Shown here one piece after another: positions 1 through 64,000 of a stretch of 64,000 nt of DNA. The stretch lies in assembly GCA_047601665.1 (NCBI GenBank), contig JASGIT010000001.1, forward strand, positions 96,638-160,637, written 5' to 3'. The position numbers and the translations under genes are program-made. A model generated the notes under the pieces. It saw nothing but the letters and a program-made list of their open reading frames with translations. It was not told the origin of the DNA and did no database searches. This DNA is from Acidovorax sp. Lineage in GTDB: Bacteria > Pseudomonadota > Gammaproteobacteria > Burkholderiales > Burkholderiaceae_C. Position 1 is the first letter of the stretch. The number at the start of each line of letters is the position of its first letter.

Positions 1-1
1 C

Positions 2-769
2 CAGCCGCACCCCCTGGTTAAATTCCAGGCGATCAAGGAAAAGCCCTTCCAGACCGGGTTGATCCTGTATACGTTTTTCTATTACATCAGCAATGCGCTG
101 GGTTACCTGGTGTCGCGCCTGCTGGAGGGCGGGCTCGGTTATCCGGTCGAGAACACGGGGAATCTGGTCGGGTTTTCCGCCCTGGCGGCGCTGCCGCTGG
201 TGTTTCTCTATTTCAAGTATTCGCCCCTCATCGGCAACAAGAAATTCCTGATGATTCCGGGGTACATGATCACCATCCTGGTGTGCTTCTGGCTCTCGCG
301 GCTGCCGCCCGACGTCAGCACCAGCTGGCTGATCGGCCCGATGTTCCTGCGCGGCGCCCTGCTGCTCACCATGGCGCTGCCGGTCGGCGCGGCGGCCTTC
401 GGCATGTTCTCGGACGAGGAATACCACCACGGGTACCGCTTCAAGGGCATTTTGAAGCAGCTGACCTATTCGTTCTCCACGGCCACCATCATCATGCTCG
501 AACAGCACCGGGGCGCGCTGCACTATGCGCAGCTGGCCGAGGCGGTCACGCCGAGCAACCCGTCAGTGCAGCCCCTGCTCGACAGCATGACGGGCAGCTT
601 CATGGCCACCGGCCACAGCCTGGCCGAGGCCCATTCGCTGGCGCTGTTCAACATCTACGAAATGGTCGTCAAGCAGGCCAACCTGCTGAGCGTGCAGGAC
701 GGCTTCATCTACCTCGGCGCCATTGCCGTGGTGGCCGGCCTGTTCACCACCTGGCAACGGCATATCTGA
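2..769 (+). CDS. MFS transporter, EmrB/QacA (DHA2)-like, C-terminal part; 5' end lies outside the window
   Basis: The frame is open from nt 2 with no stop, ending at the stop at 767-769. It encodes multi-TM hydrophobic sequence resembling the last helices of 14-TM MFS exporters. Confidence 0.6.
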   Translation, partial: QPHPLVKFQAIKEKPFQTGLILYTFFYYISNALGYLVSRLLEGGLGYPVENTGNLVGFSALAALPLVFLYFKYSPLIGNKKFLMIPGYMITILVCFWLSRLPPDVSTSWLIGPMFLRGALLLTMALPVGAAAFGMFSDEEYHHGYRFKGILKQLTYSFSTATIIMLEQHRGALHYAQLAEAVTPSNPSVQPLLDSMTGSFMATGHSLAEAHSLALFNIYEMVVKQANLLSVQDGFIYLGAIAVVAGLFTTWQRHI

Positions 770-892
770 AGCACCCCCTGTGTCGCTTCGCTCCATCCCC
801 CTCGAGGGGGACGACGGCCTTTGCCGCGGGGCGGCCCTTGCTGGCCGTCCGCTGGCTTGGGCCGTGCCAGTTTTTGAGATGACGGAGCGTCG

Positions 893-2986
893 TCAGAAGC
901 GGTACGCGCCCGTCACCCCCAGCGTGGCGCTGCGGCCCGGCGCGGGCTCGAAGTAGCGCGCGTTGCCCTCGTTGACGATCACCGAGCCGATGTAGCGGCG
1001 GTTGAACAGGTTGTCCACGCGCACGAAGGCGTTGAACTCCCAGTGCTCCCACAGCTTGCGGTAGCCCGCGTGCAGCGCGGTCACGGCGTAGCCAGGGGCG
1101 CGGGCGGTGTTGGCGTCGTTGGCCTGGGTGTCCGCCAGGGCCGTCACTTCGACGCCCGCGCGCCAGCCCTGCGTCGGCATGTAGCCCGCGGCGGCGTAGA
1201 GCATTCGCGGCGCGATGCCGGGGATGCGGTTGCCTGCCGGCACCAGGCTGCCGCCGCCGCAAGGCGCGGGGGAGCAGAAGGCGTCGCGGTAGCGCGCGTT
1301 GATGGCGGTAAAGGCCAGCTGGGTGCGCCAGCCGCTCTGCGTTTCGTGCTGCCAGGCCAGTTCCGCGCCCTGGCGGCGCGTGCGGCCCGCGTTCTGGTAG
1401 GTGGAGCGGCCGCCGACGTTGGTGTTGGTGACGATCTCGTTGCCAGTGCCGGTCTGGAAGAGGGCCGCCGTCAGCAGCCCGCCGCCCACGCGGGCCTTGG
1501 CCCCCAGTTCCAGGCTGGTGTTGCTGGCCGCGCCCAGCGCCGTGTTCACGCCCGCGCCGGTGGTGCTGTAGGCCAGTTCATTGAGCGTGGGGGTCTCGTA
1601 GCCGCGCCCGGCCGCGGCGTAGAAGGCCAGGTCGCGCGTGGCCTGGTAGCGCAGCGCGGCAGTGGGCAGCCAGGCGCTGAAGCGGCGGTTCCAGCTGTCG
1701 TCGCCGTTGGAGCCGACGATGTAGTGGTCTTCGGAGTTGACCTTCACGCCGCTGCGGCGCAAGCCCGCCTCCAGCCGCCAGCGCTCGGCCACCTGCCATG
1801 CGGCCTGCACGTAGGGGTCGGCATTGCGCGCGGTGTTCTCCTCGTCGCGGCGCAGCGCGCCCTGCACGCCCAGGGTGGGGCCGATGAAGTTCTCGTAGCC
1901 GCGCCGGTGCTCGCGCAGGCCGTCGTAGGCCAGGCCCGCGGTCAACTCGAACGGGCGGCCCGCGAGTTGCGTCTGGCCGCTCCAGCGCAGGTCGAAGCCC
2001 GCGTACTGGCGGTTCAGGTCGATCACGCCGCCGGGGCTGAGGGGGTTGGCCTGGGTGCTGGCGGGAATGGACTGGAATTGCACCGTGCGCCGCTGGCCGC
2101 CGTAGGCCATCAGGCGCAGTTGCTGGCCGGCGTCGATGTGGTGCTCGTACAGCAGGCCGACCTGGCCCTGCTCCACGCTCTTGCGCGTGTCGTACTGCGT
2201 GGCGAGCGCGGCGCTGCGCGGGTCCTGGGCCACCTGCGCGGCGGTCAGGCCCATGGGGTCCTGCGCGTTGATGTGCACGTAGTTGGCGATCAGGCTCAGC
2301 TTGTCGCCGCCGCCCAGCGCCTGGGTGAGCTTGGCGTTGAACAGGTCGCGGTCGGCGGCGCCGTGGGCGCGCCAGCCGTCGGTGTGGAAGCTGCTGGCGC
2401 TGACGACGTAGCCCAGGTCGCCGCTGCTGCCGCTGAGTTCGACGCCGTTGCGCCGCGTGCCCCAGCTGCCGGTGGAGGAGGACGCCTCCAGCCGGGGCGG
2501 GCCGGAGCCGTCTTCGGTGAACACCTGCACCACGCCGCCCGAGGAGTTGCCGTACAGCGCCGAGAACGGGCCGCGCAGCACTTCCACGCGGTCGGCGGAG
2601 GCGATGTCGATGTTCGACGTCTGGCCCTGCCCGTCCGGCAGCGTGGCGGGAATGCCGTCCACGTACAGCCGCACGCCGCGCACGCCGAAGGTGGAGCGCG
2701 CGCCGAAGCCGCGCACGCTGAGTTGCAGGTCTTGCGCGTAGTTCTGCCGGTCGCGGATCTGCAGGCCGGGCACGCTGGCGAGGCTCTCGGACAGTTGCAC
2801 GCCGGGGCGGTCTTCGCGCATCCGGTCGCCATCCACGCGGTCGGCGGAACCCGCCGTGTCGAACAAAGGCTTGGCGCCGCCGGGGGTGGTCACCGTGACT
2901 TCGGGCAGCGCGGGGGTGGCGTCTTGCGCGTGGGCGGCCAAGGCGAGCAGCGCCGCGGCCACTGCCACGGCGGTTTTCTGGAACAT
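893..2986 (-). CDS. TonB-dependent outer-membrane receptor
   Basis: ATG at 2986 is preceded by GGAGA. Signal peptide MFQKTAVAVAAALLALAAHA. Plug motifs LQIRDRQNYAQDLQLSVRGFG and VEVLRGPFSALYGNSSGG. Terminal ...GAYRF. The listed 988-aa ORF is a spurious 5' extension across ligA. Confidence 0.9.
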   Translation of the reverse strand: MFQKTAVAVAAALLALAAHAQDATPALPEVTVTTPGGAKPLFDTAGSADRVDGDRMREDRPGVQLSESLASVPGLQIRDRQNYAQDLQLSVRGFGARSTFGVRGVRLYVDGIPATLPDGQGQTSNIDIASADRVEVLRGPFSALYGNSSGGVVQVFTEDGSGPPRLEASSSTGSWGTRRNGVELSGSSGDLGYVVSASSFHTDGWRAHGAADRDLFNAKLTQALGGGDKLSLIANYVHINAQDPMGLTAAQVAQDPRSAALATQYDTRKSVEQGQVGLLYEHHIDAGQQLRLMAYGGQRRTVQFQSIPASTQANPLSPGGVIDLNRQYAGFDLRWSGQTQLAGRPFELTAGLAYDGLREHRRGYENFIGPTLGVQGALRRDEENTARNADPYVQAAWQVAERWRLEAGLRRSGVKVNSEDHYIVGSNGDDSWNRRFSAWLPTAALRYQATRDLAFYAAAGRGYETPTLNELAYSTTGAGVNTALGAASNTSLELGAKARVGGGLLTAALFQTGTGNEIVTNTNVGGRSTYQNAGRTRRQGAELAWQHETQSGWRTQLAFTAINARYRDAFCSPAPCGGGSLVPAGNRIPGIAPRMLYAAAGYMPTQGWRAGVEVTALADTQANDANTARAPGYAVTALHAGYRKLWEHWEFNAFVRVDNLFNRRYIGSVIVNEGNARYFEPAPGRSATLGVTGAYRF

Positions 2987-3042
2987 GGGGTTTGTCTCCT
3001 TTTGGAACAGGCGGGGAATACCTGTTCTTTTGCAGGCAAGAG

Positions 3043-5601
<2,559 letters not shown>

Positions 5602-5605
<4 letters not shown>

Positions 5606-6735
5606 GAAAACAAGCGCCGCGCCAGCGCCGAGCCCGCCGAGAGTTCGCGGCTGTCGAGCTTGTCGTACAGCTGCTCCAGGTCGGTCACGATGGGCTCCAT
5701 CGCCATCGCGGGCAGCGGGGTGCCGTTCTGGTCGCACAGCGCGGCGTCCATCACCTGGCACAGGGCGGCGGCCACTTCGCGCAGGCGGTTGAAGGGCTGT
5801 TCCGCGCGGTCTACCTGCGGAATGTCCAGGCTCAGGGCGATGTCGCGGATGGCGGACTGGTCGGGGTCTTCGGATAGCGCGGCCTGGGTGTCGTAGAACA
5901 GGGTGAACAGCGGCGGCAGGCCCGGCGCGGATGCGGGCAGCACCAGGCGGCCCGGCACGGCGCCCAGCACGAAGCCCTGCCGCTGCGCGCACTGCTGCAC
6001 GTAGCCGGGGCTCCACGCCGCCACGCGGGCGCGCAGCAGGAAGGACAGCTGCGCGTCATGCTCGCTGGCGAACTGGTCGAGTTCGCGCGCGCGGGCCACT
6101 TCCTGGAGCATGTCGGGAAAATCTGGCGCGGCGTTGATCGCATCGGCGAATGCCTGGGTCTTGACGACGAATTCCGAGAATTCGATCTCGTTGAGCGCGC
6201 CCATGCGGTTGGCCAGCTGCACCCCCGCCTGGAACTGGGTGTAGCGCTGGCCGGGCTGGGGCGGCTCCCACTGCTGGGTGTCCTGGTTCAGCCCTTCGAC
6301 CGCAAAGGGCTTGGTGCCCGCGCGGCGCGTGGGCGGCAGCGCGGCGATGGCGGCGTCGCCCGAGGCCACGCCCTCGATATTGAGCGTGGCGATCACGTCG
6401 ATGAGCGGGTCGAGGCCGGGCCGGGCGGCCTGCGTGCTGCTGGCGCTCGGCAGCGGCGGCAGCGCGTCGGCGGTCAGCGTGGGCTCGATCGCGGACTCCA
6501 GGGGGCCGCCGGCGGGCGGCGCGAGGCCGGTGTCGAACGAGGGCTCCTGCCGCAGCGCGGGTTCCGCCGCCGCAGGGGCGGCTACAGGGGCCTGGGCCTG
6601 TTGCGCCGCGCCGTCCTGCGGCGGCGGCTCCGCGCGCCGGGGCGTGTTGCGGCGGGTGATCCAGGCGTTGTAGCCCACGACGACGGCCAGCACCACGCCG
6701 CCGATGATTGCCAAGCTCAGTTGCAAGGTACTCAT
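5602..6735 (-). CDS. zipA: cell division protein ZipA
   Basis: N-terminal TM anchor MSTLQLSLAIIGGVVLAVVVGYNAW, Pro/Ala-rich linker, globular C-terminal domain. Classical position between smc and ligA. Confidence 0.85.
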
Positions 6736-6748
6736 ATTCGAATTCTTG

Positions 6749-9700
6749 TTAAACCTCTGCCATGGAAAGCGCGGACTCCATGTCCACCGCCACGATGCGC
6801 GACACGCCCTGCTCCTGCATGGTCACGCCGATGAGTTGCCGGGCCATCTCCATCGCGATTTTGTTATGGCTGATGAACAGGAACTGCGTGCCGCCGCTCA
6901 TGTGCGACACGAGTTTGGCGTAGCGCTCGGTGTTGGCATCATCCAGCGGCGCGTCCACCTCGTCCAGCAGGCAGAACGGCGCGGGGTTGAGCTGGAAGAT
7001 GGCGAACACCAGCGCGATGGCGGTGAGCGCCTTTTCGCCGCCCGAGAGCAGGTGGATGGTCTGGTTCTTCTTGCCGGGCGGCTGGGCCATGACCTGCACG
7101 CCCGCGTCCAGGATTTCGTCGCCCGTCATGATGAGCCGGGCCTGCCCGCCGCCGAACAGTTCGGGGAACATGCGGCCGAAGTGGCCGTTCACGGTCTCGA
7201 AGGTGCCCGAGAGCAGTTCGCGCGTTTCGCCGTCGATCTTCTGGATGGCGGCTTCGAGCGTGTTCATGGCCAGCGTCAGGTCTTCGGTCTGCGCGTCGAG
7301 GAAGGTCTTGCGCTCGCGCGCGAGCGTCAATTCCTCCAGCGCGGCAAGGTTGACCGCGCCCAGGGCCGCGATCTCGCGGTGCAGGCGGTCGATCTCGCTT
7401 TGCAGGCCGTGGGCGCGCACGTTGTTTTCGGCAATCGACTGGGCGACCGCGGCAAGGTCGGCCCCCGCGTCGGCCAGCAGGCTGGCGTACTGCTCCAGGC
7501 CCAGGCGCGCGGCCTGCTCTTTCAGCTGGAAATCGGTGATGCGCTGGCGCAGCGGGTCGAGCGCGCGCTCGGTGGCCATGCGGCGCTCGTCGCTGGCGCG
7601 CAGCTGGGCCGTGAGGCCGTCGTATTCGCTGCGCCGCGCGGCCAGGGCTTTTTCGCGCTCCATCTTCAGGGCCAGCGCGTCCTGCAGGCCGCCTTGCGCG
7701 GCGGCGTCGGACAGGCGCGATTGCTCGTCGCGCGCGCGCTGTTCCTCGTCGGCCAGGGCGCGCGCTTGGCTGCTGGCGGTCTCGATGGTGCGCGAGAGTT
7801 CGCCGCGCCGCGCATCCAGGCTGCGCTGCGAGAAGGCGGCCTCCTGCGCCTGCCGCTCCAGCGTGCGCTGCTGCTCGCGGCATTCGGCCAGCTTGCGCTC
7901 GGCGGCGATCACGTGGTCGCCCAGCTGCGCCTCGCGCTCCTGGCTGTCGGCCAGTTGCATGTCGAGTTCCTCGAAGCGCGCCTCGGCGGCCACGCGGCGC
8001 TCCTGCAGGTCGGCCAGTTGCGCCTCGACCTCGGCCATGTCCGCGCCGATCTGCGCGCCGCGCGCGCGGGCCTGTTCGGCCTGCTGCGACAGGCGCAGGG
8101 TCTCGACCTGCAGCGCGTGCGCGCGGGCCTGGGTGTCGGTGGCTTCGCGGCGGGCGGCGGCCAGGCGCTGCGCGCCGTCGGCATACGCGGCCTCGGCGCG
8201 CACCAGGGCGGCGCGCGCTTCCTCGACGATCAGGGCCTGGGCACGCAGTTCCTTGTCCAGGTGCTCGATTTCCTGCGCGCGGGCGAGCAGGCCCGATTGC
8301 TCGGAGTCCTGCGCGTAGAAGCCCACGCTGTGCGGCCCCACGGCGTGGCCGGTGGGCACGTAGATGGTTTCGCCGGGCTGGAGCTGGCCGCGCTGGGCCA
8401 GGGCTTCATCCAGCGTGGGCGCGGTGTAGCAGCCGTGCAGCCAGCCCGCGATGACGGCCATGAGACCCGCGTCCTGCACGCGCAGCAGGTCGGACAGGCG
8501 CGGCAGCGCGGAGGCGTTCCGGGGCGTGGCTTCCGTGGCAGGGCTGAAAAAGGCCAGCCGCGCGGGCGGCGCGCCGGTGGCGAGAAAACCGCGCACCATG
8601 TCCAGCCGCCCGACTTCCAGCGCGCCCATGCGCTCGCGCAGCGCGGCTTCAAGGGCGTTTTCCCAGCCGGGTTCGATGTGGATGCGGCTCCACAGCCCTT
8701 GCAGGCCGTCGAGGCCATGCTGTGCCAGCCAGGGCTGGAGTTTGCCGTCCACCTTCACCTTGTCTTGCAGCGCGCGCAGCGCTTCGAGCCGCGCGGCCAG
8801 TTCGGACTGGCGCGCGCCCTCGGCGTTCACGGCCTGCTGGCGGGCGCGGCGCTCTTCGTCGCGCTGGGGCACGGCGTCCTGCAGTTCGACGTGGCGGGCT
8901 TCGGCTTCCTCGGCGGCCTCCTGTGCGGCGGCCAGCTGCTCCTGCAGGTCGGCCAGGCGGGCTTCGTCGGGCGCGGCCAGGGCATTGCGGTCGGCGCGCA
9001 GGCGCTCGAAGCGGGCGTCCTGCTGGCGGGCCTGCTCGTCGATGCTGCGCTGCTCTGCGGCCAGCACCTGGATTTGCTGCTGCACCTGCACCACCGCGCC
9101 GCGCTGTTCGGCGGCGCGCGACTGGGCCTGGCGCAGCGCGTCTTCCAGGTCGGGCAGTTGCGCGGCTTGTTCTTCCACTTGCGCCGCGAGCAGCATGGCC
9201 TGTTCTTCGGCGTCCACGCCCGCGCCGGCCAGGTGTTCTATCTCGCCCTCGGCCTCTTCCTTGCGGGCGGCCCATTGCACGATCTGCTCGGCCAGCTGCG
9301 CCAGGCGCTGCTCCACGCGCTGGCGGCCCTCGACCACGTAGCGGATTTCGGCTTCGAGCTTGCCCACCTCCGCCGTGGCTTCGTAGAGCTGGCCCTGGGC
9401 CTGGTTGACCTGGTCGCCCGCCGCGTAGTGGTTCTGGCGGATGGCTTCGAGGTCGGCCTCCACGCGGCGCAGGTCGGCCATACGCGCTTCCAGGTCGTTC
9501 ACGGCCTGCAGGCCCTCGGTGCGCACCTTGTCCTGGTCGGCCTCGGCGTCCTGCTTCTTCAGGAACCAGAGCTGGTGCTGCTTGAGCGTAACGTCGGCGT
9601 GCAGCGCGTTGTATTGGGCGGCCACCTCGGCCTGGCGTTCGAGCTTGTCGAGGTTGGCGTTCAGCTCGCGCAGGATGTCTTCCACGCGCGTGAGGTTCTC

Positions 9701-10264
9701 GCGCGTGTCGGCCAGGCGGTTCTCGGTCTCGCGCCGGCGCTCCTTGTATTTGGAGACGCCCGCCGCCTCTTCGAGGAACAGCCGCAGCTCCTCGGGCCGC
9801 GACTCGATGATGCGGCTGATGGTGCCCTGCCCGATGATGGCGTAGGCGCGCGGCCCCAGGCCCGTACCCAGGAACACGTCCTGCACGTCGCGGCGGCGCA
9901 CGGGCTGGTTGTTGATGTAGTAGCTGCTGTTGCCGTCGCGGGTCAGCACGCGCTTGACGGCGATCTCGGTGAACTGGCTCCACTGGCCGCCCGCGCGGTG
10001 GTCGGCGTTGTCGAACACCAGCTCCACCGACGCGCGCGAAGCGGGCTTGCGGCTGGTGGTGCCGTTGAAGATCACGTCCTGCATGGACTCGCCGCGCAGC
10101 TCGCTGGCCTTGCTCTCGCCCAGCACCCAGCGCACGGCGTCCATGATGTTGGACTTGCCGCAGCCGTTCGGCCCCACCACGCCCACCAGCTGGCCGGGCA
10201 GCATGAAGTTGGTGGGCTCGGCGAAGGATTTGAAGCCGGAGAGCTTGATGGAGTTGAGGCGCAC
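6749..10264 (-). CDS. smc: chromosome segregation protein SMC
   Basis: Walker A GPNGCGKSN, long coiled coils with hinge, signature LSGGEKALTA, Walker B FCLLDEVDAPLD. GTG at 10264 gives the canonical N-terminus VRLNSIKLSGFKSF. An upstream ATG at 10336 is an alternative start. Confidence 0.93.
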   Translation of the reverse strand: MRLNSIKLSGFKSFAEPTNFMLPGQLVGVVGPNGCGKSNIMDAVRWVLGESKASELRGESMQDVIFNGTTSRKPASRASVELVFDNADHRAGGQWSQFTEIAVKRVLTRDGNSSYYINNQPVRRRDVQDVFLGTGLGPRAYAIIGQGTISRIIESRPEELRLFLEEAAGVSKYKERRRETENRLADTRENLTRVEDILRELNANLDKLERQAEVAAQYNALHADVTLKQHQLWFLKKQDAEADQDKVRTEGLQAVNDLEARMADLRRVEADLEAIRQNHYAAGDQVNQAQGQLYEATAEVGKLEAEIRYVVEGRQRVEQRLAQLAEQIVQWAARKEEAEGEIEHLAGAGVDAEEQAMLLAAQVEEQAAQLPDLEDALRQAQSRAAEQRGAVVQVQQQIQVLAAEQRSIDEQARQQDARFERLRADRNALAAPDEARLADLQEQLAAAQEAAEEAEARHVELQDAVPQRDEERRARQQAVNAEGARQSELAARLEALRALQDKVKVDGKLQPWLAQHGLDGLQGLWSRIHIEPGWENALEAALRERMGALEVGRLDMVRGFLATGAPPARLAFFSPATEATPRNASALPRLSDLLRVQDAGLMAVIAGWLHGCYTAPTLDEALAQRGQLQPGETIYVPTGHAVGPHSVGFYAQDSEQSGLLARAQEIEHLDKELRAQALIVEEARAALVRAEAAYADGAQRLAAARREATDTQARAHALQVETLRLSQQAEQARARGAQIGADMAEVEAQLADLQERRVAAEARFEELDMQLADSQEREAQLGDHVIAAERKLAECREQQRTLERQAQEAAFSQRSLDARRGELSRTIETASSQARALADEEQRARDEQSRLSDAAAQGGLQDALALKMEREKALAARRSEYDGLTAQLRASDERRMATERALDPLRQRITDFQLKEQAARLGLEQYASLLADAGADLAAVAQSIAENNVRAHGLQSEIDRLHREIAALGAVNLAALEELTLARERKTFLDAQTEDLTLAMNTLEAAIQKIDGETRELLSGTFETVNGHFGRMFPELFGGGQARLIMTGDEILDAGVQVMAQPPGKKNQTIHLLSGGEKALTAIALVFAIFQLNPAPFCLLDEVDAPLDDANTERYAKLVSHMSGGTQFLFISHNKIAMEMARQLIGVTMQEQGVSRIVAVDMESALSMAEV

Positions 10265-10440
10265 GGGGCTGGCGGAGGGCGGCGGCCCAGGAGAGAGAGG
10301 CCCGAATGATACCGTGCGGCCAGGGCAGCGGCCCATGCCCCTTTTCCAAGACTGAAAACTGCCGCCAGCGCTCTACCGGCCTGCGCAAGCAGCTATGAAA
10401 TCAAGAGTACATCAGGCCGGATTGCTTACATGGGAGAGGG

Positions 10441-10887
10441 TCATGCGGCTTCCTCTTCAAGAAACGTCTCGGCGCTTACCAGGCAAGCGCTGGAAGCTAT
10501 TGTTTTGATAGTCAACGGCGCGCCGGCGGGCTCGATGGCCATCTCGTCCGGCACCGTGCCGGACCCGCGCTGGCGGCGGCGCCACTGCCAGCGCCGGCGC
10601 GCCGCGATGCACGCCACCAGCCCGCAGCCGGCCAGGTTGACGAGCGAGATGAGCAGGAAGAACAGGTCGGACACCACCAGCGTGCCGTAGAGCACCGCCA
10701 TGCCGTTGGCCACCACCCACGACCCCCAGGTCACCAGCGACACCGCCTGGGCGCCGTCGTGGCAGCGCCAGACGACGACGATCTGCGGCAGGTAGGTGAA
10801 CACGCGCACCGCGTTGGTCAGCAGGTAGCCCCAGGCGATGACCGCCTGCCAGGCGCCGGCGTCGGTAGTGAGGTTCAAGCCGTGCAT
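10441..10887 (-). CDS. PQ-loop / SemiSWEET-like small membrane protein with a charged C-terminal tail
   Basis: Three predicted TM helices with the PQ motif (FTYLPQIVVVW), followed by an RRRWQWRRRQR tail. Confidence 0.55.
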   Translation of the reverse strand: MHGLNLTTDAGAWQAVIAWGYLLTNAVRVFTYLPQIVVVWRCHDGAQAVSLVTWGSWVVANGMAVLYGTLVVSDLFFLLISLVNLAGCGLVACIAARRRWQWRRRQRGSGTVPDEMAIEPAGAPLTIKTIASSACLVSAETFLEEEAA

Positions 10888-10978
10888 CGGATGCCATGCC
10901 CTGTTGTTGTTTGAAGGGTGACTCTAGGCAGCGCGGCGCCCACGCGCCATGCCGCGTGGGCGCGATGGGATACCGTGT

Positions 10979-12868
10979 TCACGGGATGGCGGGGCCGGCG
11001 CCGGCCGGGGGCAGCGGCAGCTCCAGCCGCACGCGCGCGCCGTGCGGCGTGAAGTCCACCGCCAACCGGCCGCCGAGCTGGCGGGCGCGCTCCTGCATGT
11101 TGCGCAGGCCGCGCCCGCTGGCGCCCTCGGATGCGGCGGCGGGCGCGGCGCGCCCGTCGTCCTCGATGGCCAGCCACAGCGCGCCGCCCTGCTGGCGCAC
11201 GTACACGCGCACCTGCGTGGCGCGCGCGTGCTTGAGCACGTTGGTCAGCGCCTCCTGGGCGATGCGCAGCAGTTGCAGCACGTCCTGCGGCTTCATCGGC
11301 GGCGCGCCGTCGGGCACGTCGATGGTCCAGGCCGGGCGCACGCCGGCGTCTTCCAGCACGCTCTGCCAGCGGAACAGGAAGTTGCCGAGGGCGGTGCGCA
11401 GGTCGTGGTCCTCGGGCATCAGGGCGTCGATGGCCAGACGCATGTCGGCGATGCAGCCGCGCAGCGCCTCGGCGATCTGCGGCGCGTCCATGTCGCCGCG
11501 CTCCACGCGCGAGAGCGAGGTGAACAGGCGCGAACCCAGGCCGTCGTGCAGCTCGCGCATGATGCGCTGGCGCTCGCCCGCCGCGGCGTGCTCCTGCCGC
11601 AGCGCGGCCATGCGCTCGAAGTTGGCGGCCAGGGCGCGTTCGCGGTCGGCCACGCGCGCTTCGAGCGTCTGGTTCAGGTCCTGCAGCGCGCTCACCGCAT
11701 GAATGAAGCGCGCCGTGAGCAGCCCGCCCATGGCCAGCAGCACCAGGTTGGCGCTGTGGTGCAGCAGGAAGATGCGCTGGTGCGCCCATTGCGGCAGCGC
11801 GCGGACCAAGGCCCCTTCGCCCCAGGCCAGCATGTAGTCGTGCACGCCGGCCAGCACGGCCAGGCCCAGCGCCGCCGGCAGCACGGCGGAGGCCCAGGTG
11901 CGCTGCCGCACCACGGTGCAGATGCCGAGGCCGAGGATGCCCAGGCCGATGGGGATCAGCGCCGCGCTCCACACGCGGTTGACCAGTTCTTCGGCGCCCT
12001 GGCCCGCCAGCAGCAGCCACAGCGGGCCGACGACGCCAAAGGCCAGCAGCCCCCGCTCCAGCCCCACGCGGCGGATGCCCGCCAGACGCAGTGAGAAGAT
12101 GGCCAGCACGACGATGAAGCCGCTGGTGGCGCCCAGGTAGGCCACGCGCCAGAGGTGCCACCAGGCGGCCGGCATCTGCCTGAGGACAAAGGTCAGCGTG
12201 CGCACGCCCCACAGCGCCGCCGCGATGCCGAACAGGCCATACAGCAATTCCCCCGGCCGCCGCCACCAGATGAACAGCACCAGCGCCGCCACCAACATGC
12301 ACACTACGGCGCTGACCTGGGGCACGGTCTGGGTCCAGAACAGGCGCTGGTCATAACGGGGCATCAGCTCGCGGGTCGGCCCCACCTGCGGCTGCGGGGC
12401 GCGCAGCACAGGGCGCACGGGGCCGGCGGCCACGCGCAGCGCCAGTTCGTTGGCGCCCGGGTGCAGCACGCCGCCCGACAGGCCGAGCAGGTGCGGGCCT
12501 TCCCACATCACGCGCACCTGGCCGTCGTTCTCGCGCACGTCGCCCACCAGCACGCCGTTGAGCCAGACCTGCCCGCCCTGGTAAAGGTAGGGCAGGTACA
12601 CGGCCCAGCTCTGCTGAAGCGGCGCGTCCGGGGGCAAGTCGAAATGCCCGCGATACCAGCGCACCGGCCCGCTGCCGCCGGTGGCGGCCACGTGGTCGAT
12701 GTCGGGCATCGGCACCTCAGTGCCGACCAGGGCAGGCGGCGGCAGGCTGCGCGCGTCGGTGGCGAGCCGCTCCATGCGCGGCAGCGTGGCGATGGCGGCC
12801 TGCGCGAGCGGCGCGAGCACGCCCAGCCATAGGGCGGCGAGCGCGGACAGCCAGCGCCGCGCGCTCAC
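10979..12868 (-). CDS. 7TMR-DISM-type sensor histidine kinase (HisKA_3 / NarX class)
   Basis: Signal peptide, periplasmic domain (VRWYRGHFDLPPDAP...VWLNGVLVG), about 7 TM helices, H-box MRELHDGLGS, N-box EALTNVLKHA, G-box GRGLRNMQERA. Its GTG start overlaps the stop of the upstream response regulator (GTGA). Confidence 0.88.
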   Translation of the reverse strand: MSARRWLSALAALWLGVLAPLAQAAIATLPRMERLATDARSLPPPALVGTEVPMPDIDHVAATGGSGPVRWYRGHFDLPPDAPLQQSWAVYLPYLYQGGQVWLNGVLVGDVRENDGQVRVMWEGPHLLGLSGGVLHPGANELALRVAAGPVRPVLRAPQPQVGPTRELMPRYDQRLFWTQTVPQVSAVVCMLVAALVLFIWWRRPGELLYGLFGIAAALWGVRTLTFVLRQMPAAWWHLWRVAYLGATSGFIVVLAIFSLRLAGIRRVGLERGLLAFGVVGPLWLLLAGQGAEELVNRVWSAALIPIGLGILGLGICTVVRQRTWASAVLPAALGLAVLAGVHDYMLAWGEGALVRALPQWAHQRIFLLHHSANLVLLAMGGLLTARFIHAVSALQDLNQTLEARVADRERALAANFERMAALRQEHAAAGERQRIMRELHDGLGSRLFTSLSRVERGDMDAPQIAEALRGCIADMRLAIDALMPEDHDLRTALGNFLFRWQSVLEDAGVRPAWTIDVPDGAPPMKPQDVLQLLRIAQEALTNVLKHARATQVRVYVRQQGGALWLAIEDDGRAAPAAASEGASGRGLRNMQERARQLGGRLAVDFTPHGARVRLELPLPPAGAGPAIP

Positions 12869-13533
12869 AGCAGCCCGAGCTGGCTGGCCTCGTACACCGC
12901 CTCGCTGCGCGAGTGCACGGCCAGCTTGCGGTAGATCTTCTTCACGTGCGCCACCACGGTGTGCGGCGAGATGTCCAGCACCTGCGCGATGGTGTCGAAG
13001 GTGAAGCCCTTGGCGGTCAGGCGCAGCAGCTCGGTCTCGCGCGGCGTCAGCAGCGCGTCGGGCGACTCGGCCGCCAGCAGCGGCGCCGGCGCGCTGTCGG
13101 GCCGCAGGCTGAGGCGAAAGCGGCCCAGCACGCGCCGTGCGATGCCCGGGCTGATGGGCGCGCCACCGGCGCGCAGTTCGTGAATGCTGGCGATGATGCG
13201 CTCGGCCGAGGCGTCCTTCAGCAGGTAGCCGGTGGCGCCGGCGGCGATGGAGGCCACCACGTGCTCCTCGTCGCCGAACATGGTGACCACCAGCACGTCG
13301 CAGCCGGGGTGGTGCGCCGCCGCGTGGCGGATGATCTCGACGCCGTTCAGGTCGGGCAGGCGCAGATCGACCAGCAGCACGTCGGGCCGCTGCAAGTCGA
13401 GCATGGCCAAGCCGGCGCGGCCGCTGTCCACCGCGCCCACCAGTTGCAACGCCGGATCACCCAGCACAGCGCTGGTGAAGCGCCGCATGAACTCGGGCTC
13501 GTCTTCGACGATCAGGACCTTGCTGCTTGTCAC
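12865..13533 (-). CDS. NarL/LuxR-family response regulator
   Basis: GTG at 13533 with GGAGA 4 nt upstream. REC domain (KVLIVEDEPEF..LLVDLRLPD), C-terminal LuxR HTH (LTPRETELLRLTAKGFTFDTIAQVLDISPHTVVAHVKKIYRKL). Confidence 0.88.
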   Translation of the reverse strand: MTSSKVLIVEDEPEFMRRFTSAVLGDPALQLVGAVDSGRAGLAMLDLQRPDVLLVDLRLPDLNGVEIIRHAAAHHPGCDVLVVTMFGDEEHVVASIAAGATGYLLKDASAERIIASIHELRAGGAPISPGIARRVLGRFRLSLRPDSAPAPLLAAESPDALLTPRETELLRLTAKGFTFDTIAQVLDISPHTVVAHVKKIYRKLAVHSRSEAVYEASQLGLL

Positions 13534-13829
13534 CGTTTCTCCGCCAAGCGCCGCCGGGCGCGGAGCCTGGCCGGATTCTGCCCTGCCCGGGCGCTGCGGG
13601 CCATAGCGCCTATGCGGTACGCCCAGGGCGCGCCAAGGGGGCGCTGACGACGGCAGCGTGCAGCCGAATGGCTGGAAATTTTTAACCAAATCAGCCTCCA
13701 GCGCCCGCCCGACAAGCGCGGGCAGCTATCGATAAAGAAGCAGCCGGACCGGGTACATGCGCTCCACAGCACAACCCGCGAGCCAGCGGCTTTCCATATC
13801 GTTATCGACGACCGCTCGAAGCAGTGAGA

Positions 13830-14159
13830 TCAGATACTCAGAAGCCTGCGCGCCAACACGGCCTGCATGTCGCGCCGGCCATCGGCGATCAGGTAGATGA
13901 CGACCTGCCCGCCCGCCACGCGGTAGATCACCCGGTAGGGCTTGAAGCTGGTCTGGCGGTATTCCTTGATGCCCAGCGCCGCCAGTTCCTTCGGGTAGCT
14001 GCCGCGCTCGGGCATCCGGGCCAGCCCCTCCACCACCTGCATCAACTGGTCCAGCACATATTCGGCGCTGGCCGTGCTGTCGTACTCGGCGATGTAGTCG
14101 TATATGGATTCCAGATCCTGCTCCGCGCCCTGGGTGAGCAGCACCGTGTAATCGCCCAT
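13830..14159 (-). CDS. type II toxin, RelE/ParE family
   Basis: 109 aa, MGDYTVLLTQGAEQDLESIYDYI...YRVIYRV..VVIYLIADGRRD. Its start overlaps the antitoxin stop (TGATG). Confidence 0.85.
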   Translation of the reverse strand: MGDYTVLLTQGAEQDLESIYDYIAEYDSTASAEYVLDQLMQVVEGLARMPERGSYPKELAALGIKEYRQTSFKPYRVIYRVAGGQVVIYLIADGRRDMQAVLARRLLSI

Positions 14160-14446
14160 CAGGCTTGCACGCCCGCGTTGGCACGTTTGGCCTTCAGGCG
14201 CGCCACGACCTCGGCCACGGGCTTGACACGCCCAGCGGCCACATCCTGGCTGCCAAGCGCCAGCACCTTGAGCAAAGCCAGCGTTTCCTGGGTCTGCTCG
14301 AAGGAGGCCACGTCCTGCAATACGGCCCGGGCCTCGCCATTCTGGGTGATGACCAGCGGCTCGCGCTGCTCCGACAGCCGCGCCAGCACTTCGGCGGCGT
14401 GGGCCTTGAGGTAGCTGATCGGCTTGACTTGGGAGGAATAGCGCAT
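14159..14446 (-). CDS. type II antitoxin, Phd/YefM family
   Basis: 95 aa, ISYLKAHAAEVLARLSEQREPLVITQNGEARAVLQDVASFEQ. Lies immediately upstream of the toxin. Confidence 0.85.
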   Translation of the reverse strand: MRYSSQVKPISYLKAHAAEVLARLSEQREPLVITQNGEARAVLQDVASFEQTQETLALLKVLALGSQDVAAGRVKPVAEVVARLKAKRANAGVQA

Positions 14447-14573
14447 GGTCTTGGCCTCGGCGTTTGGATGGAGACTGAATATAGTCTTTTTTCAGTTCTC
14501 CCATGGCATCAAGAACCCGTGCGGCAGTACTGGATGGGCGGACCCTGTCATGGCGTTGCGAGACCGGCCTGGG

Positions 14574-15539
14574 TCATGCGCGGCCTCGGGATATTTTGCC
14601 CGCCACCGGAGCATGATTGCGGGCAGACATCAACCTCAGAAAGAGGTTATTGCACACCAAAGCCAATCCCGTGAAACAAGCCCCGATGATTTGCACACGC
14701 GCGGGCACGACCCCTTGCAGAGATGAAACCAGGAAAGCCGTCATCGGAATGACATCCATGAACAGCACCGCATTCAGAGGGGTCAGTATTCTATTTCCAA
14801 TATTCCAGCACAGCACGCCAACAACGCCCGCCACGAAAGCCATATAGAGAAGATGCGGCGTCACCGTTATCAATTGGTCCCATACCGGGAACGCAGTCAC
14901 CCCGCTCCACCACAAAGCCACATTGACGACCAGAACACTGACAAGCCCCAAGCCCGTGGTGACCGTGGTGTATTTATAGGGTGACCAGGAGGGAAAAAAG
15001 GAGCCGCCAACCGTGTAAAGCACCCAGCATAAAGCCCCGAGCAATATGACAAGGTCCGCAGAGAAATTCGCGGGCTCGCTCAGCAAGGCGCCTACATCGC
15101 CCCGGCTGACAACCAGGGCTACGCCGCAAAATGAAAGCGCAATAAAGAAGATGGAATATGCAGGCGGCCTCACCTTGCGCAAAATCCAATTAACCAGAAC
15201 CCCCAGCATGGGTTGGGTGGCCATAATGATACTGGCCGTCAACACCCCTTCCTTGCCTGCCATCTGTTGGCCCAGAAAGACAAGGAAACCAAAACCCGCA
15301 AAGCCCGCCGTACCAAACAGCCAGGCGAGCCAGGCACGCTGGCCTTTCAGCTTCAAAGAAGCCACGCCTTCCCGATGAACAAGAATGGCCAGAAACGCCA
15401 GGCCGGCCAGGCTATACCGTACCAATGTGAATACGAAGGGGTCCATGTGTTCCAGCGCTCCGCTCATGACCGGAAACATTCCTCCCCATGACAGGGTGGC
15501 AACGGTGCAGAACAAAATACCCTGGGCATAATTCTTCAT
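14574..15539 (-). CDS. DMT superfamily (EamA-like) transporter
   Basis: 321 aa, about 10 TM helices, duplicated EamA-type architecture. Confidence 0.8.
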   Translation of the reverse strand: MKNYAQGILFCTVATLSWGGMFPVMSGALEHMDPFVFTLVRYSLAGLAFLAILVHREGVASLKLKGQRAWLAWLFGTAGFAGFGFLVFLGQQMAGKEGVLTASIIMATQPMLGVLVNWILRKVRPPAYSIFFIALSFCGVALVVSRGDVGALLSEPANFSADLVILLGALCWVLYTVGGSFFPSWSPYKYTTVTTGLGLVSVLVVNVALWWSGVTAFPVWDQLITVTPHLLYMAFVAGVVGVLCWNIGNRILTPLNAVLFMDVIPMTAFLVSSLQGVVPARVQIIGACFTGLALVCNNLFLRLMSARNHAPVAGKISRGRA

Positions 15540-15577
15540 GCCTGCCTCCAGAAAATAAAAATGCGATCAGCCCCTTT

Positions 15578-16147
15578 TCACTCATAGCCACGCAAAAGAT
15601 CGTCCGCAAGACGCTCCATCGTGCGCAGGAACGGTCCCGGGTCGTTCTGGGCTCTTGCCAAGACCAATGCGCCTTGCACCCTGATGACCGCATCCTCCGC
15701 GCGCTGCGATGCCTCATCTGCAGGAACACCGCCCCGGACAAGGGCCACCGCTATCGCCTTCTGAAGTGCCAGAAGCGCGCCCTCCAGCCGTTGCTGGAAC
15801 AACTCCAGCCCTTCCCCCATGGAGAAAAGACCTATCAGGCACGGGCTCTCACCGTTGCCATACAGCTGCTTCAGCATCTCAACCATCTGCTCCAGCTGGG
15901 CGCGCACTTCGCCAGGGGCATGGAGCGGTTCAAGAACCCGCATCGACATCCAATGCTTGAGGTCGTCCATGACGGACTCGGCCATTTCGCGCTTCCCTCC
16001 TGGAAAACGGTGATAGAGGCCGGCCTTTGCAAGGCCCGTGTCCTTGGCCAGATCGGCGATGGAGGTTGCGTCATAGCCTTTGCGCCTGAACGTGCGCAGC
16101 AGGCGAAGAGACATTTCCTCTTCAGAGATGGATTGCGGTCGCGCCAT
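15578..16147 (-). CDS. TetR/AcrR family transcriptional regulator
   Basis: N-terminal HTH (FRRKGYDATSIADLAKDTGLAKAGLYHRFPGGKREM). 189 aa. Confidence 0.85.
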   Translation of the reverse strand: MARPQSISEEEMSLRLLRTFRRKGYDATSIADLAKDTGLAKAGLYHRFPGGKREMAESVMDDLKHWMSMRVLEPLHAPGEVRAQLEQMVEMLKQLYGNGESPCLIGLFSMGEGLELFQQRLEGALLALQKAIAVALVRGGVPADEASQRAEDAVIRVQGALVLARAQNDPGPFLRTMERLADDLLRGYE

Positions 16148-16323
16148 GTTGAATCCTTTAATTACCGAACGATCGGTATATTACGTTGGTTCGCCCAGCC
16201 CTGTCAAACGGCCTGCCTCCAGGCAACTCCAAGGCATACGGGGATGGGGCGGGCGTGTCGTGTAGGTTCTCCGGCCCCACAGGCCTGCGTGATACCGTGC
16301 CCCCGTACCACTGGAGACACCCC

Positions 16324-17166
16324 ATGACCATGACAGTCACCCCTAAAAACGCCCCCTGCGGCGCCGTCGTCGAAGGGCTGGATCTGCGCCAGCCGCTGGA
16401 CGCCGGCCAGATCGCCGACATCCGCCAGGCCTGGCTGCGCCATCAGGTGCTGGCCTTCGTCGGCCAGGACATGGCGGTGGAGGACATCGAGCGCTTCGCC
16501 CTCACCATCGGCCCGTTCGGCACCGACCCGTTCTTCGATGCCATTCCCGGCCATCCGCACGTGGCCCAGGTGCGGCGCGACGCCGATGAAAAGACGCCCC
16601 TGTTCGCCGAGGGCTGGCATTCGGACTGGAGCTTTCTGCCCAGCCCGCCCGCAGCCACCCTGCTGTACGGCAACGTGATTCCGCCCGTGGGCGGCGACAC
16701 CCGCTTCGCCAACCAGTACGCCGCGTGGGACGCGCTGCCGCAGGCGCTGAAGGCGCAGGTCGAGGGCCGCATGGGCATCCACTCCGCCCGCCGGGCCTAC
16801 TCGCGCGACGGGGCCTATGGCGAAAAGGACAAGGGCCGGTCGATGGCGATCCGCTTTTCTGACGAAGCGCTGAAGACCCACCCCCACCCCATCGGCCGCA
16901 AGCACCCCGAAACGGGCCGCACCGCGCTGTTCGTGAGCATGGGCTACACCATCGGCATCGAAGGCTTGCCGCAGGACGAGGCCGACGACGTGCTCAGGCA
17001 GCTGTTCATCCACCAGGGGCGGGAGGAGTTCGTCTACAGTCACCGCTGGTCGCAAGGCACCCTGCTGATGTGGGACAACCGCTGCCTGAACCACGCGGCC
17101 ACGGGCGGGTATGACGGACATGCGCGGCTGTTGCACCGGATTACGGTGGCGGAGCGGACGGCCTGA
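16324..17166 (+). CDS. TauD/TfdA family Fe(II)/2-oxoglutarate dioxygenase
   Basis: ATG 16324 follows GGAGA. Motifs WHSDWSF (HxD), GGDTRFAN, WDNRCLNHAATG. Confidence 0.85.
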   Translation: MTMTVTPKNAPCGAVVEGLDLRQPLDAGQIADIRQAWLRHQVLAFVGQDMAVEDIERFALTIGPFGTDPFFDAIPGHPHVAQVRRDADEKTPLFAEGWHSDWSFLPSPPAATLLYGNVIPPVGGDTRFANQYAAWDALPQALKAQVEGRMGIHSARRAYSRDGAYGEKDKGRSMAIRFSDEALKTHPHPIGRKHPETGRTALFVSMGYTIGIEGLPQDEADDVLRQLFIHQGREEFVYSHRWSQGTLLMWDNRCLNHAATGGYDGHARLLHRITVAERTA

Positions 17167-17222
17167 CAAGGTTCACGAGAAAATCGCCACCCAGCCCAAT
17201 GGCAGCAAGCGCTGGCAGCTAC

Positions 17223-20200
17223 TTAATTGGTAGCTAATTCCCCGTTGTGCCGCAGCACCAGCGCCTCGAACTCCGCCACCGGCACGGGCGGGCTCAGCAG
17301 GTAGCCCTGCCACGCCTGGCACTGGCTGCGCGCCAGGAAGTCGCGCTGGGCTTCCGTCTCCACGCCCTCGGCGATCACGCGCAGGCCCAGGCTCGCGCCC
17401 AGGGTGACGATGGTGCGGGCGATGGCGGCGTCGTTGGGGTCGGTGAGCACGTCGCGCACGAAGCTCTGGTCGATCTTGAGCTGGTCGAGCGGCAGCCGCT
17501 TGAGGTAGGACAGCGACGAGTAGCCCGTGCCGAAGTCGTCCAGCGAAAAGCCCACGCCGTAGCCCTTGAGCTGCACCATTTTCTGCACGGTGTCTTCCAC
17601 GTCCTCCAGCAGCAGCCCTTCGGTGATTTCGAGCTTGAGGCGGTGCGCCTCGGCCCCTGAGCCGGCCAGCGCCGCGAGCACCTGCGGCACGAAGCCCTTC
17701 TGGTGGAACTGGCGCGGGCTCACGTTGACGGCCAGGTTCAGCGCGCCGAGCGCGGGGTGGTGCGCCCAGGTGGCGAGCTGCCTGCAGGCGGCGGTGAGCA
17801 CCCATTCGCCCAGGGGCAGGATCAGGCCCGTTTCTTCGGCCAGGGGCACGAAGGAGGCGGGCGGGATAAAGCCCTGCACCGGGTGCCGCCAGCGCAGCAG
17901 CGCCTCGGCCCCGGTGATGGCGCCGCCTTCCATCTGCGGCTGGTAGAACAGTTCGAACTGGCCCTGGGCCAGGCCCGTGCGCATGTCGCGCTCCAGCGCG
18001 GCGCGGGCGCTGACCACGGCCTGCATGTGCGGGTCGTAGAACTGCAGCGAGTTGCGGCCCGCGGCCTTGGCCTGGTACATGGCAAGTTCGGCGCGCTTGA
18101 CCAGTTCGTCCGTGCTTTCGTCGAGCCCCTGGAACAGGGTGGCGCCCATGCTCACGGTGGCGTGGTAGGGCTCGCCTTCCAGCGAGTAGGGCTGGTCGCG
18201 CAGCGCGGCCAGTATCTGCTGGCCGGTGTCTTCGGCGCGCGCGGCGGCCTCTTCGGGGCAGGCGGCCAGGTCTTCGAGCACCACCACGAATTTGTCGCCG
18301 CCGTGGCGGGCCACGGTGTGGTCCTCGTGCATGAGTTCGCGCAGGCGCTGGGCCACCTGGCGCAGCAGCGCATCGCCGCACTCGTGGCCGCGCGTGTCGT
18401 TCAGCGTCTTGAAGTTGTCCACGTCCACCATCAGCAGCGCGCCGCCGCGCCTGCGCCGCACGCCCGCAGCCAGGGCCTGGTGCAGGCGGTCGAGCAGCAG
18501 GCGGCGGTTGGGCAGTTGGGTGAGCGGGTCGTAGAAGGCGAGGTACCTGATCTCCTCCTCTGCGGCCTTGCGCTGGCTCAGGTCCGTCACGGTGATGAGC
18601 ATTCCGTCGTCCAGCACCATGCCCGATAGCTCCACGGTGCGGGCCTGCCCGTTCTTGCAGCGGATCAGGCGCTCCACGGGCGCGACCAGGCCGCTGCCCG
18701 CCTGCGCCTTGGCGCGCGCCGCCGACCAGCCCTGGTGCGCGCGCTCGCGCGCATCCGCGTCGGGGTAGGCGTGCTCCAGCCATTCGCTCACGGTCGTGAC
18801 GTCCGCTTCGGTGTAGCCGGTGATCTCCACGAAGCGCGCGTTGCGGTAGACAAAGCTGCCGTCGCGCACCAGGTACAGGCCCAGCGGCAGGCGGTCGAGG
18901 ATGCTGCGCAGGCGCCGCTCGTTGTCCTGGAGCTGGTCCTGCATCCGGCGGCGTTCGGTCACGTCCTGCACCACGGCGATGTGGTGGTTGGGCGTTTCGC
19001 CGGGCCGCCACATGGGCGAGACGGTGAGATCGACCCAGATCTGCTGCCCGCCCTTGCGCAGCAGCCGCTTTTCCATGTGGTATTCGGTGATCTCGCCCGC
19101 CTTCAGGCGCTCCATCTGCGCCAGGTCCGGCCCCAGGTCTTCGGGGTAGGTCAGGGTCTGGAAGTCCAGCCGCAGCAACTCGTCCACCGTGTAGCCCATG
19201 ATGGCGCTGTACTTCTGGTTCACGCGGACGAGGCGGCCCGTGGGCGTGTCGATCTGCGCCACGCCCACCGCCGCCTGGTTGAACACGGCGCGAAAGCGCT
19301 CCTCGCTGGCCAGCAGCGCCTCGTCCGAGGTCTGGGCGCGGGTCAGCGCCTGCGCGCGCTGGCGCGCCAGCGCCGTGACCAGCCCGGCCAGCAGCAGCGA
19401 CAGCAGCGCCGCGCCGCCGCCGATCCACCAGGGCAGTTGCCGCTCTGCCTCCGAGAGCAGCCCGGCCTGCGGCGTGAAGGTCAGGCGCCAGCGCCGGTTG
19501 TGCACTTGCAGCTCGTGCACCGCCTGCGGCTGCCCGGCGGCGCCAGGGGGCGCGTCCACGGACGAGAGCAGCACGGGCGGCTCGGCGCCGCCCACGGCGC
19601 CCACGTCCTCCACGCGCGCCACCACGCTGCGCAGCGCGCCGGAGGATTCGAGCGCGCGCAGCATGTCCACCACGCGCAGCGAGGCCGCCGCCGCGCCCAC
19701 GTAACGCCCGGGCTGCCCCGCTTCGGCGCTGCCCGTGAACACCGGCATACGCAGCACCACGCCCATGCGCTGGCGCTGGCCTTGGTTCTGTATGAGCGCG
19801 AACGGCGCGGACACCGTCGGCCGCCCCGAGTCGCGCCCCGCCAGCAGCGCGGCCAGGTTGGCGGGCTGCGAACTGATCTCCAGGCCGATCAGCGCTTCAT
19901 TGCCCTCGTATGGCCAGGCGAATTCGTTGATGTAGTAGTCCTGCCGCTCGCTTTTGGGGTGGATGAGATCCGCCGCGTTTTTGCGCCCCGGCGGCGCTTC
20001 GGCGCGCAGGCGCGCCTCGAACGCGGGCAAGTCGCGCGCGGGCACCCAGCGGACGAAGGACAGGCTGCGCAACTCGGGATAGCGCTGCGCGTGGGCCGCC
20101 ATCACGCGCTCGAACTCGGCGCGCGTGAGCCCGGGGTGCACCACGAGCAGGTCGCGCAGGCTGGTCACCATCTCGGTATAAGCCGCCATGCGCCCGGCCA

Positions 20201-20372
20201 CGGCTTCGGTGGCGGAATGCGCCGCCTCGGTCAGGCGCGCGTGCGCCAGCCCGTCGGCCACCGCGCGCTGCTGCTGCACCAGCCCCGCGCTGACCAGCAG
20301 CCCCGCCACGGCCACCACGGCGCCCGGTAGCCAGGATCGGAACGGCGGGTGCGATGAAGTGGCTGCCGTCAT
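17223..20372 (-). CDS. CHASE-PAS-PAS-GGDEF-EAL c-di-GMP signalling protein
   Basis: Start MTAATSSHPPF at 20372, then a TM helix, a periplasmic CHASE-like domain, a second TM helix and two PAS domains. The GGDEF domain has a GGDKF signature. The EAL domain carries EALLRW and downstream motifs. Confidence 0.88.
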   Translation of the reverse strand: MTAATSSHPPFRSWLPGAVVAVAGLLVSAGLVQQQRAVADGLAHARLTEAAHSATEAVAGRMAAYTEMVTSLRDLLVVHPGLTRAEFERVMAAHAQRYPELRSLSFVRWVPARDLPAFEARLRAEAPPGRKNAADLIHPKSERQDYYINEFAWPYEGNEALIGLEISSQPANLAALLAGRDSGRPTVSAPFALIQNQGQRQRMGVVLRMPVFTGSAEAGQPGRYVGAAAASLRVVDMLRALESSGALRSVVARVEDVGAVGGAEPPVLLSSVDAPPGAAGQPQAVHELQVHNRRWRLTFTPQAGLLSEAERQLPWWIGGGAALLSLLLAGLVTALARQRAQALTRAQTSDEALLASEERFRAVFNQAAVGVAQIDTPTGRLVRVNQKYSAIMGYTVDELLRLDFQTLTYPEDLGPDLAQMERLKAGEITEYHMEKRLLRKGGQQIWVDLTVSPMWRPGETPNHHIAVVQDVTERRRMQDQLQDNERRLRSILDRLPLGLYLVRDGSFVYRNARFVEITGYTEADVTTVSEWLEHAYPDADARERAHQGWSAARAKAQAGSGLVAPVERLIRCKNGQARTVELSGMVLDDGMLITVTDLSQRKAAEEEIRYLAFYDPLTQLPNRRLLLDRLHQALAAGVRRRRGGALLMVDVDNFKTLNDTRGHECGDALLRQVAQRLRELMHEDHTVARHGGDKFVVVLEDLAACPEEAAARAEDTGQQILAALRDQPYSLEGEPYHATVSMGATLFQGLDESTDELVKRAELAMYQAKAAGRNSLQFYDPHMQAVVSARAALERDMRTGLAQGQFELFYQPQMEGGAITGAEALLRWRHPVQGFIPPASFVPLAEETGLILPLGEWVLTAACRQLATWAHHPALGALNLAVNVSPRQFHQKGFVPQVLAALAGSGAEAHRLKLEITEGLLLEDVEDTVQKMVQLKGYGVGFSLDDFGTGYSSLSYLKRLPLDQLKIDQSFVRDVLTDPNDAAIARTIVTLGASLGLRVIAEGVETEAQRDFLARSQCQAWQGYLLSPPVPVAEFEALVLRHNGELATN

Positions 20373-20637
20373 GGAAGGGGTGTAGCTGGCATCTACAAAT
20401 AGAGACCAGTGAGGATAACGGCTTTCAACCCGGCAACGGCCGGCGGACGCGCCCGCCATGCCCTGCGGCGCGGGCGCACGCTCCCGCGCGCGGCCCGGCA
20501 TTTGATATCGAATCGGCCCACAGCCCAGGCACGGCAAGCGCTGGCAGCTATTGAAACAGGAGTCTCCAATCCCCTGCGGATCGCGCCGCGCACCATGAGA
20601 AAATCGCGGGTTACTTCCAACCCTCGACGAAAACACC

Positions 20638-21742
20638 ATGGACGCAGAACGCATCAACCTCATCGGCACCACCCTCCAGGACCTGGGCGCGCGCACCCAG
20701 GACCTACGGAGGTATCTTTGACTTCGATGCCAAATACGAACGCCTGCGCACCGTCAACGCCTCGCTGGAAGACCCCAGCGTCTGGAACGAGCCCAAGAAA
20801 GCCCAGGAGCTAGGCAAGGAAAAGAAGGCGCTCGACGCCGTGGTGCTCACGCTGCAGAAGCTGAGCACCGAACTGGCCGACAACACCGAGCTCTACGAGA
20901 TGAGCAAGGAAGAAGGCGACGAAACCGGCCTGCTCACCATCGAGGCCGAGGCCGACAAGCTGCGCCCGCTGATCGAAGACCTGGAATTCCGCCGCATGTT
21001 CAGCAACGAGGCCGACCCGCTGAACTGCTTCGTGGACATCCAGGCCGGCGCGGGCGGCACCGAGGCCTGCGACTGGGCCAGCATGTTGCTGCGCCAGTAC
21101 CTCAAGTACGCCGAGCGCAAGGGCTTCAAGGCCACGGTGGAAGACGAAACCCCGGGCGACGTGGCCGGCATCAAGAGCGCCACCATCAAGATCGAGGGCG
21201 AATACGCCTTCGGCTACCTGCGCACCGAAACCGGCGTGCACCGCCTGGTGCGCAAGAGCCCGTTCGACAGCTCGGGCGGGCGCCACACCTCGTTCGCGTC
21301 GATCTTCGTGTACCCCGAGATCGACGATTCGATCGAGATCAACATCAACCCCGCCGACGTGCGCACCGACACCTTCCGCGCATCGGGCGCGGGCGGCCAG
21401 CACATCAACAAGACCGACTCGGCGGTGCGCCTCACGCACATCCCCACCGGCATCGTGGTGCAGTGCCAGGACGGCCGCAGCCAGCACAGCAACCGCGACG
21501 TGGCGTGGCAGCGCCTGCGCTCGCGCCTCTACGACTACGAAATGCGCAAGCGCATGGAAGAGCAGCAGAAGCTGGAAGACACCAAGACCGACGTGGGCTG
21601 GGGCCACCAGATCCGCAGCTACGTGCTGGACAACAGCCGCATCAAGGACCTGCGCACCAACGTCGAAGTCTCCGCCACGCAGAAGGTGCTGGACGGGGAC
21701 CTGGACGTGTTCATTGAAGCCTCTCTCAAGCAGGGCGTATGA
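20638..21742 (+). CDS. prfB: peptide chain release factor 2; needs a programmed +1 frameshift: join(20638..20718,20720..21742)
   Basis: Frame 0 reads [27 protein letters not shown] then TGA. The +1 frame continues DFDAKYERL...SPF...GGQ ([13 protein letters not shown]). Confidence 0.95.
20708..20722 (+). promoter_or_regulatory. prfB: prfB autoregulatory +1 frameshift site (internal SD-like GGAGG, then TAT CTT TGA C)
   Basis: GGAGG at 20708-20712, slippery CTT at 20716-20718, in-frame TGA at 20719-20721 followed by C. This matches the classical RF2 recoding site. Confidence 0.93.
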
Positions 21743-21821
21743 GAAATAGCCCCCACGCTCCCCACTTCGTGTGGTTCGCTGCCCCCCGGGGGGGCGCTTT
21801 TCATCTTGGGGCGGCCCGGCG

Positions 21822-22733
21822 ATGAAAAGTTACCTCGTCCACACGGTTCGCAAGCTGGTAGGCACGCCCCAGATCCTGGGCGCGATTGCCGCGCTGGAGC
21901 ACGCCATCCAGCGCGCCCCGGCACCAGCGCCCGAAGCCGCCGCCCTGCCCCCTTCGCTCCCCTCGCTGTGCGGCAGCACCTTCGATACCCGCAAGGTCAT
22001 CGCCGAGAGCTTTCTGGCCGGCCACGGCATCGAGGTCGGCGCGTTCGCATCGCCCTTGCAAGTCCCCGCCAAGGCGGTGGTGCGCTATGTGGACAAGTAC
22101 GACCTGGACGCGCTGGACGCGACGCACAAGGTGGCCGGGCTCACGCTGGCGGACTTTGGCGTGGACCTGTCCACCGTGGTGCGGCCTGACATCGTGGACG
22201 ATGGCGAGTGCCTGTCCAAAGTGGGCGACTACTCCCAGGACTTCGTGATCGCCAACCACGTGCTGGAGCATTTCGAGGACCCGATCAAGGGCTTCAAGAA
22301 CATGCTCCGGGTGCTCAGGCATGGCGGCATCCTGTACCTGTGCCTGCCCGAGATGCGCCACAGCTTCGACAGCGTGCGCCAGCCCACCCCGTTCGAACAC
22401 CTGCTGCGCGACTACCAGGAAGGCCCGGCCTGGTCGCGCGCCATGGCGTATGCCGAATTCGCCAAGATCTTTGCCGCGCACGGCATGGACAAGGGCCTGT
22501 TCCCCAAGAAAACCGGCGCCGACCTGGCCGCATTCGAAAAGCAAACCGCCGACGAACTGGACCAGGCCGACTTCAGCATCCATTTCCACGCCTGGACGAT
22601 GGACAGCATGATGGACATGTTCGCCCGCATCAAAGCCCTGTTCCACATGGCATTCGAGACAAAAATGGTCATGAAGAACAATGACGAAGTCATTTTTGTC
22701 TTTCAAAAATCCATTCCACACGTAGCACCATGA
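21822..22733 (+). CDS. class I SAM-dependent methyltransferase
   Basis: Starts MKSYLVH at 21822. Methyltransf_11-like block FVIANHVLEHFEDPIKGFKNMLRVLRHGGILYLCLPE. Its stop overlaps the pepN start (ATGA). Confidence 0.7.
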   Translation: MKSYLVHTVRKLVGTPQILGAIAALEHAIQRAPAPAPEAAALPPSLPSLCGSTFDTRKVIAESFLAGHGIEVGAFASPLQVPAKAVVRYVDKYDLDALDATHKVAGLTLADFGVDLSTVVRPDIVDDGECLSKVGDYSQDFVIANHVLEHFEDPIKGFKNMLRVLRHGGILYLCLPEMRHSFDSVRQPTPFEHLLRDYQEGPAWSRAMAYAEFAKIFAAHGMDKGLFPKKTGADLAAFEKQTADELDQADFSIHFHAWTMDSMMDMFARIKALFHMAFETKMVMKNNDEVIFVFQKSIPHVAP

Positions 22734-25408
22734 AAAACGGCAGCTCCATCGCCATCCACCGCGCCGACTACACCGCCCCGGCGTTCTGGATCGACACCGT
22801 AGACCTCACGTTCGACCTGGACCCGGCCAAGACCCGCGTGCTCAACAAGATGCGCCTGCGCCGCAACCCCGCCGTGCCCGCGCAGCCGCTGCGGCTGGAC
22901 GGCGAGGACCTGAACCTCGCCCGCGTGCTGGTCAACGGCGGCGGCACCTCGTTCAAGATGGAGGGCGGCCAGCTGGTGCTGGAGAACCTGCCCGAAGGCG
23001 AAGAGCCCTTCGACCTCGAAATCTTCACCACCTGCTGCCCGGCCAAGAACACGCAGCTGATGGGCCTGTACGTGAGCCAGGGTGCCTTCTTCACCCAGTG
23101 CGAGGCCGAAGGCTTCCGCCGCATCACCTACTTCCTCGACCGGCCCGACGTGATGGCGAGCTACACCGTCACTCTGCGCGCCAGCAAGGCCGAGTACCCG
23201 GTGCTGCTCTCCAACGGCAACCTCGTCGAGCACGGCGACCTGGATGAAGGCCGCCACTTCGCCAAATGGGCCGACCCGCACAAGAAGCCCTGCTACCTGT
23301 TCGCACTGGTCGCGGGCAAGCTGGTGGCGCGCGAGCAGCGCATCCGCTCGCGCAGCGGCACCGACCACCTGCTGCAGGTCTACGTGCGCCCCGGCGACCT
23401 CGAAAAAACCGAGCACGCCATGCACTCGCTGATGGCCAGCGTGGCCTGGGACGAGGCGCGCTTCAGCCTGCCGCTGGACCTGGAACGCTTCATGATCGTC
23501 GCCACCAGCGACTTCAACATGGGCGCGATGGAGAACAAGGGCCTCAACATCTTCAACACCAAGTACGTGCTGGCCAGCCCCTCCACCGCCACCGACGTGG
23601 ACTACGCCAACATCGAAAGCGTGGTGGGCCACGAGTACTTCCACAACTGGAGCGGCAACCGCGTCACCTGCCGCGACTGGTTCCAGCTGTCGCTGAAAGA
23701 GGGCCTCACCGTCTTCCGCGACCAGGAATTCAGCCAGGACCTGGCGGGCTCGCCCTCGGCCCGCGCCGTCAAGCGCATCGAGGACGTGCGCGTGTTGCGC
23801 ACCGCGCAGTTCCCCGAAGACGCCGGCCCCATGGCCCACCCCGTGCGGCCCGACAGCTACATCGAGATCAACAATTTCTACACCGTCACCATCTACGAGA
23901 AGGGCGCGGAAGTCGTCCGCATGATGCAGACGCTGGTCGGACGCGACGGTTTCGCCAAGGGCCTGAAGCTCTACTTCGAGCGCCACGACGGCCAGGCCGT
24001 GACCTGCGACGACTTCGCCCAGGCCATTGCCGACGCCAACCCCGACAGCGACCTCGCCCGCCTGCTGCCCCAGTTCAAGCGCTGGTACAGCCAGGCCGGC
24101 ACCCCGCGCGTGCAGGCCGTGGGCCAGTACGACCTTGAGGCGCGCCGCTACACGCTGACCCTCACCCAGACCTGCCCGCCCACCCCGGGCCAGGCGGAAA
24201 AGCACCCCTTCGTCATCCCCATCACGCTCGGCCTGCTGGCCGCCGATGGCAGCGCGATCGACGGCACGGCGCGCACCGTGGTGCTGAGCGACGGGCAGCA
24301 GACCATCACCTTCGACAATGTGGACGCGGCGCCCGTCCCCTCGCTGCTGCGCAACTTCAGCGCCCCCGTGGTGCTGGAGCACGACTACAGCGACGAAGCC
24401 CTGCTCACCCTGCTGGCCCATGACAGCGACGCCTTCAACCGCTGGGAGGCGGGCCAGCGCCTGGCGCTGCGTATTGCTATCAATGCAATAGCTTCCAGCG
24501 CAGACCAGACGGGGGCTACAGGCCAAATAGGCCAAAAAATCCTGCCCGCGGCCTTCGTACAGGCCATGCGCGACGTGCTGCGCCACCCCACGCTGGACGC
24601 CGCGTTCAAAGAACTCGTCCTCACCCTGCCCTCCGAGACCTACATCGCCGAGCAGCTGGACGTGGTGGACCCGCAGCGCATCCACGCCGTGCGCGAAGCC
24701 ATGCGCGAAGAACTGGCCCTGGCGCTGGAACCCGACTGGCAATGGGCCTGGGAGCAGCACCAGTCCCACGGCGGCTACCAGCCCGACCCCGTATCCTCGG
24801 GCCGCCGCGCGCTCGCGGGCCTGGCGCTCGCCATGCTCTGCCTGGCCGCGCGCCATACCGGCGACACCGTCTGGCCCGGCAAGACCTACCAGCGCTTCAA
24901 GGACGCGGGCAACATGACCGACCGCTCCAACGCCCTGAGCGCCCTGGTCGGCAGCGGCCACGCGCTGGCCCAGCCGGCGCTCGCCCGCTTCCACCAATTA
25001 TTCAAGGACGAAGCCCTGGTGCTCGACAAGTGGTTCGCCCTGCAGGCGGGCGCGCCCGACCGCGGCGGCAACGTGCTGCCCGCCGTGCGCGACCTCATGC
25101 GCCACCCCGACTTCAACCTGAAGAACCCCAACCGCGCGCGCAGCGTCATCTTCAGCTACTGCAACGCCAACCCCGGCGCCTTCCACCGCGCCGACGCGGC
25201 GGGCTACGTGTTCTGGAGCGAGCGCGTGCTCGAACTCGACGCCTTCAACCCCCAGGTCGCCGCCCGCCTCGCCCGCGCGCTCGACCGCTGGAAGAAACTG
25301 GCCGAGCCCTACCGCACCGCAGCCCGCGAAGCCATCGCCCGCGTGGCCGCCAAGGCCGATCTCTCCAACGACGTGCGCGAAGTCGTCACGCGCGCCCTTG
25401 CCGACTGA
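22730..25408 (+). CDS. pepN: aminopeptidase N
   Basis: GAMEN motif (FNMGAMENKGLN), zinc site HEYFHNWSGNRVT...LSLKEGLTVF. 892 aa. Confidence 0.95.
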   Translation: MKNGSSIAIHRADYTAPAFWIDTVDLTFDLDPAKTRVLNKMRLRRNPAVPAQPLRLDGEDLNLARVLVNGGGTSFKMEGGQLVLENLPEGEEPFDLEIFTTCCPAKNTQLMGLYVSQGAFFTQCEAEGFRRITYFLDRPDVMASYTVTLRASKAEYPVLLSNGNLVEHGDLDEGRHFAKWADPHKKPCYLFALVAGKLVAREQRIRSRSGTDHLLQVYVRPGDLEKTEHAMHSLMASVAWDEARFSLPLDLERFMIVATSDFNMGAMENKGLNIFNTKYVLASPSTATDVDYANIESVVGHEYFHNWSGNRVTCRDWFQLSLKEGLTVFRDQEFSQDLAGSPSARAVKRIEDVRVLRTAQFPEDAGPMAHPVRPDSYIEINNFYTVTIYEKGAEVVRMMQTLVGRDGFAKGLKLYFERHDGQAVTCDDFAQAIADANPDSDLARLLPQFKRWYSQAGTPRVQAVGQYDLEARRYTLTLTQTCPPTPGQAEKHPFVIPITLGLLAADGSAIDGTARTVVLSDGQQTITFDNVDAAPVPSLLRNFSAPVVLEHDYSDEALLTLLAHDSDAFNRWEAGQRLALRIAINAIASSADQTGATGQIGQKILPAAFVQAMRDVLRHPTLDAAFKELVLTLPSETYIAEQLDVVDPQRIHAVREAMREELALALEPDWQWAWEQHQSHGGYQPDPVSSGRRALAGLALAMLCLAARHTGDTVWPGKTYQRFKDAGNMTDRSNALSALVGSGHALAQPALARFHQLFKDEALVLDKWFALQAGAPDRGGNVLPAVRDLMRHPDFNLKNPNRARSVIFSYCNANPGAFHRADAAGYVFWSERVLELDAFNPQVAARLARALDRWKKLAEPYRTAAREAIARVAAKADLSNDVREVVTRALAD

Positions 25409-25426
25409 AAGAACCAGGAATCGCAC

Positions 25427-26434
25427 ATGGCCAAGACCATCAGCCTCACCCGCTACCTCGTCGAGCAGCAACGCGCCGACGGCCTCATCCCCTCCCAACT
25501 GCGCCTGCTGCTCGAAATCGTCGCGCGCGCCTGCAAGAGCATCAGCCAGTCCGTCAACAAGGGCGCGCTGGGCGGCGTGCTCGGCACGGCGGGCAGCGAA
25601 AACGTGCAAGGCGAGGTGCAGAAAAAGCTCGACATCATCGCCAACGAAGTGCTCATCGAAGCCAACGAATGGGGCGGCCACCTCGCGGCCATGGCCAGCG
25701 AGGAAATGGACAGCATCTACCTCGTGCCCAACCGCTACCCGCAGGGCGAATACCTGCTCATGTTCGACCCGCTCGACGGCTCCAGCAACATCGACGTGAA
25801 CGTGAGCATCGGCACCATCTTCAGCGTGCTGAAAAAACCCGAAGGCCACCCCGGCGTCACCGTGGACGACTTCCTGCAGCCCGGCAGCAAGCAGGTCGCG
25901 GCGGGCTACTGCGTCTACGGCCCGCAGACCACGCTGGTGCTCACCGTGGGCGACGGCGTGGCCATGTTCACGCTCGACCGCGAGCAGGGCAGCTTCGTGC
26001 TCACGCAGGAAAACGTGCGCATCCCCGAAGACACCAAGGAATTCGCCATCAACATGAGCAACATGCGCCACTGGGACGCCCCCGTGAAGCGCTACATCGA
26101 CGAATGCCTGGCCGGCAAGGAAGGCCCGCGCGGCAAGGACTTCAACATGCGCTGGATCGCCAGCATGGTGGCCGACGTGCACCGCATCATGACGCGCGGC
26201 GGCATTTTCATGTACCCCTGGGACAAGCGCGAACCCAACAAGCCCGGCAAGCTGCGCCTGATGTACGAGGCCAACCCCATGAGCTGGCTCGTCGAGCAGG
26301 CGGGCGGCGCGGCCACCAACGGCAAACAGCGCATCCTCGACATCCAGCCCACCCAGCTGCACGAGCGCGTGAGCGTGATCCTGGGCTCGAAGAACGAAGT
26401 GGAGCGAGTGACCAGCTACCATTCCGGTATATAA
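25427..26434 (+). CDS. fbp: class 1 fructose-1,6-bisphosphatase
   Basis: 335 aa. Motifs [41 protein letters not shown]. Confidence 0.95.
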
Positions 26435-26445
26435 TTGAAGTCTTA

Positions 26446-26521
26446 GCCGGTGTAGCTCAGTCGGTAGAGCAGCTCATTCGTAATGAGAAGGTCGGGTGTT
26501 CGATTCATCTCTCCGGCACCA
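26446..26521 (+). tRNA. tRNA-Thr (anticodon CGT)
   Basis: 76-nt cloverleaf read by eye: acceptor GCCGGTG, D arm GCTC-AGTCGGTA-GAGC, anticodon loop TT-CGT-AA, T arm GGGTG-TTCGATT-CATCT, encoded CCA. Confidence 0.9.
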
Positions 26522-26534
26522 AGTCAGTAAAGGA

Positions 26535-26572
26535 AACCCCGCTATCTAAAAGATAGCGGGGTTTTTCTTTTT
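26535..26572 (+). terminator. rho-independent terminator after tRNA-Thr
   Basis: Perfect hairpin AACCCCGCTATCT / AGATAGCGGGGTT with a 3-nt loop, followed by TTTTTCTTTTT. Confidence 0.85.
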
Positions 26573-26985
26573 CCTGCCTATGTAGCCACCATGTAGCCGC
26601 GCGCAACGCATAACCTCCGCGCAGGCTGGTCGCGAAAAGCAGGGGCGACTCCCATGCTCGTACCCATCACCCCAGCAGAATTTCATTTGGACATGCGGCC
26701 GATGGAGACATCGATGACCGCCGTTCACAAGTTCCCCCCGCTGGAACTGGAAAATCGCCCCCGTGTCCCGACCAACCAAGCTGCGTTCTGCATGGGGTGT
26801 CGTGTATAGGCAAGGCATAGGGACAAAACCGCATGAGAGCCTGATCGGCTCAGATCTACAGGCACAGCACGCAGATCAAGAATTTACGAAGAATTGATGC
26901 GCGTCCTCTGAGAAGGGAATAGAGACTTTACGGGGGACAGTTCAAGAATCCTGCCATTGCCGATCTGGCTTTCCGGGCAAGATTC

Positions 26986-28686
26986 ATGACCGAGTTCCTT
27001 GTTGTCCTGGCGCTCGCCATCGCGCTGGGCTGGCCCTTGGGCCACTACCTTGCCGCGGTGATGCGCGGCGCACCGATGCGCGGCGATCGCGTCTTCGGTC
27101 TCGTCGAGCGCCCGCTGTATCGGCTGCTCGGCGTCGATCCCGCGCAGGGCATGGGCTGGAAGGCGTATGCCAGCGCGTTCCTGCTCAGCAACCTCGTGCT
27201 GGGCGTCCTGGTCTGGATCATCTTCATGACGCAGGCGTGGCTGCCGCTCAATCCCGACGGCGCGCCGAACATGCGCTGGGATCTGGCGCTGCACACGATG
27301 GTGTCGTTCCTCACCAATACCGACCAGCAGCACTATTCGGGGCAGGCCCAGCTCTCGTACCTGGCGCAGATGACCGGCATCGTTGGCCTGCAGGTCGTCA
27401 CTCCGATGATGGGACTGGCCCTGGTGGCGGCGACACTGCGTGGCCTGTTCGGCGGGCGCAGGCCGCAGCATGAACCGGCCGGCGACGGCCCGGCCGATCT
27501 CGGCAACTACTGGGCCGACGTGATCCGCCCGGCCGTGCGCGTGTTCCTGCCGCTGGGCCTGGTGCTGGCGCTGCTGCTGGCCGGCCAGGGCGTTCCATCG
27601 ACGCTGCAGGGCGGCCCGGTGGCCACACCCATCGACGCAACGGCCGGTATGAAAGAACAGAAGATCCCGCTGGGGCCGGTGGCGGCGATGGTCGCGGTCA
27701 AGCAGCTCGGCACCAACGGCGGGGGCTGGTATGGGCCGAACAGCGCCGTGCCGCTGGAGAACCCGACCCCGCTGTCGAACCTGCTGGAGACGCTGGCCCT
27801 CATCCTGCTGCCGGTCGCGGTGGCCTTCATGGTCGGCGCGTTCACCGGCCGCAAGAAGTTCACCGCGCTGGTGTTCGGCTCGATGCTGGCGATGTCGCTC
27901 GTGTCCACGGGCCTTGCGCTGTGGTCGGAAGGCCATTCCGCCACCGCGGCCGACATCGCGCTGATGGAAGGCAAGGAGGTGCGCTTCGGCGCCGACGCCT
28001 CCGCCCTGTGGGCCGCCCTGACCACGCAGACCAGCAACGGCTCGGTCAATGCCATGCACGATTCGCTGGCGCCGCTGACCGGCTTGGTGACGATGGGCAA
28101 CATGCTGGTCAACGCCATCTGGGGCGGCATCGGCTGCGGTCTGCAGCAGTTCCTCGTCTACCTGCTGCTGTCCGTGTTCCTCGCCGGCCTGATGACCGGG
28201 CGCACGCCGGAGCTGTTCGGCCGCAAGATCGAGGCGCCCGAGGTGAAGCTGCTGGCGGTGCTGGTGCTGTTGCAGCCGCTGGTGCTGCTGGGCATGACCG
28301 CCGTCACGCTGGCCGTGCCGGCCATCACGGGCAACTCCAACCCCGGCTTTCACGGCATCAGCCAGGTGTTCTACGAATACACCTCGGCCTTCGCGAACAA
28401 CGGCTCGGGCTTCGAGGGCCTGGGCGATGCAACCTACTGGTGGAACCTGAGCTGCGCCGCCGTGCTGGCGCTGGGCCGCTACCCGGCGCTGATCCTGCCG
28501 CTGGTCATCGCGGCCATGCTGGCGCACAAGCGCGTCGCACCCGAAGGCCCCGGCACCCTGCACGTCGAAACCCCGACCTTCGCCCTGACCCTGATCGCGG
28601 TCGTCGTGATCCTGACCCTGCTGCAATTCATGCCCGTGCTGGTGCTTGGCCCGGTGGCCGACCATCTGGCGCTGACGGCCCGTTGA
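26986..28686 (+). CDS. kdpA: potassium-transporting ATPase subunit A
   Basis: 566 aa, polytopic, typical KdpA N-terminus [26 protein letters not shown]. First gene of the kdp operon. Confidence 0.93.
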
Positions 28687-28697
28687 GGCGACTCACC

Positions 28698-30752
28698 ATG
28701 ACAGAAGCATCCACCTCTTCCACCGCTCGCGGTCATCGCCCGGCGCTGCTCGACCGCGCGGGCTTCAGGGCGGCCCTCCTGGGCGCCTTCACCAAGCTCG
28801 CCCCGCAGCACGCCTTCAGGAACCCGGTCATGGCCGTGGTCTGGCTGGGCACGCTGCTGTGCGCCGCCTTCACCCTGCTGGGCAAGGCCGCGCCCGGCAT
28901 GGGCTGGGGCGTGACGGCGCTGCTGTTCATCACCGTGCTGTTCGCCAACTTCGCCGAAGCCGTGGCCGAAGCGCGCGGCCGTGGCCAGGCCGCCTCCCTG
29001 CGCCATGCACGCAAGGATCTGGTCGCGCGCCGCATCGCCGATGCCGACGACCCCGGCGATGCGCAGAGCGTCGCCGCCACGGAACTGCGGCCGGGCGATC
29101 TGGTGGTGGTGTCCGCCGGCGAACTCGTTCCGGCCGATGGCGAGATCGTGCGCGGCCTGGCCACCATCAACGAGTCGGCCGTCACCGGCGAGTCCGCGCC
29201 GGTGCTGCGCGAGGCCGGCACCGACCGCTCCGGCGTGATCGGCGGCACCAAGGTGCTGTCCGACGAGATCGTGGTGCGCATCACCTCGCAGCCCGGCAAC
29301 AGCTTTCTCGACCGCATGATCGCGCTGGTGGAAGGCGCGAACCGGCAGAAGACGCCCAACGAGATCGCGCTGGGCCTGCTGCTGGCGACCATGACGCTGA
29401 CCTTCCTGATCGTGGTCGTCACGCTGCCGGCCATCGCCGGCTTCGTCGGCGTGCGGCTCGACCCGCTGCTGCTGGTCGCGCTGCTGGTATGCCTGATCCC
29501 GACCACCATCGGCGGCCTGCTGCCGGCCATCGGCATCGCCGGCATGAACCGGGCGCTGACCTCGAACGTGCTGGCCAAGTCCGGCAAGGCGGTGGAAGTG
29601 GCGGGCGACGTGGACGTGCTGCTGCTGGACAAGACCGGCACCATCACCCACGGCGACCGCCAGGCCACGGCCTTCCACGCGCTGGCCGGCATTGATCCGA
29701 ACCAGTTGCACGAGGCGGCCATGCTGGCCTCGCTGGCCGACCCGACCCCGGAAGGCAAGTCCATCGTCAAGCTGGCCCGCCGCCCCGGCGAGTCCATCGA
29801 GGAGCCGGCGGGCGCGCACTTCATCGCCTTCAGCGCGCAGACGCGCATGTCCGGCGTCGATCTGGCCGAAGGCCGCAGCATCCGAAAAGGGGCCATGGAC
29901 GCCATCGTCCGCCACGTCCAGGCCCAGGGCGGCGAAGTCCCGGCCGAACTCAACGCGCGCGTCGAACAGGTGGCGCGCAAGGGCGCCACGCCGCTGGTGG
30001 TGGCGCAGGGGTGCCATGTGCTCGGGGTGGTCGAGCTGTCCGACGTGGTGAAGCACGGCATCAAGGAGAAGTTCGCGCAACTGCGCGCGATGGGCATCAA
30101 GACCGTGATGATCACCGGCGACAACCCGCTGACCGCCGCGGCGATCGCCGCGGAGGCCGGCGTGGACGACTACATCGCCGAGGCCAGGCCGGAAGACAAG
30201 CTCGCGCGCATCCGCCAGGAGCAGGCCGGCGGCCACCTGGTGGCGATGGTCGGCGACGGCACCAACGATGCTCCGGCGCTGGCGCAGGCCGACGTGGGCC
30301 TGGCGATGAATTCCGGCACGCAGGCGGCCAAGGAGGCCGGCAACATGGTCGATCTGGACTCCGACCCGGCCAAGCTGCTGGCGGTGGTGGAAGTCGGCAA
30401 GCAGCAGCTCATCACGCGCGGCGCGCTGACCACGTTCTCGCTGGCCAACGACGTGTCCAAGTACTTCGCCATCCTGCCGGCGATGTTCGCCGGCGCGATT
30501 CCTTCGATGGCGGCACTGAACGTCATGCACCTGTCGAACCCGGCCCACGCCGTGCTGGCCGCGCTGATCTTCAACGCCCTCATCATCCCGCTGCTGATCC
30601 CGCTGGCGCTGCGCGGCGTGCGCTTCCGTCCGGCCGGCGCCACCGCACTGCTGCGCCGGAACATGTTGGTCTATGGCGTGGGCGGCGTGCTGCTGCCCTT
30701 CCCCGCCATCAAACTCATCGACATGCTGCTGGCCGCGACGGCCGGCATCTGA
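28698..30752 (+). CDS. kdpB: potassium-transporting ATPase subunit B (P-type ATPase)
   Basis: ATG 28698. Phosphorylation motif DKTGTIT, plus [10 protein letters not shown] and [18 protein letters not shown]. Confidence 0.95.
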
Positions 30753-30762
30753 GGAAACCGCC

Positions 30763-31362
30763 ATGACCACCCCTGTTCTCCCATCGACGCCCTCTGTACT
30801 GCGGGCCAGCGTCGGGCTGGCGCTGGTGTCGTTGCTGCTGTTCGGCCTGGGCTATTCGCTGGTCACCACCGGCATCGGCCGGGCGCTGTTCCCGCAGGCG
30901 GCCACGGGCAGCCTGATCGAACGCGACGGCCGGGTCGTCGGCTCGGCGCTGGCCGCACAGCCTTTTGCCGCCGACCGCTATTTCCAGCCGCGGCCTTCCG
31001 CCGCCGGCTACGACCTCATGGCGCTGTCCGGCAGCAACCAGGCGCGCACCAACCCCGACATGCGCAAGCGCGTGGACGAGGCACGCAAGGCGGTGGCCGC
31101 CCGCGAGGGCGTTGCCCCGGCAGCCGTCCCGAGCGACCTCGTCACCCAATCCGGCAGTGGCATCGACCCGCACATCAGCCCGCAGGCCGCGCGCATCCAG
31201 ATCGCCCGCGTGGCCAGGGCGCGCAATCTATCCCCGGAACGCATCGAGTCAATGCTGGCGCAGCACATCGAAGGCCGGCAACTGGGCCTGTTCGGGCAGC
31301 CGCGGGTCAACGTACTGGAATTGAACCTGGCGCTGGATGCCGCCGCCCCAGGCGTACATTGA
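30763..31362 (+). CDS. kdpC: potassium-transporting ATPase subunit C
   Basis: 199 aa with a single N-terminal TM helix. Motifs SGSNQARTNP, DLVTQSGSGIDPHISP. Confidence 0.92.
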   Translation: MTTPVLPSTPSVLRASVGLALVSLLLFGLGYSLVTTGIGRALFPQAATGSLIERDGRVVGSALAAQPFAADRYFQPRPSAAGYDLMALSGSNQARTNPDMRKRVDEARKAVAAREGVAPAAVPSDLVTQSGSGIDPHISPQAARIQIARVARARNLSPERIESMLAQHIEGRQLGLFGQPRVNVLELNLALDAAAPGVH

Positions 31363-31366
31363 CCGC

Positions 31367-34030
31367 ATGACCGAAGACCGCGACGCGAAAGCCGATGCCC
31401 TGGTCGGCGCGCTGCGCCGCCAGGGCGCCGGGCGCCTGACGCTGTTCCTCGGCGCGGCGCCGGGCGTCGGCAAGACCTACGCCATGCTCTCGCGCGCCCG
31501 CGAATTGCAGCGCCAGGGCATCGACACGGTGGTGGGCATCGTCGAAACCCACGGGCGCAGCGAGACGGCGGCCCTGATCGACGGCCTGGAAGTCGTGCCG
31601 CGCAAGCGCTTCGACTACCAGGGGCACACGCTGGAGGAACTGGACATCGACGCGGTGCTGGCGCGGCGCCCGCGCGTGGCGCTGGTGGACGAGCTGGCGC
31701 ACCGCAACGTGCCGGGCAGCCGCCACGAACGGCGCTGGCAGGACGTGGTGGAACTGCTCGATGCCGGCATCGACGTCTACACCACGGTCAATATCCAGCA
31801 CCTGGAGAGTCTCAACGACATCGTCCACCGCATCACCGGCGTGCGCGTCGGCGAGACGGTGCCTGACGCGGTGTTCGACCGGCTGCGCGACATTCGCCTG
31901 GTGGACCTGCCGCCGCGCGAGCTCATCGAGCGGCTGCACCAGGGCAAGGTCTATGTTCCCGACCAGGCCGAGCGCGCACTGCAATCCTTCTTCTCGCCCG
32001 CCAACCTGGCGGCGCTGCGCGAGCTGGCGATGCAGACCGCGGCCGATCATGTCGAGGACGACCTGCGCGAATCGCAGGCCGCGCGCGGCCTGCCCGGCAT
32101 CGCGCTGCGCCGGCGCGTACTGGTCGCCATCGACGGGCTGGGCGCCTCCGAATACCTGGTGCGCGCCGGCCGCCGCATCGCCGAACGCCGCGACGCGCCG
32201 TGGAGCGTCGTCACCGTGCAGCCCATCGGCAGCGTCGGCCCCGAGCGGCAGGCGGAGCTGGATCGCGCCTTCTCGCTCGCGCGCAGCCTTGGCGCCGACA
32301 CGGACGTCCTGCACGGCAGCCACATCGCGGACGCCCTGCTCGACCATGCCGAACACGATGGCGCCTCCACGATCGTGGTCGGACGCACGCGCGAGCGCCC
32401 GTTCGCGCGCATGGCCAACCGCACGCTGACCCAGCAGTTGCTGCGGCGTGGCGCGCACTATGAACTGGTCATCATCAGCGCCCCGGAAGCCAGGGCACGC
32501 GCGCGCCACCGCGCGGCCGGCCCCGTGCAGTGGCTGGGCAGGCACGATCTGGCGCTGGCGTTCGCCGCCACCGTCGTGTCCACGCTGCTCGCATGGCTTG
32601 CCGAGCACTGGGTGGGCCTGGAAGACCTGTCGATGGTGTTCATCGTCGGCGTGGTGCTGGTGGCGGCGCGCACGCGGATGGCGGCGGCCGTGCTCGCGGC
32701 CATCCTGTGCTTCCTGGCCTACAACTTCTTCTTCATCGAACCCCGGTTCACCATCCTCATTGGTGCACGGCAAGGGGTGACCACCGTCGTCCTGTTCCTC
32801 GTGGCTGCCCTGGTCGCCGGCCGCCTGGCGTCGCAGCTGCGCATGCAGGTGCTGGCGCTGCGGGCGGCCAATGCCCATGCCACCGTCTTGCAGGGGCTCG
32901 GGCGGCAGCTGAGTTCGGCGGCCGATCTGGGGCAGGTGCTCAAGGCCGGCCGCAACGCACTGGAGCGGTCATTGGGCGTGGATGCCTGGCTGCGCGTGGG
33001 CGAGGCCGGCGAGGCATCCAGCGGCTCGGCTTTCGAGGCCATCGACCAGGCGGCGGCCGACTGGACACTCGCGCACGGCCAGCCTGCCGGGCGCCATACG
33101 GACACCCTGGCGGGCGCGCAATGGTGGTTCCTGCCGCTGCGCGACGGCCAGGCCGCCATCGGCGTGATGGGCCTGAGGTTCGGCACTGGCCCCGGGCGCT
33201 TGACGGCGGAGTCGCGCCGCCTGGCCGAAGCGATGGCCGAGGACATCGCCCAGGCCGCGTTGCGCACGCGGCTGGTGTCCGACCTGGAGGGCGCGCGGGT
33301 GGCCAACGAGACCGAGCGCCTGCGCTCGGCGCTGCTCTCCTCGGTATCCCACGACCTGCGCTCGCCGCTGGCGGCGATGGTGGGCTCGGCCAGCAGCCTG
33401 GCCAGCTATGCCAACGCCATGAGCGAGGACGACCGCAGGAGCCTGCTCGACACCATCCTGCTGGAAGGCGACCGGCTGGACCGCTACATCCAGAACCTGC
33501 TGGACATGACCCGGCTGGGGCACGATGGGCTGACGCTGAACCGGGACTGGATCGGGGTGGACGAGCTGGTCGGCTCGGCCGCGGGACGCCTGCGCCGCTA
33601 CCAGCCGGATGTGAGGCTGCAAGTGAACCTGGCTGCCGATCTGCCGGCCATCTGGGTACATCCAGCCCTGGTCGAACAGGCCTTGTTCAATGTGCTGGAG
33701 AACGCCGCCAAGTTCTCTCCACCGGACGAAGCCATCGAAGTCTCCGCCCGTGTCGCGGATGGCCACCTGCAACTGGACGTGCGCGACCGGGGGCCAGGCA
33801 TCCCGGAGCAGGAACGCCGCCGCATCTTCGACATGTTCTACAGCGTCGAGCGCGGCGACCGCGGCCGCCAGGGCACGGGCCTGGGCCTGACCATCGCGCA
33901 AGGCATGGTTGGCGCTCACGGGGGCAGTGTGGAGGCGCTGCCGGGGCCGGATGGGAAGGGCACCCTGATCCGCGTTACGCTTCCATTGCTCGAACCGCCC
34001 CCCTCATCGAAACCATTGGATGCCGACTGA
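31367..34030 (+). CDS. kdpD: sensor histidine kinase KdpD
   Basis: N-terminal KdpD domain with P-loop GAAPGVGKT, Usp domain, 4 TM helices, GAF-like region, H-box SVSHDLRSPLAAM, HATPase (GTGLGLTIAQGMV). Confidence 0.93.
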   Translation: MTEDRDAKADALVGALRRQGAGRLTLFLGAAPGVGKTYAMLSRARELQRQGIDTVVGIVETHGRSETAALIDGLEVVPRKRFDYQGHTLEELDIDAVLARRPRVALVDELAHRNVPGSRHERRWQDVVELLDAGIDVYTTVNIQHLESLNDIVHRITGVRVGETVPDAVFDRLRDIRLVDLPPRELIERLHQGKVYVPDQAERALQSFFSPANLAALRELAMQTAADHVEDDLRESQAARGLPGIALRRRVLVAIDGLGASEYLVRAGRRIAERRDAPWSVVTVQPIGSVGPERQAELDRAFSLARSLGADTDVLHGSHIADALLDHAEHDGASTIVVGRTRERPFARMANRTLTQQLLRRGAHYELVIISAPEARARARHRAAGPVQWLGRHDLALAFAATVVSTLLAWLAEHWVGLEDLSMVFIVGVVLVAARTRMAAAVLAAILCFLAYNFFFIEPRFTILIGARQGVTTVVLFLVAALVAGRLASQLRMQVLALRAANAHATVLQGLGRQLSSAADLGQVLKAGRNALERSLGVDAWLRVGEAGEASSGSAFEAIDQAAADWTLAHGQPAGRHTDTLAGAQWWFLPLRDGQAAIGVMGLRFGTGPGRLTAESRRLAEAMAEDIAQAALRTRLVSDLEGARVANETERLRSALLSSVSHDLRSPLAAMVGSASSLASYANAMSEDDRRSLLDTILLEGDRLDRYIQNLLDMTRLGHDGLTLNRDWIGVDELVGSAAGRLRRYQPDVRLQVNLAADLPAIWVHPALVEQALFNVLENAAKFSPPDEAIEVSARVADGHLQLDVRDRGPGIPEQERRRIFDMFYSVERGDRGRQGTGLGLTIAQGMVGAHGGSVEALPGPDGKGTLIRVTLPLLEPPPSSKPLDAD

Positions 34031-34736
34031 CCCCCTGCCCAACGCCGCAAGGATCGTGGTGATCGACGACGAGCCCCAGATTCGCCGGTTCCTCGACATC
34101 AGCCTGCGCGCACAGGGCTACAAGGTGGGCCTGGCGGCCAGCGGCAGGGAGGGGCTGGACATGCTGGCGGCCCACGGCGCCGATCTGGTGGTGCTCGACA
34201 TCGGCCTGCCCGACATGGACGGACACGAAGTGCTGCGCGAGCTGCGCGGCTGGTCGCAGGTGCCGGTCATCATGCTCACGGTGCGCGCCGGCGAGGCGGA
34301 GAAAGTCGCCGCACTGGATGCCGGCGCCAACGACTACGTGACCAAACCCTTCGGCACGCAGGAACTGATGGCGCGCATCCGGGTGCTGCTGCGGCAGCAC
34401 GCGGGGAGTCCCGAGGACGCGGCGGTATTCGACGACGGCCTCCTGCACATCGACCTGGCGAGGCGCGAGGTTCGGCTCGAGGGCGAACGCCTGGCGCTGG
34501 GCCGCAAGGAATACGCGCTGCTGGCATTGCTGCTGAAAAGCAGCGGGCGGGTCGTGACGCAGCCGCAGATACTCAAGGAACTGTGGGGATCGACCCACAC
34601 CGGCGATACGCACTACGTGCGGGTGCTGGTGGGCAAGCTGCGGCAGAAGCTCGGGGACGATGCGGCGCAGCCGCGCTGGATCGCCACCGAGCCAGGGGTG
34701 GGGCTGAGGTTCCTTCCAAAGACCGACATGGAGTAA
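34020..34736 (+). CDS. kdpE: OmpR-family response regulator KdpE
   Basis: REC domain (IVVIDDEPQIRRF..VVLDIGLPDMDG) plus a winged-helix output domain. Overlaps the kdpD stop by 11 nt. Confidence 0.93.
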   Translation: MPTDPLPNAARIVVIDDEPQIRRFLDISLRAQGYKVGLAASGREGLDMLAAHGADLVVLDIGLPDMDGHEVLRELRGWSQVPVIMLTVRAGEAEKVAALDAGANDYVTKPFGTQELMARIRVLLRQHAGSPEDAAVFDDGLLHIDLARREVRLEGERLALGRKEYALLALLLKSSGRVVTQPQILKELWGSTHTGDTHYVRVLVGKLRQKLGDDAAQPRWIATEPGVGLRFLPKTDME

Positions 34737-35370
34737 CGCCGCGCCTTGGCTTTCCGCAAGTGCGCAGCACGCGCCTCCAGAGCCGGAGGCGGTCGGGTAG
34801 CGGCGGCGCATTGCTGCACCGCCGCCCCATAAGAGCCGGACGTGCGAAGGTACGGCGATGGCCCAGGTATTCAGTCCATTGCGGATCGAACGGTTGAGCG
34901 GCTGCGGGAGCCTTAATGTGGCGGGTTATCGCCACTGTCGATGCAAGGAAGAGTTCGGCTCCGGCAGTTACGCAGTCTGTCCATGCGAGCTGAGCATCTC
35001 GCTGATTGATTCGATAAGTCGGATCGGATTGGAGCTAGTCCCGTTGCCACTGGCGTTTGCGAGCACGCTGGCAGTCCAGCAAGGAGCAGAAGGCTTGATT
35101 GGGAACTTGGGGGCGGGGGAAAAGGGGTTGCCGCAGCAGGCGCAGCGTTTGGTCATGTCGGGGTCCAAGCGATACGCAGCCGCGCAGCGGAGTTTTAGGA
35201 AGTGGAGCCGATATTCCACTCACACATGACCAGGTGGTCCCTTCCTTCGCGATCACTCAGGCCGGTGATGTAACCAGTTGGAATTGCCCTGTGCGCATTC
35301 CAGCGATGCTGAACCGTCAATCTTGGAACGTGAACGCCCGAATGGCATGTCCACTCAGTTGACTCCAACC

Positions 35371-36978
35371 GGCCAATTCTGTTGAAAAACTCGCCTTGGA
35401 AGGCAGACTGGGTTCCCTGGTTCAGCACCAGCGAACGTCGCAATGAGTGTTGGGCATTGAGATCAGAAGGGGTTGCCCCCTTCCTGATCATCAAATCCCT
35501 TGCGTTGCCAGACCTTCCGCGGCGGGCATCAACCACTTCGCCGCAGATTCTGGGCCGTGGCCGCCATCAGGAACTCATCGCGTGCTCCGCTGAGGCCACG
35601 CAGTCTCAGACGATCAAGCTTCAGGATGCGTTTGAGATGGGCGAACAGCATCTCCACCTTCTTGCGATCGCGCCGGGACTGCTGGTACTCCGGTGTCTGG
35701 GCAATGGAACGTGCCACGTCACGCGCATTCTCGTGAATGCTGCGGGCGATCTTGCGGTGGGGCGTGTTGGGGCAGCAGCGCTCCTTGAGTGAACATGCCG
35801 CGCAGTCCATTTGGCTGGCCCGATAGATGACAGTATCGGCTTTGGTGATGTGGGTACGCGGATTCTTGAACTGGCGCCACTCGCTGCGCAGCGGGTGACC
35901 TTCGGGGCAGGTGTATTCGTTACGATCGGCGCTCCATTCAAAGTCGCTGATCGTCAGACTGCCATCCTTGCGGCCGGTCTTGTCCCACACTGGCACATGC
36001 GGCGCAATTCTCTTGTCCTCGACCATCCACGCGAGCATCGGTGCTGTGCCGTAGGCCGTATCTCCGACCAGGCAGCGTGGTTTGAGCTGGAATCGCTGCT
36101 CCACACGGTTGATCATCGTACGGGTGGAATCGACTTCTTCCGTCCGGTGCGCTGGCGTGGCCTCCACATCCACGATGATGCCTGCGGCCAAGTCAATCAG
36201 GTAGTTGGTCGAGTAGGCATAGAACGCAGGACCACCCGGTGCTGCAGTCCAGCGCGCAGCCGGATCGGTCAGAGAGATGTTCTTGGGCGGAACGCCCGGC
36301 CCCGAGCGCTCCGCAGGCGAGTCGTCTGCCACGGGGTTGTTCTCTTCAAGTCCAGCCAGGTACTCGCGAACCGCACGGCTGCATCCATTGCCCTTGCGCC
36401 AATCGATCTCTTCGTCGGAAACACCTCGTGCCCGGTTGGCATCGGCTTTGATGACGCTGGCGTCAATAGCGAAGCCTTCGCCGCGCACTAGTCCTTCAAC
36501 CATACAGCGGCGCAGCACCGTCTCGAAGACAAACGGAAAGCATCGCTCTGACGAAACCGGCCATGGCGGTTCTTGGAGAAGGTGGAGTGGTCAGGCACCC
36601 GGTCTTCCAAGCCCAGTCGGCAGAACCAGCGATAGGCCAGATTCAGATGAACCTCCTCGCACAACCGGCGCTCGGAGCGGATGCCGAAGCAATAGCCCAC
36701 GAGCAGCATGCGGATCATGAGCTCGGGGTCGATGGAGGGGCGGCCCGTGTGGCTGTAGAACGGGGCCAGATGCTGGCGCAGTGCGCCCAGATCCAGGAAC
36801 CGATCGACACCCCGCAGCAGGTGGTCGCGCGGAATGTGATCGGCCAGGTTGAATGCGTAGAAGAGCTGATCCTGGCTTGCCTTCTGTCCCATCATGGTGT
36901 GCGCCTCCGTCAGTGACGAAGGACTACCCACCGCTGATCCGGTTCCCGGACAAGGGGAGTTTTTCAACACAATAGGCC
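35371..36978 (-). mobile_element. IS1182-family insertion sequence, inactivated copy
   Basis: About 28-bp imperfect terminal inverted repeats: GGCCAATTCTGTTGAAAAACTCGCCTTG (35371-35398) against CAAGGGGAGTTTTTCAACACAATAGGCC (36951-36978). They enclose a split transposase gene. Confidence 0.8.
35529..36895 (-). pseudogene. IS1182-family transposase, frame-disrupted
   Basis: The N-terminal part (MMGQKASQDQLFYAFNL...NRHGRFRQSDAFR) and the DDE part (LRRCMVEGLV...EFLMAATAQNLRR) lie in different frames and join near 36500-36530. The C-terminus also seems shifted, since an ...AKWLMPAAEGL continuation lies in another frame. Confidence 0.75.
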
Positions 36979-37079
36979 ATGAGCTGTCCTTCCGGATGCT
37001 GCGGGTGGGACCGCTTCAGGCGGCGGATTCAACCGGTCGATGCAACACAATAACCACCCCTGGCGGAAGGAGTGCTTGC

Positions 37080-37460
37080 ATGAAGCAAAGGCCACGGATC
37101 TACTACACCGAGACGCAGAAGGCGCTGATGTGGGAGCGCTGGAAAGCTGACGATACCTTGCACCAGATCGGCAAGTTGTTCGATTGATCGCACATCTCCA
37201 TTCAGAACATCCTGGCAGCGACCGGCGGCATCCGCCCCCCCGCGCGCCATCGGTTTTGTCTGGCACTACCCCTGGCTGAGCGCAAGGAAGCCTCTCGGGC
37301 ATTGGCTGCGGGCGAGTCCATTCATTGCGTTGCGGCTCGTTTGGGCAGAGCCGCATCCACCGTCAGCCGCGAGCTTCACCGTAACGGGGGCAAGAGCTGC
37401 TACCGGACCGCGCGAGCCGAAGAGGTAGCATGGGAACGCGCGCACCGCCCCAAGCCATGC
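37080..37460 (+). pseudogene. IS30-family transposase, N-terminal fragment with an in-frame TGA
   Basis: MKQRPRIYYTETQKALMWERWKADDTLHQIGKLFD-stop-SHISIQNILAATGGIRP...STVSRELHRNGG...RPKPC. TGA at 37185-37187 sits where relatives have Arg. The fragment is truncated at about 37460 by IS66 sequence. Confidence 0.7.
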
Positions 37461-37783
37461 ACATCGACATGCTGTGGCTATGCTCCCAGCCGCAGGACAT
37501 GCGCGCCGGCGCTGACCGGTTGCTCAACATCGTCGGGATGGCGCGTGCGCACCACGACTACCTGTTTGCCAACCTGCGCACCACGCGCATCAAGCTGCTC
37601 GTGCACTACGGCTTCGGTATGTGGTGCGCCACGCGCCGTCTGCACGAGGGGCACTTCGTCTGGCTGGAGCGTGCGCCAGGGCAGGTTGCAACGCTGCAGC
37701 TCAGCACGCGGCCGTTCGAAGCCCTGACGGTCGGCCTGCCCTGGCAGCGCCTGGGCGAGTTCAGCGTCATCAGCCGGACGTGA
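37457..37783 (+). CDS. tnpB: IS66-family accessory protein TnpB, orphan second copy
   Basis: MHIDMLWLCSQPQDMRAGADRLL...TRIKLLVHYGFGMWCATRRLHEGHFVW aligns by eye along its length with the intact TnpB at 60338-60679. No tnpA lies upstream. Confidence 0.7.
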   Translation: MHIDMLWLCSQPQDMRAGADRLLNIVGMARAHHDYLFANLRTTRIKLLVHYGFGMWCATRRLHEGHFVWLERAPGQVATLQLSTRPFEALTVGLPWQRLGEFSVISRT

Positions 37784-37789
37784 GGATTA

Positions 37790-38050
37790 CCGGCAGCCCA
37801 GCGCCGCCGTTGACATCGCATCTGCCGATGCGCAGCGCCTGGCAACTCGTGCAATATGCCGAACATGCTCGGCGATACCGCTGCTTCCTCCATCGACATG
37901 GCGCAATTGCCGTCGGAGGCGGCCGCGTTGGTCACGCGGTTGCACCAGCAGGTGCAGGCCCAAGCACGGGAGATAGCTTGAGCGCTCGCCAAGCTCGAGA
38001 AGGTCACCCTCAAACTCGTGGAGTACGTTGCCTTCGCCGGATCTACGATT
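37790..38050 (+). pseudogene. IS66-family transposase TnpC, degenerate N-terminal remnant
   Basis: Reads ...LPSEAAALVTRLHQQVQAQAREIA-stop-ALAKLEKVTLKLVEY..., resembling the coiled-coil N-terminus of TnpC (compare 60748 onward). It has stops and no catalytic part. Confidence 0.55.
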
Positions 38051-38199
38051 GTCTCTTGGTGATCACGGGCGCAGAACCGCATCAAGGTGACAGGACACTA
38101 GCGTTCGCCTCCAGCTCAGGATCAGCGGGCACGTCGAGGGGGAGAGCAACTGCACCGCTTCTGGAACTGGACACTGCGCGAGCCCTAGCCTTGGGCACG

Positions 38200-38697
38200 C
38201 TACGCTGCGGCGACCGCCATCTCGATTCGTCGCATGGACATTGGCAAGGCCGCGTACACCGCCGAATGCAGGATCACAGATGAGGTGAAAGACGCGGCGT
38301 TAAAGCCGATCCAGGGATATGTGAACAGAGAGGAATCGACAAGCAAGGTCGCGACGCCTGGCATGACGGGGGCAGCGAAAGGCGGGATGGCTCCTGCCTC
38401 CAGTCCATCACTTGCCTCGTGTACCTCCTGCGCACTCGCGAAGCGGAAGGCGCCGAGCTCGCGCCGCACAGCGTTGCTGTCGAGTCTGTGCATGCCTGGC
38501 AGCACTAGTAGTACGAAGCTAGGCGTCTTGCGTGGCACCACGATCAGCGCCTTGGCACCCACCGCCTCGGGGTACCCGGCCTGGCTTCGTGCCGCGAGGC
38601 TCTCCGCTGAACTGCGACACGGGGGATGCTCGATCACTTGATGCGCCGCCCCTGTCTCTCGCAGAAAGCCGTGCAGGCGTAGTTGTGGTGCTTTCAT
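38200..38697 (-). CDS. YbaK/EbsC/ProX-type aminoacyl-tRNA trans-editing (deacylase) domain protein
   Basis: 165 aa from ATG 38697. Fold-typical blocks GAKALIVVPRK..FVLLVLPGMHRLDSNAVRRELG and IPPFAAP. Lies 11 nt downstream of the oxygenase stop. A GTG at 38742 is an alternative start. Confidence 0.65.
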   Translation of the reverse strand: MKAPQLRLHGFLRETGAAHQVIEHPPCRSSAESLAARSQAGYPEAVGAKALIVVPRKTPSFVLLVLPGMHRLDSNAVRRELGAFRFASAQEVHEASDGLEAGAIPPFAAPVMPGVATLLVDSSLFTYPWIGFNAASFTSSVILHSAVYAALPMSMRRIEMAVAAA

Positions 38698-38708
38698 GCC
38701 GGAAGAGC

Positions 38709-39665
38709 CTAGTTTTTGGGGGGCAGGGCATGGGACGGCCACAGCGACCGCATGGCTTTAGCGGCGTCGAAGCGATGGGACTCGCCCGGAGACGAAGCGA
38801 GTTTCCAGTGCAGACGAAGGTCCGAGTTGAAGTAGGCGCGCACAGCCGCGCGGTCGGCACTAGTAGTCGCTTCGCGTGCGTGGAGCCCATAGCGATTGGG
38901 CAGGACAAGCAACGTTCCAGGCTCAAGTGCTACCCATTGCATGCGGTCCATCGCTAATTCACGAAGGAATTCGATCACGGCATGACCCAGGCGATCATTC
39001 GGATCAGCCGGGCGGACTGCATAAGTCGCCAGAGCAATGCGCGGCACGACATTGCGTTCGCCGTGAACCAGGGGAACGGGGCCAATCCAGACTTCGCCCA
39101 GACCCAGGCTCAGCGGCGCACGCAGCAACCACTTCTTCGAGCGCGCGTGCTGTTCGAAGGCGCGTGGAGCGCCTTCGAACAGCTCTAAACCGCGCACCCA
39201 GCCGGTACGCACGCCAGAGACATTTTTCAGCCCGCTGAGCACAATGTCCTCCGGGGACAGAGGACCGAGAGCGCTGTCGTCAGCATGCGGCAGGAACTCC
39301 CCGGGTGTCGCATTGGTGTTGTCAGGCGCGCCAGCCTTCGGCTCCAGAAGCTGGAAGAGCCCGCCCTGCGAAACCCAGTTCCATGGCGAGCCGCGGCGCG
39401 CGATTGCGGCCACCGCGGCAAGAACGAGAGCCGCTTGCTGGTAGTCGGCATCATCGGGAATCGGCAGGCCGCTGACCAACGTTGCGTCATCCTTCGCCAT
39501 CAGGCGCAGCTCATGGATCGCGGAGTCGAAGGGAAGCAAGGGCACGGCGAGATTGCTGGCCAGGTGAATATCGTGTTCGGAATTGATCCGGACGGTCTGG
39601 CGTGCCAAGTCGAGGGCGTGCGACAGTTGGTCGCGGCTCTTGGGCGAGAGAGAGATGCGTTGCAT
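38709..39665 (-). CDS. clavaminate-synthase-like / TauD-superfamily Fe(II)/2-oxoglutarate oxygenase (amino-acid hydroxylase-like)
   Basis: 318 aa. AAGGAG lies 7 nt upstream of ATG 39665. Candidate facial triad H-x-D in EFLPHADDS plus a distal His and Arg in NRYGLHAREA. The layout resembles VioC/AsnO-type hydroxylases. Confidence 0.6.
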   Translation of the reverse strand: MQRISLSPKSRDQLSHALDLARQTVRINSEHDIHLASNLAVPLLPFDSAIHELRLMAKDDATLVSGLPIPDDADYQQAALVLAAVAAIARRGSPWNWVSQGGLFQLLEPKAGAPDNTNATPGEFLPHADDSALGPLSPEDIVLSGLKNVSGVRTGWVRGLELFEGAPRAFEQHARSKKWLLRAPLSLGLGEVWIGPVPLVHGERNVVPRIALATYAVRPADPNDRLGHAVIEFLRELAMDRMQWVALEPGTLLVLPNRYGLHAREATTSADRAAVRAYFNSDLRLHWKLASSPGESHRFDAAKAMRSLWPSHALPPKN

Positions 39666-39902
39666 GGTCTAGCTCCTTTTCGTATGAGGTCCGTTGAGGT
39701 GGCGGGTGCAAAGGATGCGCACCGCATACAAGAAGAATCGCAAAAGCATCTCTCCATAGCCAGCGCTGTTTGGGGTAGCGATGGCGATCGGGACGCGACG
39801 ACTCCCTAGTGGCGCGAGCGGAAAAATCAGGTTGCGACGAGAATCCCTAGCGGCTGGGGACTGTGGTTCGTCTCCGTGCCGCCTACGACCAGGAGGAACC
39901 CA

Positions 39903-42900
39903 GTGGCCGCCGGTACGAACAGAAGCAGTCCCTACAGCCAAGCTGAGATTGAGGCTCTTTGGGCTGCGCTCGTCGAGGATGCGCGCAGCCCCAAAAAGCA
40001 GCATGAGTTGCTGGAAACGCTGAAAATAAAACGCAGCCTTTCCAGCCTTATCGATCGCAAGATCGGGCTTGGCGTGCAATTGCGTTGGAACCTGGCGATG
40101 CTGATCCTGACGGGCCGCGCCGGTCCAGCACCCAGCGAGGGAAAGGCATTGCTTGTGAAAGAGGTCAGGAAGCTCCTGGAGCTCACGACTGACTTCTTTC
40201 AGCTCAATCACGCAAATAGTGGCAGCAAGAAGGACGATAAGTCTGCGCTCCAGACGCGCATGGCAACCCTTCTTGTCGCGGCGCGCGACATTGCGGCCCT
40301 CGAGCGGCTCTGCGGGGTGCTGGCCAAGCGCTTCAGGGACGCCTACTTAGAAGCGCTGGGCGTTGATCAACTAACTGCGAACCAATTCCTCAGCCCCGTC
40401 TTTGGTCCGCAAGCGGTGCAGACCTTCATCCACCTGCTATGTACCGGGCATCTTCCGCTTGAGGTGCACACAACCCTGGTTTCGCAGGTCGACTACATCC
40501 CCAGCGACGAAAGAGACCACGAGTTCATGGTCCTTCTGGCACGGCTCGCTGGGCCGACCGATCGCCCCATCCAGGGGATCGCGATGCCGGGCTCCCCTAG
40601 CGGCCAGTGCGCAGTGGCACATGAGCTGGTGCGACGCCTGCAGGCGCCTGGCTCGGCAGGCGACTCGGACGCGCGGCCGATTGTCATGCTGCCCTGCGGT
40701 CGCCAGTACCGCAATCCGCACCATTGCGGCTTGGACTTTCTAGTGCAGAACCTGCTTTCGTTCTACGAGCGCCGGGAATTGCGCCATGACGTGCCCTCAC
40801 TCAGCGCCGACGAAATGCAAGGCGCGATCAAGGCGCTTCGCCAGCATCTTTGCCGCCGACCCATCATCGTCGTGCTGGTGGGCTATGAAGTAGTGCGTGG
40901 CTGTCAGCCGGCCTTGCGCCGCGCCATCCGCGACGAACCCTTGGCCCAGTTGCTGCCTCTCGTGATCCATCCCGGGGTCGGCAGTCTTGAGCTTCCGACT
41001 GCAGCCGCGACGTTTCAGAAGACAAGATGGATCATCTTCTCCGATGGCGAATTGGACTTGCTGGAGCCCTACTGCTCCAAGACCATCTGGATGCCGCCGC
41101 CCCCACCTGAAGCCGAAGAGAAAATCTTCAGCATGTTTACCAAGGAGCATCGGCATATCGCGCAGTTGCGCGAGATTTCCGCCTTATCTCCATTGCCGCT
41201 CTCCGAAGCCAAAGCCTGCACCGCATTGCAGATGATGGAGCTGAAGCAGTTTCGGGGGCCGCCTTTTGCGGGTGCATACGACGGCAGTGAACTTGGAAAC
41301 GGCATTCTGGCTCGTTTTGCCGAGGTTGTGCGCACTTGTGCTCCTCCCTTGGAGGCCGCCGCACTTCACCTGATTGCATTGGCCGGTGCCGGGCTTCGCC
41401 ATACCACGCTGTGGCAGTGCCTGCATGCATGGCGCCTCATCCCTCGCCCAACCGGCACGTTACCTTGTCCCGCACTACCTGAGGTCGAGGAGGCGGTGGC
41501 ATGGATGGACGAACTGCTGGATAACTACCAACGCGTGATCTACGACGGTATTGATGAGAGTGAGCCCAGTCTGAATCCACTGGACCATCCTTTCGAGTAT
41601 GTTGGTCATAGTGCCGCCTGCAATATGCAGGCGGAGTTGAAAAAGAACGACGCGCTCAAGAAGCAGGCTGCTTTCGTCCACAGATCGCTCGATTTTCGCT
41701 TCGTCGAAGTGCGAGAAGCGCTCACCGAGGACATGCGATTGCATGGTCCTTCCTGGTATGTGCAATCTCTCCACCGTGTATTGGCAAATGAAGCATTGCG
41801 GCAACACGCGCTGCTTGTGCGTCATGAGGCACCACAGTACCGCACGGCTCTGCGCGACGAGAGACGCGCACTCGAAGGGCTGTACCACGGTCTGCTGGCC
41901 CTTCCTGAGGTGGATACGTTACCGGAGACGACGCCGGAGCCCTGCCTTGCACATGCGGCTCCGGCCAGCGGCCTTCCGGGGGATTCCGTCGCTGCGTTTC
42001 AGTTCTTGCGCCGGGTGGTCTTTGGCAATCTTCTCGAGCGCAAGGACCAGTACCGTCTAAGCCGCCGCTGGGCTGCGGATGACATCAAGCTGGATGTCCT
42101 GGAGCTGATTCACTTGGCTTTCGCCACTACAGCGGATCGAGGGGCCGGGTTGAGCTTGCACCCCCTGTGGCACGCGAGGGGCCTGGTTCCCGATGCTGTG
42201 CTGACCTTGCGGCAGCACTGCGAGAGCATTGCCGTTGCTGCCTATGGCGCCAATGACATGGTGCGTTGGAACGACTTCACTGCCGGAGTTGGTGGGATGC
42301 ATGAGCTGACCGGGGACATTCCACTGCTGAAGCGTGTGGCCTTTGACATGTCGATGATCAGTCATGGTCCTGGCGCCGATCGAACCATCAGCATGGTCAT
42401 CCCCCCTCTTGAGGAGATGGGAGTCAAGGCCGAATCCTTCACCCGGGCGCCGTGGCGCAACGGCCGTCAGACTGGACTGGTCGTTCCTGACCCCAAGGAA
42501 CTGGAGACCTTTCTGGCCGACTGTCTATCGAATGCCTGCCACTCTCCACCTGCGCAATGGACGTCGTTGTCGGACTGGTTTGTCCGCCTGGGCGAGCTTC
42601 GCTACCAGCAGGCGCAAGCGAAAGGCGCGCGAGAGACCGTCCGTTGGCAACTTACCATGGAGTGCTTCGTGCAGGCGCAGATCGCCACGCGCTTGCGGAT
42701 GACTACATTGAATCACGAAGGGCTCTCAGGCAGTTCGCATCTTTCTGCAAGAGGCATCCGTCTGCTGGCCCGTGCAGCCCTGGATCTTCTGCGTTATCTG
42801 ATAAATGTTCGTGCCGATGCGGCAGCCGGGTTGGCCCCCACGCTGCGCGAATACCTTGTGGCTCAAGCCCGCCAGGCTCTCGACGCCTATGCCCTAAGCC

Positions 42901-43352
42901 GGGGCTACAACGAGCCGGATTGCGCGGGCATGCTTATCCTCGAGTCTCGATTTGCGCGGGTGGCTGGGCGAGAGGGCCCGCATCGCCACAGACGCCACCG
43001 CATTGCACTCGATTTTCTCCATGAAGCAGAAGGCCGCCTTTCGGGCATGCGCACGCGACACCGCTTGTGGCTGCACCTGCTTATCGAGCACTGCGCCACT
43101 TTGCGTGGCCTCGCCGCCGAAGCCATGGAGGAGCCTAAGTGGCCTGGCGAGCGCCGCATGGAAGTCGCGCGTCGCCTGTTGGGCTTGGCCCTGGCAGACG
43201 TCCGCCAACTGGAAAATATCATTGAAGCAGCCTACCCTGCGCAGCACACACGCGACGACTCGCGACGAGCCCTTTCAAAGTCTTGGCGGGACGCTGTAGA
43301 TCATCAGCGCAAACTGACGCATGAGCTGATCAAGAAGCTCCCTGCCGGATGA
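39903..43352 (+). CDS. large orphan protein (~1149 aa), possible degenerate STAND/P-loop-like core with a long helical-repeat C-terminus
   Basis: GTG 39903 lies 6 nt after a perfect AGGAGG; the listed ORF start at 39876 is in frame. Walker-A-like GIAMPGSPSGQCAVAHEL lacks the GK[ST]. Walker-B-like RRPIIVVLVGYE lacks an acidic pair. The C-terminal ~600 aa are Leu/Ala/Arg-rich amphipathic helices. No TM helix or signal peptide. Confidence 0.6.
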   Translation: MAAGTNRSSPYSQAEIEALWAALVEDARSPKKQHELLETLKIKRSLSSLIDRKIGLGVQLRWNLAMLILTGRAGPAPSEGKALLVKEVRKLLELTTDFFQLNHANSGSKKDDKSALQTRMATLLVAARDIAALERLCGVLAKRFRDAYLEALGVDQLTANQFLSPVFGPQAVQTFIHLLCTGHLPLEVHTTLVSQVDYIPSDERDHEFMVLLARLAGPTDRPIQGIAMPGSPSGQCAVAHELVRRLQAPGSAGDSDARPIVMLPCGRQYRNPHHCGLDFLVQNLLSFYERRELRHDVPSLSADEMQGAIKALRQHLCRRPIIVVLVGYEVVRGCQPALRRAIRDEPLAQLLPLVIHPGVGSLELPTAAATFQKTRWIIFSDGELDLLEPYCSKTIWMPPPPPEAEEKIFSMFTKEHRHIAQLREISALSPLPLSEAKACTALQMMELKQFRGPPFAGAYDGSELGNGILARFAEVVRTCAPPLEAAALHLIALAGAGLRHTTLWQCLHAWRLIPRPTGTLPCPALPEVEEAVAWMDELLDNYQRVIYDGIDESEPSLNPLDHPFEYVGHSAACNMQAELKKNDALKKQAAFVHRSLDFRFVEVREALTEDMRLHGPSWYVQSLHRVLANEALRQHALLVRHEAPQYRTALRDERRALEGLYHGLLALPEVDTLPETTPEPCLAHAAPASGLPGDSVAAFQFLRRVVFGNLLERKDQYRLSRRWAADDIKLDVLELIHLAFATTADRGAGLSLHPLWHARGLVPDAVLTLRQHCESIAVAAYGANDMVRWNDFTAGVGGMHELTGDIPLLKRVAFDMSMISHGPGADRTISMVIPPLEEMGVKAESFTRAPWRNGRQTGLVVPDPKELETFLADCLSNACHSPPAQWTSLSDWFVRLGELRYQQAQAKGARETVRWQLTMECFVQAQIATRLRMTTLNHEGLSGSSHLSARGIRLLARAALDLLRYLINVRADAAAGLAPTLREYLVAQARQALDAYALSRGYNEPDCAGMLILESRFARVAGREGPHRHRRHRIALDFLHEAEGRLSGMRTRHRLWLHLLIEHCATLRGLAAEAMEEPKWPGERRMEVARRLLGLALADVRQLENIIEAAYPAQHTRDDSRRALSKSWRDAVDHQRKLTHELIKKLPAG

Positions 43353-43624
43353 ACACGCAGCTTATTGATTTCCATCGTGCTTGCGACGACGACTCCTACC
43401 TGTGCCGCAATCGCTGGCGCGCTTCGGAATTTGCTGCTCACTGCGAGCGAAGAGATTCTGGCGGATCGGATTTGGCTGACTGATGGCAGTGCCACAGCCA
43501 AAGCTATTGCAGCTTCAAGCGATGGCCGGCGCTGAGCGCATTCCAAGAATGACGACGACATCGCGTACGGGATGTAAACGTGACAGTCTTCTCACGCTAG
43601 CCATTCAAGGTTGCAAGCCCGCCC

Positions 43625-44176
43625 TCACCAAAGCCCCCTCTTGTTAATCTGCCCGAGCATCACCGTGAGCGCCTGCAGGACATCGGCCTCGCGAAATGCG
43701 GTTTCCACCACGGGCGCAACCGCCGCTGGACTGCCAGCAAGCTCCTGCACCCGGGCAAGCACTTGCTCCATCAGGCTGGTCCGAGGCACCAGCACATAGC
43801 GCACCTCGCAGTCCAGGCCACCGGCCAGGCGAGTCAGCGTTTTCAGTGAAATGGAGCCATCGGCCTCGGCCGCCTCCAGCTTGCGAACGCCCTGGCCACT
43901 CATGCGCAAGCGCTGGCCAAGTGTGTTGGAGCTCATGCCAAACGCCAAGCGGATGGTCTTCGTCCAGCCGCACCGGGGCGTGGCGTGCTGCTGCAGTTTG
44001 GCGAACTCGCGGAACTGGCAGTCAAGCTCGACCAGACGGGTGACGTTCAAGCGGTTTTTCAAAGAAGCGCTGGGGTAGACAGAGGCGGGCAACACGCAGG
44101 TTGCGTTGAGGCCCGGTATGAGCAACCGGGCAGTTTCCATTGGCGGGGCGGAACACGCAGGGTACGCCCTGACCAT
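43625..44176 (-). CDS. HTH protein of the mobile mystery protein A type (XRE-like)
   Basis: The core GWTKTIRLAFGMSSNTLGQRLRMSGQGVRKLEAAEADGSISLKTLTRLAGGLDCEVRYVLVPR matches my recollection of the TIGR02612-type family. The start is uncertain; ATG 44140 is an alternative. Confidence 0.6.
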   Translation of the reverse strand: MVRAYPACSAPPMETARLLIPGLNATCVLPASVYPSASLKNRLNVTRLVELDCQFREFAKLQQHATPRCGWTKTIRLAFGMSSNTLGQRLRMSGQGVRKLEAAEADGSISLKTLTRLAGGLDCEVRYVLVPRTSLMEQVLARVQELAGSPAAVAPVVETAFREADVLQALTVMLGQINKRGLW

Positions 44177-44249
44177 AGATGTTCCGCTATCTTCGCACGC
44201 CTGCCATGGGTAGGACCAATTAGTCCCATATTATTTTTGATAGCGAATC

Positions 44250-44690
44250 ATGTTGTGTGTAGAGAGAACGCAGCTTGGGCAGTTTGATGAAGCCGATCTG
44301 GCATCCTTGGTCAGGGCGGATGGGTGGCAGTCGATCCTGCCCCACGCCCTGCGGGATGAGCAGCTACTGTGCATTGCCGACCAACTGCGGGCCTTGCTAT
44401 CCGGCAAGGGCTGGGACACACCAGAGGAGTCAGGCAGTGCCGCGCTGGCGATGACACTTCTGCTGCTTTCCAAGGGGCGGGCAAAACACAGCCAGGGAAA
44501 CGGCTTGGAGGATGTGGAAATGGCGACCTTGCACGAAGTCATGACGCTGCTCAGCGTCACCGTGGATCGGGAAATCGTCAACCGGGTACTGCATTACCGC
44601 GAGGAGCCAACGGGCCCTGGCCTGCTGCAGGGGATCAAGGAGCTCATTCAGTACAGAGCGATCCCAGCCAGCTCTCCCTGCCTAGCCTAG
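44250..44690 (+). CDS. hypothetical protein (146 aa)
   Basis: Clean ORF with island-type codon usage. No motif recognised. Convergent with the XRE gene, sharing a CTAG stop overlap. Confidence 0.4.
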   Translation: MLCVERTQLGQFDEADLASLVRADGWQSILPHALRDEQLLCIADQLRALLSGKGWDTPEESGSAALAMTLLLLSKGRAKHSQGNGLEDVEMATLHEVMTLLSVTVDREIVNRVLHYREEPTGPGLLQGIKELIQYRAIPASSPCLA

Positions 44691-44998
44691 GCGGACTCGT
44701 CAGAGGCCAGTTCCAGGAAGTCGGCCTTGACGACCTCGAGGACTTTCTCGACCGCAGCGGCATCGAAGTCCGGGCAGTACGCGGCGGTGACGAGCGTCAT
44801 GGGATGGATCTGCAAGGTCTCGGCCAAGTTCTCGATGACGCGAATGCTCGGCACCTGGTGGCCCTGTTCGATGCGTCCGACATGCCGCCGGCTGGTTGCA
44901 AGAAGCAGATCCTCCTGGGTCATGCCACTGGCCGCGCGCATCTGTTGCAAGGCGCGGCCAAAGTCGGCTTTGGGAGGAGGATTTTTGCGAGTCGGCAT
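44687..44998 (-). CDS. XRE-family HTH transcriptional regulator
   Basis: 103 aa from ATG 44998. HTH_3-like block FGRALQQMRAASGMTQEDLLLATSRRHVGRIEQGHQVPSIRVIENLAETL. Confidence 0.7.
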   Translation of the reverse strand: MPTRKNPPPKADFGRALQQMRAASGMTQEDLLLATSRRHVGRIEQGHQVPSIRVIENLAETLQIHPMTLVTAAYCPDFDAAAVEKVLEVVKADFLELASDESA

Positions 44999-45124
44999 TG
45001 ACTCGATTTCCGCCTCGCGAGACCAAAAAGACCACAACCAACTAGTCCCATTTGAAGATCTTGACGCAGACAAAGTATGCCAAGTGCCTCCATGCCTGAC
45101 GCCGAGGAGTTCGTAGGTACCGAA

Positions 45125-45300
45125 GTACCCTTGGCCGTCACAGTCTGGCCCGAGTCACACTTGATTTCCAGGCCATCGGAACACCAGCGCAGGTCGCGGC
45201 GCGAGACCGCCACACGGCCCTCATGGGGCGTGCGGACTGGCGCCGGCGTGGTGCTTGGGCAGTAGCAGGTCGGCAGCCGCCATCACGCGATAAGCGACAA
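45125..45300 (-). pseudogene. IS3-family (IS2-like) OrfB fragment
   Basis: Reads ...HEGRVAVSRRDLRWCSDGLEIKCDSGQTVTA, matching the start of IS2-type integrase cores (..GRVAV....RWCSDGFE..C.NG..). No flanking transposase sequence. Confidence 0.5.
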
Positions 45301-45596
45301 AGAAAGCCTACCTCGACGCCGAGCTTGGATTTCAACCCTTCCGGCCAGGCTGTCTGGCGCGTGCTGCTAGTGGCCATCGGCGCATTCGCGCTCACGATGG
45401 TGATACGTCAGTCGATGGAGCTGCATCTCTCATCATTGAACAGACACAGGTCTTGGTATTGCCAACATCAGCCTAGCCTTCGCCTTCGGGTATCGCTCGT
45501 CAACGCGGCTATGTTGCGGTCGGGCGCGCACGTTGGCTAATCCCTTCACCTTCACTACGGAGCCGGTCGGGTAGTTCACCAGCTCGTCGCGGGCGC

Positions 45597-46289
45597 CCAT
45601 GCGTGCGTGCGCTCGACCACCTAGCGGTGGCGCCCGAGCCGGTCCTTGCGCTCGATGCCTTTGCGGGCAATGCGGTCCTGGATGCCTCGGCGCTTGAGGT
45701 GAGCGCGGCATCTCAGATAGTCATAACCCTTGTCCACATGCAGCTTACCGGGCCGCCAGCGCGGCCGCCCCTGTTTTCCAGCGACCGCCGGCAGCGCGTC
45801 GATCGGTTCCTCGAAGACCACCGAATCGTGGCGGTTGGCTCCGGTGACACAGAAGATCAGCGGGATGCCCTGGCGGTCGGTGACGACGTGGCGCTTGCTG
45901 CCAAGCTTGCCGTGGTACGTGGGGTTGGGGCCCGTGTGCGGCCCCCCGGGGCGGGTCACGCTGGCCCCATCGACGCTGACGCGGCTGAAGTCCAGCCTGT
46001 CGGCACTGCGCAGTTCAGCCAGCAGCAGTTGGTGCAGTCGATGCCACACGCCTGCAGCCTGCTAGTCGCGCAGGCGGCGCCAGCAGGTCATGTCGCTGCC
46101 AAAGCCCATCTCCTGGGGCAGCTCCTCCCAGGGAATGCCCGTGCGCAGCACGAACACGATGCCGTTGAGCGCCTGTTCGTTGCTCAGGCATGGCCGACCG
46201 CCCTTGGCAGAGGGCACCACCACGGGCAGCAATGGCGCAATCTTTGTGTACAGCGCCGCGCTAATTTTTCTGTTCTTGCTTCGACTCAT
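45597..46289 (-). pseudogene. IS5-family (IS427/IS1031-like) transposase with two in-frame amber codons, 3'-truncated
   Basis: One continuous frame reads MSRSKNRKIS...TCWRRLRD-TAG-QAAGVWHRL...LGRHR-TAG-VVERTHAW. The TAGs (46062-46064 and 45621-45623) sit where the family has conserved Trp. Homology ends after ERTHAW. Confidence 0.75.
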
Positions 46290-46337
46290 GCACCAGCAAC
46301 CGTTCAACCCAGCAGAGCCGATGACGGGTATTGTTAG

Positions 46338-47198
46338 CCGCTCTTAGAGCGTGTTTACGATCTCTTTCCCGACAATCCTTGTGTGAAGAGAAAGCAGTAC
46401 CCAAGCGACATCAGTCGAGAGAAGTTTGCCGAGATCGAGCCGCTGCTGCGCAGCGTTCGGCGCAGCACCAAACCGATCAAGCAGGATCTGTACGAGGTGT
46501 TCTGTGCAGTGCTGTACCTGCTTCGCACGGGTTGTCAGTGGCGCTATCTGCCGCCGCAGTTCCCCAAGTGGCACAACGTCTATGCGTACTGGCGCAAGTG
46601 GAGCGAACCTGACCAGCACGGAGTGAGCGTGCTGGAGCAGGCTTTAAAAAAATCAGGTTGGCGCGGCCCGAGAGAGACTGGGGCGCAACGCTTGCAGCGC
46701 GTTCTTGATCGTGGACGCGCAGAGCGTGAAGAACACGGACACGGCAGGGTTTAAGGGCTATGACGCAGGCAAGAAAGTCTCGGGCATCAAGCGACACATC
46801 GCGGTGGACACCCAGGGGCTACCCCATGCAGTGGTGGTAACCACAGCCGAAGTGACTGATCGCAAAGGAGCGCTTGCGGCATTCAAGCGCTGCAAGCAGT
46901 CGTTGGGGCAGGTGCAAAGCGTGCTGACGGACAGCGGCTACACAGGCGAGCCCTTCGCGCAGGGCCTCAAGGACATCCTGGGTGAGCATGTGACGGTGCA
47001 GATTGCCAAGCGAAGCGAACTGCACGCCTTCAAGGTCATGCCCAAGCGCTGGATCGTCGAGCGCAGCTTTGCCTGGCTGGAGAAGAATCGCAGGCTGTGG
47101 AAGAACTGCGAGCGTTGGCTCAACACCAGCTTGCAGTTCGTCCACTTGGCGTTTCTGGCTCTGCTGCTCAGGAGATCGTAAACACGCTCTTAGAGCGG
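46338..47198 (+). mobile_element. IS5-family insertion sequence (861 bp), structurally complete
   Basis: 27-bp terminal inverted repeats with 1 mismatch: CCGCTCTTAGAGCGTGTTTACGATCTC (46338-46364) against GAGATCGTAAACACGCTCTTAGAGCGG (47172-47198). They enclose a two-frame transposase. No clear target duplication seen. Confidence 0.85.
46383..47181 (+). CDS. IS5-family transposase in two overlapping frames (46383-46754 and 46648-47181) bridged at an A7 run
   Basis: OrfA reads MKRKQYPSDISREKFAEIEPLL...YWRKW. OrfB reads ...IVDAQSVKNTD...DSGYTGEPF...WIVERSFAWLEKNRRLWKNCE (DDE). The A7 run is at 46646-46652. OrfB is in the +1 frame relative to OrfA. Confidence 0.8.
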
Positions 47199-47995
47199 GC
47201 AGTTCGCACAGTACACAGCCGGCAGCTACCGCCGAAAGACAATAAACGCTCCGCAACTGTGATCACGATTCCGAAATAGCTGCTCAAGATCTTTCGGAGT
47301 CACGGCTCACGATCACCGGAAACTCATGCCCACACTGGCCCGAACCAAGCATATTCGCCAAGGCCAGTAACGGTTGCTCGATGAGCTGCGCAGGGCGGAC
47401 AAGCTGGACTTCACCCTGCACCGCGAGGCCGGCCTGCTTGCAGAGACGGACTGAATTGAAATGCTCAAGCGGTACGCCGCTGCGAGGGTGTCCCCATCGA
47501 TTGGTCTCGACCGATCGTCGTCAAGGGGACGGAAGAGACGGCGACATTGCGGTACGAAGCAGCCGAACCCGGCTGAACGCCAGCGCGGTGTTCGATCGTG
47601 TGCGGCCGGGCAACTGATCGGTATGAGCCTCAGCGTTGCCCTGTAGCTCTGGGTCAGTTATGGCTGCCTGTTGACGCTCGCGGTGAATTGCCCCAACAGA
47701 GAGAACTAAAGCGCGGCGCAGGCGCACCTCGCGAGCCATCGCGACGACGGGTTCTTCATTGTTTTCTGCCTCGTCCATCCTTGGACCGGGCATGAAACGA
47801 AAGTTCCGACGTTGCCGTGCAGATACGGCACGCCAGCAGAGCTGAGGGAGCACGTCGTCGATCGAGTAAGAGCGCCATCGTCGCCGTTGCCGCCGAAATC
47901 CGTGACCTCCGGCTAGAACTTTCGTTTAGCGTGCTTCGAGGCCCAATTGCATATGATGATGAAGAGGGGGTCTTCCCAGAATCCGAACGGGTGCC

Positions 47996-48646
47996 ATGCA
48001 CATTCTTGTTATCGATGACCATCCGCTGTACCGCGAAGGCTTGAAGGCTCTGCTGTGGGGGCTAAGTGAGAACGTGGATGTCACAGGCGCGTCGTCGCTG
48101 GACGAAGCGATACCGATGCTGCAGGGCGGTCTGAGTTTTGACCTCGTGCTGCTAGACATGAATTTGCCAGGAAGGTCTCACCTTGAAGCACTGACTGCCG
48201 TGAAGGCCGAAGTCGAGGACGCGCCGGTTGTCGTGGTGTCTGGAGACATCGAGCCGGTGCTCATCATGAAAACCATCGAGGCGGGTGCTGCCGGCTACAT
48301 CCCGAAGACAACCGATCAGGCGGTAACGATCAATGCGCTCCGGCTGGTGCTGGCGCACGGCGTGTATCTGCCGCCGGAGGCGTTGCGCGCATCGGGCACG
48401 ATGGAAGCACCGGCCGGGCAGCAGCCATTGCTCAACCTGGACGCACTGAGCGAGCGACAGCGCGCGGTGCTCAAGCGGCTGCTGCAGGGCAAAGCCAACA
48501 AAGTCATCGCTCGAGAGCTGTCCATCGCCGAGGGAACGGTCAAGGCCCACCTGTGGTCCGCCTACCAGGTACTCGGTGTTTCGTCGCGGATGCAGGCCAT
48601 GTGTCGCGTGCATGAACTCGATTTGATGGACGCGCTGGGCGACTGA
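47996..48646 (+). CDS. NarL/FixJ-family response regulator
   Basis: REC domain (MHILVIDDHPLYREG..LVLLDMNLPG..VVVVSGD) plus LuxR HTH (LSERQRAVLKRLLQGKANKVIARELSIAEGTVKAHLWSAY). Confidence 0.88.
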   Translation: MHILVIDDHPLYREGLKALLWGLSENVDVTGASSLDEAIPMLQGGLSFDLVLLDMNLPGRSHLEALTAVKAEVEDAPVVVVSGDIEPVLIMKTIEAGAAGYIPKTTDQAVTINALRLVLAHGVYLPPEALRASGTMEAPAGQQPLLNLDALSERQRAVLKRLLQGKANKVIARELSIAEGTVKAHLWSAYQVLGVSSRMQAMCRVHELDLMDALGD

Positions 48647-48648
48647 AC

Positions 48649-50376
48649 ATGCCCGCCCCGCTCGCGTCCACCGTCGAGCAGGAGCTTCTCGACGCCTATG
48701 CACAGCAGGGACCGCGAGTTCCGATTGCCGTGTTGCTGTCCGCGCTGTTGATCGTCGCAATGGCCTGGAGCACGGCGCCTCTGGGCCTAAGCATGGGGTG
48801 GCTTGCCGCCGTCGCCATGGTCCTGATCATCCGCAGCGCGGTGCATCTGTGGGCTTCCCGGTCGCACCGCGTGCCGACTCGGCGCCGCATGTGGGCGGTG
48901 ACCGTGGTCAGCCTTCTGGGCGGCATCGCACACGGTTCGTCGATCCTCTTCTGGCCTTACCTGTCCGACCTCGAGCGTGCGGTGCAGTCCACTTATGTAC
49001 TGGCGCTTTCTTCGGGGGCGGTCGCGGCGGTAATCGGCTACATGCCGGTCTTCGTGGCGTACATGCTGCCATTGTTTCTGCCGTTGGTGTACAGCTGGGT
49101 CGTGATGCTGGCCACAGCGGCAGACGGGATGCACCGTGGCACGGCGGCTGTGATCTTGCTGCTTTTCAGCATCTACGGCGGCCTGCTGATCGTGCTAGCG
49201 CGCGACACCTTCAACCATTACCGCGAGTCGTTCGACACTCGGTGGAAGCTGCACGAGGCGCTTGAGCGTGCCGAGTCGGCCAGCCGCGCGAAGACCCGTT
49301 TCCTCGCATCGGCCAGCCATGACCTGCGCCAGCCGATGCACACACTCACGCTGTTCGGAGCGGCGCTCGCAGTGATGAGCCTGCCCGACCGCGCGCGCCA
49401 CGTGGTCAGCCAGATGAATCTGGCGCTGCTGGCCCTGAGCGAACAGCTCGACGCGCTGCTCGACGTGTCCAAACTGGATGCGGGCGTGATGCCCGTCAAC
49501 CTGCAGCCGTTGGCACTGCACCGCTTGCTGGAGCCGCTCGGATTGGAGTACGAGGCCGCAGCGCGCCGCAAAGGCCTGGCGTTCAATTTGGCTTGCGAGC
49601 ACGATCTGGTGGCGATGGCCGACCGGTCGCTTCTTGAGCGCGTGTTCCGCAATTTGATCGACAACGCTGTCAAGTACACGGTTGCTGGCCGCGTGCAGGT
49701 CGCAGCGCATGCCGAAAACGGCAACATCATCGTGCGCGTGAGCGACACCGGCATCGGCATTCCCGCGGTCGAGTGCGAACACGTGTTTGAGGAGTTCTAC
49801 CAGATCGGCAACCCTGAACGCGACCGCAGTCAGGGCATGGGCCTTGGGTTGTCGATCGTTCGCCGTCTGGTGGATCTGATGCAACTGACGCTTGAACTTC
49901 GATCGACGCCGGGCGCCGGCACCGAGGTGACGCTGGGGCTGCCGCGCACGTCTCCGCTCGCGCCGATGGCCGAACCGTTAAAGCCGGTACCGGCCGATGT
50001 CGCCGGGTTACATCTGCTGGTCATTGACGACGAAGAACAAGTGCGCCAAGGTATGCAGATCGTGCTCGAAGGGCTGGGCTGCGAAGTGGTCACTGCCCGC
50101 GATCGCGCCACCGCGCATGCCGCCGCCGACCGGCACAGGCCTGACGTGGTGCTCGCCGATTTCAGACTGCGCGGACAGGACACCGGCATCGCGGTCATCA
50201 AAGAGTTGCGCCGCCGCTGGCCTGGTCTGCCGGCACTGCTGGTCAGCGGCGACACCGCGCCAGAGCGTTTGCGGGAAGCCGATGCTGACGGACTGCATTT
50301 GTTGCACAAGCCTGTGCAACCGCATGCCCTGATACAGGCGATCCGCGACGCAGCTGATGGCGTCGTGGGTCGCTAG
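48649..50376 (+). CDS. hybrid sensor histidine kinase / response regulator with a membrane-embedded N-terminal sensor
   Basis: About 6 TM helices, H-box SASHDLRQPMHTL, N-box RNLIDNAVKYT, G-boxes DTGIGIP and GMGLGLSIV, C-terminal REC domain (LLVIDDEEQV..VVLADFRL..LLVSGD). Confidence 0.88.
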   Translation: MPAPLASTVEQELLDAYAQQGPRVPIAVLLSALLIVAMAWSTAPLGLSMGWLAAVAMVLIIRSAVHLWASRSHRVPTRRRMWAVTVVSLLGGIAHGSSILFWPYLSDLERAVQSTYVLALSSGAVAAVIGYMPVFVAYMLPLFLPLVYSWVVMLATAADGMHRGTAAVILLLFSIYGGLLIVLARDTFNHYRESFDTRWKLHEALERAESASRAKTRFLASASHDLRQPMHTLTLFGAALAVMSLPDRARHVVSQMNLALLALSEQLDALLDVSKLDAGVMPVNLQPLALHRLLEPLGLEYEAAARRKGLAFNLACEHDLVAMADRSLLERVFRNLIDNAVKYTVAGRVQVAAHAENGNIIVRVSDTGIGIPAVECEHVFEEFYQIGNPERDRSQGMGLGLSIVRRLVDLMQLTLELRSTPGAGTEVTLGLPRTSPLAPMAEPLKPVPADVAGLHLLVIDDEEQVRQGMQIVLEGLGCEVVTARDRATAHAAADRHRPDVVLADFRLRGQDTGIAVIKELRRRWPGLPALLVSGDTAPERLREADADGLHLLHKPVQPHALIQAIRDAADGVVGR

Positions 50377-51530
50377 ATCAGGTGTGCAAAAGCATGGTCG
50401 CGGTCAGCGCCGTGAGCTGATCGGAACACCACCTCTAGCGGTGCGCCGTCGGTTCCGGTGATCTCGAGGAAGCCGTCGTCGAGGTGCTCAGGGAAGTACG
50501 CCACAACCGTGGCGGTCCAGCTTGCACCTGACGGGCTCACGAAATCGAACGAATCCATCTCAGCGAAGTCCTCCGGCACAGCGTTGGCGAAGGGGTAAGG
50601 TGCGTAAAGCGCCCCGGCGTGCACCGACCACAGCTTGACGACCGTTCGATCCACACCATTGCGCTGGAGCGTGATCTCCGCGACGCAAGGAATGTGCTCG
50701 TCGCCTGAGAGGAACACACAGTTTTTCAAACCGCAGTCGACAATGTGGCCGAGCACCTCGTGCAACGACGAGGGGTAGCCGTCCCACGCGTCGGAACGGA
50801 TGGCCGCACCTGAGGTGCTTTCGACTGTGGTGAGGCGGCGAGGGAGCAATATGGACGACGTCGCGACGAATTTCCACGCTGCGGCGGGCGCTCGGCCAAG
50901 CGTGCTGACGAGAGCGCCCATCTGTTCGCTCGACATGATTCGCGCCGCTTTGAGGTCTCTGGCGTCGCGCACGCTGCGCTCGGTCCGCGAATCGCCGATG
51001 AAGAGGCAATGGCCGGAGAGAAGTTGCGCCGGCCCGAACAGCGACGGCCGCGCAGGCGGATGTTCTATGCCGCGCTGCTTCTGCAAGAAGAGAGAGATGG
51101 CGGCTGCCATATCCGCTTCGAGTTGGCTGTTCCGAGCGACATGCGCACTGGGTTCCCAGTTGTCTCCCACCTCATGGTCGTCCATCAAGGCCACGTGCTT
51201 GAAGTTCTCGATCGCCATGTTGCGCCACACCTCTTTGCCGAGGGTTGCGTAGGCTCGTTCCAACGGCGCGTCCCTTTGTCGGGGATCGAACAGGCCAGCC
51301 GTGGCATCCACGTAGATCTGATCACCGGTCATCACCAGATCGGCACGAGAACTTTGACTAATTTGGATCTCGCTGTTGCGGTGAAGCCATCGCCTGAAGG
51401 CATGATCGGATGGTCCCGGCAGATTGGCAGAGTCAGTCAGTGGCCCGTTAGGTTTTGGACGGCGCGATCGCTCAAGCAGGCCGCCTGGGTATTGGCAGGC
51501 GGCGAGCACCAGGTACACTTGGGTCGTCAC
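50373..51530 (-). CDS. PhoD-like metallophosphatase without a signal peptide
   Basis: Motifs GDQIYVDA, DDHEVGDNW, FLSGDEH. GTG 51530 overlaps the stop of the upstream gene (GTGA). The N-terminus MTTQVYLVLAACQYPGG has no twin-arginine motif. Confidence 0.7.
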   Translation of the reverse strand: MTTQVYLVLAACQYPGGLLERSRRPKPNGPLTDSANLPGPSDHAFRRWLHRNSEIQISQSSRADLVMTGDQIYVDATAGLFDPRQRDAPLERAYATLGKEVWRNMAIENFKHVALMDDHEVGDNWEPSAHVARNSQLEADMAAAISLFLQKQRGIEHPPARPSLFGPAQLLSGHCLFIGDSRTERSVRDARDLKAARIMSSEQMGALVSTLGRAPAAAWKFVATSSILLPRRLTTVESTSGAAIRSDAWDGYPSSLHEVLGHIVDCGLKNCVFLSGDEHIPCVAEITLQRNGVDRTVVKLWSVHAGALYAPYPFANAVPEDFAEMDSFDFVSPSGASWTATVVAYFPEHLDDGFLEITGTDGAPLEVVFRSAHGADRDHAFAHLI

Positions 51531-52150
51531 GGTTGCGACCTCTTGATGACGGCACCGTATAAGGACTGCTCAAGCGCCTTCCTCAAAGCCTCCAGTTCCG
51601 TAGGCGACGCGGAGCCTTCGATCTCCTTAGATCCAAAAAGCAACTGTCCCGACGCGACATGCGCAAACGTCTCGGGAGGGGAGAGGTTGAGTTTGGCGGT
51701 GATGTCCGTCGCAATGTTGGAGACGGCTGTTGCTGTCTCCGGTTCTCCGACGTCACGCAAGACCTGGACAGCCGAAGCGAAGACCTTCATGTATTCCATG
51801 TAGAAAAGAGTGGGCGCCTGCACGATGAACACCACAGCGGCGCCCTCTGCCGTCCCGGTCACGCCGAAATCGAACGCCACATCAGCCGTGCACCCGCCAT
51901 GCTGATCCCTCTTGGCGACGAACGACTTCTTCTTGACTTCCCAGTCGCTTGTAGGAATCCATTCCGGAGCTGGAGGGATCTTGCCTTCGGCGTCGCGTTG
52001 GAGCGCTACAGGGATGGCCCATACCCGCCTCGAATCAGCGTGGCTGTCCAGCTTCGCCGTTGCCTTCACGACCGTTCCGCTGGAAGTTTCGTTCTGCAGA
52101 CCGTCTGCCGGGAGCGCGTGGTACCCATACAAAGTATCGAGAGTAGCCAT
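51527..52150 (-). CDS. hypothetical protein (207 aa), middle gene of the GMC/PhoD-like operon
   Basis: ATG 52150 with an AGGATAGG-type SD, 13 nt after the stop of the upstream giant gene. No motif recognised. Translationally coupled to the downstream gene. Confidence 0.55.
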   Translation of the reverse strand: MATLDTLYGYHALPADGLQNETSSGTVVKATAKLDSHADSRRVWAIPVALQRDAEGKIPPAPEWIPTSDWEVKKKSFVAKRDQHGGCTADVAFDFGVTGTAEGAAVVFIVQAPTLFYMEYMKVFASAVQVLRDVGEPETATAVSNIATDITAKLNLSPPETFAHVASGQLLFGSKEIEGSASPTELEALRKALEQSLYGAVIKRSQP

Positions 52151-52163
52151 GTTGCCTATCCTT

Positions 52164-55100
52164 TCAAGTAGGAGAGCTGAGGAATGACAGGATGACGTCG
52201 AACGCTTTGCCACGATCACGACCAATCAGTAGATCCTGATGGCCGATTCGTTCGAAAACCTGTGGAGGGGACATCTTTGTCAGCTGTTTATCTCTTTTCC
52301 ACTCCATCAACATCTGCGCGTTCGCGCCGGTATCGGCCAGCCCGTTGGTACGCCCGTGCAGGCTTAGCATGCGTACGCCTGTCAGCAGATGCCAAGGGTC
52401 TTCACCGAACACACTTAGACCTGTTTGCTCGGCAGGTTCGCCGTACTTTGCAAAGTAAATGGGCTGCGAAATGGTCGCCAGGTTCAGCGGACCGAAGAAG
52501 TCGTCAATGCAAGCAAGCACTTCCTCGTCCATCGTGCGCGAATCGAAAGTGCGGCCAATCAGCGCATCCAGCCGGCGGCGCGTGCCAACCCATGGTCGGC
52601 GAAGCCACGGAAGTCGAGGGTTCTCGATGTCGAATTCAGACCCGTCCTCATCATCTAGGTACGGTAGCGTCGCGATGAGGCGGTCGTACAGCGTAGCGTC
52701 GACTCGACCGACGCGCTCCCCGGGGCGCAGGCTGTAGTGGAAGTCCGGCAACAGGTGGCGGAACCAGCTCAGCAGGTACGCACGCAGCAGGTTGGCCGGA
52801 GCGAAGCGCATCTTTGTGCCAAATTGCGACATCACCCAGCAGCGCATGCGTGCGGCCGTCGCTGCGGCGTGCGGCTGGCCTTGGTCGCTCAGCGTCATCG
52901 TCAGCATAACGGACCCCATGCAGTGCGAGACTACGTCCACCTGCGGCATACCGGTCCGTGCGCAGACCTCGCGCAGCGCGGCCGGAATGTCATGGCGTGC
53001 GATCTCCTCAAAGCTGTAGGCGTGATCGGCGGTCGGCATCCCGCAGCTCGTCCGCATGTCAAGCACCCAGGGTTCGCGGCCGTGGCGCCACAGATACTCC
53101 GCAAGGCTGGGCCGCAGCGCGGGATGCGCGAAGGTCGTTCCGCTGGCGCTGTAGCCGTGGATCATAAGCACCGGGGGGTGAAGAGCTTTGGCCACGGGAT
53201 AGCGTGTCAGCCGGATCTCGCCGGCCGACGATCCGTCGGGTACGAACTCGAAGATCTCGGGCTCGGGTAGGCCGGGCAAAGCGCCAGGCAGGCGTTGGGC
53301 CGCCCGTACCGTGCGCGCCTGGTCAGGCTTTCGGCCACTCCACAAGTGGACGCTGACGAACACGCGAAGCACATAGAGCGTGAATGCCAGGACGTCGATC
53401 AGTGCCGCCGGCTGGTTTTCCTGCCCGACCACCCTTATCAGTGGTATCTGTCTGCGGGCGAAGTAATCAAGGCTGACGTCGATACTGCGCCTGGCGCCCA
53501 GCTGCAATCCGCCGAATGCTGCCAGCTTCATCCGCGTCAGCTGAGTCCAAGGGTTGGCGCGCCGATCGTAGGTAAAGCGCTTGCCGCCTTTCAGCACGAG
53601 GCCGTGCTGGCCGACCAGTTTTGCGAAGCGGCGTGTCGCTTCCTGCAAGCGCTGAGCATCGTCCTTGAACTTTGGATCGAAGGGCGGGATCAGTGGCGCT
53701 CCCAGCTTAAGGTCGTAATCGAAGAGTCGCACCTCGCCGGCACGTGTAGCCAGCGCCAGCGACTGGCAAAAGCGATCCCTCACCGAGAAGGCCGTGGCGC
53801 TCTTTCGACCCTGGATCTTGTCGAGCGCGACGTCGATCAACGCGAGGACGCTATCACGCAAGCCGCGGTTCCACAGCCAAGCGGTCCATGCGCGGCATCG
53901 GCGCAGCTTCCACGTCGACGACTCGCGATGCAGGAAGCGCAGTGTGCTGCCCGCGGCTAGGGGCACCCTGAGCATAGGCGGGTCGGATTCCAGATCTTCG
54001 GACATGTAGTCGCCGACCTTCCATCGGTACAGGCGGACCTCGCTGAGCGTGTCGTCAACGGCGACCTGCAGAACGTGCCCCTGCTGCGTGAAAGCTGGGC
54101 GGCTACCATCGTCGGGCGTTGGACCGGGAAATAGCGCACGCGGCTCGTAGACAAGCGAGAGTTGCATCCACGCAGGCTCACCGTCGAGGTCGACCGGCCC
54201 GGATAGCTTCTCGATCACCTGCACCTCGGTGCGTCGGGGAATCGGCCTGCCATTGCGCTGCGCGAAGACAGGACGCGGCACGGATAGCGGAACCTTTGGC
54301 GACGCTGGTCGGGTGAGCGCCCAGTGCACGTCAATCAAGCGTTCGATGGCGAGGTCCGCGAGCGTCGAAATGGTCAGTGCCGGGTTGATGCCGATCGACC
54401 CAGGAACGATGGCGCCGTCCAGCACCACAAGGCCTTCGTGGACTGCCGTCAACTTCGCCTCAGCCGCTCCGTCAAAGACACGTCCGTCCCGGTCGACCAC
54501 GCCGTGACTGCGGTCGTCCGCCATGCAGCACCCGCCAAGTGGGTGGACACTGACCAACGGACCGCGTTCAGCGCCGAGGGTCTTTTCGGCTCCGGGCGGC
54601 AGGAGCTTCCACACAGGATTGGGAATCAGTCTGTCAGATGCCCCCAGCATCTCTGCAAAAGCCTTATGAGCCTGGTCGAAGCGTTCGTCGTTGCGCAGCC
54701 TGCGCCAGTCGATGCGCACCCCGGCATCGAGCGGAAGTTCGTGGTCCTGCGGAGCTGCCGTCATGACGCCGTCGGCGCCGTCGCGAGCAATCAGCGCGAC
54801 CACCTGCGAACGCTCGATCTGCCCTGGATCGACAGCAAGCGGGTCGGGTGCGCTTGCCGCCCCTGGGTCGTCGTGAGCGAGGTGGACGTCGAGATCGGGC
54901 TCGTCAAGCTTGTGCAACAGCAAGGCCGTGGTCACGCCCTCCTCAAGCAGCCGCACGAGCGCGCCTGGCACGGCGAGGTCCTGCACGACGAAGCCCCCGC
55001 CGGCGTTGCGCTTGTCGATCATGGTCGTGATGGTCGGCCCAACCTGGCGCGCGGCCGGCGCCACCACCTCATCCGCCACTCCGTGGAACACGCGCTGCTG

Positions 55101-56132
55101 CGATGCCACGGTCGCGACTAGGTCGCCATTAGCCGAGAAGCGACGGCCGAGCGCGGGCGAAAACGACAAGCCCGACTCCTGGGAGCGCATCAACAGCTCA
55201 GTGGAACCAAGGGTGCCCGCAGCCAGCACCACGCGCCTGGCCGACAGCACGACCGGCCCCGCCATGCGCTTGCGTAGTGCCACATCGGTGTGCCAGACCT
55301 CCACCTCCCATTTGTCGGTGTCGCGCCTCAAACGGGTCACCGTTGCACCGGAGAAGATCTCTACACCGCGTACCTGGGCGCGACGCAACAGGCCGAGGTC
55401 CAGCGAGATTTTGGAGCCGTGGTTGCAGCCGGTGGCGCAGTCGCCGCAGGCAATGCAGCAATTCATCTTGACTCCGCCCACGCTCTGCAGGTTCTCGTCG
55501 AGCGCTACGGTAATCGGCACTGTGGCGGCACCGAGGGCTTTCATCGATCCTACGCGCCTTAGCGAATGACGCACCGTGTCCTTCGCATTAGGGTCAGCGC
55601 CAAGCTCGGCTTGAAGGCCTTCAGCGCGCTGAGCCAGCGTCAGGCCTTGATTTAACAAGCCGACCGGCCACATCGACTCCTGGAAAATCGCCGGTTCTGG
55701 AAATGCCATCACCCCGGCGTTGATCAAAGACCCGCCTCCAACGCCGTTGCCCACCAGCACCGACACGTCCGTGCCAATGCGTATGTCGAACAAGCCTTCG
55801 AGACGGCCACTCGCTTTGTCGCCCTGGGGCGTCGTAAAACGCACATGACCGGCGAGGTCGGCCGCACGATCGGGAAAAGAGCCCGTCAGGTGCTCGCGAC
55901 CGCGTTCCAGCACCGCGATGCTCAATGGCCCCTGCGTATCCGAGGTGCCAGCGAGCCGGTCGGCCGCGATGGCCCCGCCGTAGCCAGACCCGATGACCAG
56001 CACGTCGAAGTCGGGTCGCCCCGAACGCTGCGTGCGACGCGCGTCCAAACCTTGGATCAAAGTCTCGAAGCCGTGGGACACCCAGCTGGTGCGGCGACTG
56101 TTTGTCTGCGGCGACTGGCCGTTGCTCTGCAT
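52164..56132 (-). CDS. 1322-aa fusion protein: N-terminal GMC (cholesterol-oxidase-like) FAD oxidoreductase, central region of unknown function, C-terminal alpha/beta-hydrolase fold
   Basis: ATG 56132 lies 7 nt after GGAGGG. FAD fingerprint DVLVIGSGYGGAIAADRL, then GNGVGGGSLINAG and C-x2-C-x2-C-x3-C (NCCIACGDCATGC). GMC C-terminal block VHPLGGCCMADD...LVVLDGAIVPGSIGINPALTI. Hydrolase part PPVLMIHGYSASGTTF...VDVVSHCMGSVML. Confidence 0.75.
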   Translation of the reverse strand: MQSNGQSPQTNSRRTSWVSHGFETLIQGLDARRTQRSGRPDFDVLVIGSGYGGAIAADRLAGTSDTQGPLSIAVLERGREHLTGSFPDRAADLAGHVRFTTPQGDKASGRLEGLFDIRIGTDVSVLVGNGVGGGSLINAGVMAFPEPAIFQESMWPVGLLNQGLTLAQRAEGLQAELGADPNAKDTVRHSLRRVGSMKALGAATVPITVALDENLQSVGGVKMNCCIACGDCATGCNHGSKISLDLGLLRRAQVRGVEIFSGATVTRLRRDTDKWEVEVWHTDVALRKRMAGPVVLSARRVVLAAGTLGSTELLMRSQESGLSFSPALGRRFSANGDLVATVASQQRVFHGVADEVVAPAARQVGPTITTMIDKRNAGGGFVVQDLAVPGALVRLLEEGVTTALLLHKLDEPDLDVHLAHDDPGAASAPDPLAVDPGQIERSQVVALIARDGADGVMTAAPQDHELPLDAGVRIDWRRLRNDERFDQAHKAFAEMLGASDRLIPNPVWKLLPPGAEKTLGAERGPLVSVHPLGGCCMADDRSHGVVDRDGRVFDGAAEAKLTAVHEGLVVLDGAIVPGSIGINPALTISTLADLAIERLIDVHWALTRPASPKVPLSVPRPVFAQRNGRPIPRRTEVQVIEKLSGPVDLDGEPAWMQLSLVYEPRALFPGPTPDDGSRPAFTQQGHVLQVAVDDTLSEVRLYRWKVGDYMSEDLESDPPMLRVPLAAGSTLRFLHRESSTWKLRRCRAWTAWLWNRGLRDSVLALIDVALDKIQGRKSATAFSVRDRFCQSLALATRAGEVRLFDYDLKLGAPLIPPFDPKFKDDAQRLQEATRRFAKLVGQHGLVLKGGKRFTYDRRANPWTQLTRMKLAAFGGLQLGARRSIDVSLDYFARRQIPLIRVVGQENQPAALIDVLAFTLYVLRVFVSVHLWSGRKPDQARTVRAAQRLPGALPGLPEPEIFEFVPDGSSAGEIRLTRYPVAKALHPPVLMIHGYSASGTTFAHPALRPSLAEYLWRHGREPWVLDMRTSCGMPTADHAYSFEEIARHDIPAALREVCARTGMPQVDVVSHCMGSVMLTMTLSDQGQPHAAATAARMRCWVMSQFGTKMRFAPANLLRAYLLSWFRHLLPDFHYSLRPGERVGRVDATLYDRLIATLPYLDDEDGSEFDIENPRLPWLRRPWVGTRRRLDALIGRTFDSRTMDEEVLACIDDFFGPLNLATISQPIYFAKYGEPAEQTGLSVFGEDPWHLLTGVRMLSLHGRTNGLADTGANAQMLMEWKRDKQLTKMSPPQVFERIGHQDLLIGRDRGKAFDVILSFLSSPT

Positions 56133-56456
56133 TCGTGGTCCCTCCGTCAAGTCATCCGTCGTAGGCGTTTGCGGGTGGCAGCTTAAGTGAACCATCTGAC
56201 TTTGCAATAGGCCGATGGTTTAGAGCGGATGATCCAGCGTTGTGAGCATTCTTCGCTCCTAAAGCGAGCTGGGCAACTCCCGATGCTGTTAAGCGGCGTG
56301 GAGGCAATGACGGCATCGGGGCAGCTAGCCGCCCACGCGGCATGGGCCTAAACCACCGTGATAACACGTCAGACCAATTGAAACCAAACGCCGCGTTACT
56401 GACACTTCGAGTACCCGCAGGCCACTCGGCCGCCACCGCCCAACACAAGGGAAAAC

Positions 56457-57137
56457 ATGCTCGACGCTCTCGCAACCGCGCCGCATCCGCACAGTGCACT
56501 AGCTGGTCTGAGCCGGCCAGCCGTGAAGTCCGACGTCACATGGGAATCGACCGGACTCTGGGCGGCGCTACTTGATGAACTGGACTACGGCATCATCCTC
56601 GTCGAACCGCACGGCGAAATCGTGCATGTCAATCGGCAGGCCAGGCGCCAGCTGCAACTGGAAGGACCGTCATCCATCTGGGGTTGTGCACTGTGCGCCG
56701 TCGATTCACTGCCAGGCCAACGGCTTAAACATGCCATCAGGCAATCGTCCGAACGGGGATTGCGCGGCGCGGTGCAACTGCGTTCTCCAAATGAGTCACT
56801 GGTCGTGTCGGTCATTCCACTGCAGTTGCGCGCGTCTTTGGACGGCAGCCTAACTATGCTGCTGTTGCAACGCCCGCAGATCTACACCGAACTCGCGCTA
56901 ACGGGGTTTGCCAAGCTGCACGGCCTGACCGACACAGAGACAAGCGTGCTCAGCGCCCTATGTGAAGGCCGCGCCGCGCAAGGGATTGCGCAACGACAGG
57001 GGGTTGCACTATCGACCGTCCGCACCCAGCTGCAGTCGCTTCGCTCCAAGCTCGGGGTGGATAGCGTACGTGCGCTGATTCACTTGGTCGGGCGGCTGCC
57101 GCCCGTGATGGGCGTGCTGTGCTCCGAGCGGAAGTAA
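56457..57137 (+). CDS. LuxR-family transcriptional regulator with an N-terminal PAS-like domain
   Basis: AAGGGA lies upstream of ATG 56457. PAS-like block LDYGIILVEPHGEIVHVNRQARRQL. C-terminal HTH LTDTETSVLSALCEGRAAQGIAQRQGVALSTVRTQLQSLRSKLG. Divergent from the giant gene. Confidence 0.8.
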   Translation: MLDALATAPHPHSALAGLSRPAVKSDVTWESTGLWAALLDELDYGIILVEPHGEIVHVNRQARRQLQLEGPSSIWGCALCAVDSLPGQRLKHAIRQSSERGLRGAVQLRSPNESLVVSVIPLQLRASLDGSLTMLLLQRPQIYTELALTGFAKLHGLTDTETSVLSALCEGRAAQGIAQRQGVALSTVRTQLQSLRSKLGVDSVRALIHLVGRLPPVMGVLCSERK

Positions 57138-57254
57138 GCAACTGCGTAGCACTGGGAATTTCGGTTGAATCCGTCATAAACAGTCGGCTCGCCAACTTGA
57201 ATGTCGAGTCCACTTGAATCGCCCCGTGTTCAATAGACACATTCGAGCCTCAAC

Positions 57255-57505
57255 CGGAGGAGGCTAATAAAAGGTGCCATGACAAGCAAGCAACATACCC
57301 TGAAGAGTTCGAGAGCGAAGCGGTCAAGCAGATTACGGAGCGAGGCCACCGGGTGGCTGACGTGTTCGCCCGGATCGGCGTAAGCCAGCACAGCCTGTAC
57401 AAGTGGATCAAGGCGTACTCGACGCCTGCAGCCGAACGATAGGTGCCAATTCACCGGCCATGAGTGGCAGACGTTCTTGCGAGCACAACCTGGTCACAGC
57501 CGCAC
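57255..57505 (+). pseudogene. IS3-family remnant (OrfA fragment fused by deletion to a short OrfB piece)
   Basis: Reads ..YPEEFESEAVKQITERGHRVADVFARIGVSQHSLYKWIKAY (OrfA HTH), then ..FTGHEWQTFLRAHNLVT (integrase core piece). Contains frameshifts and stops. Confidence 0.6.
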
Positions 57506-57536
57506 CAAATACGTGTTTAACGACGGGAGGAACGAG

Positions 57537-59009
57537 ATGAAAGCGTACGTAATCGCAAACTGCACCGCCGCACTCACCTTGCTGCAGGGGTGCACCAGCC
57601 TCAACGCCGTCAAGGTCACGGATGGCGTCATGAAGGTCGAAGGCGCACCTTACTTCTTGACCTTCACCCAGTACGACTTCACCATTAAACGCCGGTTGAC
57701 AAGTTGCGCCGATGTCGATGAGAAGGTCGTCCCGCCCACGCGCATTCCCAACATGAGAGTCACGACGACGGTCAAGGCCAAGCGCAGGGAGGCGCGAGAC
57801 CCTACTCGCGAGTACGTCATCGACTTCGCGGCATTGCGAAGCTTCTTCAAGACGACCGACGTGGCAGTGGACTACTACGAGAATGGCGCCCTCAAGTCGG
57901 TCAACGCAACGGTCGCGGACAGCACGGCTGAGTTTCTGGCCAGCACCTTCAAGGCCGCAGCGAAGGTTGCCGCATTGGGAACCGGTGTAGGCGGCGGGTC
58001 GCCGGAAGCCTGCACTGACGAAATCCTAAAAGCTGTCGTCGCAGCGAAAGATGGGGAAGACCGCCTCACCGCCAAGACGGCGTTGCTCGCGCAACAGACC
58101 CAGCGGTTGGAGGCACTGCAGTCGGTGGCTGTGGCCCTGGGACCTACGCGCAATGCAGCGGAGCGTCGAGAGTTTGCGGACCAGGTCAGGGCGTTATATG
58201 ACCTGAAGGCGGAGGTAGACAAGGAGCAGAAGGAGCTCGCCCGCCTGTTGAAGAAGTTGACCATCACCGACACGGTGACTTGGCCGAAGGACGGTTCAAC
58301 CTTCTCGGGAGAACTTGCCAAACCCCTGACCCTCGAAGCCCTTGAGCGATGGGGTGTCTTGGACGACCTCATCAAGGACCGGTTGGTAAAGGAGACGGGG
58401 GTCTACGCGCTGATCGGCACAGACTCGCCGCCTGCAAAGCATGTGGTATGCGTTGGCGACAGCTGCGAGAAGACGACGCCCGTCGAAGACCTCCCAGGTC
58501 TCAAGTACAGGATGCCCATGGCCGGAAATTTGAAAGCCTGTAGCAACGCTACGTGTGCCGGCAACGACGCCGAGCTGTACAAGGATGCGGGCCTGTTTAG
58601 CCAACTGGGACCGGTCATGACGCTGCCGCTGAAGAACTATCCGTTTATGACGCAAAGCATCGTCCTGACCATGAACGAAGTAGGGCAGCCCACGAAGATC
58701 GGCTACAAGTCCGAAGCCAATGCGGCCAAGGCGATGGACATGGTTAACAGCTTTGTCGATGAGTACGGCAAGGTGCGCCAGGCAGACAAGCCCAAGTCCG
58801 AACTGGACCGGGTTAACGAGGAGACGGCTTTGCTCGAGGCCAAGGCGAAGCTTGCGACAGCCAAGACGGCGCTGGACGCTAAGCCCAACGAGGAACAAAC
58901 CACTGCGACGGATGCCCTGAAGGCCGACACGGCGCTACTGGAGGCGGAACTGGCAAAAATGAAGGCCCAAGCGGCGCTGGATGCAGCCAAGAAGCAGGCG
59001 ACACCGTGA
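57537..59009 (+). CDS. lipoprotein (490 aa) with a coiled-coil C-terminal region
   Basis: GGGAGGA lies upstream of ATG 57537. Lipobox LTLLQGC. Long Ala/Lys/Glu-rich helices (QTQRLEALQ.., EETALLEAKAKLATAKTALDAK..LEAELAKMKAQAALDAAKKQ). Possibly DUF4831-like, from uncertain memory. Confidence 0.65.
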   Translation: MKAYVIANCTAALTLLQGCTSLNAVKVTDGVMKVEGAPYFLTFTQYDFTIKRRLTSCADVDEKVVPPTRIPNMRVTTTVKAKRREARDPTREYVIDFAALRSFFKTTDVAVDYYENGALKSVNATVADSTAEFLASTFKAAAKVAALGTGVGGGSPEACTDEILKAVVAAKDGEDRLTAKTALLAQQTQRLEALQSVAVALGPTRNAAERREFADQVRALYDLKAEVDKEQKELARLLKKLTITDTVTWPKDGSTFSGELAKPLTLEALERWGVLDDLIKDRLVKETGVYALIGTDSPPAKHVVCVGDSCEKTTPVEDLPGLKYRMPMAGNLKACSNATCAGNDAELYKDAGLFSQLGPVMTLPLKNYPFMTQSIVLTMNEVGQPTKIGYKSEANAAKAMDMVNSFVDEYGKVRQADKPKSELDRVNEETALLEAKAKLATAKTALDAKPNEEQTTATDALKADTALLEAELAKMKAQAALDAAKKQATP

Positions 59010-59827
59010 CCGAGCAGTTGCCCGCGGACGATCTGGTGGCCGACAGCGCTCCATTCTCGACCGGGGTGGTCGACGAACCTGAGTGGCTGCCCGAGCGATC
59101 AACCCTGGAGTCAATGACGAGGTGGCTTCGCAGTTTCGTCACCCGAGCCTTCGAAGCCACGCCGCAACAGGCGTTCAGTTGGGACGACCAGCAGGTAGTG
59201 CCTCAACCCGGAGACCAGCAAAAGACGAACGCCTGCGTCAGCTATGCAAGTTGCCTGGCTGCTGCGTCACTGTACCGCATCAAAACTGGCAAACCGATCT
59301 CGCTTGCTCCCCGCGTCTTTCATGCGTGCACGGTGGGGCGCGGTTTGAAAGAAGGCTTCAATTCAAGCCTTCTGGAGAGAAAGGTAGTGGAGCATGGCCT
59401 GCCGACCACGGTCAATCCGGAACAGACAAGCCGGGCAGAGGCACTGACCGGCGAGGCGCAGTGCGGGTCCTTCGCCTCGACACCGCGGCTCAAGGTGTCT
59501 TCGGTACAACGGCTGTACAGCCCGGAGGAGGCCAAAGCAGCGCTCAGATCCATCGGACCGGTAGTGGTTCACATGGACCTCACCGAGGATTTTCTGGATT
59601 GCTACGTTGCGGGAAGCATTTACTCCGCTCCTCCTGGCACCAAGATCCTGACAAGCCACGCCGTGTGCGTCATCGGGTATGACGACACGCGGGGCTGCTG
59701 GATCTGCGTGAACAGCTACGGGCCGACGTGGAGACACACGAACCGTGGTCGGTTCTTCCTGAAGTACGGCGAATGTAGAGTGTTGGCGCCGGGAGCTGCC
59801 GCGTACCGATTGAACATCGAGGTCTGA
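59006..59827 (+). CDS. papain-fold (C1-like) cysteine peptidase, no signal peptide
   Basis: GTG 59006 overlaps the lipoprotein stop (GTGA). Gln/Cys block DQQKTNACVSYA (Cys codon 59234-59236), His block TSHAVCVIGYDD (59657-59659), Asn/Trp block VNSYGPTW (59711-59713). Confidence 0.72.
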   Translation: MTEQLPADDLVADSAPFSTGVVDEPEWLPERSTLESMTRWLRSFVTRAFEATPQQAFSWDDQQVVPQPGDQQKTNACVSYASCLAAASLYRIKTGKPISLAPRVFHACTVGRGLKEGFNSSLLERKVVEHGLPTTVNPEQTSRAEALTGEAQCGSFASTPRLKVSSVQRLYSPEEAKAALRSIGPVVVHMDLTEDFLDCYVAGSIYSAPPGTKILTSHAVCVIGYDDTRGCWICVNSYGPTWRHTNRGRFFLKYGECRVLAPGAAAYRLNIEV

Positions 59828-59854
59828 GCATTGCGTCTCGCAGGGTAAACGTCC

Positions 59855-59862
59855 GGTTAGTC
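59855..59862. repeat. left copy of the 8-bp target site duplication GGTTAGTC of IS66
   Basis: Identical octamer directly abuts both IS66 ends. Confidence 0.85.
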
Positions 59863-59939
59863 GTGAGCGTCCAGTCGCCCCATCTTGAATACTGACCGGC
59901 GGCATAGGAGTCTCGTGTCCACTAACTCTTGGTGGACAC

Positions 59940-60341
59940 GTGAACACTATTTCCGATCAACAAGGCAGCCCGCGTCGGCGGCGTCGCCTACACAGCGATG
60001 AATTCAAAGCCGATGCCGTGGCCAGTTGCATGCAACCCGGCATGTCAATGGCGGCCGTGGCGCTGGCCCACGGCGTCAATGCCAACCTGCTGCGCCGTTG
60101 GGTCCGCGAGGCCGAGCTGAGGCCGCCGGGCATCGCCCCGGACAAACCCGCCGCTTGTGACATCGACACTCCAGAGGCCAAGCCGTTGTTCGTCCCCGTG
60201 AGCCTGCCGCCACCGGTTGCAGCAGCACCGGTCGCCGACATCCACATTGAGCTGCAGCGTGGTGCCACAGCGATCATCGTCACTTGGCCAGCCAGCGCCG
60301 CCAGTGAATGCGCCGCCTGGATGCGTGAGCTGCTGCGGTGA
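59940..60341 (+). CDS. tnpA: IS66-family accessory protein TnpA (Orf1)
   Basis: 133 aa. HTH-like block FKADAVASCMQPGMSMAAVALAHGVNANLLRRWVRE. Confidence 0.85.
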   Translation: MNTISDQQGSPRRRRRLHSDEFKADAVASCMQPGMSMAAVALAHGVNANLLRRWVREAELRPPGIAPDKPAACDIDTPEAKPLFVPVSLPPPVAAAPVADIHIELQRGATAIIVTWPASAASECAAWMRELLR

Positions 60342-60679
60342 TCCGCATCGACGCGATGTGGCTGGCGGTCGAGCCCATCGACATGCGCGCCGGTGCCGAC
60401 CGGCTGCTCGCACGCGTGGTGCAGGTCTTCGGCGCCGCCCAGGCCTACCACGGCTACCTCTTCGCCAACGCTCGCGGCACCCGAATCAAACTGCTCGTGC
60501 ACGACGGCTTCGGCGTGTGGTGCGCCGCGCGTCGCCTCAACGCAGGCCACTTCACCTGGGCCATGGTTACCTCGGGCGGTCCTACCGCGCTAGAACTTGG
60601 GCGCGCTCAGTTCGACGCGCTGGTGCTTGGCCTGCCTTGGCAGCGTCTCCCAGAGCTGCAGCGCATCTGCCGGGCATGA
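60338..60679 (+). CDS. tnpB: IS66-family accessory protein TnpB (Orf2)
   Basis: 113 aa. IRIDAMWLAVEPIDMRAGADRLLARVV...RIKLLVHDGFGVWCAARRLNAGHF. Overlaps the tnpA stop. Confidence 0.9.
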   Translation: MIRIDAMWLAVEPIDMRAGADRLLARVVQVFGAAQAYHGYLFANARGTRIKLLVHDGFGVWCAARRLNAGHFTWAMVTSGGPTALELGRAQFDALVLGLPWQRLPELQRICRA

Positions 60680-60747
60680 CGGCCGTGCGCTGACAACGGC
60701 AGTTGTGCCAATGGTGCTGCCCGGCCGTGCCTGGCACGATGCCAGCC

Positions 60748-62397
60748 ATGCTCGACCTGCGCGACCTCAAGGCCCATGACCTGCAAGGTCTGTCGCCCGA
60801 TGACATCGCGGCGCTTGCCCGGCAGATGCTCCAATGCATTGAGCAGCAGGCTGGCGAGTTGCAGCAGAAGGATCAAGAGATCAAGCGCAAGGACCGCGAG
60901 ATCGTGCTGCGTGAGGCCAAGCTGGAGAAGGTGCAGTTCGAGCTGGCACGCCTGAAGCGCTGGAAGTTCGGCGCCAAGACCGAGGCCATGAGCGCCGACC
61001 AGCGGCGCCTGTTCGAGGAGACCCTGGCCGAGGACGAGGCCGGCCTGCAGGCCCAACTCGATGCACTGCGCGCGCAGGCCGCGCGAGCCGGCCAGGGCAC
61101 ACCCCCGAAGCCCCCTCCGCGCCGGCCGCGGCGCCAAGCGCTGCCCGAGCACCTGCGTCGCGTCGAGCACCGTCACGAGCCTGCAGACACCACCTGCCAG
61201 AGCGAGGGCTGCGGCCGCCCTATGGTGCGCATCGGCGAAGACGTCAGCGAGCGGCTGGACGTAGTACCAGCCGAGTTCTTCGTGCACCGCCACATCTACG
61301 GCAAGTGGGCCTGCCGCTGCTGCCAAGTGTTGAAGCAGCAGCCCACCGTCCCCGAGATCATTGACGCGGGCCTGCCCGCCAGCGGGCTGCTGGCCCATAC
61401 GCTCATCAGCCGCTTCGCCGACCACCTGCCGTACTACCGGCAAGAGGCGATCAACGCGAGGGCTGGCTTGCATACTCCACGCTCCACGCTCGCCAGTTGG
61501 GCCGGCCAGGCCGGCGCGGCCCTGGAGCCGCTGTACGAAGCGCAAAAGCGCTTCGTGCTCGCCAGCCGGGTGCTGCACGCCGACGAGACGCCGGTAGCGC
61601 TCCTGGATCCCGGCGCCGGCAAGACTCGCAAAGCCTATGTGTGGGCCTATGCCCGCAGCCACCATGATCCGACACCGGGCGTGGTCTACGAGTTTGTCCG
61701 CGGACGCGCAGCGCAGTACCCACGCGCCTTCCTGGCAGGGGACGAGCGCGCTGGGCTGCCCGCTTGGCAGGGCACGTTGCTGACCGACCGCTACGGCGCC
61801 TACGACCCGGTGCTCGACGAGCGGCTGTACCCAGGCCGCAAGGCAGCCGCATGTGTGGCACACGCCAGGCGAAAGTTCGACGAGCTCGCCAAGGCCGGCA
61901 CCAGCGCCGTGGGCGAGGAGGCGATACAGCGCTTCGCAGGCATCTACGCGGTCGAACGTGAACTCATCGGCCTGAGCGATGAGGGGCGGCGCAGCGGGCG
62001 GCAGGCACTGGCCCGGCCACTATGGGAGCAGCTCGGCGCCTGGCTGCAACTGGAGCGCCGGCGCGTGGCCGACGGGGGCTCGACGGCTGCGGCCATCGAC
62101 TACACGCTCAAGCACTGGGCGGCACTCACGCATCACCTCGATGACGGCGCGGTGCCGATCGACAACAACCACCTGGAGCGCCAGATCAAGCCCTGGGCGA
62201 TGGGGCGCAAAGCCTGGATGTTCGTGGGTAGCGAACTGGCCGGGCAACGCGCGGCGGTGGTAATGAGCTTGGTGCAGTCCGCCCGCATGTGTGGCCGCGA
62301 GCCCTGGGCCTACCTGCGTGATGTTCTGCAGCGGCTGCCGACTCAGCTCAACAGCCGCATTGAAGATCTGCTGCCGCATCGCTGGCAACCCGCCTGA
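60748..62397 (+). CDS. tnpC: IS66-family transposase TnpC
   Basis: Starts MLDLRDLKAHDL. Leucine-zipper/coiled-coil N-terminus, Zn-finger C-x5-C...C-x2-C (CQSEGCG...CRCC), DDE region HADETP...DRYGAYD...NHLERQIKP. Confidence 0.9.
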   Translation: MLDLRDLKAHDLQGLSPDDIAALARQMLQCIEQQAGELQQKDQEIKRKDREIVLREAKLEKVQFELARLKRWKFGAKTEAMSADQRRLFEETLAEDEAGLQAQLDALRAQAARAGQGTPPKPPPRRPRRQALPEHLRRVEHRHEPADTTCQSEGCGRPMVRIGEDVSERLDVVPAEFFVHRHIYGKWACRCCQVLKQQPTVPEIIDAGLPASGLLAHTLISRFADHLPYYRQEAINARAGLHTPRSTLASWAGQAGAALEPLYEAQKRFVLASRVLHADETPVALLDPGAGKTRKAYVWAYARSHHDPTPGVVYEFVRGRAAQYPRAFLAGDERAGLPAWQGTLLTDRYGAYDPVLDERLYPGRKAAACVAHARRKFDELAKAGTSAVGEEAIQRFAGIYAVERELIGLSDEGRRSGRQALARPLWEQLGAWLQLERRRVADGGSTAAAIDYTLKHWAALTHHLDDGAVPIDNNHLERQIKPWAMGRKAWMFVGSELAGQRAAVVMSLVQSARMCGREPWAYLRDVLQRLPTQLNSRIEDLLPHRWQPA

Positions 62398-62440
62398 CAC
62401 GCGAGCCGCCCGCCACAAGGTGGACCGGCTGGACGCTCAC

Positions 62441-62448
62441 GGTTAGTC
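62441..62448. repeat. right copy of the 8-bp target site duplication GGTTAGTC of IS66
   Basis: Identical octamer directly abuts both IS66 ends. Confidence 0.85.
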
Positions 62449-62627
62449 CATGCGTCAGAAAACCTGCATTGTGTAGTGAAAACGCAACGTAGCGAATGCG
62501 TCGACGATGGGGCTGAGAGTTTGCATTTGACCAAAAGCTTCAACGCGCAGGCCGCCGTTCGAGGCCGGCTGCAGCCGCTAAGGATTCGACGAGGTCGAAC
62601 AATCGAGGGAAGCTTGCACGTCGATCT

Positions 62628-63659
62628 CTAGCTGACCTTGAGCAGACGGTACATGAAGATGCAGTCCCAATAGCAAGAGTGCAGCCATGCGTTGTCCGCG
62701 TCTTCTCGCTCCCATTGCCATTGATGCAAGGGCGGCTCCGGAAGCCGGTCGCTCGCTGGACATCGAGCGAGAATCAGGTCTCGAACGGCTTGGGTCGGGC
62801 CTTCGGCCAGCCACTTGAAGAATGCGTTGTTCGGCTCCCTCGTCGCCAGCGTGTTGGCCGCAATATCCAATGCAATTTCCTTTGTTCCCTGGAGTCTCTC
62901 AAGAAGGATACCGACTGCCACCAGGTGCTGTGAGAAGCCCGGCCTATTCACTAGCGCGGCAGCTTCCAGCAACGATGGCATCTTTCCTGAGAACGTACCG
63001 AGATTCCCGCGTAGTGACCCATTGGGCAACTCCGACAGGCCGGCATTTTTCTGCAGCCAGCTCACCGTAGATGACAAGGCAGCCGAGTCCCCCGGGCGCA
63101 ATGTGCACTCGAAGTTCTCCTTTTCGCCTTCTTTCGGCAGGTCCGTGCAAAACCGAGGAATTGGCGCCTGCACAATGCATGTTCCGCCGATCACCACCCA
63201 ACATGGAACATGGTTGTGCAACCACATCAGCCACTTCCACCCCGAGTCGACATCTTTCGTGGTGACTAGATAGAGCTGAACTCCAAGTGCCATGTCAGGT
63301 GAAAAGCTGGCGCCACCGCGATCGTTGCCATTGACACGTATCCGAGGCGATCGGTGCCATTGACCAGAGTCCCTGTCGAGAGCCTCCTTCACACCCAAAC
63401 ACCCCAGTGCCTCGCCTGAAGCGCAAAGCAAGCCGTTGAAAAGTGTCATATCTCCGTCGTCACACGGTTGCTTTGCTTCGCCTGTCGGGCGACTTGGAAA
63501 CTTCACACCATCCTTCCATGCCTCACAGAGGAACGCAGTAGGTCTCCACAGGTGTTCGTACCGACTCTCCAGTTCATCCGCAGAGACAGTCGTGAGAACG
63601 CAAAAGCCAATTAGCAAGCCAACGCTGAGCCGCCACAGCAACGTGTTCTTGCCAATCAT
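62628..63659 (-). CDS. secreted Cys/Trp-rich hypothetical protein (343 aa)
   Basis: GGAGGAA lies upstream of ATG 63659. Signal peptide MIGKNTLLWRLSVGLLIGFCVLTTVSA. Many Cys and Trp residues. No family recognised. Confidence 0.6.
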   Translation of the reverse strand: MIGKNTLLWRLSVGLLIGFCVLTTVSADELESRYEHLWRPTAFLCEAWKDGVKFPSRPTGEAKQPCDDGDMTLFNGLLCASGEALGCLGVKEALDRDSGQWHRSPRIRVNGNDRGGASFSPDMALGVQLYLVTTKDVDSGWKWLMWLHNHVPCWVVIGGTCIVQAPIPRFCTDLPKEGEKENFECTLRPGDSAALSSTVSWLQKNAGLSELPNGSLRGNLGTFSGKMPSLLEAAALVNRPGFSQHLVAVGILLERLQGTKEIALDIAANTLATREPNNAFFKWLAEGPTQAVRDLILARCPASDRLPEPPLHQWQWEREDADNAWLHSCYWDCIFMYRLLKVS

Positions 63660-63743
63660 GCATTCCTCCACAGGGCAGTCAGCGAACCGCGAATCGGTTG
63701 GGGTGCCAAAAAATGCCAGGGGCCTAGGCCCCATCACTCAGTG

Positions 63744-64000
63744 TCACTGGAACCCGAATAGAGCGAACTGGTCGTCACTCAATTGGGAAACAAAGGGTTG
63801 TCCCGCTCGTCCTTGTTCACCCTTGCCCCCGATCGGTCCACTCAAGCCCGAGCCGCCGGCACCACCGTTGCGTCCGGCACTGTTGCAGAAGTTGGCAAGC
63901 TGTCCCTCGGAGCCGCCGGTACCACCTTGACCTCCACCACCGCCTGGCCCGCCAGGACCGCCGTCGCCAGCAGCCATATTCACTCGAACTGCTTGGAAGA
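63744..64000 (-). CDS. glycine-rich protein, C-terminal part (frame stays open to the window edge)
   Basis: Reads ..AAGDGGPGGPGGGGGQGGTGGSEGQ...NGGAGGSGLSGPIGGKGEQGRAGQPFVSQLSDDQFALFGFQ. No in-frame stop between 63983 and 64000. Lies 84 nt upstream of the secreted-protein gene, same strand. Confidence 0.45.
   Translation of the reverse strand, partial: FQAVRVNMAAGDGGPGGPGGGGGQGGTGGSEGQLANFCNSAGRNGGAGGSGLSGPIGGKGEQGRAGQPFVSQLSDDQFALFGFQ

Follow-up and report, generated by a model that had tools for sequence, protein, structure and literature searches.

What might join an iron-dependent oxygenase gene and a tRNA-editing enzyme gene in a two-gene unit? The question is raised by a pair of genes in the genome of Acidovorax sp. 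(contig JASGIT010000001.1), located within the 64,000-nucleotide stretch of DNA that was analysed here and is denoted the window. The initial annotation of this locus read the two products as a Fe(II)/2-oxoglutarate (2OG) amino-acid-hydroxylase-like oxygenase and a free-standing YbaK-type deacylase, and offered two explanations of the pairing, namely that the deacylase protects translation from a hydroxylated product of the oxygenase or that the oxygenase itself acts on an aminoacyl-tRNA. Below we examine the two proteins, the conservation of their association and its genomic setting, and compare the pair with known systems that combine amino acid modification with tRNA deacylation.

Gene organization of the locus

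Reading of the sequence confirmed the originally described arrangement, with both genes on the minus strand, 11 nt apart, and an AAGGAG sequence ahead of the first (Table 1). The ATG start of the deacylase gene is favoured over an upstream GTG at position 38742, given that the N-termini of the homologues agree with the ATG. The spacer between the two genes contains no obvious Shine-Dalgarno sequence upon inspection, and translational coupling of the deacylase gene to the oxygenase gene is likely. A scan of the divergent intergenic region for the sigma-70 consensus gave no match, the promoter and terminator scans around the pair were uninformative, and an Rfam search of the window region together with 11 homologous loci detected no riboswitch or other element that would hint at the substrate.

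Table 1. Features of the oxygenase-deacylase locus and its surroundings (window coordinates).
Feature	Position	Strand	Basis or role
Deacylase ORF, 165 aa, ATG start	38200..38697	-	ORF reading
11-nt gap, oxygenase TAG to deacylase ATG	38698..38708	-	Read in sequence
Oxygenase ORF, 318 aa, ATG start, TAG stop	38709..39665	-	ORF reading
AAGGAG Shine-Dalgarno, 7 nt 5' of oxygenase ATG	39673..39678	-	Read in sequence
210-bp divergent intergenic region, oxygenase operon vs 1158-aa gene	39666..39875		Presumed promoters
Gene for 1158-aa protein, divergent from oxygenase operon	39876..43352	+	Putative accessory partner
IS5-family element, 28-nt inverted repeats, split transposase	35371..36978	-	Mobile-DNA context beside the pair

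A divergent oxygenase of the CSL type

The AF2 model of the oxygenase (pLDDT 95.7, pTM 0.93), when used as a Foldseek query, matches KDO1, AsnO and VioC at TM-scores of 0.77-0.81 (E 4e-22), and the profile of the oxygenase family matches AsnO with an E-value of 1.6e-34 and also detects NapI, VioC, CmnC and KDO1. The model, the structural comparison and the family profile agree on a 2OG jelly-roll of the clavaminate-synthase-like (CSL) amino-acid-hydroxylase type, as had been suggested at the outset. Counted against this reading is the comparison of the window oxygenase alone with the Pfam TauD model (PF02668), in which the match is confined to the C-terminus (E 0.0018) and its score of 18.7 bits misses the gathering cut-off of 27. 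Nevertheless, TauD is matched at E<0.01 by 41 of the 50 oxygenase family members, and the family profile matches CSL structures; the oxygenase represents a divergent CSL subfamily. The 318-aa protein is accordingly best described as a predicted CSL-type Fe(II)/2OG oxygenase that would hydroxylate a free L-amino acid.

The subfamily is extremely small: an exhaustive profile search of 1.84 billion representatives recovered only about 149 clusters. Such a search was needed because word-indexed searches found almost nothing (2 proteins with a single sequence as the query and 3 with a 50-sequence profile). A comparison of alignment A1 with the GTDB species representatives produced no match.

In an alignment of 50 family sequences, each column of the iron triad H127-x-D129...H262 is at least 90% conserved, and it is on these columns that the two motifs originally singled out as the candidate triad, LPHADDS (H127 and D129) and GLHAREA (H262), are located in the window oxygenase. 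The profile alignment matches H262 with AsnO H287, whereas the metal motif is HxD in the window oxygenase and HxE in AsnO. R272, which is at least 90% conserved in the 50 sequences, and R276, which lies four residues further on and is invariant, align in the same way with the DRWLQR motif of AsnO. In CSL numbering these arginines are P18 and P19, respectively, N118 is P6 and Q100 is P2, all of them conserved. The P18 Arg of CSL enzymes binds 2OG, the P19 Arg and the P6 Asn bind the alpha-carboxylate of the substrate and the P2 Gln binds its alpha-amine; the salt bridge between the P19 Arg and a free alpha-carboxylate is common to every CSL group (PMC6224419). The transfer of these roles to the window oxygenase relies on the profile alignment and not on superposed structures, which is a weakness of the mapping.

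The features common to AsnO, VioC, KDO1 and the window oxygenase comprise the fold, the His-x-Asp/Glu...His triad, the paired P18/P19 arginines and the head-group residues, whereas the identity is only 17-20% and the side-chain pocket differs. [quoted passage not shown] A prediction of the substrate from the pocket residues goes no further than this.

The conserved head-group residues bear directly on the second explanation of the initial annotation, under which the oxygenase would hydroxylate an aminoacyl moiety esterified to tRNA or another carrier and the deacylase would then free the product. Some TauD-like hydroxylases act on carrier-bound amino acids, and the adjacency to a tRNA-acting enzyme is the one observation on the locus that points the same way. 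However, an ester linkage leaves no free carboxylate, whereas the residues for the carboxylate (the invariant R276 at P19, along with N118 at P6) and for the amine (Q100 at P2) are all kept; moreover, the 318-aa oxygenase consists, in the AF2 model, of a single CSL domain, with no added RNA-binding or carrier-docking domain. A tRNA-bound substrate is thus disfavoured, and we consider it the least probable of the explanations discussed here.

A stand-alone deacylase of the INS superfamily

The 165-aa protein matches the Pfam tRNA_edit model (PF04073) with an E-value of 3.9e-16 (59.7 bits, cut-off 25.5) and is predicted from its sequence to be a stand-alone aminoacyl-tRNA deacylase of the INS superfamily, similar to ProXp-ST1/YeaK. 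The profile of its subfamily matches E. coli YeaK with 86 bits (E 2e-23; 30-33% identity), and the hhalign probability for the same two is 99.3%. The PDB relatives are 3op6, 1wdv, 1vki, 5vxb, 2cx5 and 2dxa; among the PDB chains the profile scores 60 bits with 3op6, 33 with ProXp-ala, 31 with ProXp-x and 23 with E. coli YbaK (2dxa), the lowest score among these INS relatives. With the YbaK_EbsC equivalog model TIGR00011 the protein reaches 13.4 bits, the cut-off being 153. The designation "YbaK-type" therefore holds for the tRNA_edit/INS fold family but not for YbaK sensu stricto, the nearest relative being YeaK/ProXp-ST1. YeaK is the best match among the INS families compared, with ProXp-ST2, 7, 8 and 9 outside the comparison, and "ProXp-ST1-like" is used here for a resemblance in sequence, not for family membership.

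K49 and G102-x-x-P105-P106-F107 are invariant in an alignment of 18 deacylase sequences, and K49 is aligned with the Lys of 3op6, 1wdv, 1vki and YeaK; the roles of the catalytic-site Lys and of the Gly-x-x-x-Pro loop are presumably those known from YbaK and ProXp-ala. The motifs GAKAL, G-x-IPPF and FNAG are common to the window deacylase subfamily and YeaK/ProXp-ST1. In contrast, YeaK is encoded by a chromosomal housekeeping gene without an oxygenase partner, whereas the window subfamily is distinguished by the signature HPPCR[ST]S and is found on mobile elements. Members of the ProXp-ST1 branch, to which the fluorothreonyl-tRNA deacylase FthB is also related, hydrolyse Ser- and Thr-tRNAs, that is, tRNAs with a beta-hydroxy amino acid as the cargo (PMC11295145).

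Conservation and co-diversification of the gene pair

The adjacency of the two genes is not unique to the Acidovorax genome. Pairs with the same gene order and strand were found at 14 distinct loci, one of them in an Acetobacteraceae MAG, one on a cyanobacterial plasmid and several in plasmid or conjugative settings. The pairing is kept among these loci down to about 23% identity of the oxygenases, the genes share 4 nt at their junction in six of them (L001, L002, L005, L010, L015 and L060), and the two proteins have diversified together (Mantel r 0.63, p 0.001); in one core clade of the deacylases, 100% of the members are paired with the oxygenase. Both protein families are very rare, and their adjacency is far beyond chance. 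A third gene, encoding a small membrane protein, is present only in L005 and L014.

Two observations count against a general pairing. The oxygenase homologue of L013, a short locus, is not accompanied by a deacylase gene in the following 332 nt, although for L013, L062 and L064 the sequence ends too early to tell the presence of the paired gene from its absence. Furthermore, numerous deacylases related to that of the window have no oxygenase partner; in Acidobacteriota, Planctomycetota and candidate phyla, their genes lie in ordinary chromosomal surroundings. Such relatives are compatible with an adjacency devoid of meaning, in which the deacylase would be a YeaK-like housekeeping proofreader of Ser-/Thr-tRNAs that hitch-hikes with an unrelated oxygenase, but the maintenance of order, strand and overlap over such sequence divergence, together with the co-diversification, renders this explanation highly improbable.

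The divergently transcribed gene next to the pair encodes a protein of 1158 aa that possibly is an accessory partner. Among the fetched loci, only L002/L032 (E 2e-15) and L013, which repeats the divergent layout with a 207-bp spacer, carry a full-length homologue of this protein close to the oxygenase; a protein of ~1,100 aa is thus found beside the oxygenase in 3 loci that belong to two oxygenase subclades. The 1158-aa protein has no match in Pfam, NCBIfam, PADLOC, PHROGs, the PDB or the plasmid collection and lacks a Walker A motif; its single-sequence AF2 model (pLDDT 39) is unusable.

Proposed function of the pair

The pair is best explained as a single operon whose products act in sequence. 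Under the scenario that we consider on balance probable, the oxygenase hydroxylates a free L-amino acid and the paired deacylase clears the mischarged tRNA that results. The oxygenase would grip the amino acid by the alpha-carboxylate and the alpha-amine and, using Fe(II), 2-oxoglutarate and O2, would hydroxylate the side chain, which is probably not a basic one, most likely at C-beta. Because the hydroxy-amino acid would still resemble its parent, an aminoacyl-tRNA synthetase may load it onto tRNA; the co-translated ProXp-ST1-like deacylase would then hydrolyse this mischarged tRNA and keep the analogue out of the proteins of the host. A beta-hydroxy product would suit the deacylase, given that the nearest relative of the latter, YeaK/ProXp-ST1, acts on Ser- and Thr-tRNAs. 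The first explanation of the initial annotation, that the deacylase shields translation from the hydroxylated product, is hence the best supported one, and experiments on other systems provide direct precedents for it (PMC13149037).

Genomic context and mobility

The GC content around the pair is about 0.60-0.63, and this region, which begins beside the kdp operon with a GC content of 0.70, contains IS5, IS30 and IS66 debris. In view of the GC shift next to kdp and the IS debris, the label "mobile" is reasonable for the region. The notion of a mobile cassette fares less well in its stricter sense, as no intact cassette boundaries were found around the pair; a composite transposon was ruled out because the flanking IS elements differ in type. 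The mobile carriers of the paired loci are a Rep3 plasmid, an ArdC/ParB region, a cyanobacterial plasmid and IS islands. Neither the oxygenase nor the deacylase has a match in the GenBank phage collection, a pattern scan of viral contigs that was derived from the deacylase alignment detected no relative, and carriage by phages was accordingly dropped from consideration. The PADLOC-DB 2.0 models match none of the oxygenase, the deacylase and the 1158-aa protein; a known anti-phage defence system was rejected, PADLOC and PHROGs having yielded nothing useful.

Pfam scans of the tested ORFs over roughly 10-17 kb on either side of the pair revealed no NRPS or recognisable biosynthetic gene, in agreement with the initial annotation. 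The window also contains none of the exporter, regulator and downstream tailoring genes that are known from the published Alf and Fuz clusters, which counts against a model in which the oxygenase serves to make a product. Plasmid, conjugative and IS-rich carriage without biosynthetic, export or regulatory partners is typical of resistance genes and would be in accord with a two-layer resistance, whereby the oxygenase inactivates or starts to degrade an imported antimetabolite and the deacylase clears the tRNA charged with this antimetabolite. The target of the deacylase would in this case be the substrate of the oxygenase, not its product. A deacylase of a different fold (B3/B4-type), CtdA, operates in such a catabolic context, directed at an exogenous plant toxin. 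CtdA is a canavanyl-tRNA deacylase encoded with canavanine catabolism and thus offers a precedent, resembling the window deacylase in being a stand-alone enzyme encoded with enzymes that handle a toxic non-proteinogenic amino acid (PMC10018355, PMC12449066). A related deacylase is also present in a 3-hydroxy-aspartate catabolic operon of Thalassospira marina pCSC3H3. On the other hand, the enzymes nearest to the oxygenase in structure and sequence are hydroxylases that act on proteinogenic amino acids in biosynthesis, detoxification by hydroxylation alone is rare, no follow-up catabolic enzyme is conserved beside the pair, and the resemblance to ProXp-ST1 is at least as compatible with a hydroxylated cargo on the tRNA, that is, the product. 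We therefore regard resistance as unlikely.

A mobile element might also employ the pair as a weapon or an addiction device, selfish or competitive in nature and not a biosynthetic pathway, with the oxygenase producing a translation poison from an abundant amino acid and the deacylase acting as the antidote, so that protection would be limited to cells retaining the deacylase. The chemistry would be that of the two-step scenario proposed above, and only the biological purpose would differ; the targets would be cells that lose the element (addiction), neighbouring cells (allelopathy) or infecting phages (abortive infection). The strict and tightly coupled two-gene unit on the carriers listed above, the missing exporter and tailoring genes and the recurrence of the large protein in two oxygenase subclades are consistent with such a role, as is a 630-aa PNP_UDP_1-domain (nucleosidase-like) protein encoded nearby in L002. 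The ~1,100-aa protein might be a sensor or a regulator in some loci. Nevertheless, this large protein is missing from most of the paired loci, the pair has no known hallmark of toxin-antitoxin systems and no known differential stability, and the lack of PADLOC, phage and viral-contig matches further diminishes the case, so that a weapon or addiction function appears distinctly improbable.

Relationship to known self-protection systems

The pairing is not, as first supposed, an undescribed module: the combination of a hydroxylase with a stand-alone deacylase has already been published in general form, and the principle of self-protection was demonstrated by experiment between 2017 and 2026 for other enzymes, namely FthB, AlfC/AlfB and FuzA/FuzB. 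In Alcaligenes faecalis, AlfC is an Fe(II)/2OG Met beta-hydroxylase, and AlfB hydrolyses the hydroxy-aminoacyl-tRNA in preference (Millar et al., Nat Chem 2026, PMC13149037). As predicted for the window pair, a 2OG hydroxylase of a free amino acid and a neighbouring stand-alone deacylase are encoded in a small cluster of a beta-proteobacterium, AlfC and the window oxygenase being likened by published description and not by sequence comparison. However, AlfB belongs to the AlaX family, whereas the window deacylase is of the INS/ProXp type, and the Alf cluster, conserved in 134 genomes, consists of four genes, a regulator and a transporter being among their products, in contrast to the extremely rare and mobile pair of two genes.

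FuzA of Microbispora fusca resembles VioC and beta-hydroxylates a free amino acid, and FuzB is proposed to clear hydroxy-Arg-tRNA (PMC13149037). [quoted passage not shown] The characterized relatives AsnO, VioC and KDO1 come from NRPS antibiotic pathways or enzyme mining, and none of them has a deacylase partner.

FthB of Streptomyces cattleya is reported to be a fluorothreonyl-tRNA deacylase that protects the producer from mistranslation (McMurry and Chang, 2017). It is a stand-alone, ProXp-ST1-related INS deacylase encoded beside genes for a threonine-like non-canonical amino acid (ncAA), 4-fluorothreonine, whereas the partner chemistry is fluorination and transaldolation within a larger fluorometabolite cluster and involves no 2OG hydroxylase. 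FthB is not among the matches in the plasmid collection at E<=1e-8, and hence no close relation of the window deacylase to FthB is shown.

AlaX is the only deacylase family that has been mined so far as a marker of ncAA metabolism (PMC13149037). A deacylase conserved beside an amino-acid-modifying enzyme, the arrangement that defines a deacylase-marked ncAA cluster, is present at the 14 paired loci; a transporter or regulator, common but not obligatory in such clusters, does not adjoin the window pair. Given that the published hydroxylase pairs involve AlaX and larger clusters, the window pair would be a new variant, ProXp-ST1-like, minimal with its two genes, and mobile.

Implications

If the proposed function is correct, the recently established rule that a stand-alone tRNA deacylase is a marker of ncAA metabolism would extend beyond AlaX to a branch of the INS superfamily, the ProXp-ST1-like one, and the oxygenase would represent a CSL hydroxylase subfamily that is new, very rare and of interest for biocatalysis. 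With its two small soluble proteins, the pair is also a compact experimental system. The same scenario would imply that a bare two-gene unit of this kind can move on plasmids and islands, and it would prompt one to ask what benefit a mobile element derives from the synthesis of an amino acid that can be mistranslated.

Conservation of the gene pair

The oxygenase and deacylase genes are as initially annotated, two minus-strand ORFs 11 nt apart behind AAGGAG (see the table below); both start codons are backed by the N-termini of homologues, and the sequence 5′ of the deacylase ATG contains no Shine-Dalgarno sequence of its own. The oxygenase has a single close homologue (52% identity), whose gene is followed, with an overlap of 4 nt, by one for a deacylase (55% identity). 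Inspection of genomic contexts, scans of metagenomes and of GTDB, and a plasmid collection together yielded 14 distinct loci with the two genes in this order on the same strand, which bears out the adjacency across genomes: the window, L001, an Acetobacteraceae MAG (L002/L032), L005, the contig carrying the homologue P0006, L010 (whose contig bears a Rep3 replication gene), L014 (adjoining ArdC, DUF2958 and ParB), L015, L016, L017, L018, the Geminocystis plasmid pGM3709_01 (L029), L060 and L065. The pairing is thus real. The genes share a 4-nt ATGA overlap in 6 of the 14 loci and are separated by a small ORF in two. Across nine loci, the pairwise identities of the two proteins correlate (Mantel r 0.63, p 0.001) and the nearest neighbour is identical for both; in a neighbor-joining tree of the deacylases, built without support values, nine paired members form a clade free of unpaired ones, and the remaining paired deacylases are scattered near the base amid unpaired relatives. 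Such unpaired relatives abound in Acidobacteriota, Planctomycetota and other groups, in unrelated contexts, and only one of the 28 loci of deacylase relatives recovered from 185,579 GTDB species representatives contains the pair. For the oxygenase homologue of L013, no deacylase was seen in the 332 nt of available downstream sequence.

In L015, the deacylase is directly followed by a second oxygenase-like gene, of which the contig, ending there, contains only the N-terminal part. The gene directly 3′ of the oxygenase homologue in L064, also at a contig end, resembles on visual inspection part of a group II intron reverse transcriptase.

Features of the window and of homologous loci
Feature	Locus	Coordinates	Strand	Remarks
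Oxygenase ORF	Window	38709..39665	-	318 aa, ATG start
AAGGAG Shine-Dalgarno	Window	39673-39678	-	5′ of oxygenase ATG
Deacylase ORF	Window	38200..38697	-	165 aa; ATG 11 nt past oxygenase TAG
IS5-family element	Window	35371-36978		28-nt inverted repeats; transposase split, frameshifted
IS30 HTH and IS66 TnpB fragments	Window	37000-37800
Small IS	Window	46338-47198		861 bp; 27-nt inverted repeats
GMC-oxidoreductase fusion ORF	Window	52164-56207	-	1347 aa
~1,100-aa family	Window	39876-43352	+	1158 aa, divergent from pair
~1,100-aa family	L032	13428-16859	-	Full-length homologue near oxygenase (L002/L032)
~1,100-aa family	L013	16-2916	-	Full-length homologue, divergent, adjoins oxygenase
Small Gly/Ala-rich membrane protein	L014	3904-4434	+	Weak DUF697 similarity; ~30 nt past deacylase
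Small Gly/Ala-rich membrane protein	L005	1625-2050	+	Weak DUF697 similarity; start overlaps deacylase stop by 4 nt
630-aa protein	L002	168-2060	+	Flanks pair
449-aa protein	L002	2643-3992	-	Flanks pair
Second oxygenase-like gene	L015	2076-2282	+
Gene 3′ of oxygenase homologue	L064	1697-1858	+
Stand-alone deacylase	L031 (NZ_CP024200.1)	597529-597996

The oxygenase

Alone, the window oxygenase matches Pfam TauD under the gathering score (E 0.0018) and nothing in a PDB sequence search. In the family alignment of 50 sequences, 41 members match TauD, and the family profile retrieves AsnO (E 1.6e-34) and further NapI, VioC, CmnC, KDO1, OrfP and CAS; the AF2 model (pLDDT 95.7) aligns with KDO1, AsnO and VioC at TM 0.77-0.81. 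[quoted passage not shown] The oxygenase is extremely rare: a word-indexed search of 5.8 billion proteins gave one further homologue, and when 1.84 billion representatives were searched exhaustively with a profile, 149 clusters emerged at E<=1e-3, only 7 of them at E<=1e-30. In three relatives (P0025, P0026 and P0027, alignment A3), the Asp of the HxD motif is gone, as is the distal His in one; these are probably catalytically dead paralogues.

The 50-sequence alignment keeps H127, D129, H262, T154 and R272, and R276 is invariant. Residues were mapped through the AsnO profile alignment, with roles taken from a CSL active-site analysis (PMC6224419). R272 is P18, the predicted 2OG-binding Arg, and R276 is P19, predicted to bind the substrate α-carboxylate as P19 Arg does in all CSL groups (PMC6224419); N118 corresponds to AsnO N146 (P6), a predicted carboxylate contact, and Q100 to the Gln/Glu of P2, the predicted α-amine holder. 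In the AsnO alignment, the acidic DXXD pocket of Arg/Lys hydroxylases is absent and P3 is not Arg, the residue with which C4 attack correlates in CSL enzymes (PMC6224419). These residues suggest that the substrate is a free L-amino acid whose side chain is not basic and that hydroxylation is probably at C-β. Such a substrate argues against action on an aminoacyl-tRNA, the second alternative of the initial annotation, which is disfavoured.

The deacylase

The initial label of YbaK type holds for the tRNA_edit family (Pfam, E 3.9e-16) and fails for YbaK proper: the score on the YbaK_EbsC equivalog is 13 bits, with 153 required. In the 18-sequence subfamily alignment, K49 and G102-x-x-P105-P106-F107 are invariant and a distinctive HPPCR[ST]S motif is present. 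At equal database size, the subfamily profile scores Escherichia coli YeaK/ProXp-ST1 highest (86 bits; hhalign probability 99.3%), followed by 3op6 (60), APE2540 (1wdv; 43), ProXp-ala (33), ProXp-x (2cx5; 31) and YbaK (2dxa; 23). The protein thus appears ProXp-ST1-like, a resemblance rather than proven membership. A review (PMC11295145) gives Ser- and Thr-tRNAs as the substrates of ProXp-ST1 and ProXp-ST2 and treats the fluorothreonyl-tRNA deacylase FthB as related to ProXp-ST1. A β-hydroxylase would be expected to have a partner from a branch of the superfamily that recognizes β-hydroxy amino acids, and the ProXp-ST1 likeness fits.

A stand-alone deacylase with 36% identity to the window protein, on Thalassospira marina plasmid pCSC3H3 (L031), lies in an operon with threo-3-hydroxy-L-aspartate ammonia-lyase, RidA, a dicarboxylate/amino-acid symporter and asparaginase, which looks like a second, catabolic link of the group to a β-hydroxy amino acid.

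Genomic context

In the window, which derives from an Acidovorax sp. MAG, the pair sits within a stretch of ~0.60-0.63 GC that starts directly past the kdpABCD operon (0.70 GC); the IS features together make up an IS graveyard at the margin of this low-GC island, adjoining kdpD/E. Consistent with the initial annotation, Pfam scans of the ORFs tested within ~10-17 kb on each side found no NRPS or other recognizable biosynthetic gene, and none of the neighbouring ORFs scanned encodes a transporter or regulator adjoining the pair. The same island encodes an unusual fusion of GMC-oxidoreductase domains with an α/β-hydrolase domain, which comes after a PhoD-like phosphatase; a paired hybrid histidine kinase and LuxR-type response regulator are encoded nearby.

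Neighbourhood comparison found no third gene common to all paired loci. The small membrane proteins of L005 and L014 (35% identical), missing from the window, may serve as exporters or as partners in the membrane. The ~1,100-aa family (~970-1160 aa) occurs beside the oxygenase in three loci and two oxygenase subclades, divergent with a spacer of ~210 bp in two of them, and in none of the other homologous loci fetched; the window member has no match in Pfam, NCBIfam, PADLOC, PHROGs, PDB or the plasmid collection and is probably mostly helical, judging from a low-confidence single-sequence AF2 model. In L002, the pair is flanked by a protein with an MTA/SAH-nucleosidase-like PNP_UDP_1 domain as its C-terminal half and by another that combines FGE-sulfatase and cold-shock domains; such a gene content may point to a defence island.

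Proposed function

The best explanation, with moderate confidence, is that the oxygenase hydroxylates a free amino acid and the deacylase would proofread tRNA mischarged with the product, the translation-protection alternative of the initial annotation. The main rival, a resistance cassette against an exogenous amino-acid analogue, seems unlikely, and a role in addiction, allelopathy or abortive infection on behalf of mobile elements seems more doubtful still. The initial annotation knew of no such module, but the principle is well established: the INS-family deacylase FthB protects the 4-fluorothreonine producer, and stand-alone deacylases mark non-canonical amino acid pathways (Millar et al., 2026, April; PMC13149037), with the Fe/2OG Met β-hydroxylase AlfC paired with AlfB and the VioC-like Arg 3R-hydroxylase FuzA with FuzB; CtdA, for canavanine, is a catabolic counterpart. 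The window pair would therefore work like a known kind of system. The mining by Millar et al. was limited to the AlaX family, and YbaK or ProX-type proteins go unmentioned in the main text (PMC13149037). This recent work lessens the novelty of the pair, which, unlike the known systems, would combine a ProXp-ST1-like INS rather than AlaX deacylase with an oxygenase of a new, divergent CSL subfamily, in an extremely rare, minimal two-gene unit without transporter or regulator, consistently carried on mobile elements.

What the first reader, a model, noticed from the sequence alone, without database searches (positions are those of the whole stretch)
50373..56132. Tight three-gene operon: giant GMC-oxidoreductase/alpha-beta-hydrolase fusion, unknown 207-aa protein, cytoplasmic PhoD-like phosphatase
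The three minus-strand genes are packed with a 13-nt gap and then a GTGA start/stop overlap, which implies co-translation. Gene 1 (1322 aa) fuses three parts: a cholesterol-oxidase-like GMC flavoenzyme (FAD fingerprint, GMC C-terminal block, a C-x2-C-x2-C-x3-C cluster), a ~350-aa middle region I cannot assign, and a C-terminal alpha/beta-hydrolase. Gene 2 has no recognisable motif. Gene 3 has PhoD-type metallophosphatase motifs but lacks the Tat signal expected of canonical PhoD. None of the three has an export signal. Together they suggest a cytoplasmic pathway combining alcohol oxidation, (thio)ester chemistry and phosphoester cleavage on one substrate, possibly a lipid, sterol/hopanoid-like or phosphorylated polyol. 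I know of no described pathway with this composition. The operon is carried on an IS-bounded cassette with its own regulators.
Basis: partly seen in the sequence, partly recalled or inferred. Interest (0 to 1): 0.72.

Follow-up and report, generated by a model that had tools for sequence, protein, structure and literature searches.

The report
Split multi-domain flavoenzyme–hydrolase–phosphatase operon
The three genes are real and are the separated pieces of one very large, widespread but unstudied bacterial enzyme that combines an alcohol-oxidising flavin domain, a lipase-like domain with a cysteine active site and a phosphatase; the enzyme nearly always sits beside its own membrane sensor, and its substrate is unknown, though it is probably a lipid.

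Summary
In detail: three minus-strand genes (1322, 207 and 385 aa), a 13-nt gap, a GTGA overlap and the stated domains.

The operon is not a local oddity. It is a three-way split of a conserved megaenzyme. Relatives occur in at least 587 species genomes. A PhoD-like module follows the GMC/hydrolase module in all 77 loci with enough downstream sequence. In 37 of those loci everything is one ORF of about 1900-2000 aa. A cognate hybrid histidine kinase lies next door in 64 of 81 loci.

Family-wide features:
- An invariant CxxCxxCxxxC motif in the cholesterol-oxidase-like domain, probably an Fe-S site.
- An invariant cysteine, not serine, at the nucleophile elbow of an acid-lipase-like hydrolase.
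- A confidently modelled middle domain of about 300 aa with no match in the PDB.
- An intact PhoD-type metal motif set with no export signal.

The 207-aa protein belongs to a tiny, fast-diverging family under purifying selection. It is homologous to the N-terminal part of a linker-PhoD fusion in a relative, so it is most likely the detached linker domain.

Eight full-text searches found no paper on this architecture. The substrate is unknown. The nearest characterised relatives of all three catalytic domains act on lipids.

The parts
52164..56132 (-). Gene 1, 1322 aa: GMC flavoenzyme, middle domain M, and alpha/beta-hydrolase
   Evidence: ORF and start codon. Pfam and NCBIfam hits. 100% identical to MFT3811868.1. 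More than 1500 homologues have the same build.
54318..56012 (-). Cholesterol-oxidase-like GMC/FAD domain (aa ~41-605), with GSGYGG at 48-53, H530 in HPLGGC and N583 in GINPAL
   Evidence: A PDB profile search gives cholesterol oxidase at E 6e-28.
55425..55460 (-). Cys cluster C225-C226-x2-C229-x2-C232-x3-C236. The four Cys in CxxCxxCxxxC spacing are invariant. Probable Fe-S (or metal) site.
   Evidence: Invariant in 20 sequences and at least 90% conserved in 61. Absent from cholesterol oxidase at the aligned position. Weak ferredoxin-type match to HdrC, E 0.03. Precedent: the 3Fe-4S cluster of BcGDH (PMC6719666).
53328..54245 (-). Middle domain M (aa ~630-935): beta-rich with two long helices and many invariant Arg/Asp/His (R744, NRGLRD 755-760, R802, K851, R923, H929)
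   Evidence: AF2 pLDDT 90.2, pTM 0.86. No significant PDB or BFVD match, best E 0.03. No Pfam hit. Nothing found by PDB profile search.
52167..53270 (-). Acid-lipase-like alpha/beta-hydrolase (aa ~955-1322): HG 992-993, nucleophile elbow S-H-C1071-M-G, GH1298QD
   Evidence: AF2 pLDDT 89.7. Foldseek gives lysosomal acid lipase 6v7n at E 7.7e-15 and gastric lipases. PDB profile search gives gastric lipase at 2.5e-8. H1070, C1071 and G1073 are invariant in 61 sequences.
51527..52150 (-). Gene 2, 207 aa: free form of the fast-evolving linker ('Y') module
   Evidence: Only 4 clusters were found in both large protein searches. dN/dS is 0.30. An HMM of 11 free middle proteins hits the N-terminus of a 624-aa Y-PhoD protein at E 2.7e-8. 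hhalign against the general Y linkers gives P 0.007.
50373..51530 (-). Gene 3, 385 aa: PhoD-type metallophosphoesterase with no Tat signal and no N-terminal domain
   Evidence: Pfam PhoD 66.4 bits. 37% identical to the C-terminus of the 1997-aa Variovorax fusion, E 3e-60. Motif residues C12, D70, Y73, D75, D117, D118, H119, D247, D277, H279 and N316 are conserved.
48649..50376 (+). Cognate hybrid histidine kinase (575 aa). About 6 TM helices in the first 190 aa with no periplasmic domain, then HisKA, HATPase and REC. Its stop overlaps the gene 3 stop by 4 nt.
   Evidence: Pfam, hydropathy. A full-length homologue is adjacent in 64 of 81 loci.
47996..48646 (+). NarL/FixJ-type response regulator (REC + GerE)
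   Evidence: Pfam. Adjacent in about 39 of 81 loci.
56457..57137 (+). Divergent GerE-type regulator with a weak PAS match. Part of the cassette shared with the closest relatives.
   Evidence: Pfam. Conserved in L001 and in L084 and L085. The DNA-level cassette runs 47.9-57.1 kb.

Best explanation
The three cistrons encode one enzyme that has been split. In about half of related genomes the same modules form a single protein of about 1900-2000 aa, in this order: cholesterol-oxidase-like FAD domain with a Cys4 cluster, domain M, acid-lipase-like hydrolase with a cysteine nucleophile, linker Y, and PhoD-like metallophosphoesterase. Here the protein is cut after the hydrolase and after Y. Gene 2 is the free Y module. 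Tight translational coupling keeps the pieces at 1:1:1.

Shown:
- The modules co-occur or are fused.
- The catalytic motifs are conserved.
- Export signals are absent.
- A dedicated multi-TM hybrid histidine kinase with a NarL-type regulator is conserved alongside.

Inferred: the assembly works in the cytoplasm, probably at the inner face of the membrane, on one amphipathic, lipid-like substrate. The proposed steps are:
1. The PhoD-like module removes a phosphate or phospho-head group.
2. The hydrolase cleaves or transfers an acyl group through a Cys1071 thioester intermediate.
3. The FAD domain oxidises the exposed hydroxyl using the ChOx-type His530/Asn583 pair.
4. The electrons pass through the Cys4 (Fe-S) site to an acceptor other than O2, such as a quinone.

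Expression is set by the adjacent intramembrane-sensing kinase.

My probabilities: one functional unit 0.95; cysteine as catalytic nucleophile 0.7; Cys4 as an Fe-S site 0.5; lipid-type substrate 0.45.
For: Fusion and co-occurrence:
- PF09423 (PhoD) is fused in about a third of the best 120 homologues.
- Gene 3 aligns to residues 1590-1948 of a 1997-aa Variovorax protein at E 3e-60.
- In 82 fetched loci, PhoD-like sequence follows on the same strand in 77. The other 5 are cut by contig ends. It is one ORF in 37 loci and separate in 40.
- The gap between the hydrolase and PhoD matches is 500-750 nt everywhere, the size of gene 2.

Gene 2:
- Three-gene splits with free middle proteins of 160-221 aa occur in seven independent relatives.
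- An HMM of the free middle proteins hits the N-terminus of a Y-PhoD fusion at E 2.7e-8.
- dN/dS is 0.30.

Regulation: a kinase is adjacent in 64 of 81 loci.

Catalytic features:
- Invariant C226/C229/C232/C236, H530, N583, HG992-993, H1070-C1071-G1073 and H1298.
- PhoD motif residues are invariant.

Nearest characterised relatives all act on lipids:
- Cholesterol oxidase.
- Lysosomal and gastric acid lipase.
- A PhoD-type phospholipase D, 9UYA.

Fe-S precedent in a GMC enzyme: PMC6719666.

A distant Ralstonia paralogue keeps both Cys features and also has a metallophosphoesterase nearby.
Against: - No substrate or activity is known, and all similarities to characterised enzymes are remote. 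NCBIfam scores are 131 against a cut-off of 850 for cholesterol oxidase and 25.7 against 1000 for PhoD.
- Homology between gene 2 and the general Y linker is weak. hhalign gave P 0.35 with the small profile and 0.007 with the enlarged one. HMMER did not bridge the two.
- The Cys4 motif could bind Zn instead of Fe-S. Zinc-finger hits score nearly as well as ferredoxin hits.
- No electron-acceptor partner is encoded in the cassette.
- Domain M gives no functional clue.
- No lipid-metabolism genes are conserved nearby.
- Operon transcription was not measured.
Confidence: 0.6

Rival explanations
1. Sterol or steryl-ester scavenging. The lipase-like domain de-esterifies steryl esters taken from eukaryotic material. 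The cholesterol-oxidase-like domain converts the free 3-beta-hydroxysterol to the 3-ketosteroid as the first step of catabolism.
For: The best characterised relatives are cholesterol oxidase and lysosomal acid lipase / cholesteryl ester hydrolase.
Against: The score against the cholesterol oxidase equivalog is far below threshold, 131 against 850. The enzyme is cytoplasmic, whereas cholesterol oxidases are exported. No steroid-degradation genes are conserved nearby. The reading explains neither the obligatory PhoD module, nor the Cys4 site, nor the Cys nucleophile.
Confidence: 0.1
2. Phosphate-starvation membrane remodelling. The PhoD-like module acts as an intracellular phospholipase C/D on phospholipids, as PlcP does, and the other domains process the lipid remainder or the head group.
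For: PhoD family membership. A PhoD-type phospholipase D exists and is the best PDB sequence hit. The hydrolase is lipase-like.
Against: The cognate regulator is a dedicated hybrid kinase with a NarL-type regulator, not PhoBR. No glycosyl- or acyl-transferase for replacement lipids is conserved nearby. No Pho-box analysis was done.
Confidence: 0.12
3. 3-Hydroxyacyl polyester (PHA-type) metabolism. The Cys-hydrolase works like a PHA synthase or an intracellular PHA depolymerase, and the flavoenzyme oxidises 3-hydroxyacyl ends.
For: Cysteine in the lipase box, as in PhaC and PhaZa1 (established knowledge). Weak NCBIfam hits to PHA synthase and PhaZ7 around the nucleophile elbow.
Against: Those hits are far below the cut-offs: 11.6 against 622 and 15.7 against 450. 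No PhaC structure appears among the PDB sequence or fold hits shown. The PhoD module is unexplained.
Confidence: 0.08
4. A mobile toxin or effector with gene 2 as its fast-evolving immunity or adaptor protein, carried on an IS-rich island.
For: Gene 2 diverges far faster than its neighbours: 29-38% aa identity against 62-88%. It forms a hole in otherwise 75-80% identical DNA. IS elements, Fic and TniQ genes lie nearby.
Against: Most relatives are chromosomal and fused, and they pair with a two-component system rather than a secretion system. Gene 2 is homologous to a domain covalently joined to PhoD in L084. PADLOC gives no hit. dN/dS of 0.30 shows ordinary purifying selection.
Confidence: 0.03
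5. Three unrelated genes that merely lie next to each other.
For: None beyond the lack of direct transcript data.
Against: The genes are fused into one ORF in 37 loci, the order is conserved in 77 of 77 informative loci, and start and stop codons overlap.
Confidence: 0.01

Closest known systems
Type I cholesterol oxidase (Streptomyces/Brevibacterium; GMC family; PDB 1B4V, 1COY)
   Same: FAD Rossmann fingerprint, the overall GMC N and C domains, the HPLGGC histidine and the G(I/V)NP asparagine segment. It is the best PDB sequence match, E 6e-28.
   Different: Only about 130 bits against the 850-bit equivalog threshold. No export signal. Carries four invariant cysteines where cholesterol oxidase has ALATEVIYG. 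Embedded in a 1300-2000-aa multi-domain protein.
Direct-electron-transfer FAD dehydrogenase complexes (Burkholderia cepacia FAD-GDH alpha subunit with 3Fe-4S; PDB 6A2U)
   Same: A GMC flavoprotein with a conserved cysteine cluster at a comparable sequence position that carries an Fe-S cluster for electron exit (PMC6719666). A weak sequence match, E 1.8e-6.
   Different: The cluster spacing differs: CC-x4-C-x3-C with three ligands, against CxxCxxCxxxC with four. No cytochrome c subunit and no Tat hitchhiker subunit is encoded here. The match covers only the C-terminal part.
Acid lipases (human lysosomal acid lipase 6V7N; gastric lipases 1HLG, 1K8Q)
   Same: The best structural match of the C-terminal domain, E 7.7e-15. 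An HG-x-x-x-S oxyanion motif and a C-terminal G-H-x-D histidine motif.
   Different: The nucleophile is cysteine (S-H-C-M-G), not serine, and this is invariant in the family. About 15% identity. Cytoplasmic and fused to other enzymes.
PhoD phosphodiesterase / PhoD-type phospholipase D (B. subtilis PhoD 2YEQ; S. avermitilis PLD 9UYA)
   Same: Pfam PhoD domain above threshold, with the Cys / GDxxY / DDHE / DxWDGY / GDxH motif set conserved.
   Different: No Tat signal. No PhoD_N domain. Only a 48-88-residue stretch aligns to the solved structures. NCBIfam PhoD score 25.7 against 1000. Always physically linked to the GMC/hydrolase module.
Ralstonia solanacearum megaplasmid 1150-aa 'choline dehydrogenase' (AXW64341.1) with a downstream metallophosphoesterase
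   Same: GMC domain 31% identical. The CxxCxxCxxxC motif and the H-C-x-G nucleophile elbow are both kept. A phosphoesterase gene lies nearby.
   Different: A shorter middle region. The phosphoesterase is calcineurin-like (PF00149), not PhoD. A RoxA-like di-haem cytochrome c ORF lies between the two genes. It is also uncharacterised.

Membership tests
GMC oxidoreductase superfamily | N-terminal FAD-binding GxGxxG Rossmann fold and GMC_oxred_N/C domains above the Pfam thresholds | tested here: met
   GSGYGG at aa 48-53. PF00732 scores 42.5 (cut-off 23) and PF05199 scores 44.3 (cut-off 24.6).
GMC oxidoreductase superfamily | Conserved C-terminal catalytic His and Asn/His pair | tested here: met
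   H530 (HPLGGC) and N583 (GINPAL) are invariant in 20 sequences. The Asn segment aligns to the GVNPF of cholesterol oxidase. Equivalence of the His to ChOx His447 rests on my recollection of the ChOx sequence.
Cholesterol oxidase ChoxAB (NCBIfam NF058674 equivalog) | Full-length score at or above the curated cut-off of 850 bits | tested here: not met
   131 bits, covering only aa 41-342.
Cholesterol oxidase ChoxAB (NCBIfam NF058674 equivalog) | Exported enzyme (Tat/Sec signal) | tested here: not met
   No hydrophobic N-terminal segment. The SRRTSW stretch is followed by conserved polar residues (W17, G21, E23, L25), not by an h-region. No dedicated signal-peptide predictor was available.
Fe-S-containing GMC dehydrogenases (BcGDH type) | Conserved Cys cluster that ligates an Fe-S cluster near the flavin | tested here: inconclusive
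   Four invariant Cys in ferredoxin spacing. HdrC 4Fe-4S motif match at E 0.03, but zinc-finger matches at E 0.24-0.4. Metal content is not testable here.
Fe-S-containing GMC dehydrogenases (BcGDH type) | Multi-haem cytochrome c subunit and a small Tat 'hitchhiker' subunit encoded alongside | tested here: not met
   Neither is present in the window cassette or conserved in related loci. Gene 2 has no twin-arginine motif.
Alpha/beta-hydrolase, acid-lipase-like | Alpha/beta-hydrolase fold | tested here: met
   AF2 pLDDT 89.7. Foldseek gives 6v7n at E 7.7e-15, and 876 PDB matches at E<=0.001.
Alpha/beta-hydrolase, acid-lipase-like | Serine nucleophile in G-x-S-x-G | tested here: not met
   S-H-C1071-M-G, with the Cys invariant in 61 sequences.
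PHA synthase / intracellular PHA depolymerase (Cys-type alpha/beta-hydrolases) | Cysteine in the lipase box | tested here: met
   C1071.
PHA synthase / intracellular PHA depolymerase (Cys-type alpha/beta-hydrolases) | Family-level sequence similarity (TIGR01838 cut-off 622) | tested here: not met
   11.6 bits, around the elbow only. No PhaC structure appears among the PDB sequence hits or the 50 fold hits shown.
PhoD alkaline phosphatase/phosphodiesterase | PhoD catalytic domain with conserved metal-binding motifs | tested here: met
   PF09423 scores 66.4 (cut-off 27). D70, Y73, D75, D117, D118, H119, D247, D277, H279 and N316 are invariant, and C12 is at least 90% conserved. This is motif-level evidence only. 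No structural check of the ligands was made.
PhoD alkaline phosphatase/phosphodiesterase | Tat signal peptide and extracytoplasmic location | tested here: not met
   The protein starts MTTQVYLVLAACQYPGG, directly at the catalytic core. In fused relatives the domain is C-terminal in a 1900-aa protein.
PhoD alkaline phosphatase/phosphodiesterase | NCBIfam PhoD equivalog score at or above 1000 | tested here: not met
   25.7 bits.
Known anti-phage defence systems (PADLOC) | Any component matching a PADLOC model | tested here: not met
   No hit for any of the three proteins at E<=0.1.

The most novel reading that the evidence does not exclude
The family is a self-contained, previously unrecognised kind of megaenzyme. 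It makes or destroys a membrane-derived signalling or stress lipid by coupling three steps: phospho-head-group removal, thioester-mediated acyl transfer, and Fe-S-linked (oxygen-independent) alcohol dehydrogenation. Two new protein folds or modules (M and Y) do the substrate handling, and the product or substrate is what the co-conserved intramembrane histidine kinase senses.
Probability: 0.2. Interest if true: 0.75.

Novelty: new variant of a known kind. Interest (0 to 1): 0.55.

Why it matters
The module occurs in at least several hundred species of environmental Proteobacteria, including Roseateles, Massilia, Variovorax, Ramlibacter, Cellvibrionales, Bradyrhizobium and Ensifer. Databases label it variously as cholesterol oxidase, alpha/beta hydrolase or alkaline phosphatase D, and none of these describes the whole.

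It combines features that are individually unusual:
- A cholesterol-oxidase-like flavoenzyme with a ferredoxin-type Cys4 motif.
- An acid-lipase fold with a cysteine nucleophile.
- A cytoplasmic PhoD.
- A confidently folded 300-aa domain with no structural relative.

The natural split in this window gives ready-made domain boundaries for expressing the parts separately. The dedicated kinase and regulator give a handle for finding the inducing signal. Working out the substrate would correct a large block of misleading annotation and may reveal a new lipid or phosphoester pathway.

Tried and rejected
- Direct BLASTP of gene 2 against the linker of a 1997-aa fusion found nothing.
- hhalign of the 5-sequence gene 2 alignment against 24 linkers was not significant, P 0.35.
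- A HMMER profile of gene 2 against 1.84 billion representatives found only its own 4 clusters.
- Iterative HMM searches stalled after reaching L084 and L004.
- The idea that Y or gene 2 is the PhoD_N domain was rejected at Pfam level: none of 31 PhoD-like or Y-PhoD proteins matched.
- Domain M had no significant PDB or BFVD fold match, no Pfam hit and no PDB profile hit.
- The region has no near-identical match in the plasmid collection and no PADLOC hit.
- Rfam found no riboswitch or leader in the window, only a tRNA at 26446-26518.
- The promoter and terminator scan found nothing above the shuffle expectation.
- Repeats in the gene 1 / regulator intergenic region gave only short, unconvincing matches.
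- Neighbour clustering across 81 loci found no conserved partner beyond the kinase and regulator. Many clusters were spurious antisense ORFs in high-GC DNA.
- Eight literature searches found no paper on this architecture (plus two for background). One earlier search failed on syntax.
- The toxin-immunity reading and the chance-adjacency reading were considered and rejected (see rivals).

Full report
**1. Observation**

The three minus-strand ORFs exist as described.
- Gene 1 is 52164..56132: ATG start with GGAGGG upstream, 1322 aa.
- Gene 2 is 51527..52150, 207 aa. Its ATG lies 13 nt after the gene 1 TGA and is preceded by AAGGATAGG.
- Gene 3 is 50373..51530, 385 aa. Its GTG start overlaps the gene 2 stop as GTGA.

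All three are identical to proteins annotated in an Acidovorax sp. MAG on a 4.66-Mb contig: MFT3811868.1, MFT3811867.1 and MFT3811866.1.

Pfam gives GMC_oxred_N and GMC_oxred_C above threshold, a sub-threshold Abhydrolase_1 match, PhoD at 66 bits for gene 3 and nothing for gene 2. None of the three has an N-terminal hydrophobic segment. The gene 3 stop also overlaps, by 4 nt, the stop of a convergent hybrid histidine kinase gene.

**2. The operon is a split megaenzyme**

A search of 5.8 billion proteins returned more than 1500 homologues of gene 1. Nearly all have the same GMC, middle and hydrolase build. About a third of the best 120 are 1870-2007 aa long and also carry the PhoD domain. Gene 3 aligns to residues 1590-1948 of a 1997-aa Variovorax boronicumulans protein at 37% identity, E 3e-60.

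The carriers are mostly Burkholderiales, Cellvibrionales and Nevskiales, plus Bradyrhizobium, Ensifer and Chelatococcus.

In the 82 loci then in hand (the 80 fetched by that scan plus the two metagenome loci L001/L002):
- PhoD-like sequence follows the hydrolase on the same strand in 77. The other five are cut by contig ends.
- In 37 loci the whole thing is one ORF. In 40 it is split, usually into GMC-M-hydrolase plus Y-PhoD.
- The distance between the hydrolase match and the PhoD match is always 500-750 nt, the size of gene 2.

The three-gene split seen here is shared by a clade with at least ~49% identity in gene 1. Seven independent metagenomic or genomic relatives carry free middle genes of 160-221 aa. 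One clade member, L084, instead has a 624-aa Y-PhoD protein. The split is therefore real and not an assembly artefact, and the gene 1 'fusion' is the conserved state.

**3. Gene 2**

Its recognisable family is tiny. Four clusters were found by the word-indexed search and the same four by an exhaustive HMMER profile search of 1.84 billion representatives.

It diverges much faster than its neighbours. Between the window and L001 the identities are gene 1 76%, gene 3 62%, kinase 85%, regulator 88% and gene 2 29%. At DNA level the cassette shared with L001 and L086 (47.9-57.1 kb, 73-80% identity) has a hole exactly over gene 2.

Against the closest relative (L091), dN/dS is 0.30, like gene 3 at 0.27. 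Gene 2 is therefore a genuine coding gene under purifying selection.

Evidence on its relation to the linker:
- BLASTP links gene 2 to the free middle proteins of L087 (E 4e-5) and L085 (E ~1e-4 to 9e-4).
- An HMM of 11 middle proteins hits the N-terminal 230 residues of the L084 Y-PhoD protein at E 2.7e-8, and the free ORF of L004 at E 8e-4. The search database held 1315 sequences including decoys.
- HMMER did not reach the linkers of distant fused proteins.
- hhalign of the enlarged profile against 58 linkers gave P 0.007 over 86 collinear columns, against 0.21 for the reversed control. An earlier, smaller comparison gave P 0.35.

I conclude that gene 2 is most likely the detached, weakly constrained Y module. 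Homology to L084 is shown. Homology to the general linker is inferred from position and size and is only weakly supported. Y is not a PhoD_N domain by Pfam.

**4. Domain features**

*GMC domain*
- The best PDB sequence matches are type I cholesterol oxidases, E 6e-28 with the family profile.
- H530 (HPLGGC) and N583 (GINPAL) are invariant. The Asn segment aligns to the cholesterol oxidase active-site segment.
- Where cholesterol oxidase has ALATEVIYG, this family has C-C-I-A-C-G-D-C-A-T-G-C. C226, C229, C232 and C236 are invariant in 20 sequences and at least 90% conserved in 61.
- That spacing is the ferredoxin 4Fe-4S pattern. The segment weakly matches the HdrC cluster motif at E 0.03, but zinc-finger sequences score nearly as well.
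- A precedent exists in the same superfamily. The B. cepacia FAD glucose dehydrogenase binds a 3Fe-4S cluster through Cys212, Cys218 and Cys222 in a surface loop and uses it to pass electrons out of the flavin (PMC6719666).

*Hydrolase*
- An AlphaFold2 model of aa 601-1322 is confident: pLDDT 89.7, pTM 0.89.
- Its best PDB neighbours are human lysosomal acid lipase (E 7.7e-15) and the gastric lipases, in agreement with the profile search.
- The HG oxyanion motif (992-993) and the GH1298QD motif are conserved.
- The nucleophile elbow is S-H-C1071-M-G, and the cysteine is invariant. This points to a thioester covalent intermediate, as in PHA synthases and dienelactone hydrolase (established knowledge). 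There is no family-level similarity to PHA synthases.

*Middle domain M (aa ~630-935)*
- Modelled alone it is again confident, pLDDT 90.2 and pTM 0.86. It has about twelve strands and two helices of 26-34 residues.
- Foldseek finds nothing significant in the PDB. The best hit is E 0.03 with TM 0.22 to GID4-type beta-barrels. BFVD also gives nothing.
- The domain holds many invariant charged residues (R744, N755-R756-G757, R759-D760, R802, K851, R923, H929, R934), so it is likely to bind substrate or contribute to catalysis.

*PhoD-like module*
- The Cys / GDxxY / DDHE / DxWDGY / GDxH motif residues are invariant or nearly so in 31 family members.
- Similarity to solved PhoD structures is confined to a short stretch. 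The best hit, 9UYA, is a PhoD-type phospholipase D.

**5. Context**

A full-length homologue of the hybrid kinase lies next to the enzyme in 64 of 81 distinct loci. The kinase has about six TM helices, no periplasmic domain, and HisKA-HATPase-REC. It is usually directly upstream on the same strand, and often comes with the REC-GerE regulator.

Of the 17 loci without the kinase, six or seven are truncated. Seven are alphaproteobacterial and instead carry a regulator of about 1340 aa with adenylate cyclase, STAND ATPase and TPR domains. No other neighbour is conserved.

In the window the six-gene unit is regulator, kinase, gene 3, gene 2, gene 1 and a divergent PAS/GerE regulator. It lies between an IS5-type element (46.4-47.2 kb) and IS66 (59.9-62.4 kb), inside a stretch of lower G+C. 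The same six genes recur in L001 with different flanks. The regulators therefore belong to the module, and the IS elements only reflect its recent mobility in this lineage.

**6. Mechanism**

*Shown:* the modules form one functional unit, their catalytic motifs are under strong constraint, and no export signal is present.

*Inferred:* a cytoplasmic, probably membrane-peripheral enzyme acts on one amphipathic substrate. The proposed steps are phosphoester cleavage (PhoD-like), acyl cleavage or transfer through a Cys1071 thioester, and FAD-dependent oxidation of a hydroxyl, with electrons leaving through the Cys4 site.

The lipid reading rests on three points:
- The nearest characterised relatives of all three catalytic modules are lipid enzymes: cholesterol oxidase, acid lipase / cholesteryl ester hydrolase, and PhoD-type phospholipase D.
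- The sensor kinase is purely membrane-embedded.
- Each of these similarities is remote, so I give the lipid reading about 0.45.

The rival readings are sterol-ester scavenging, phosphate-starvation lipid remodelling, PHA-type chemistry, a toxin-immunity pair and chance adjacency. They are listed with their weaknesses in the rivals section.

**7. Comparison and novelty**

Each domain belongs to a known superfamily, but none meets the curated equivalog thresholds. The defining accessories of the closest families are absent:
- Export signals.
- The serine nucleophile.
- The cytochrome c and hitchhiker subunits.
- The PhoD_N domain.

A more distant paralogue on Ralstonia solanacearum megaplasmids (1150 aa) keeps both cysteine features and again has a metallophosphoesterase gene close by. 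This suggests that the GMC/Cys-hydrolase/phosphoesterase association is older than this family.

Eight full-text searches found no description of the architecture. This is absence of evidence within the library searched.

**8. Verdict**

I rate this a new variant built from known kinds of domains. It is well suited to experimental follow-up and of moderate to good interest.

Noticed in passing
window 57477-59827 (+): A 510-aa ORF with no Pfam hit overlaps by 4 nt a 273-aa papain-family cysteine protease (Peptidase_C1, 54 bits). The pair lies between the PAS/GerE regulator and IS66. It is not present at the equivalent place in L001, so it is probably separate island cargo.
   Followed up: partly
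window 39876-43352 (+): A 1158-aa ORF has no Pfam family at E<=0.01. It lies in the low-GC part of the window next to a weak TauD-like ORF (38709-39665).
   Followed up: no
window ~34000-64000: G+C drops from about 0.70 to 0.60-0.65 and stays low to the end of the window. The stretch holds three transposase loci: DDE_Tnp_1 at 35529-36518, a two-ORF IS5-type element at 46383-47181, and IS66 with its TnpA/TnpB at 59940-62397. It looks like a horizontally acquired island. A tRNA lies at 26446-26518.
   Followed up: partly
window 50373-50376: The convergent kinase gene and gene 3 overlap at their stop codons, which leaves no room for a terminator. The same tight convergent arrangement is seen in L001, L086, L088 and L089. 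In most other clades the kinase lies upstream on the same strand.
   Followed up: partly
window 51430-52450 versus L001 and L086: Gene 2 is a sharply bounded hyper-divergent patch inside an otherwise 73-80% identical 9-kb cassette, yet its dN/dS against the closest relative is ordinary (0.30). The cause of the fast long-range divergence is not explained.
   Followed up: partly
L043, L058, L064, L069, L073, L079, L082; L093 3624-7634: In Bradyrhizobium, Ensifer and Chelatococcus the two-component system is replaced by an adjacent protein of about 1340 aa with adenylate/guanylate cyclase, AAA/STAND and TPR domains. This is a different regulator for the same enzyme.
   Followed up: partly
L092 (Ralstonia solanacearum megaplasmid CP023017.1) 6959-13690: A 1150-aa GMC/Cys-hydrolase paralogue that keeps the CxxCxxCxxxC and HCxG motifs. 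It is followed by an ORF missing from the incomplete PLSDB gene table, with two CxxCH haem motifs (RoxA-like cytochrome c), and then by a calcineurin-like metallophosphoesterase. The arrangement is present on 127 Ralstonia megaplasmids.
   Followed up: partly
gene 1 aa 908-932 (window 53337-53411): A strongly hydrophobic 25-residue helix (Kyte-Doolittle 2.06) sits at the M/hydrolase junction and contains invariant D913, R923 and H929. It is modelled as a long, high-confidence helix, and its packing could not be inspected. It could be a membrane-contact element.
   Followed up: no
L001 1-8000 and 21000-23957: The closest metagenomic copy of the cassette is surrounded by IS66, TniQ, an AAA_31 ATPase, an IS5-type transposase and a Fic-domain gene. 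These flanks differ from the window's, which is consistent with independent mobilisation.
   Followed up: no
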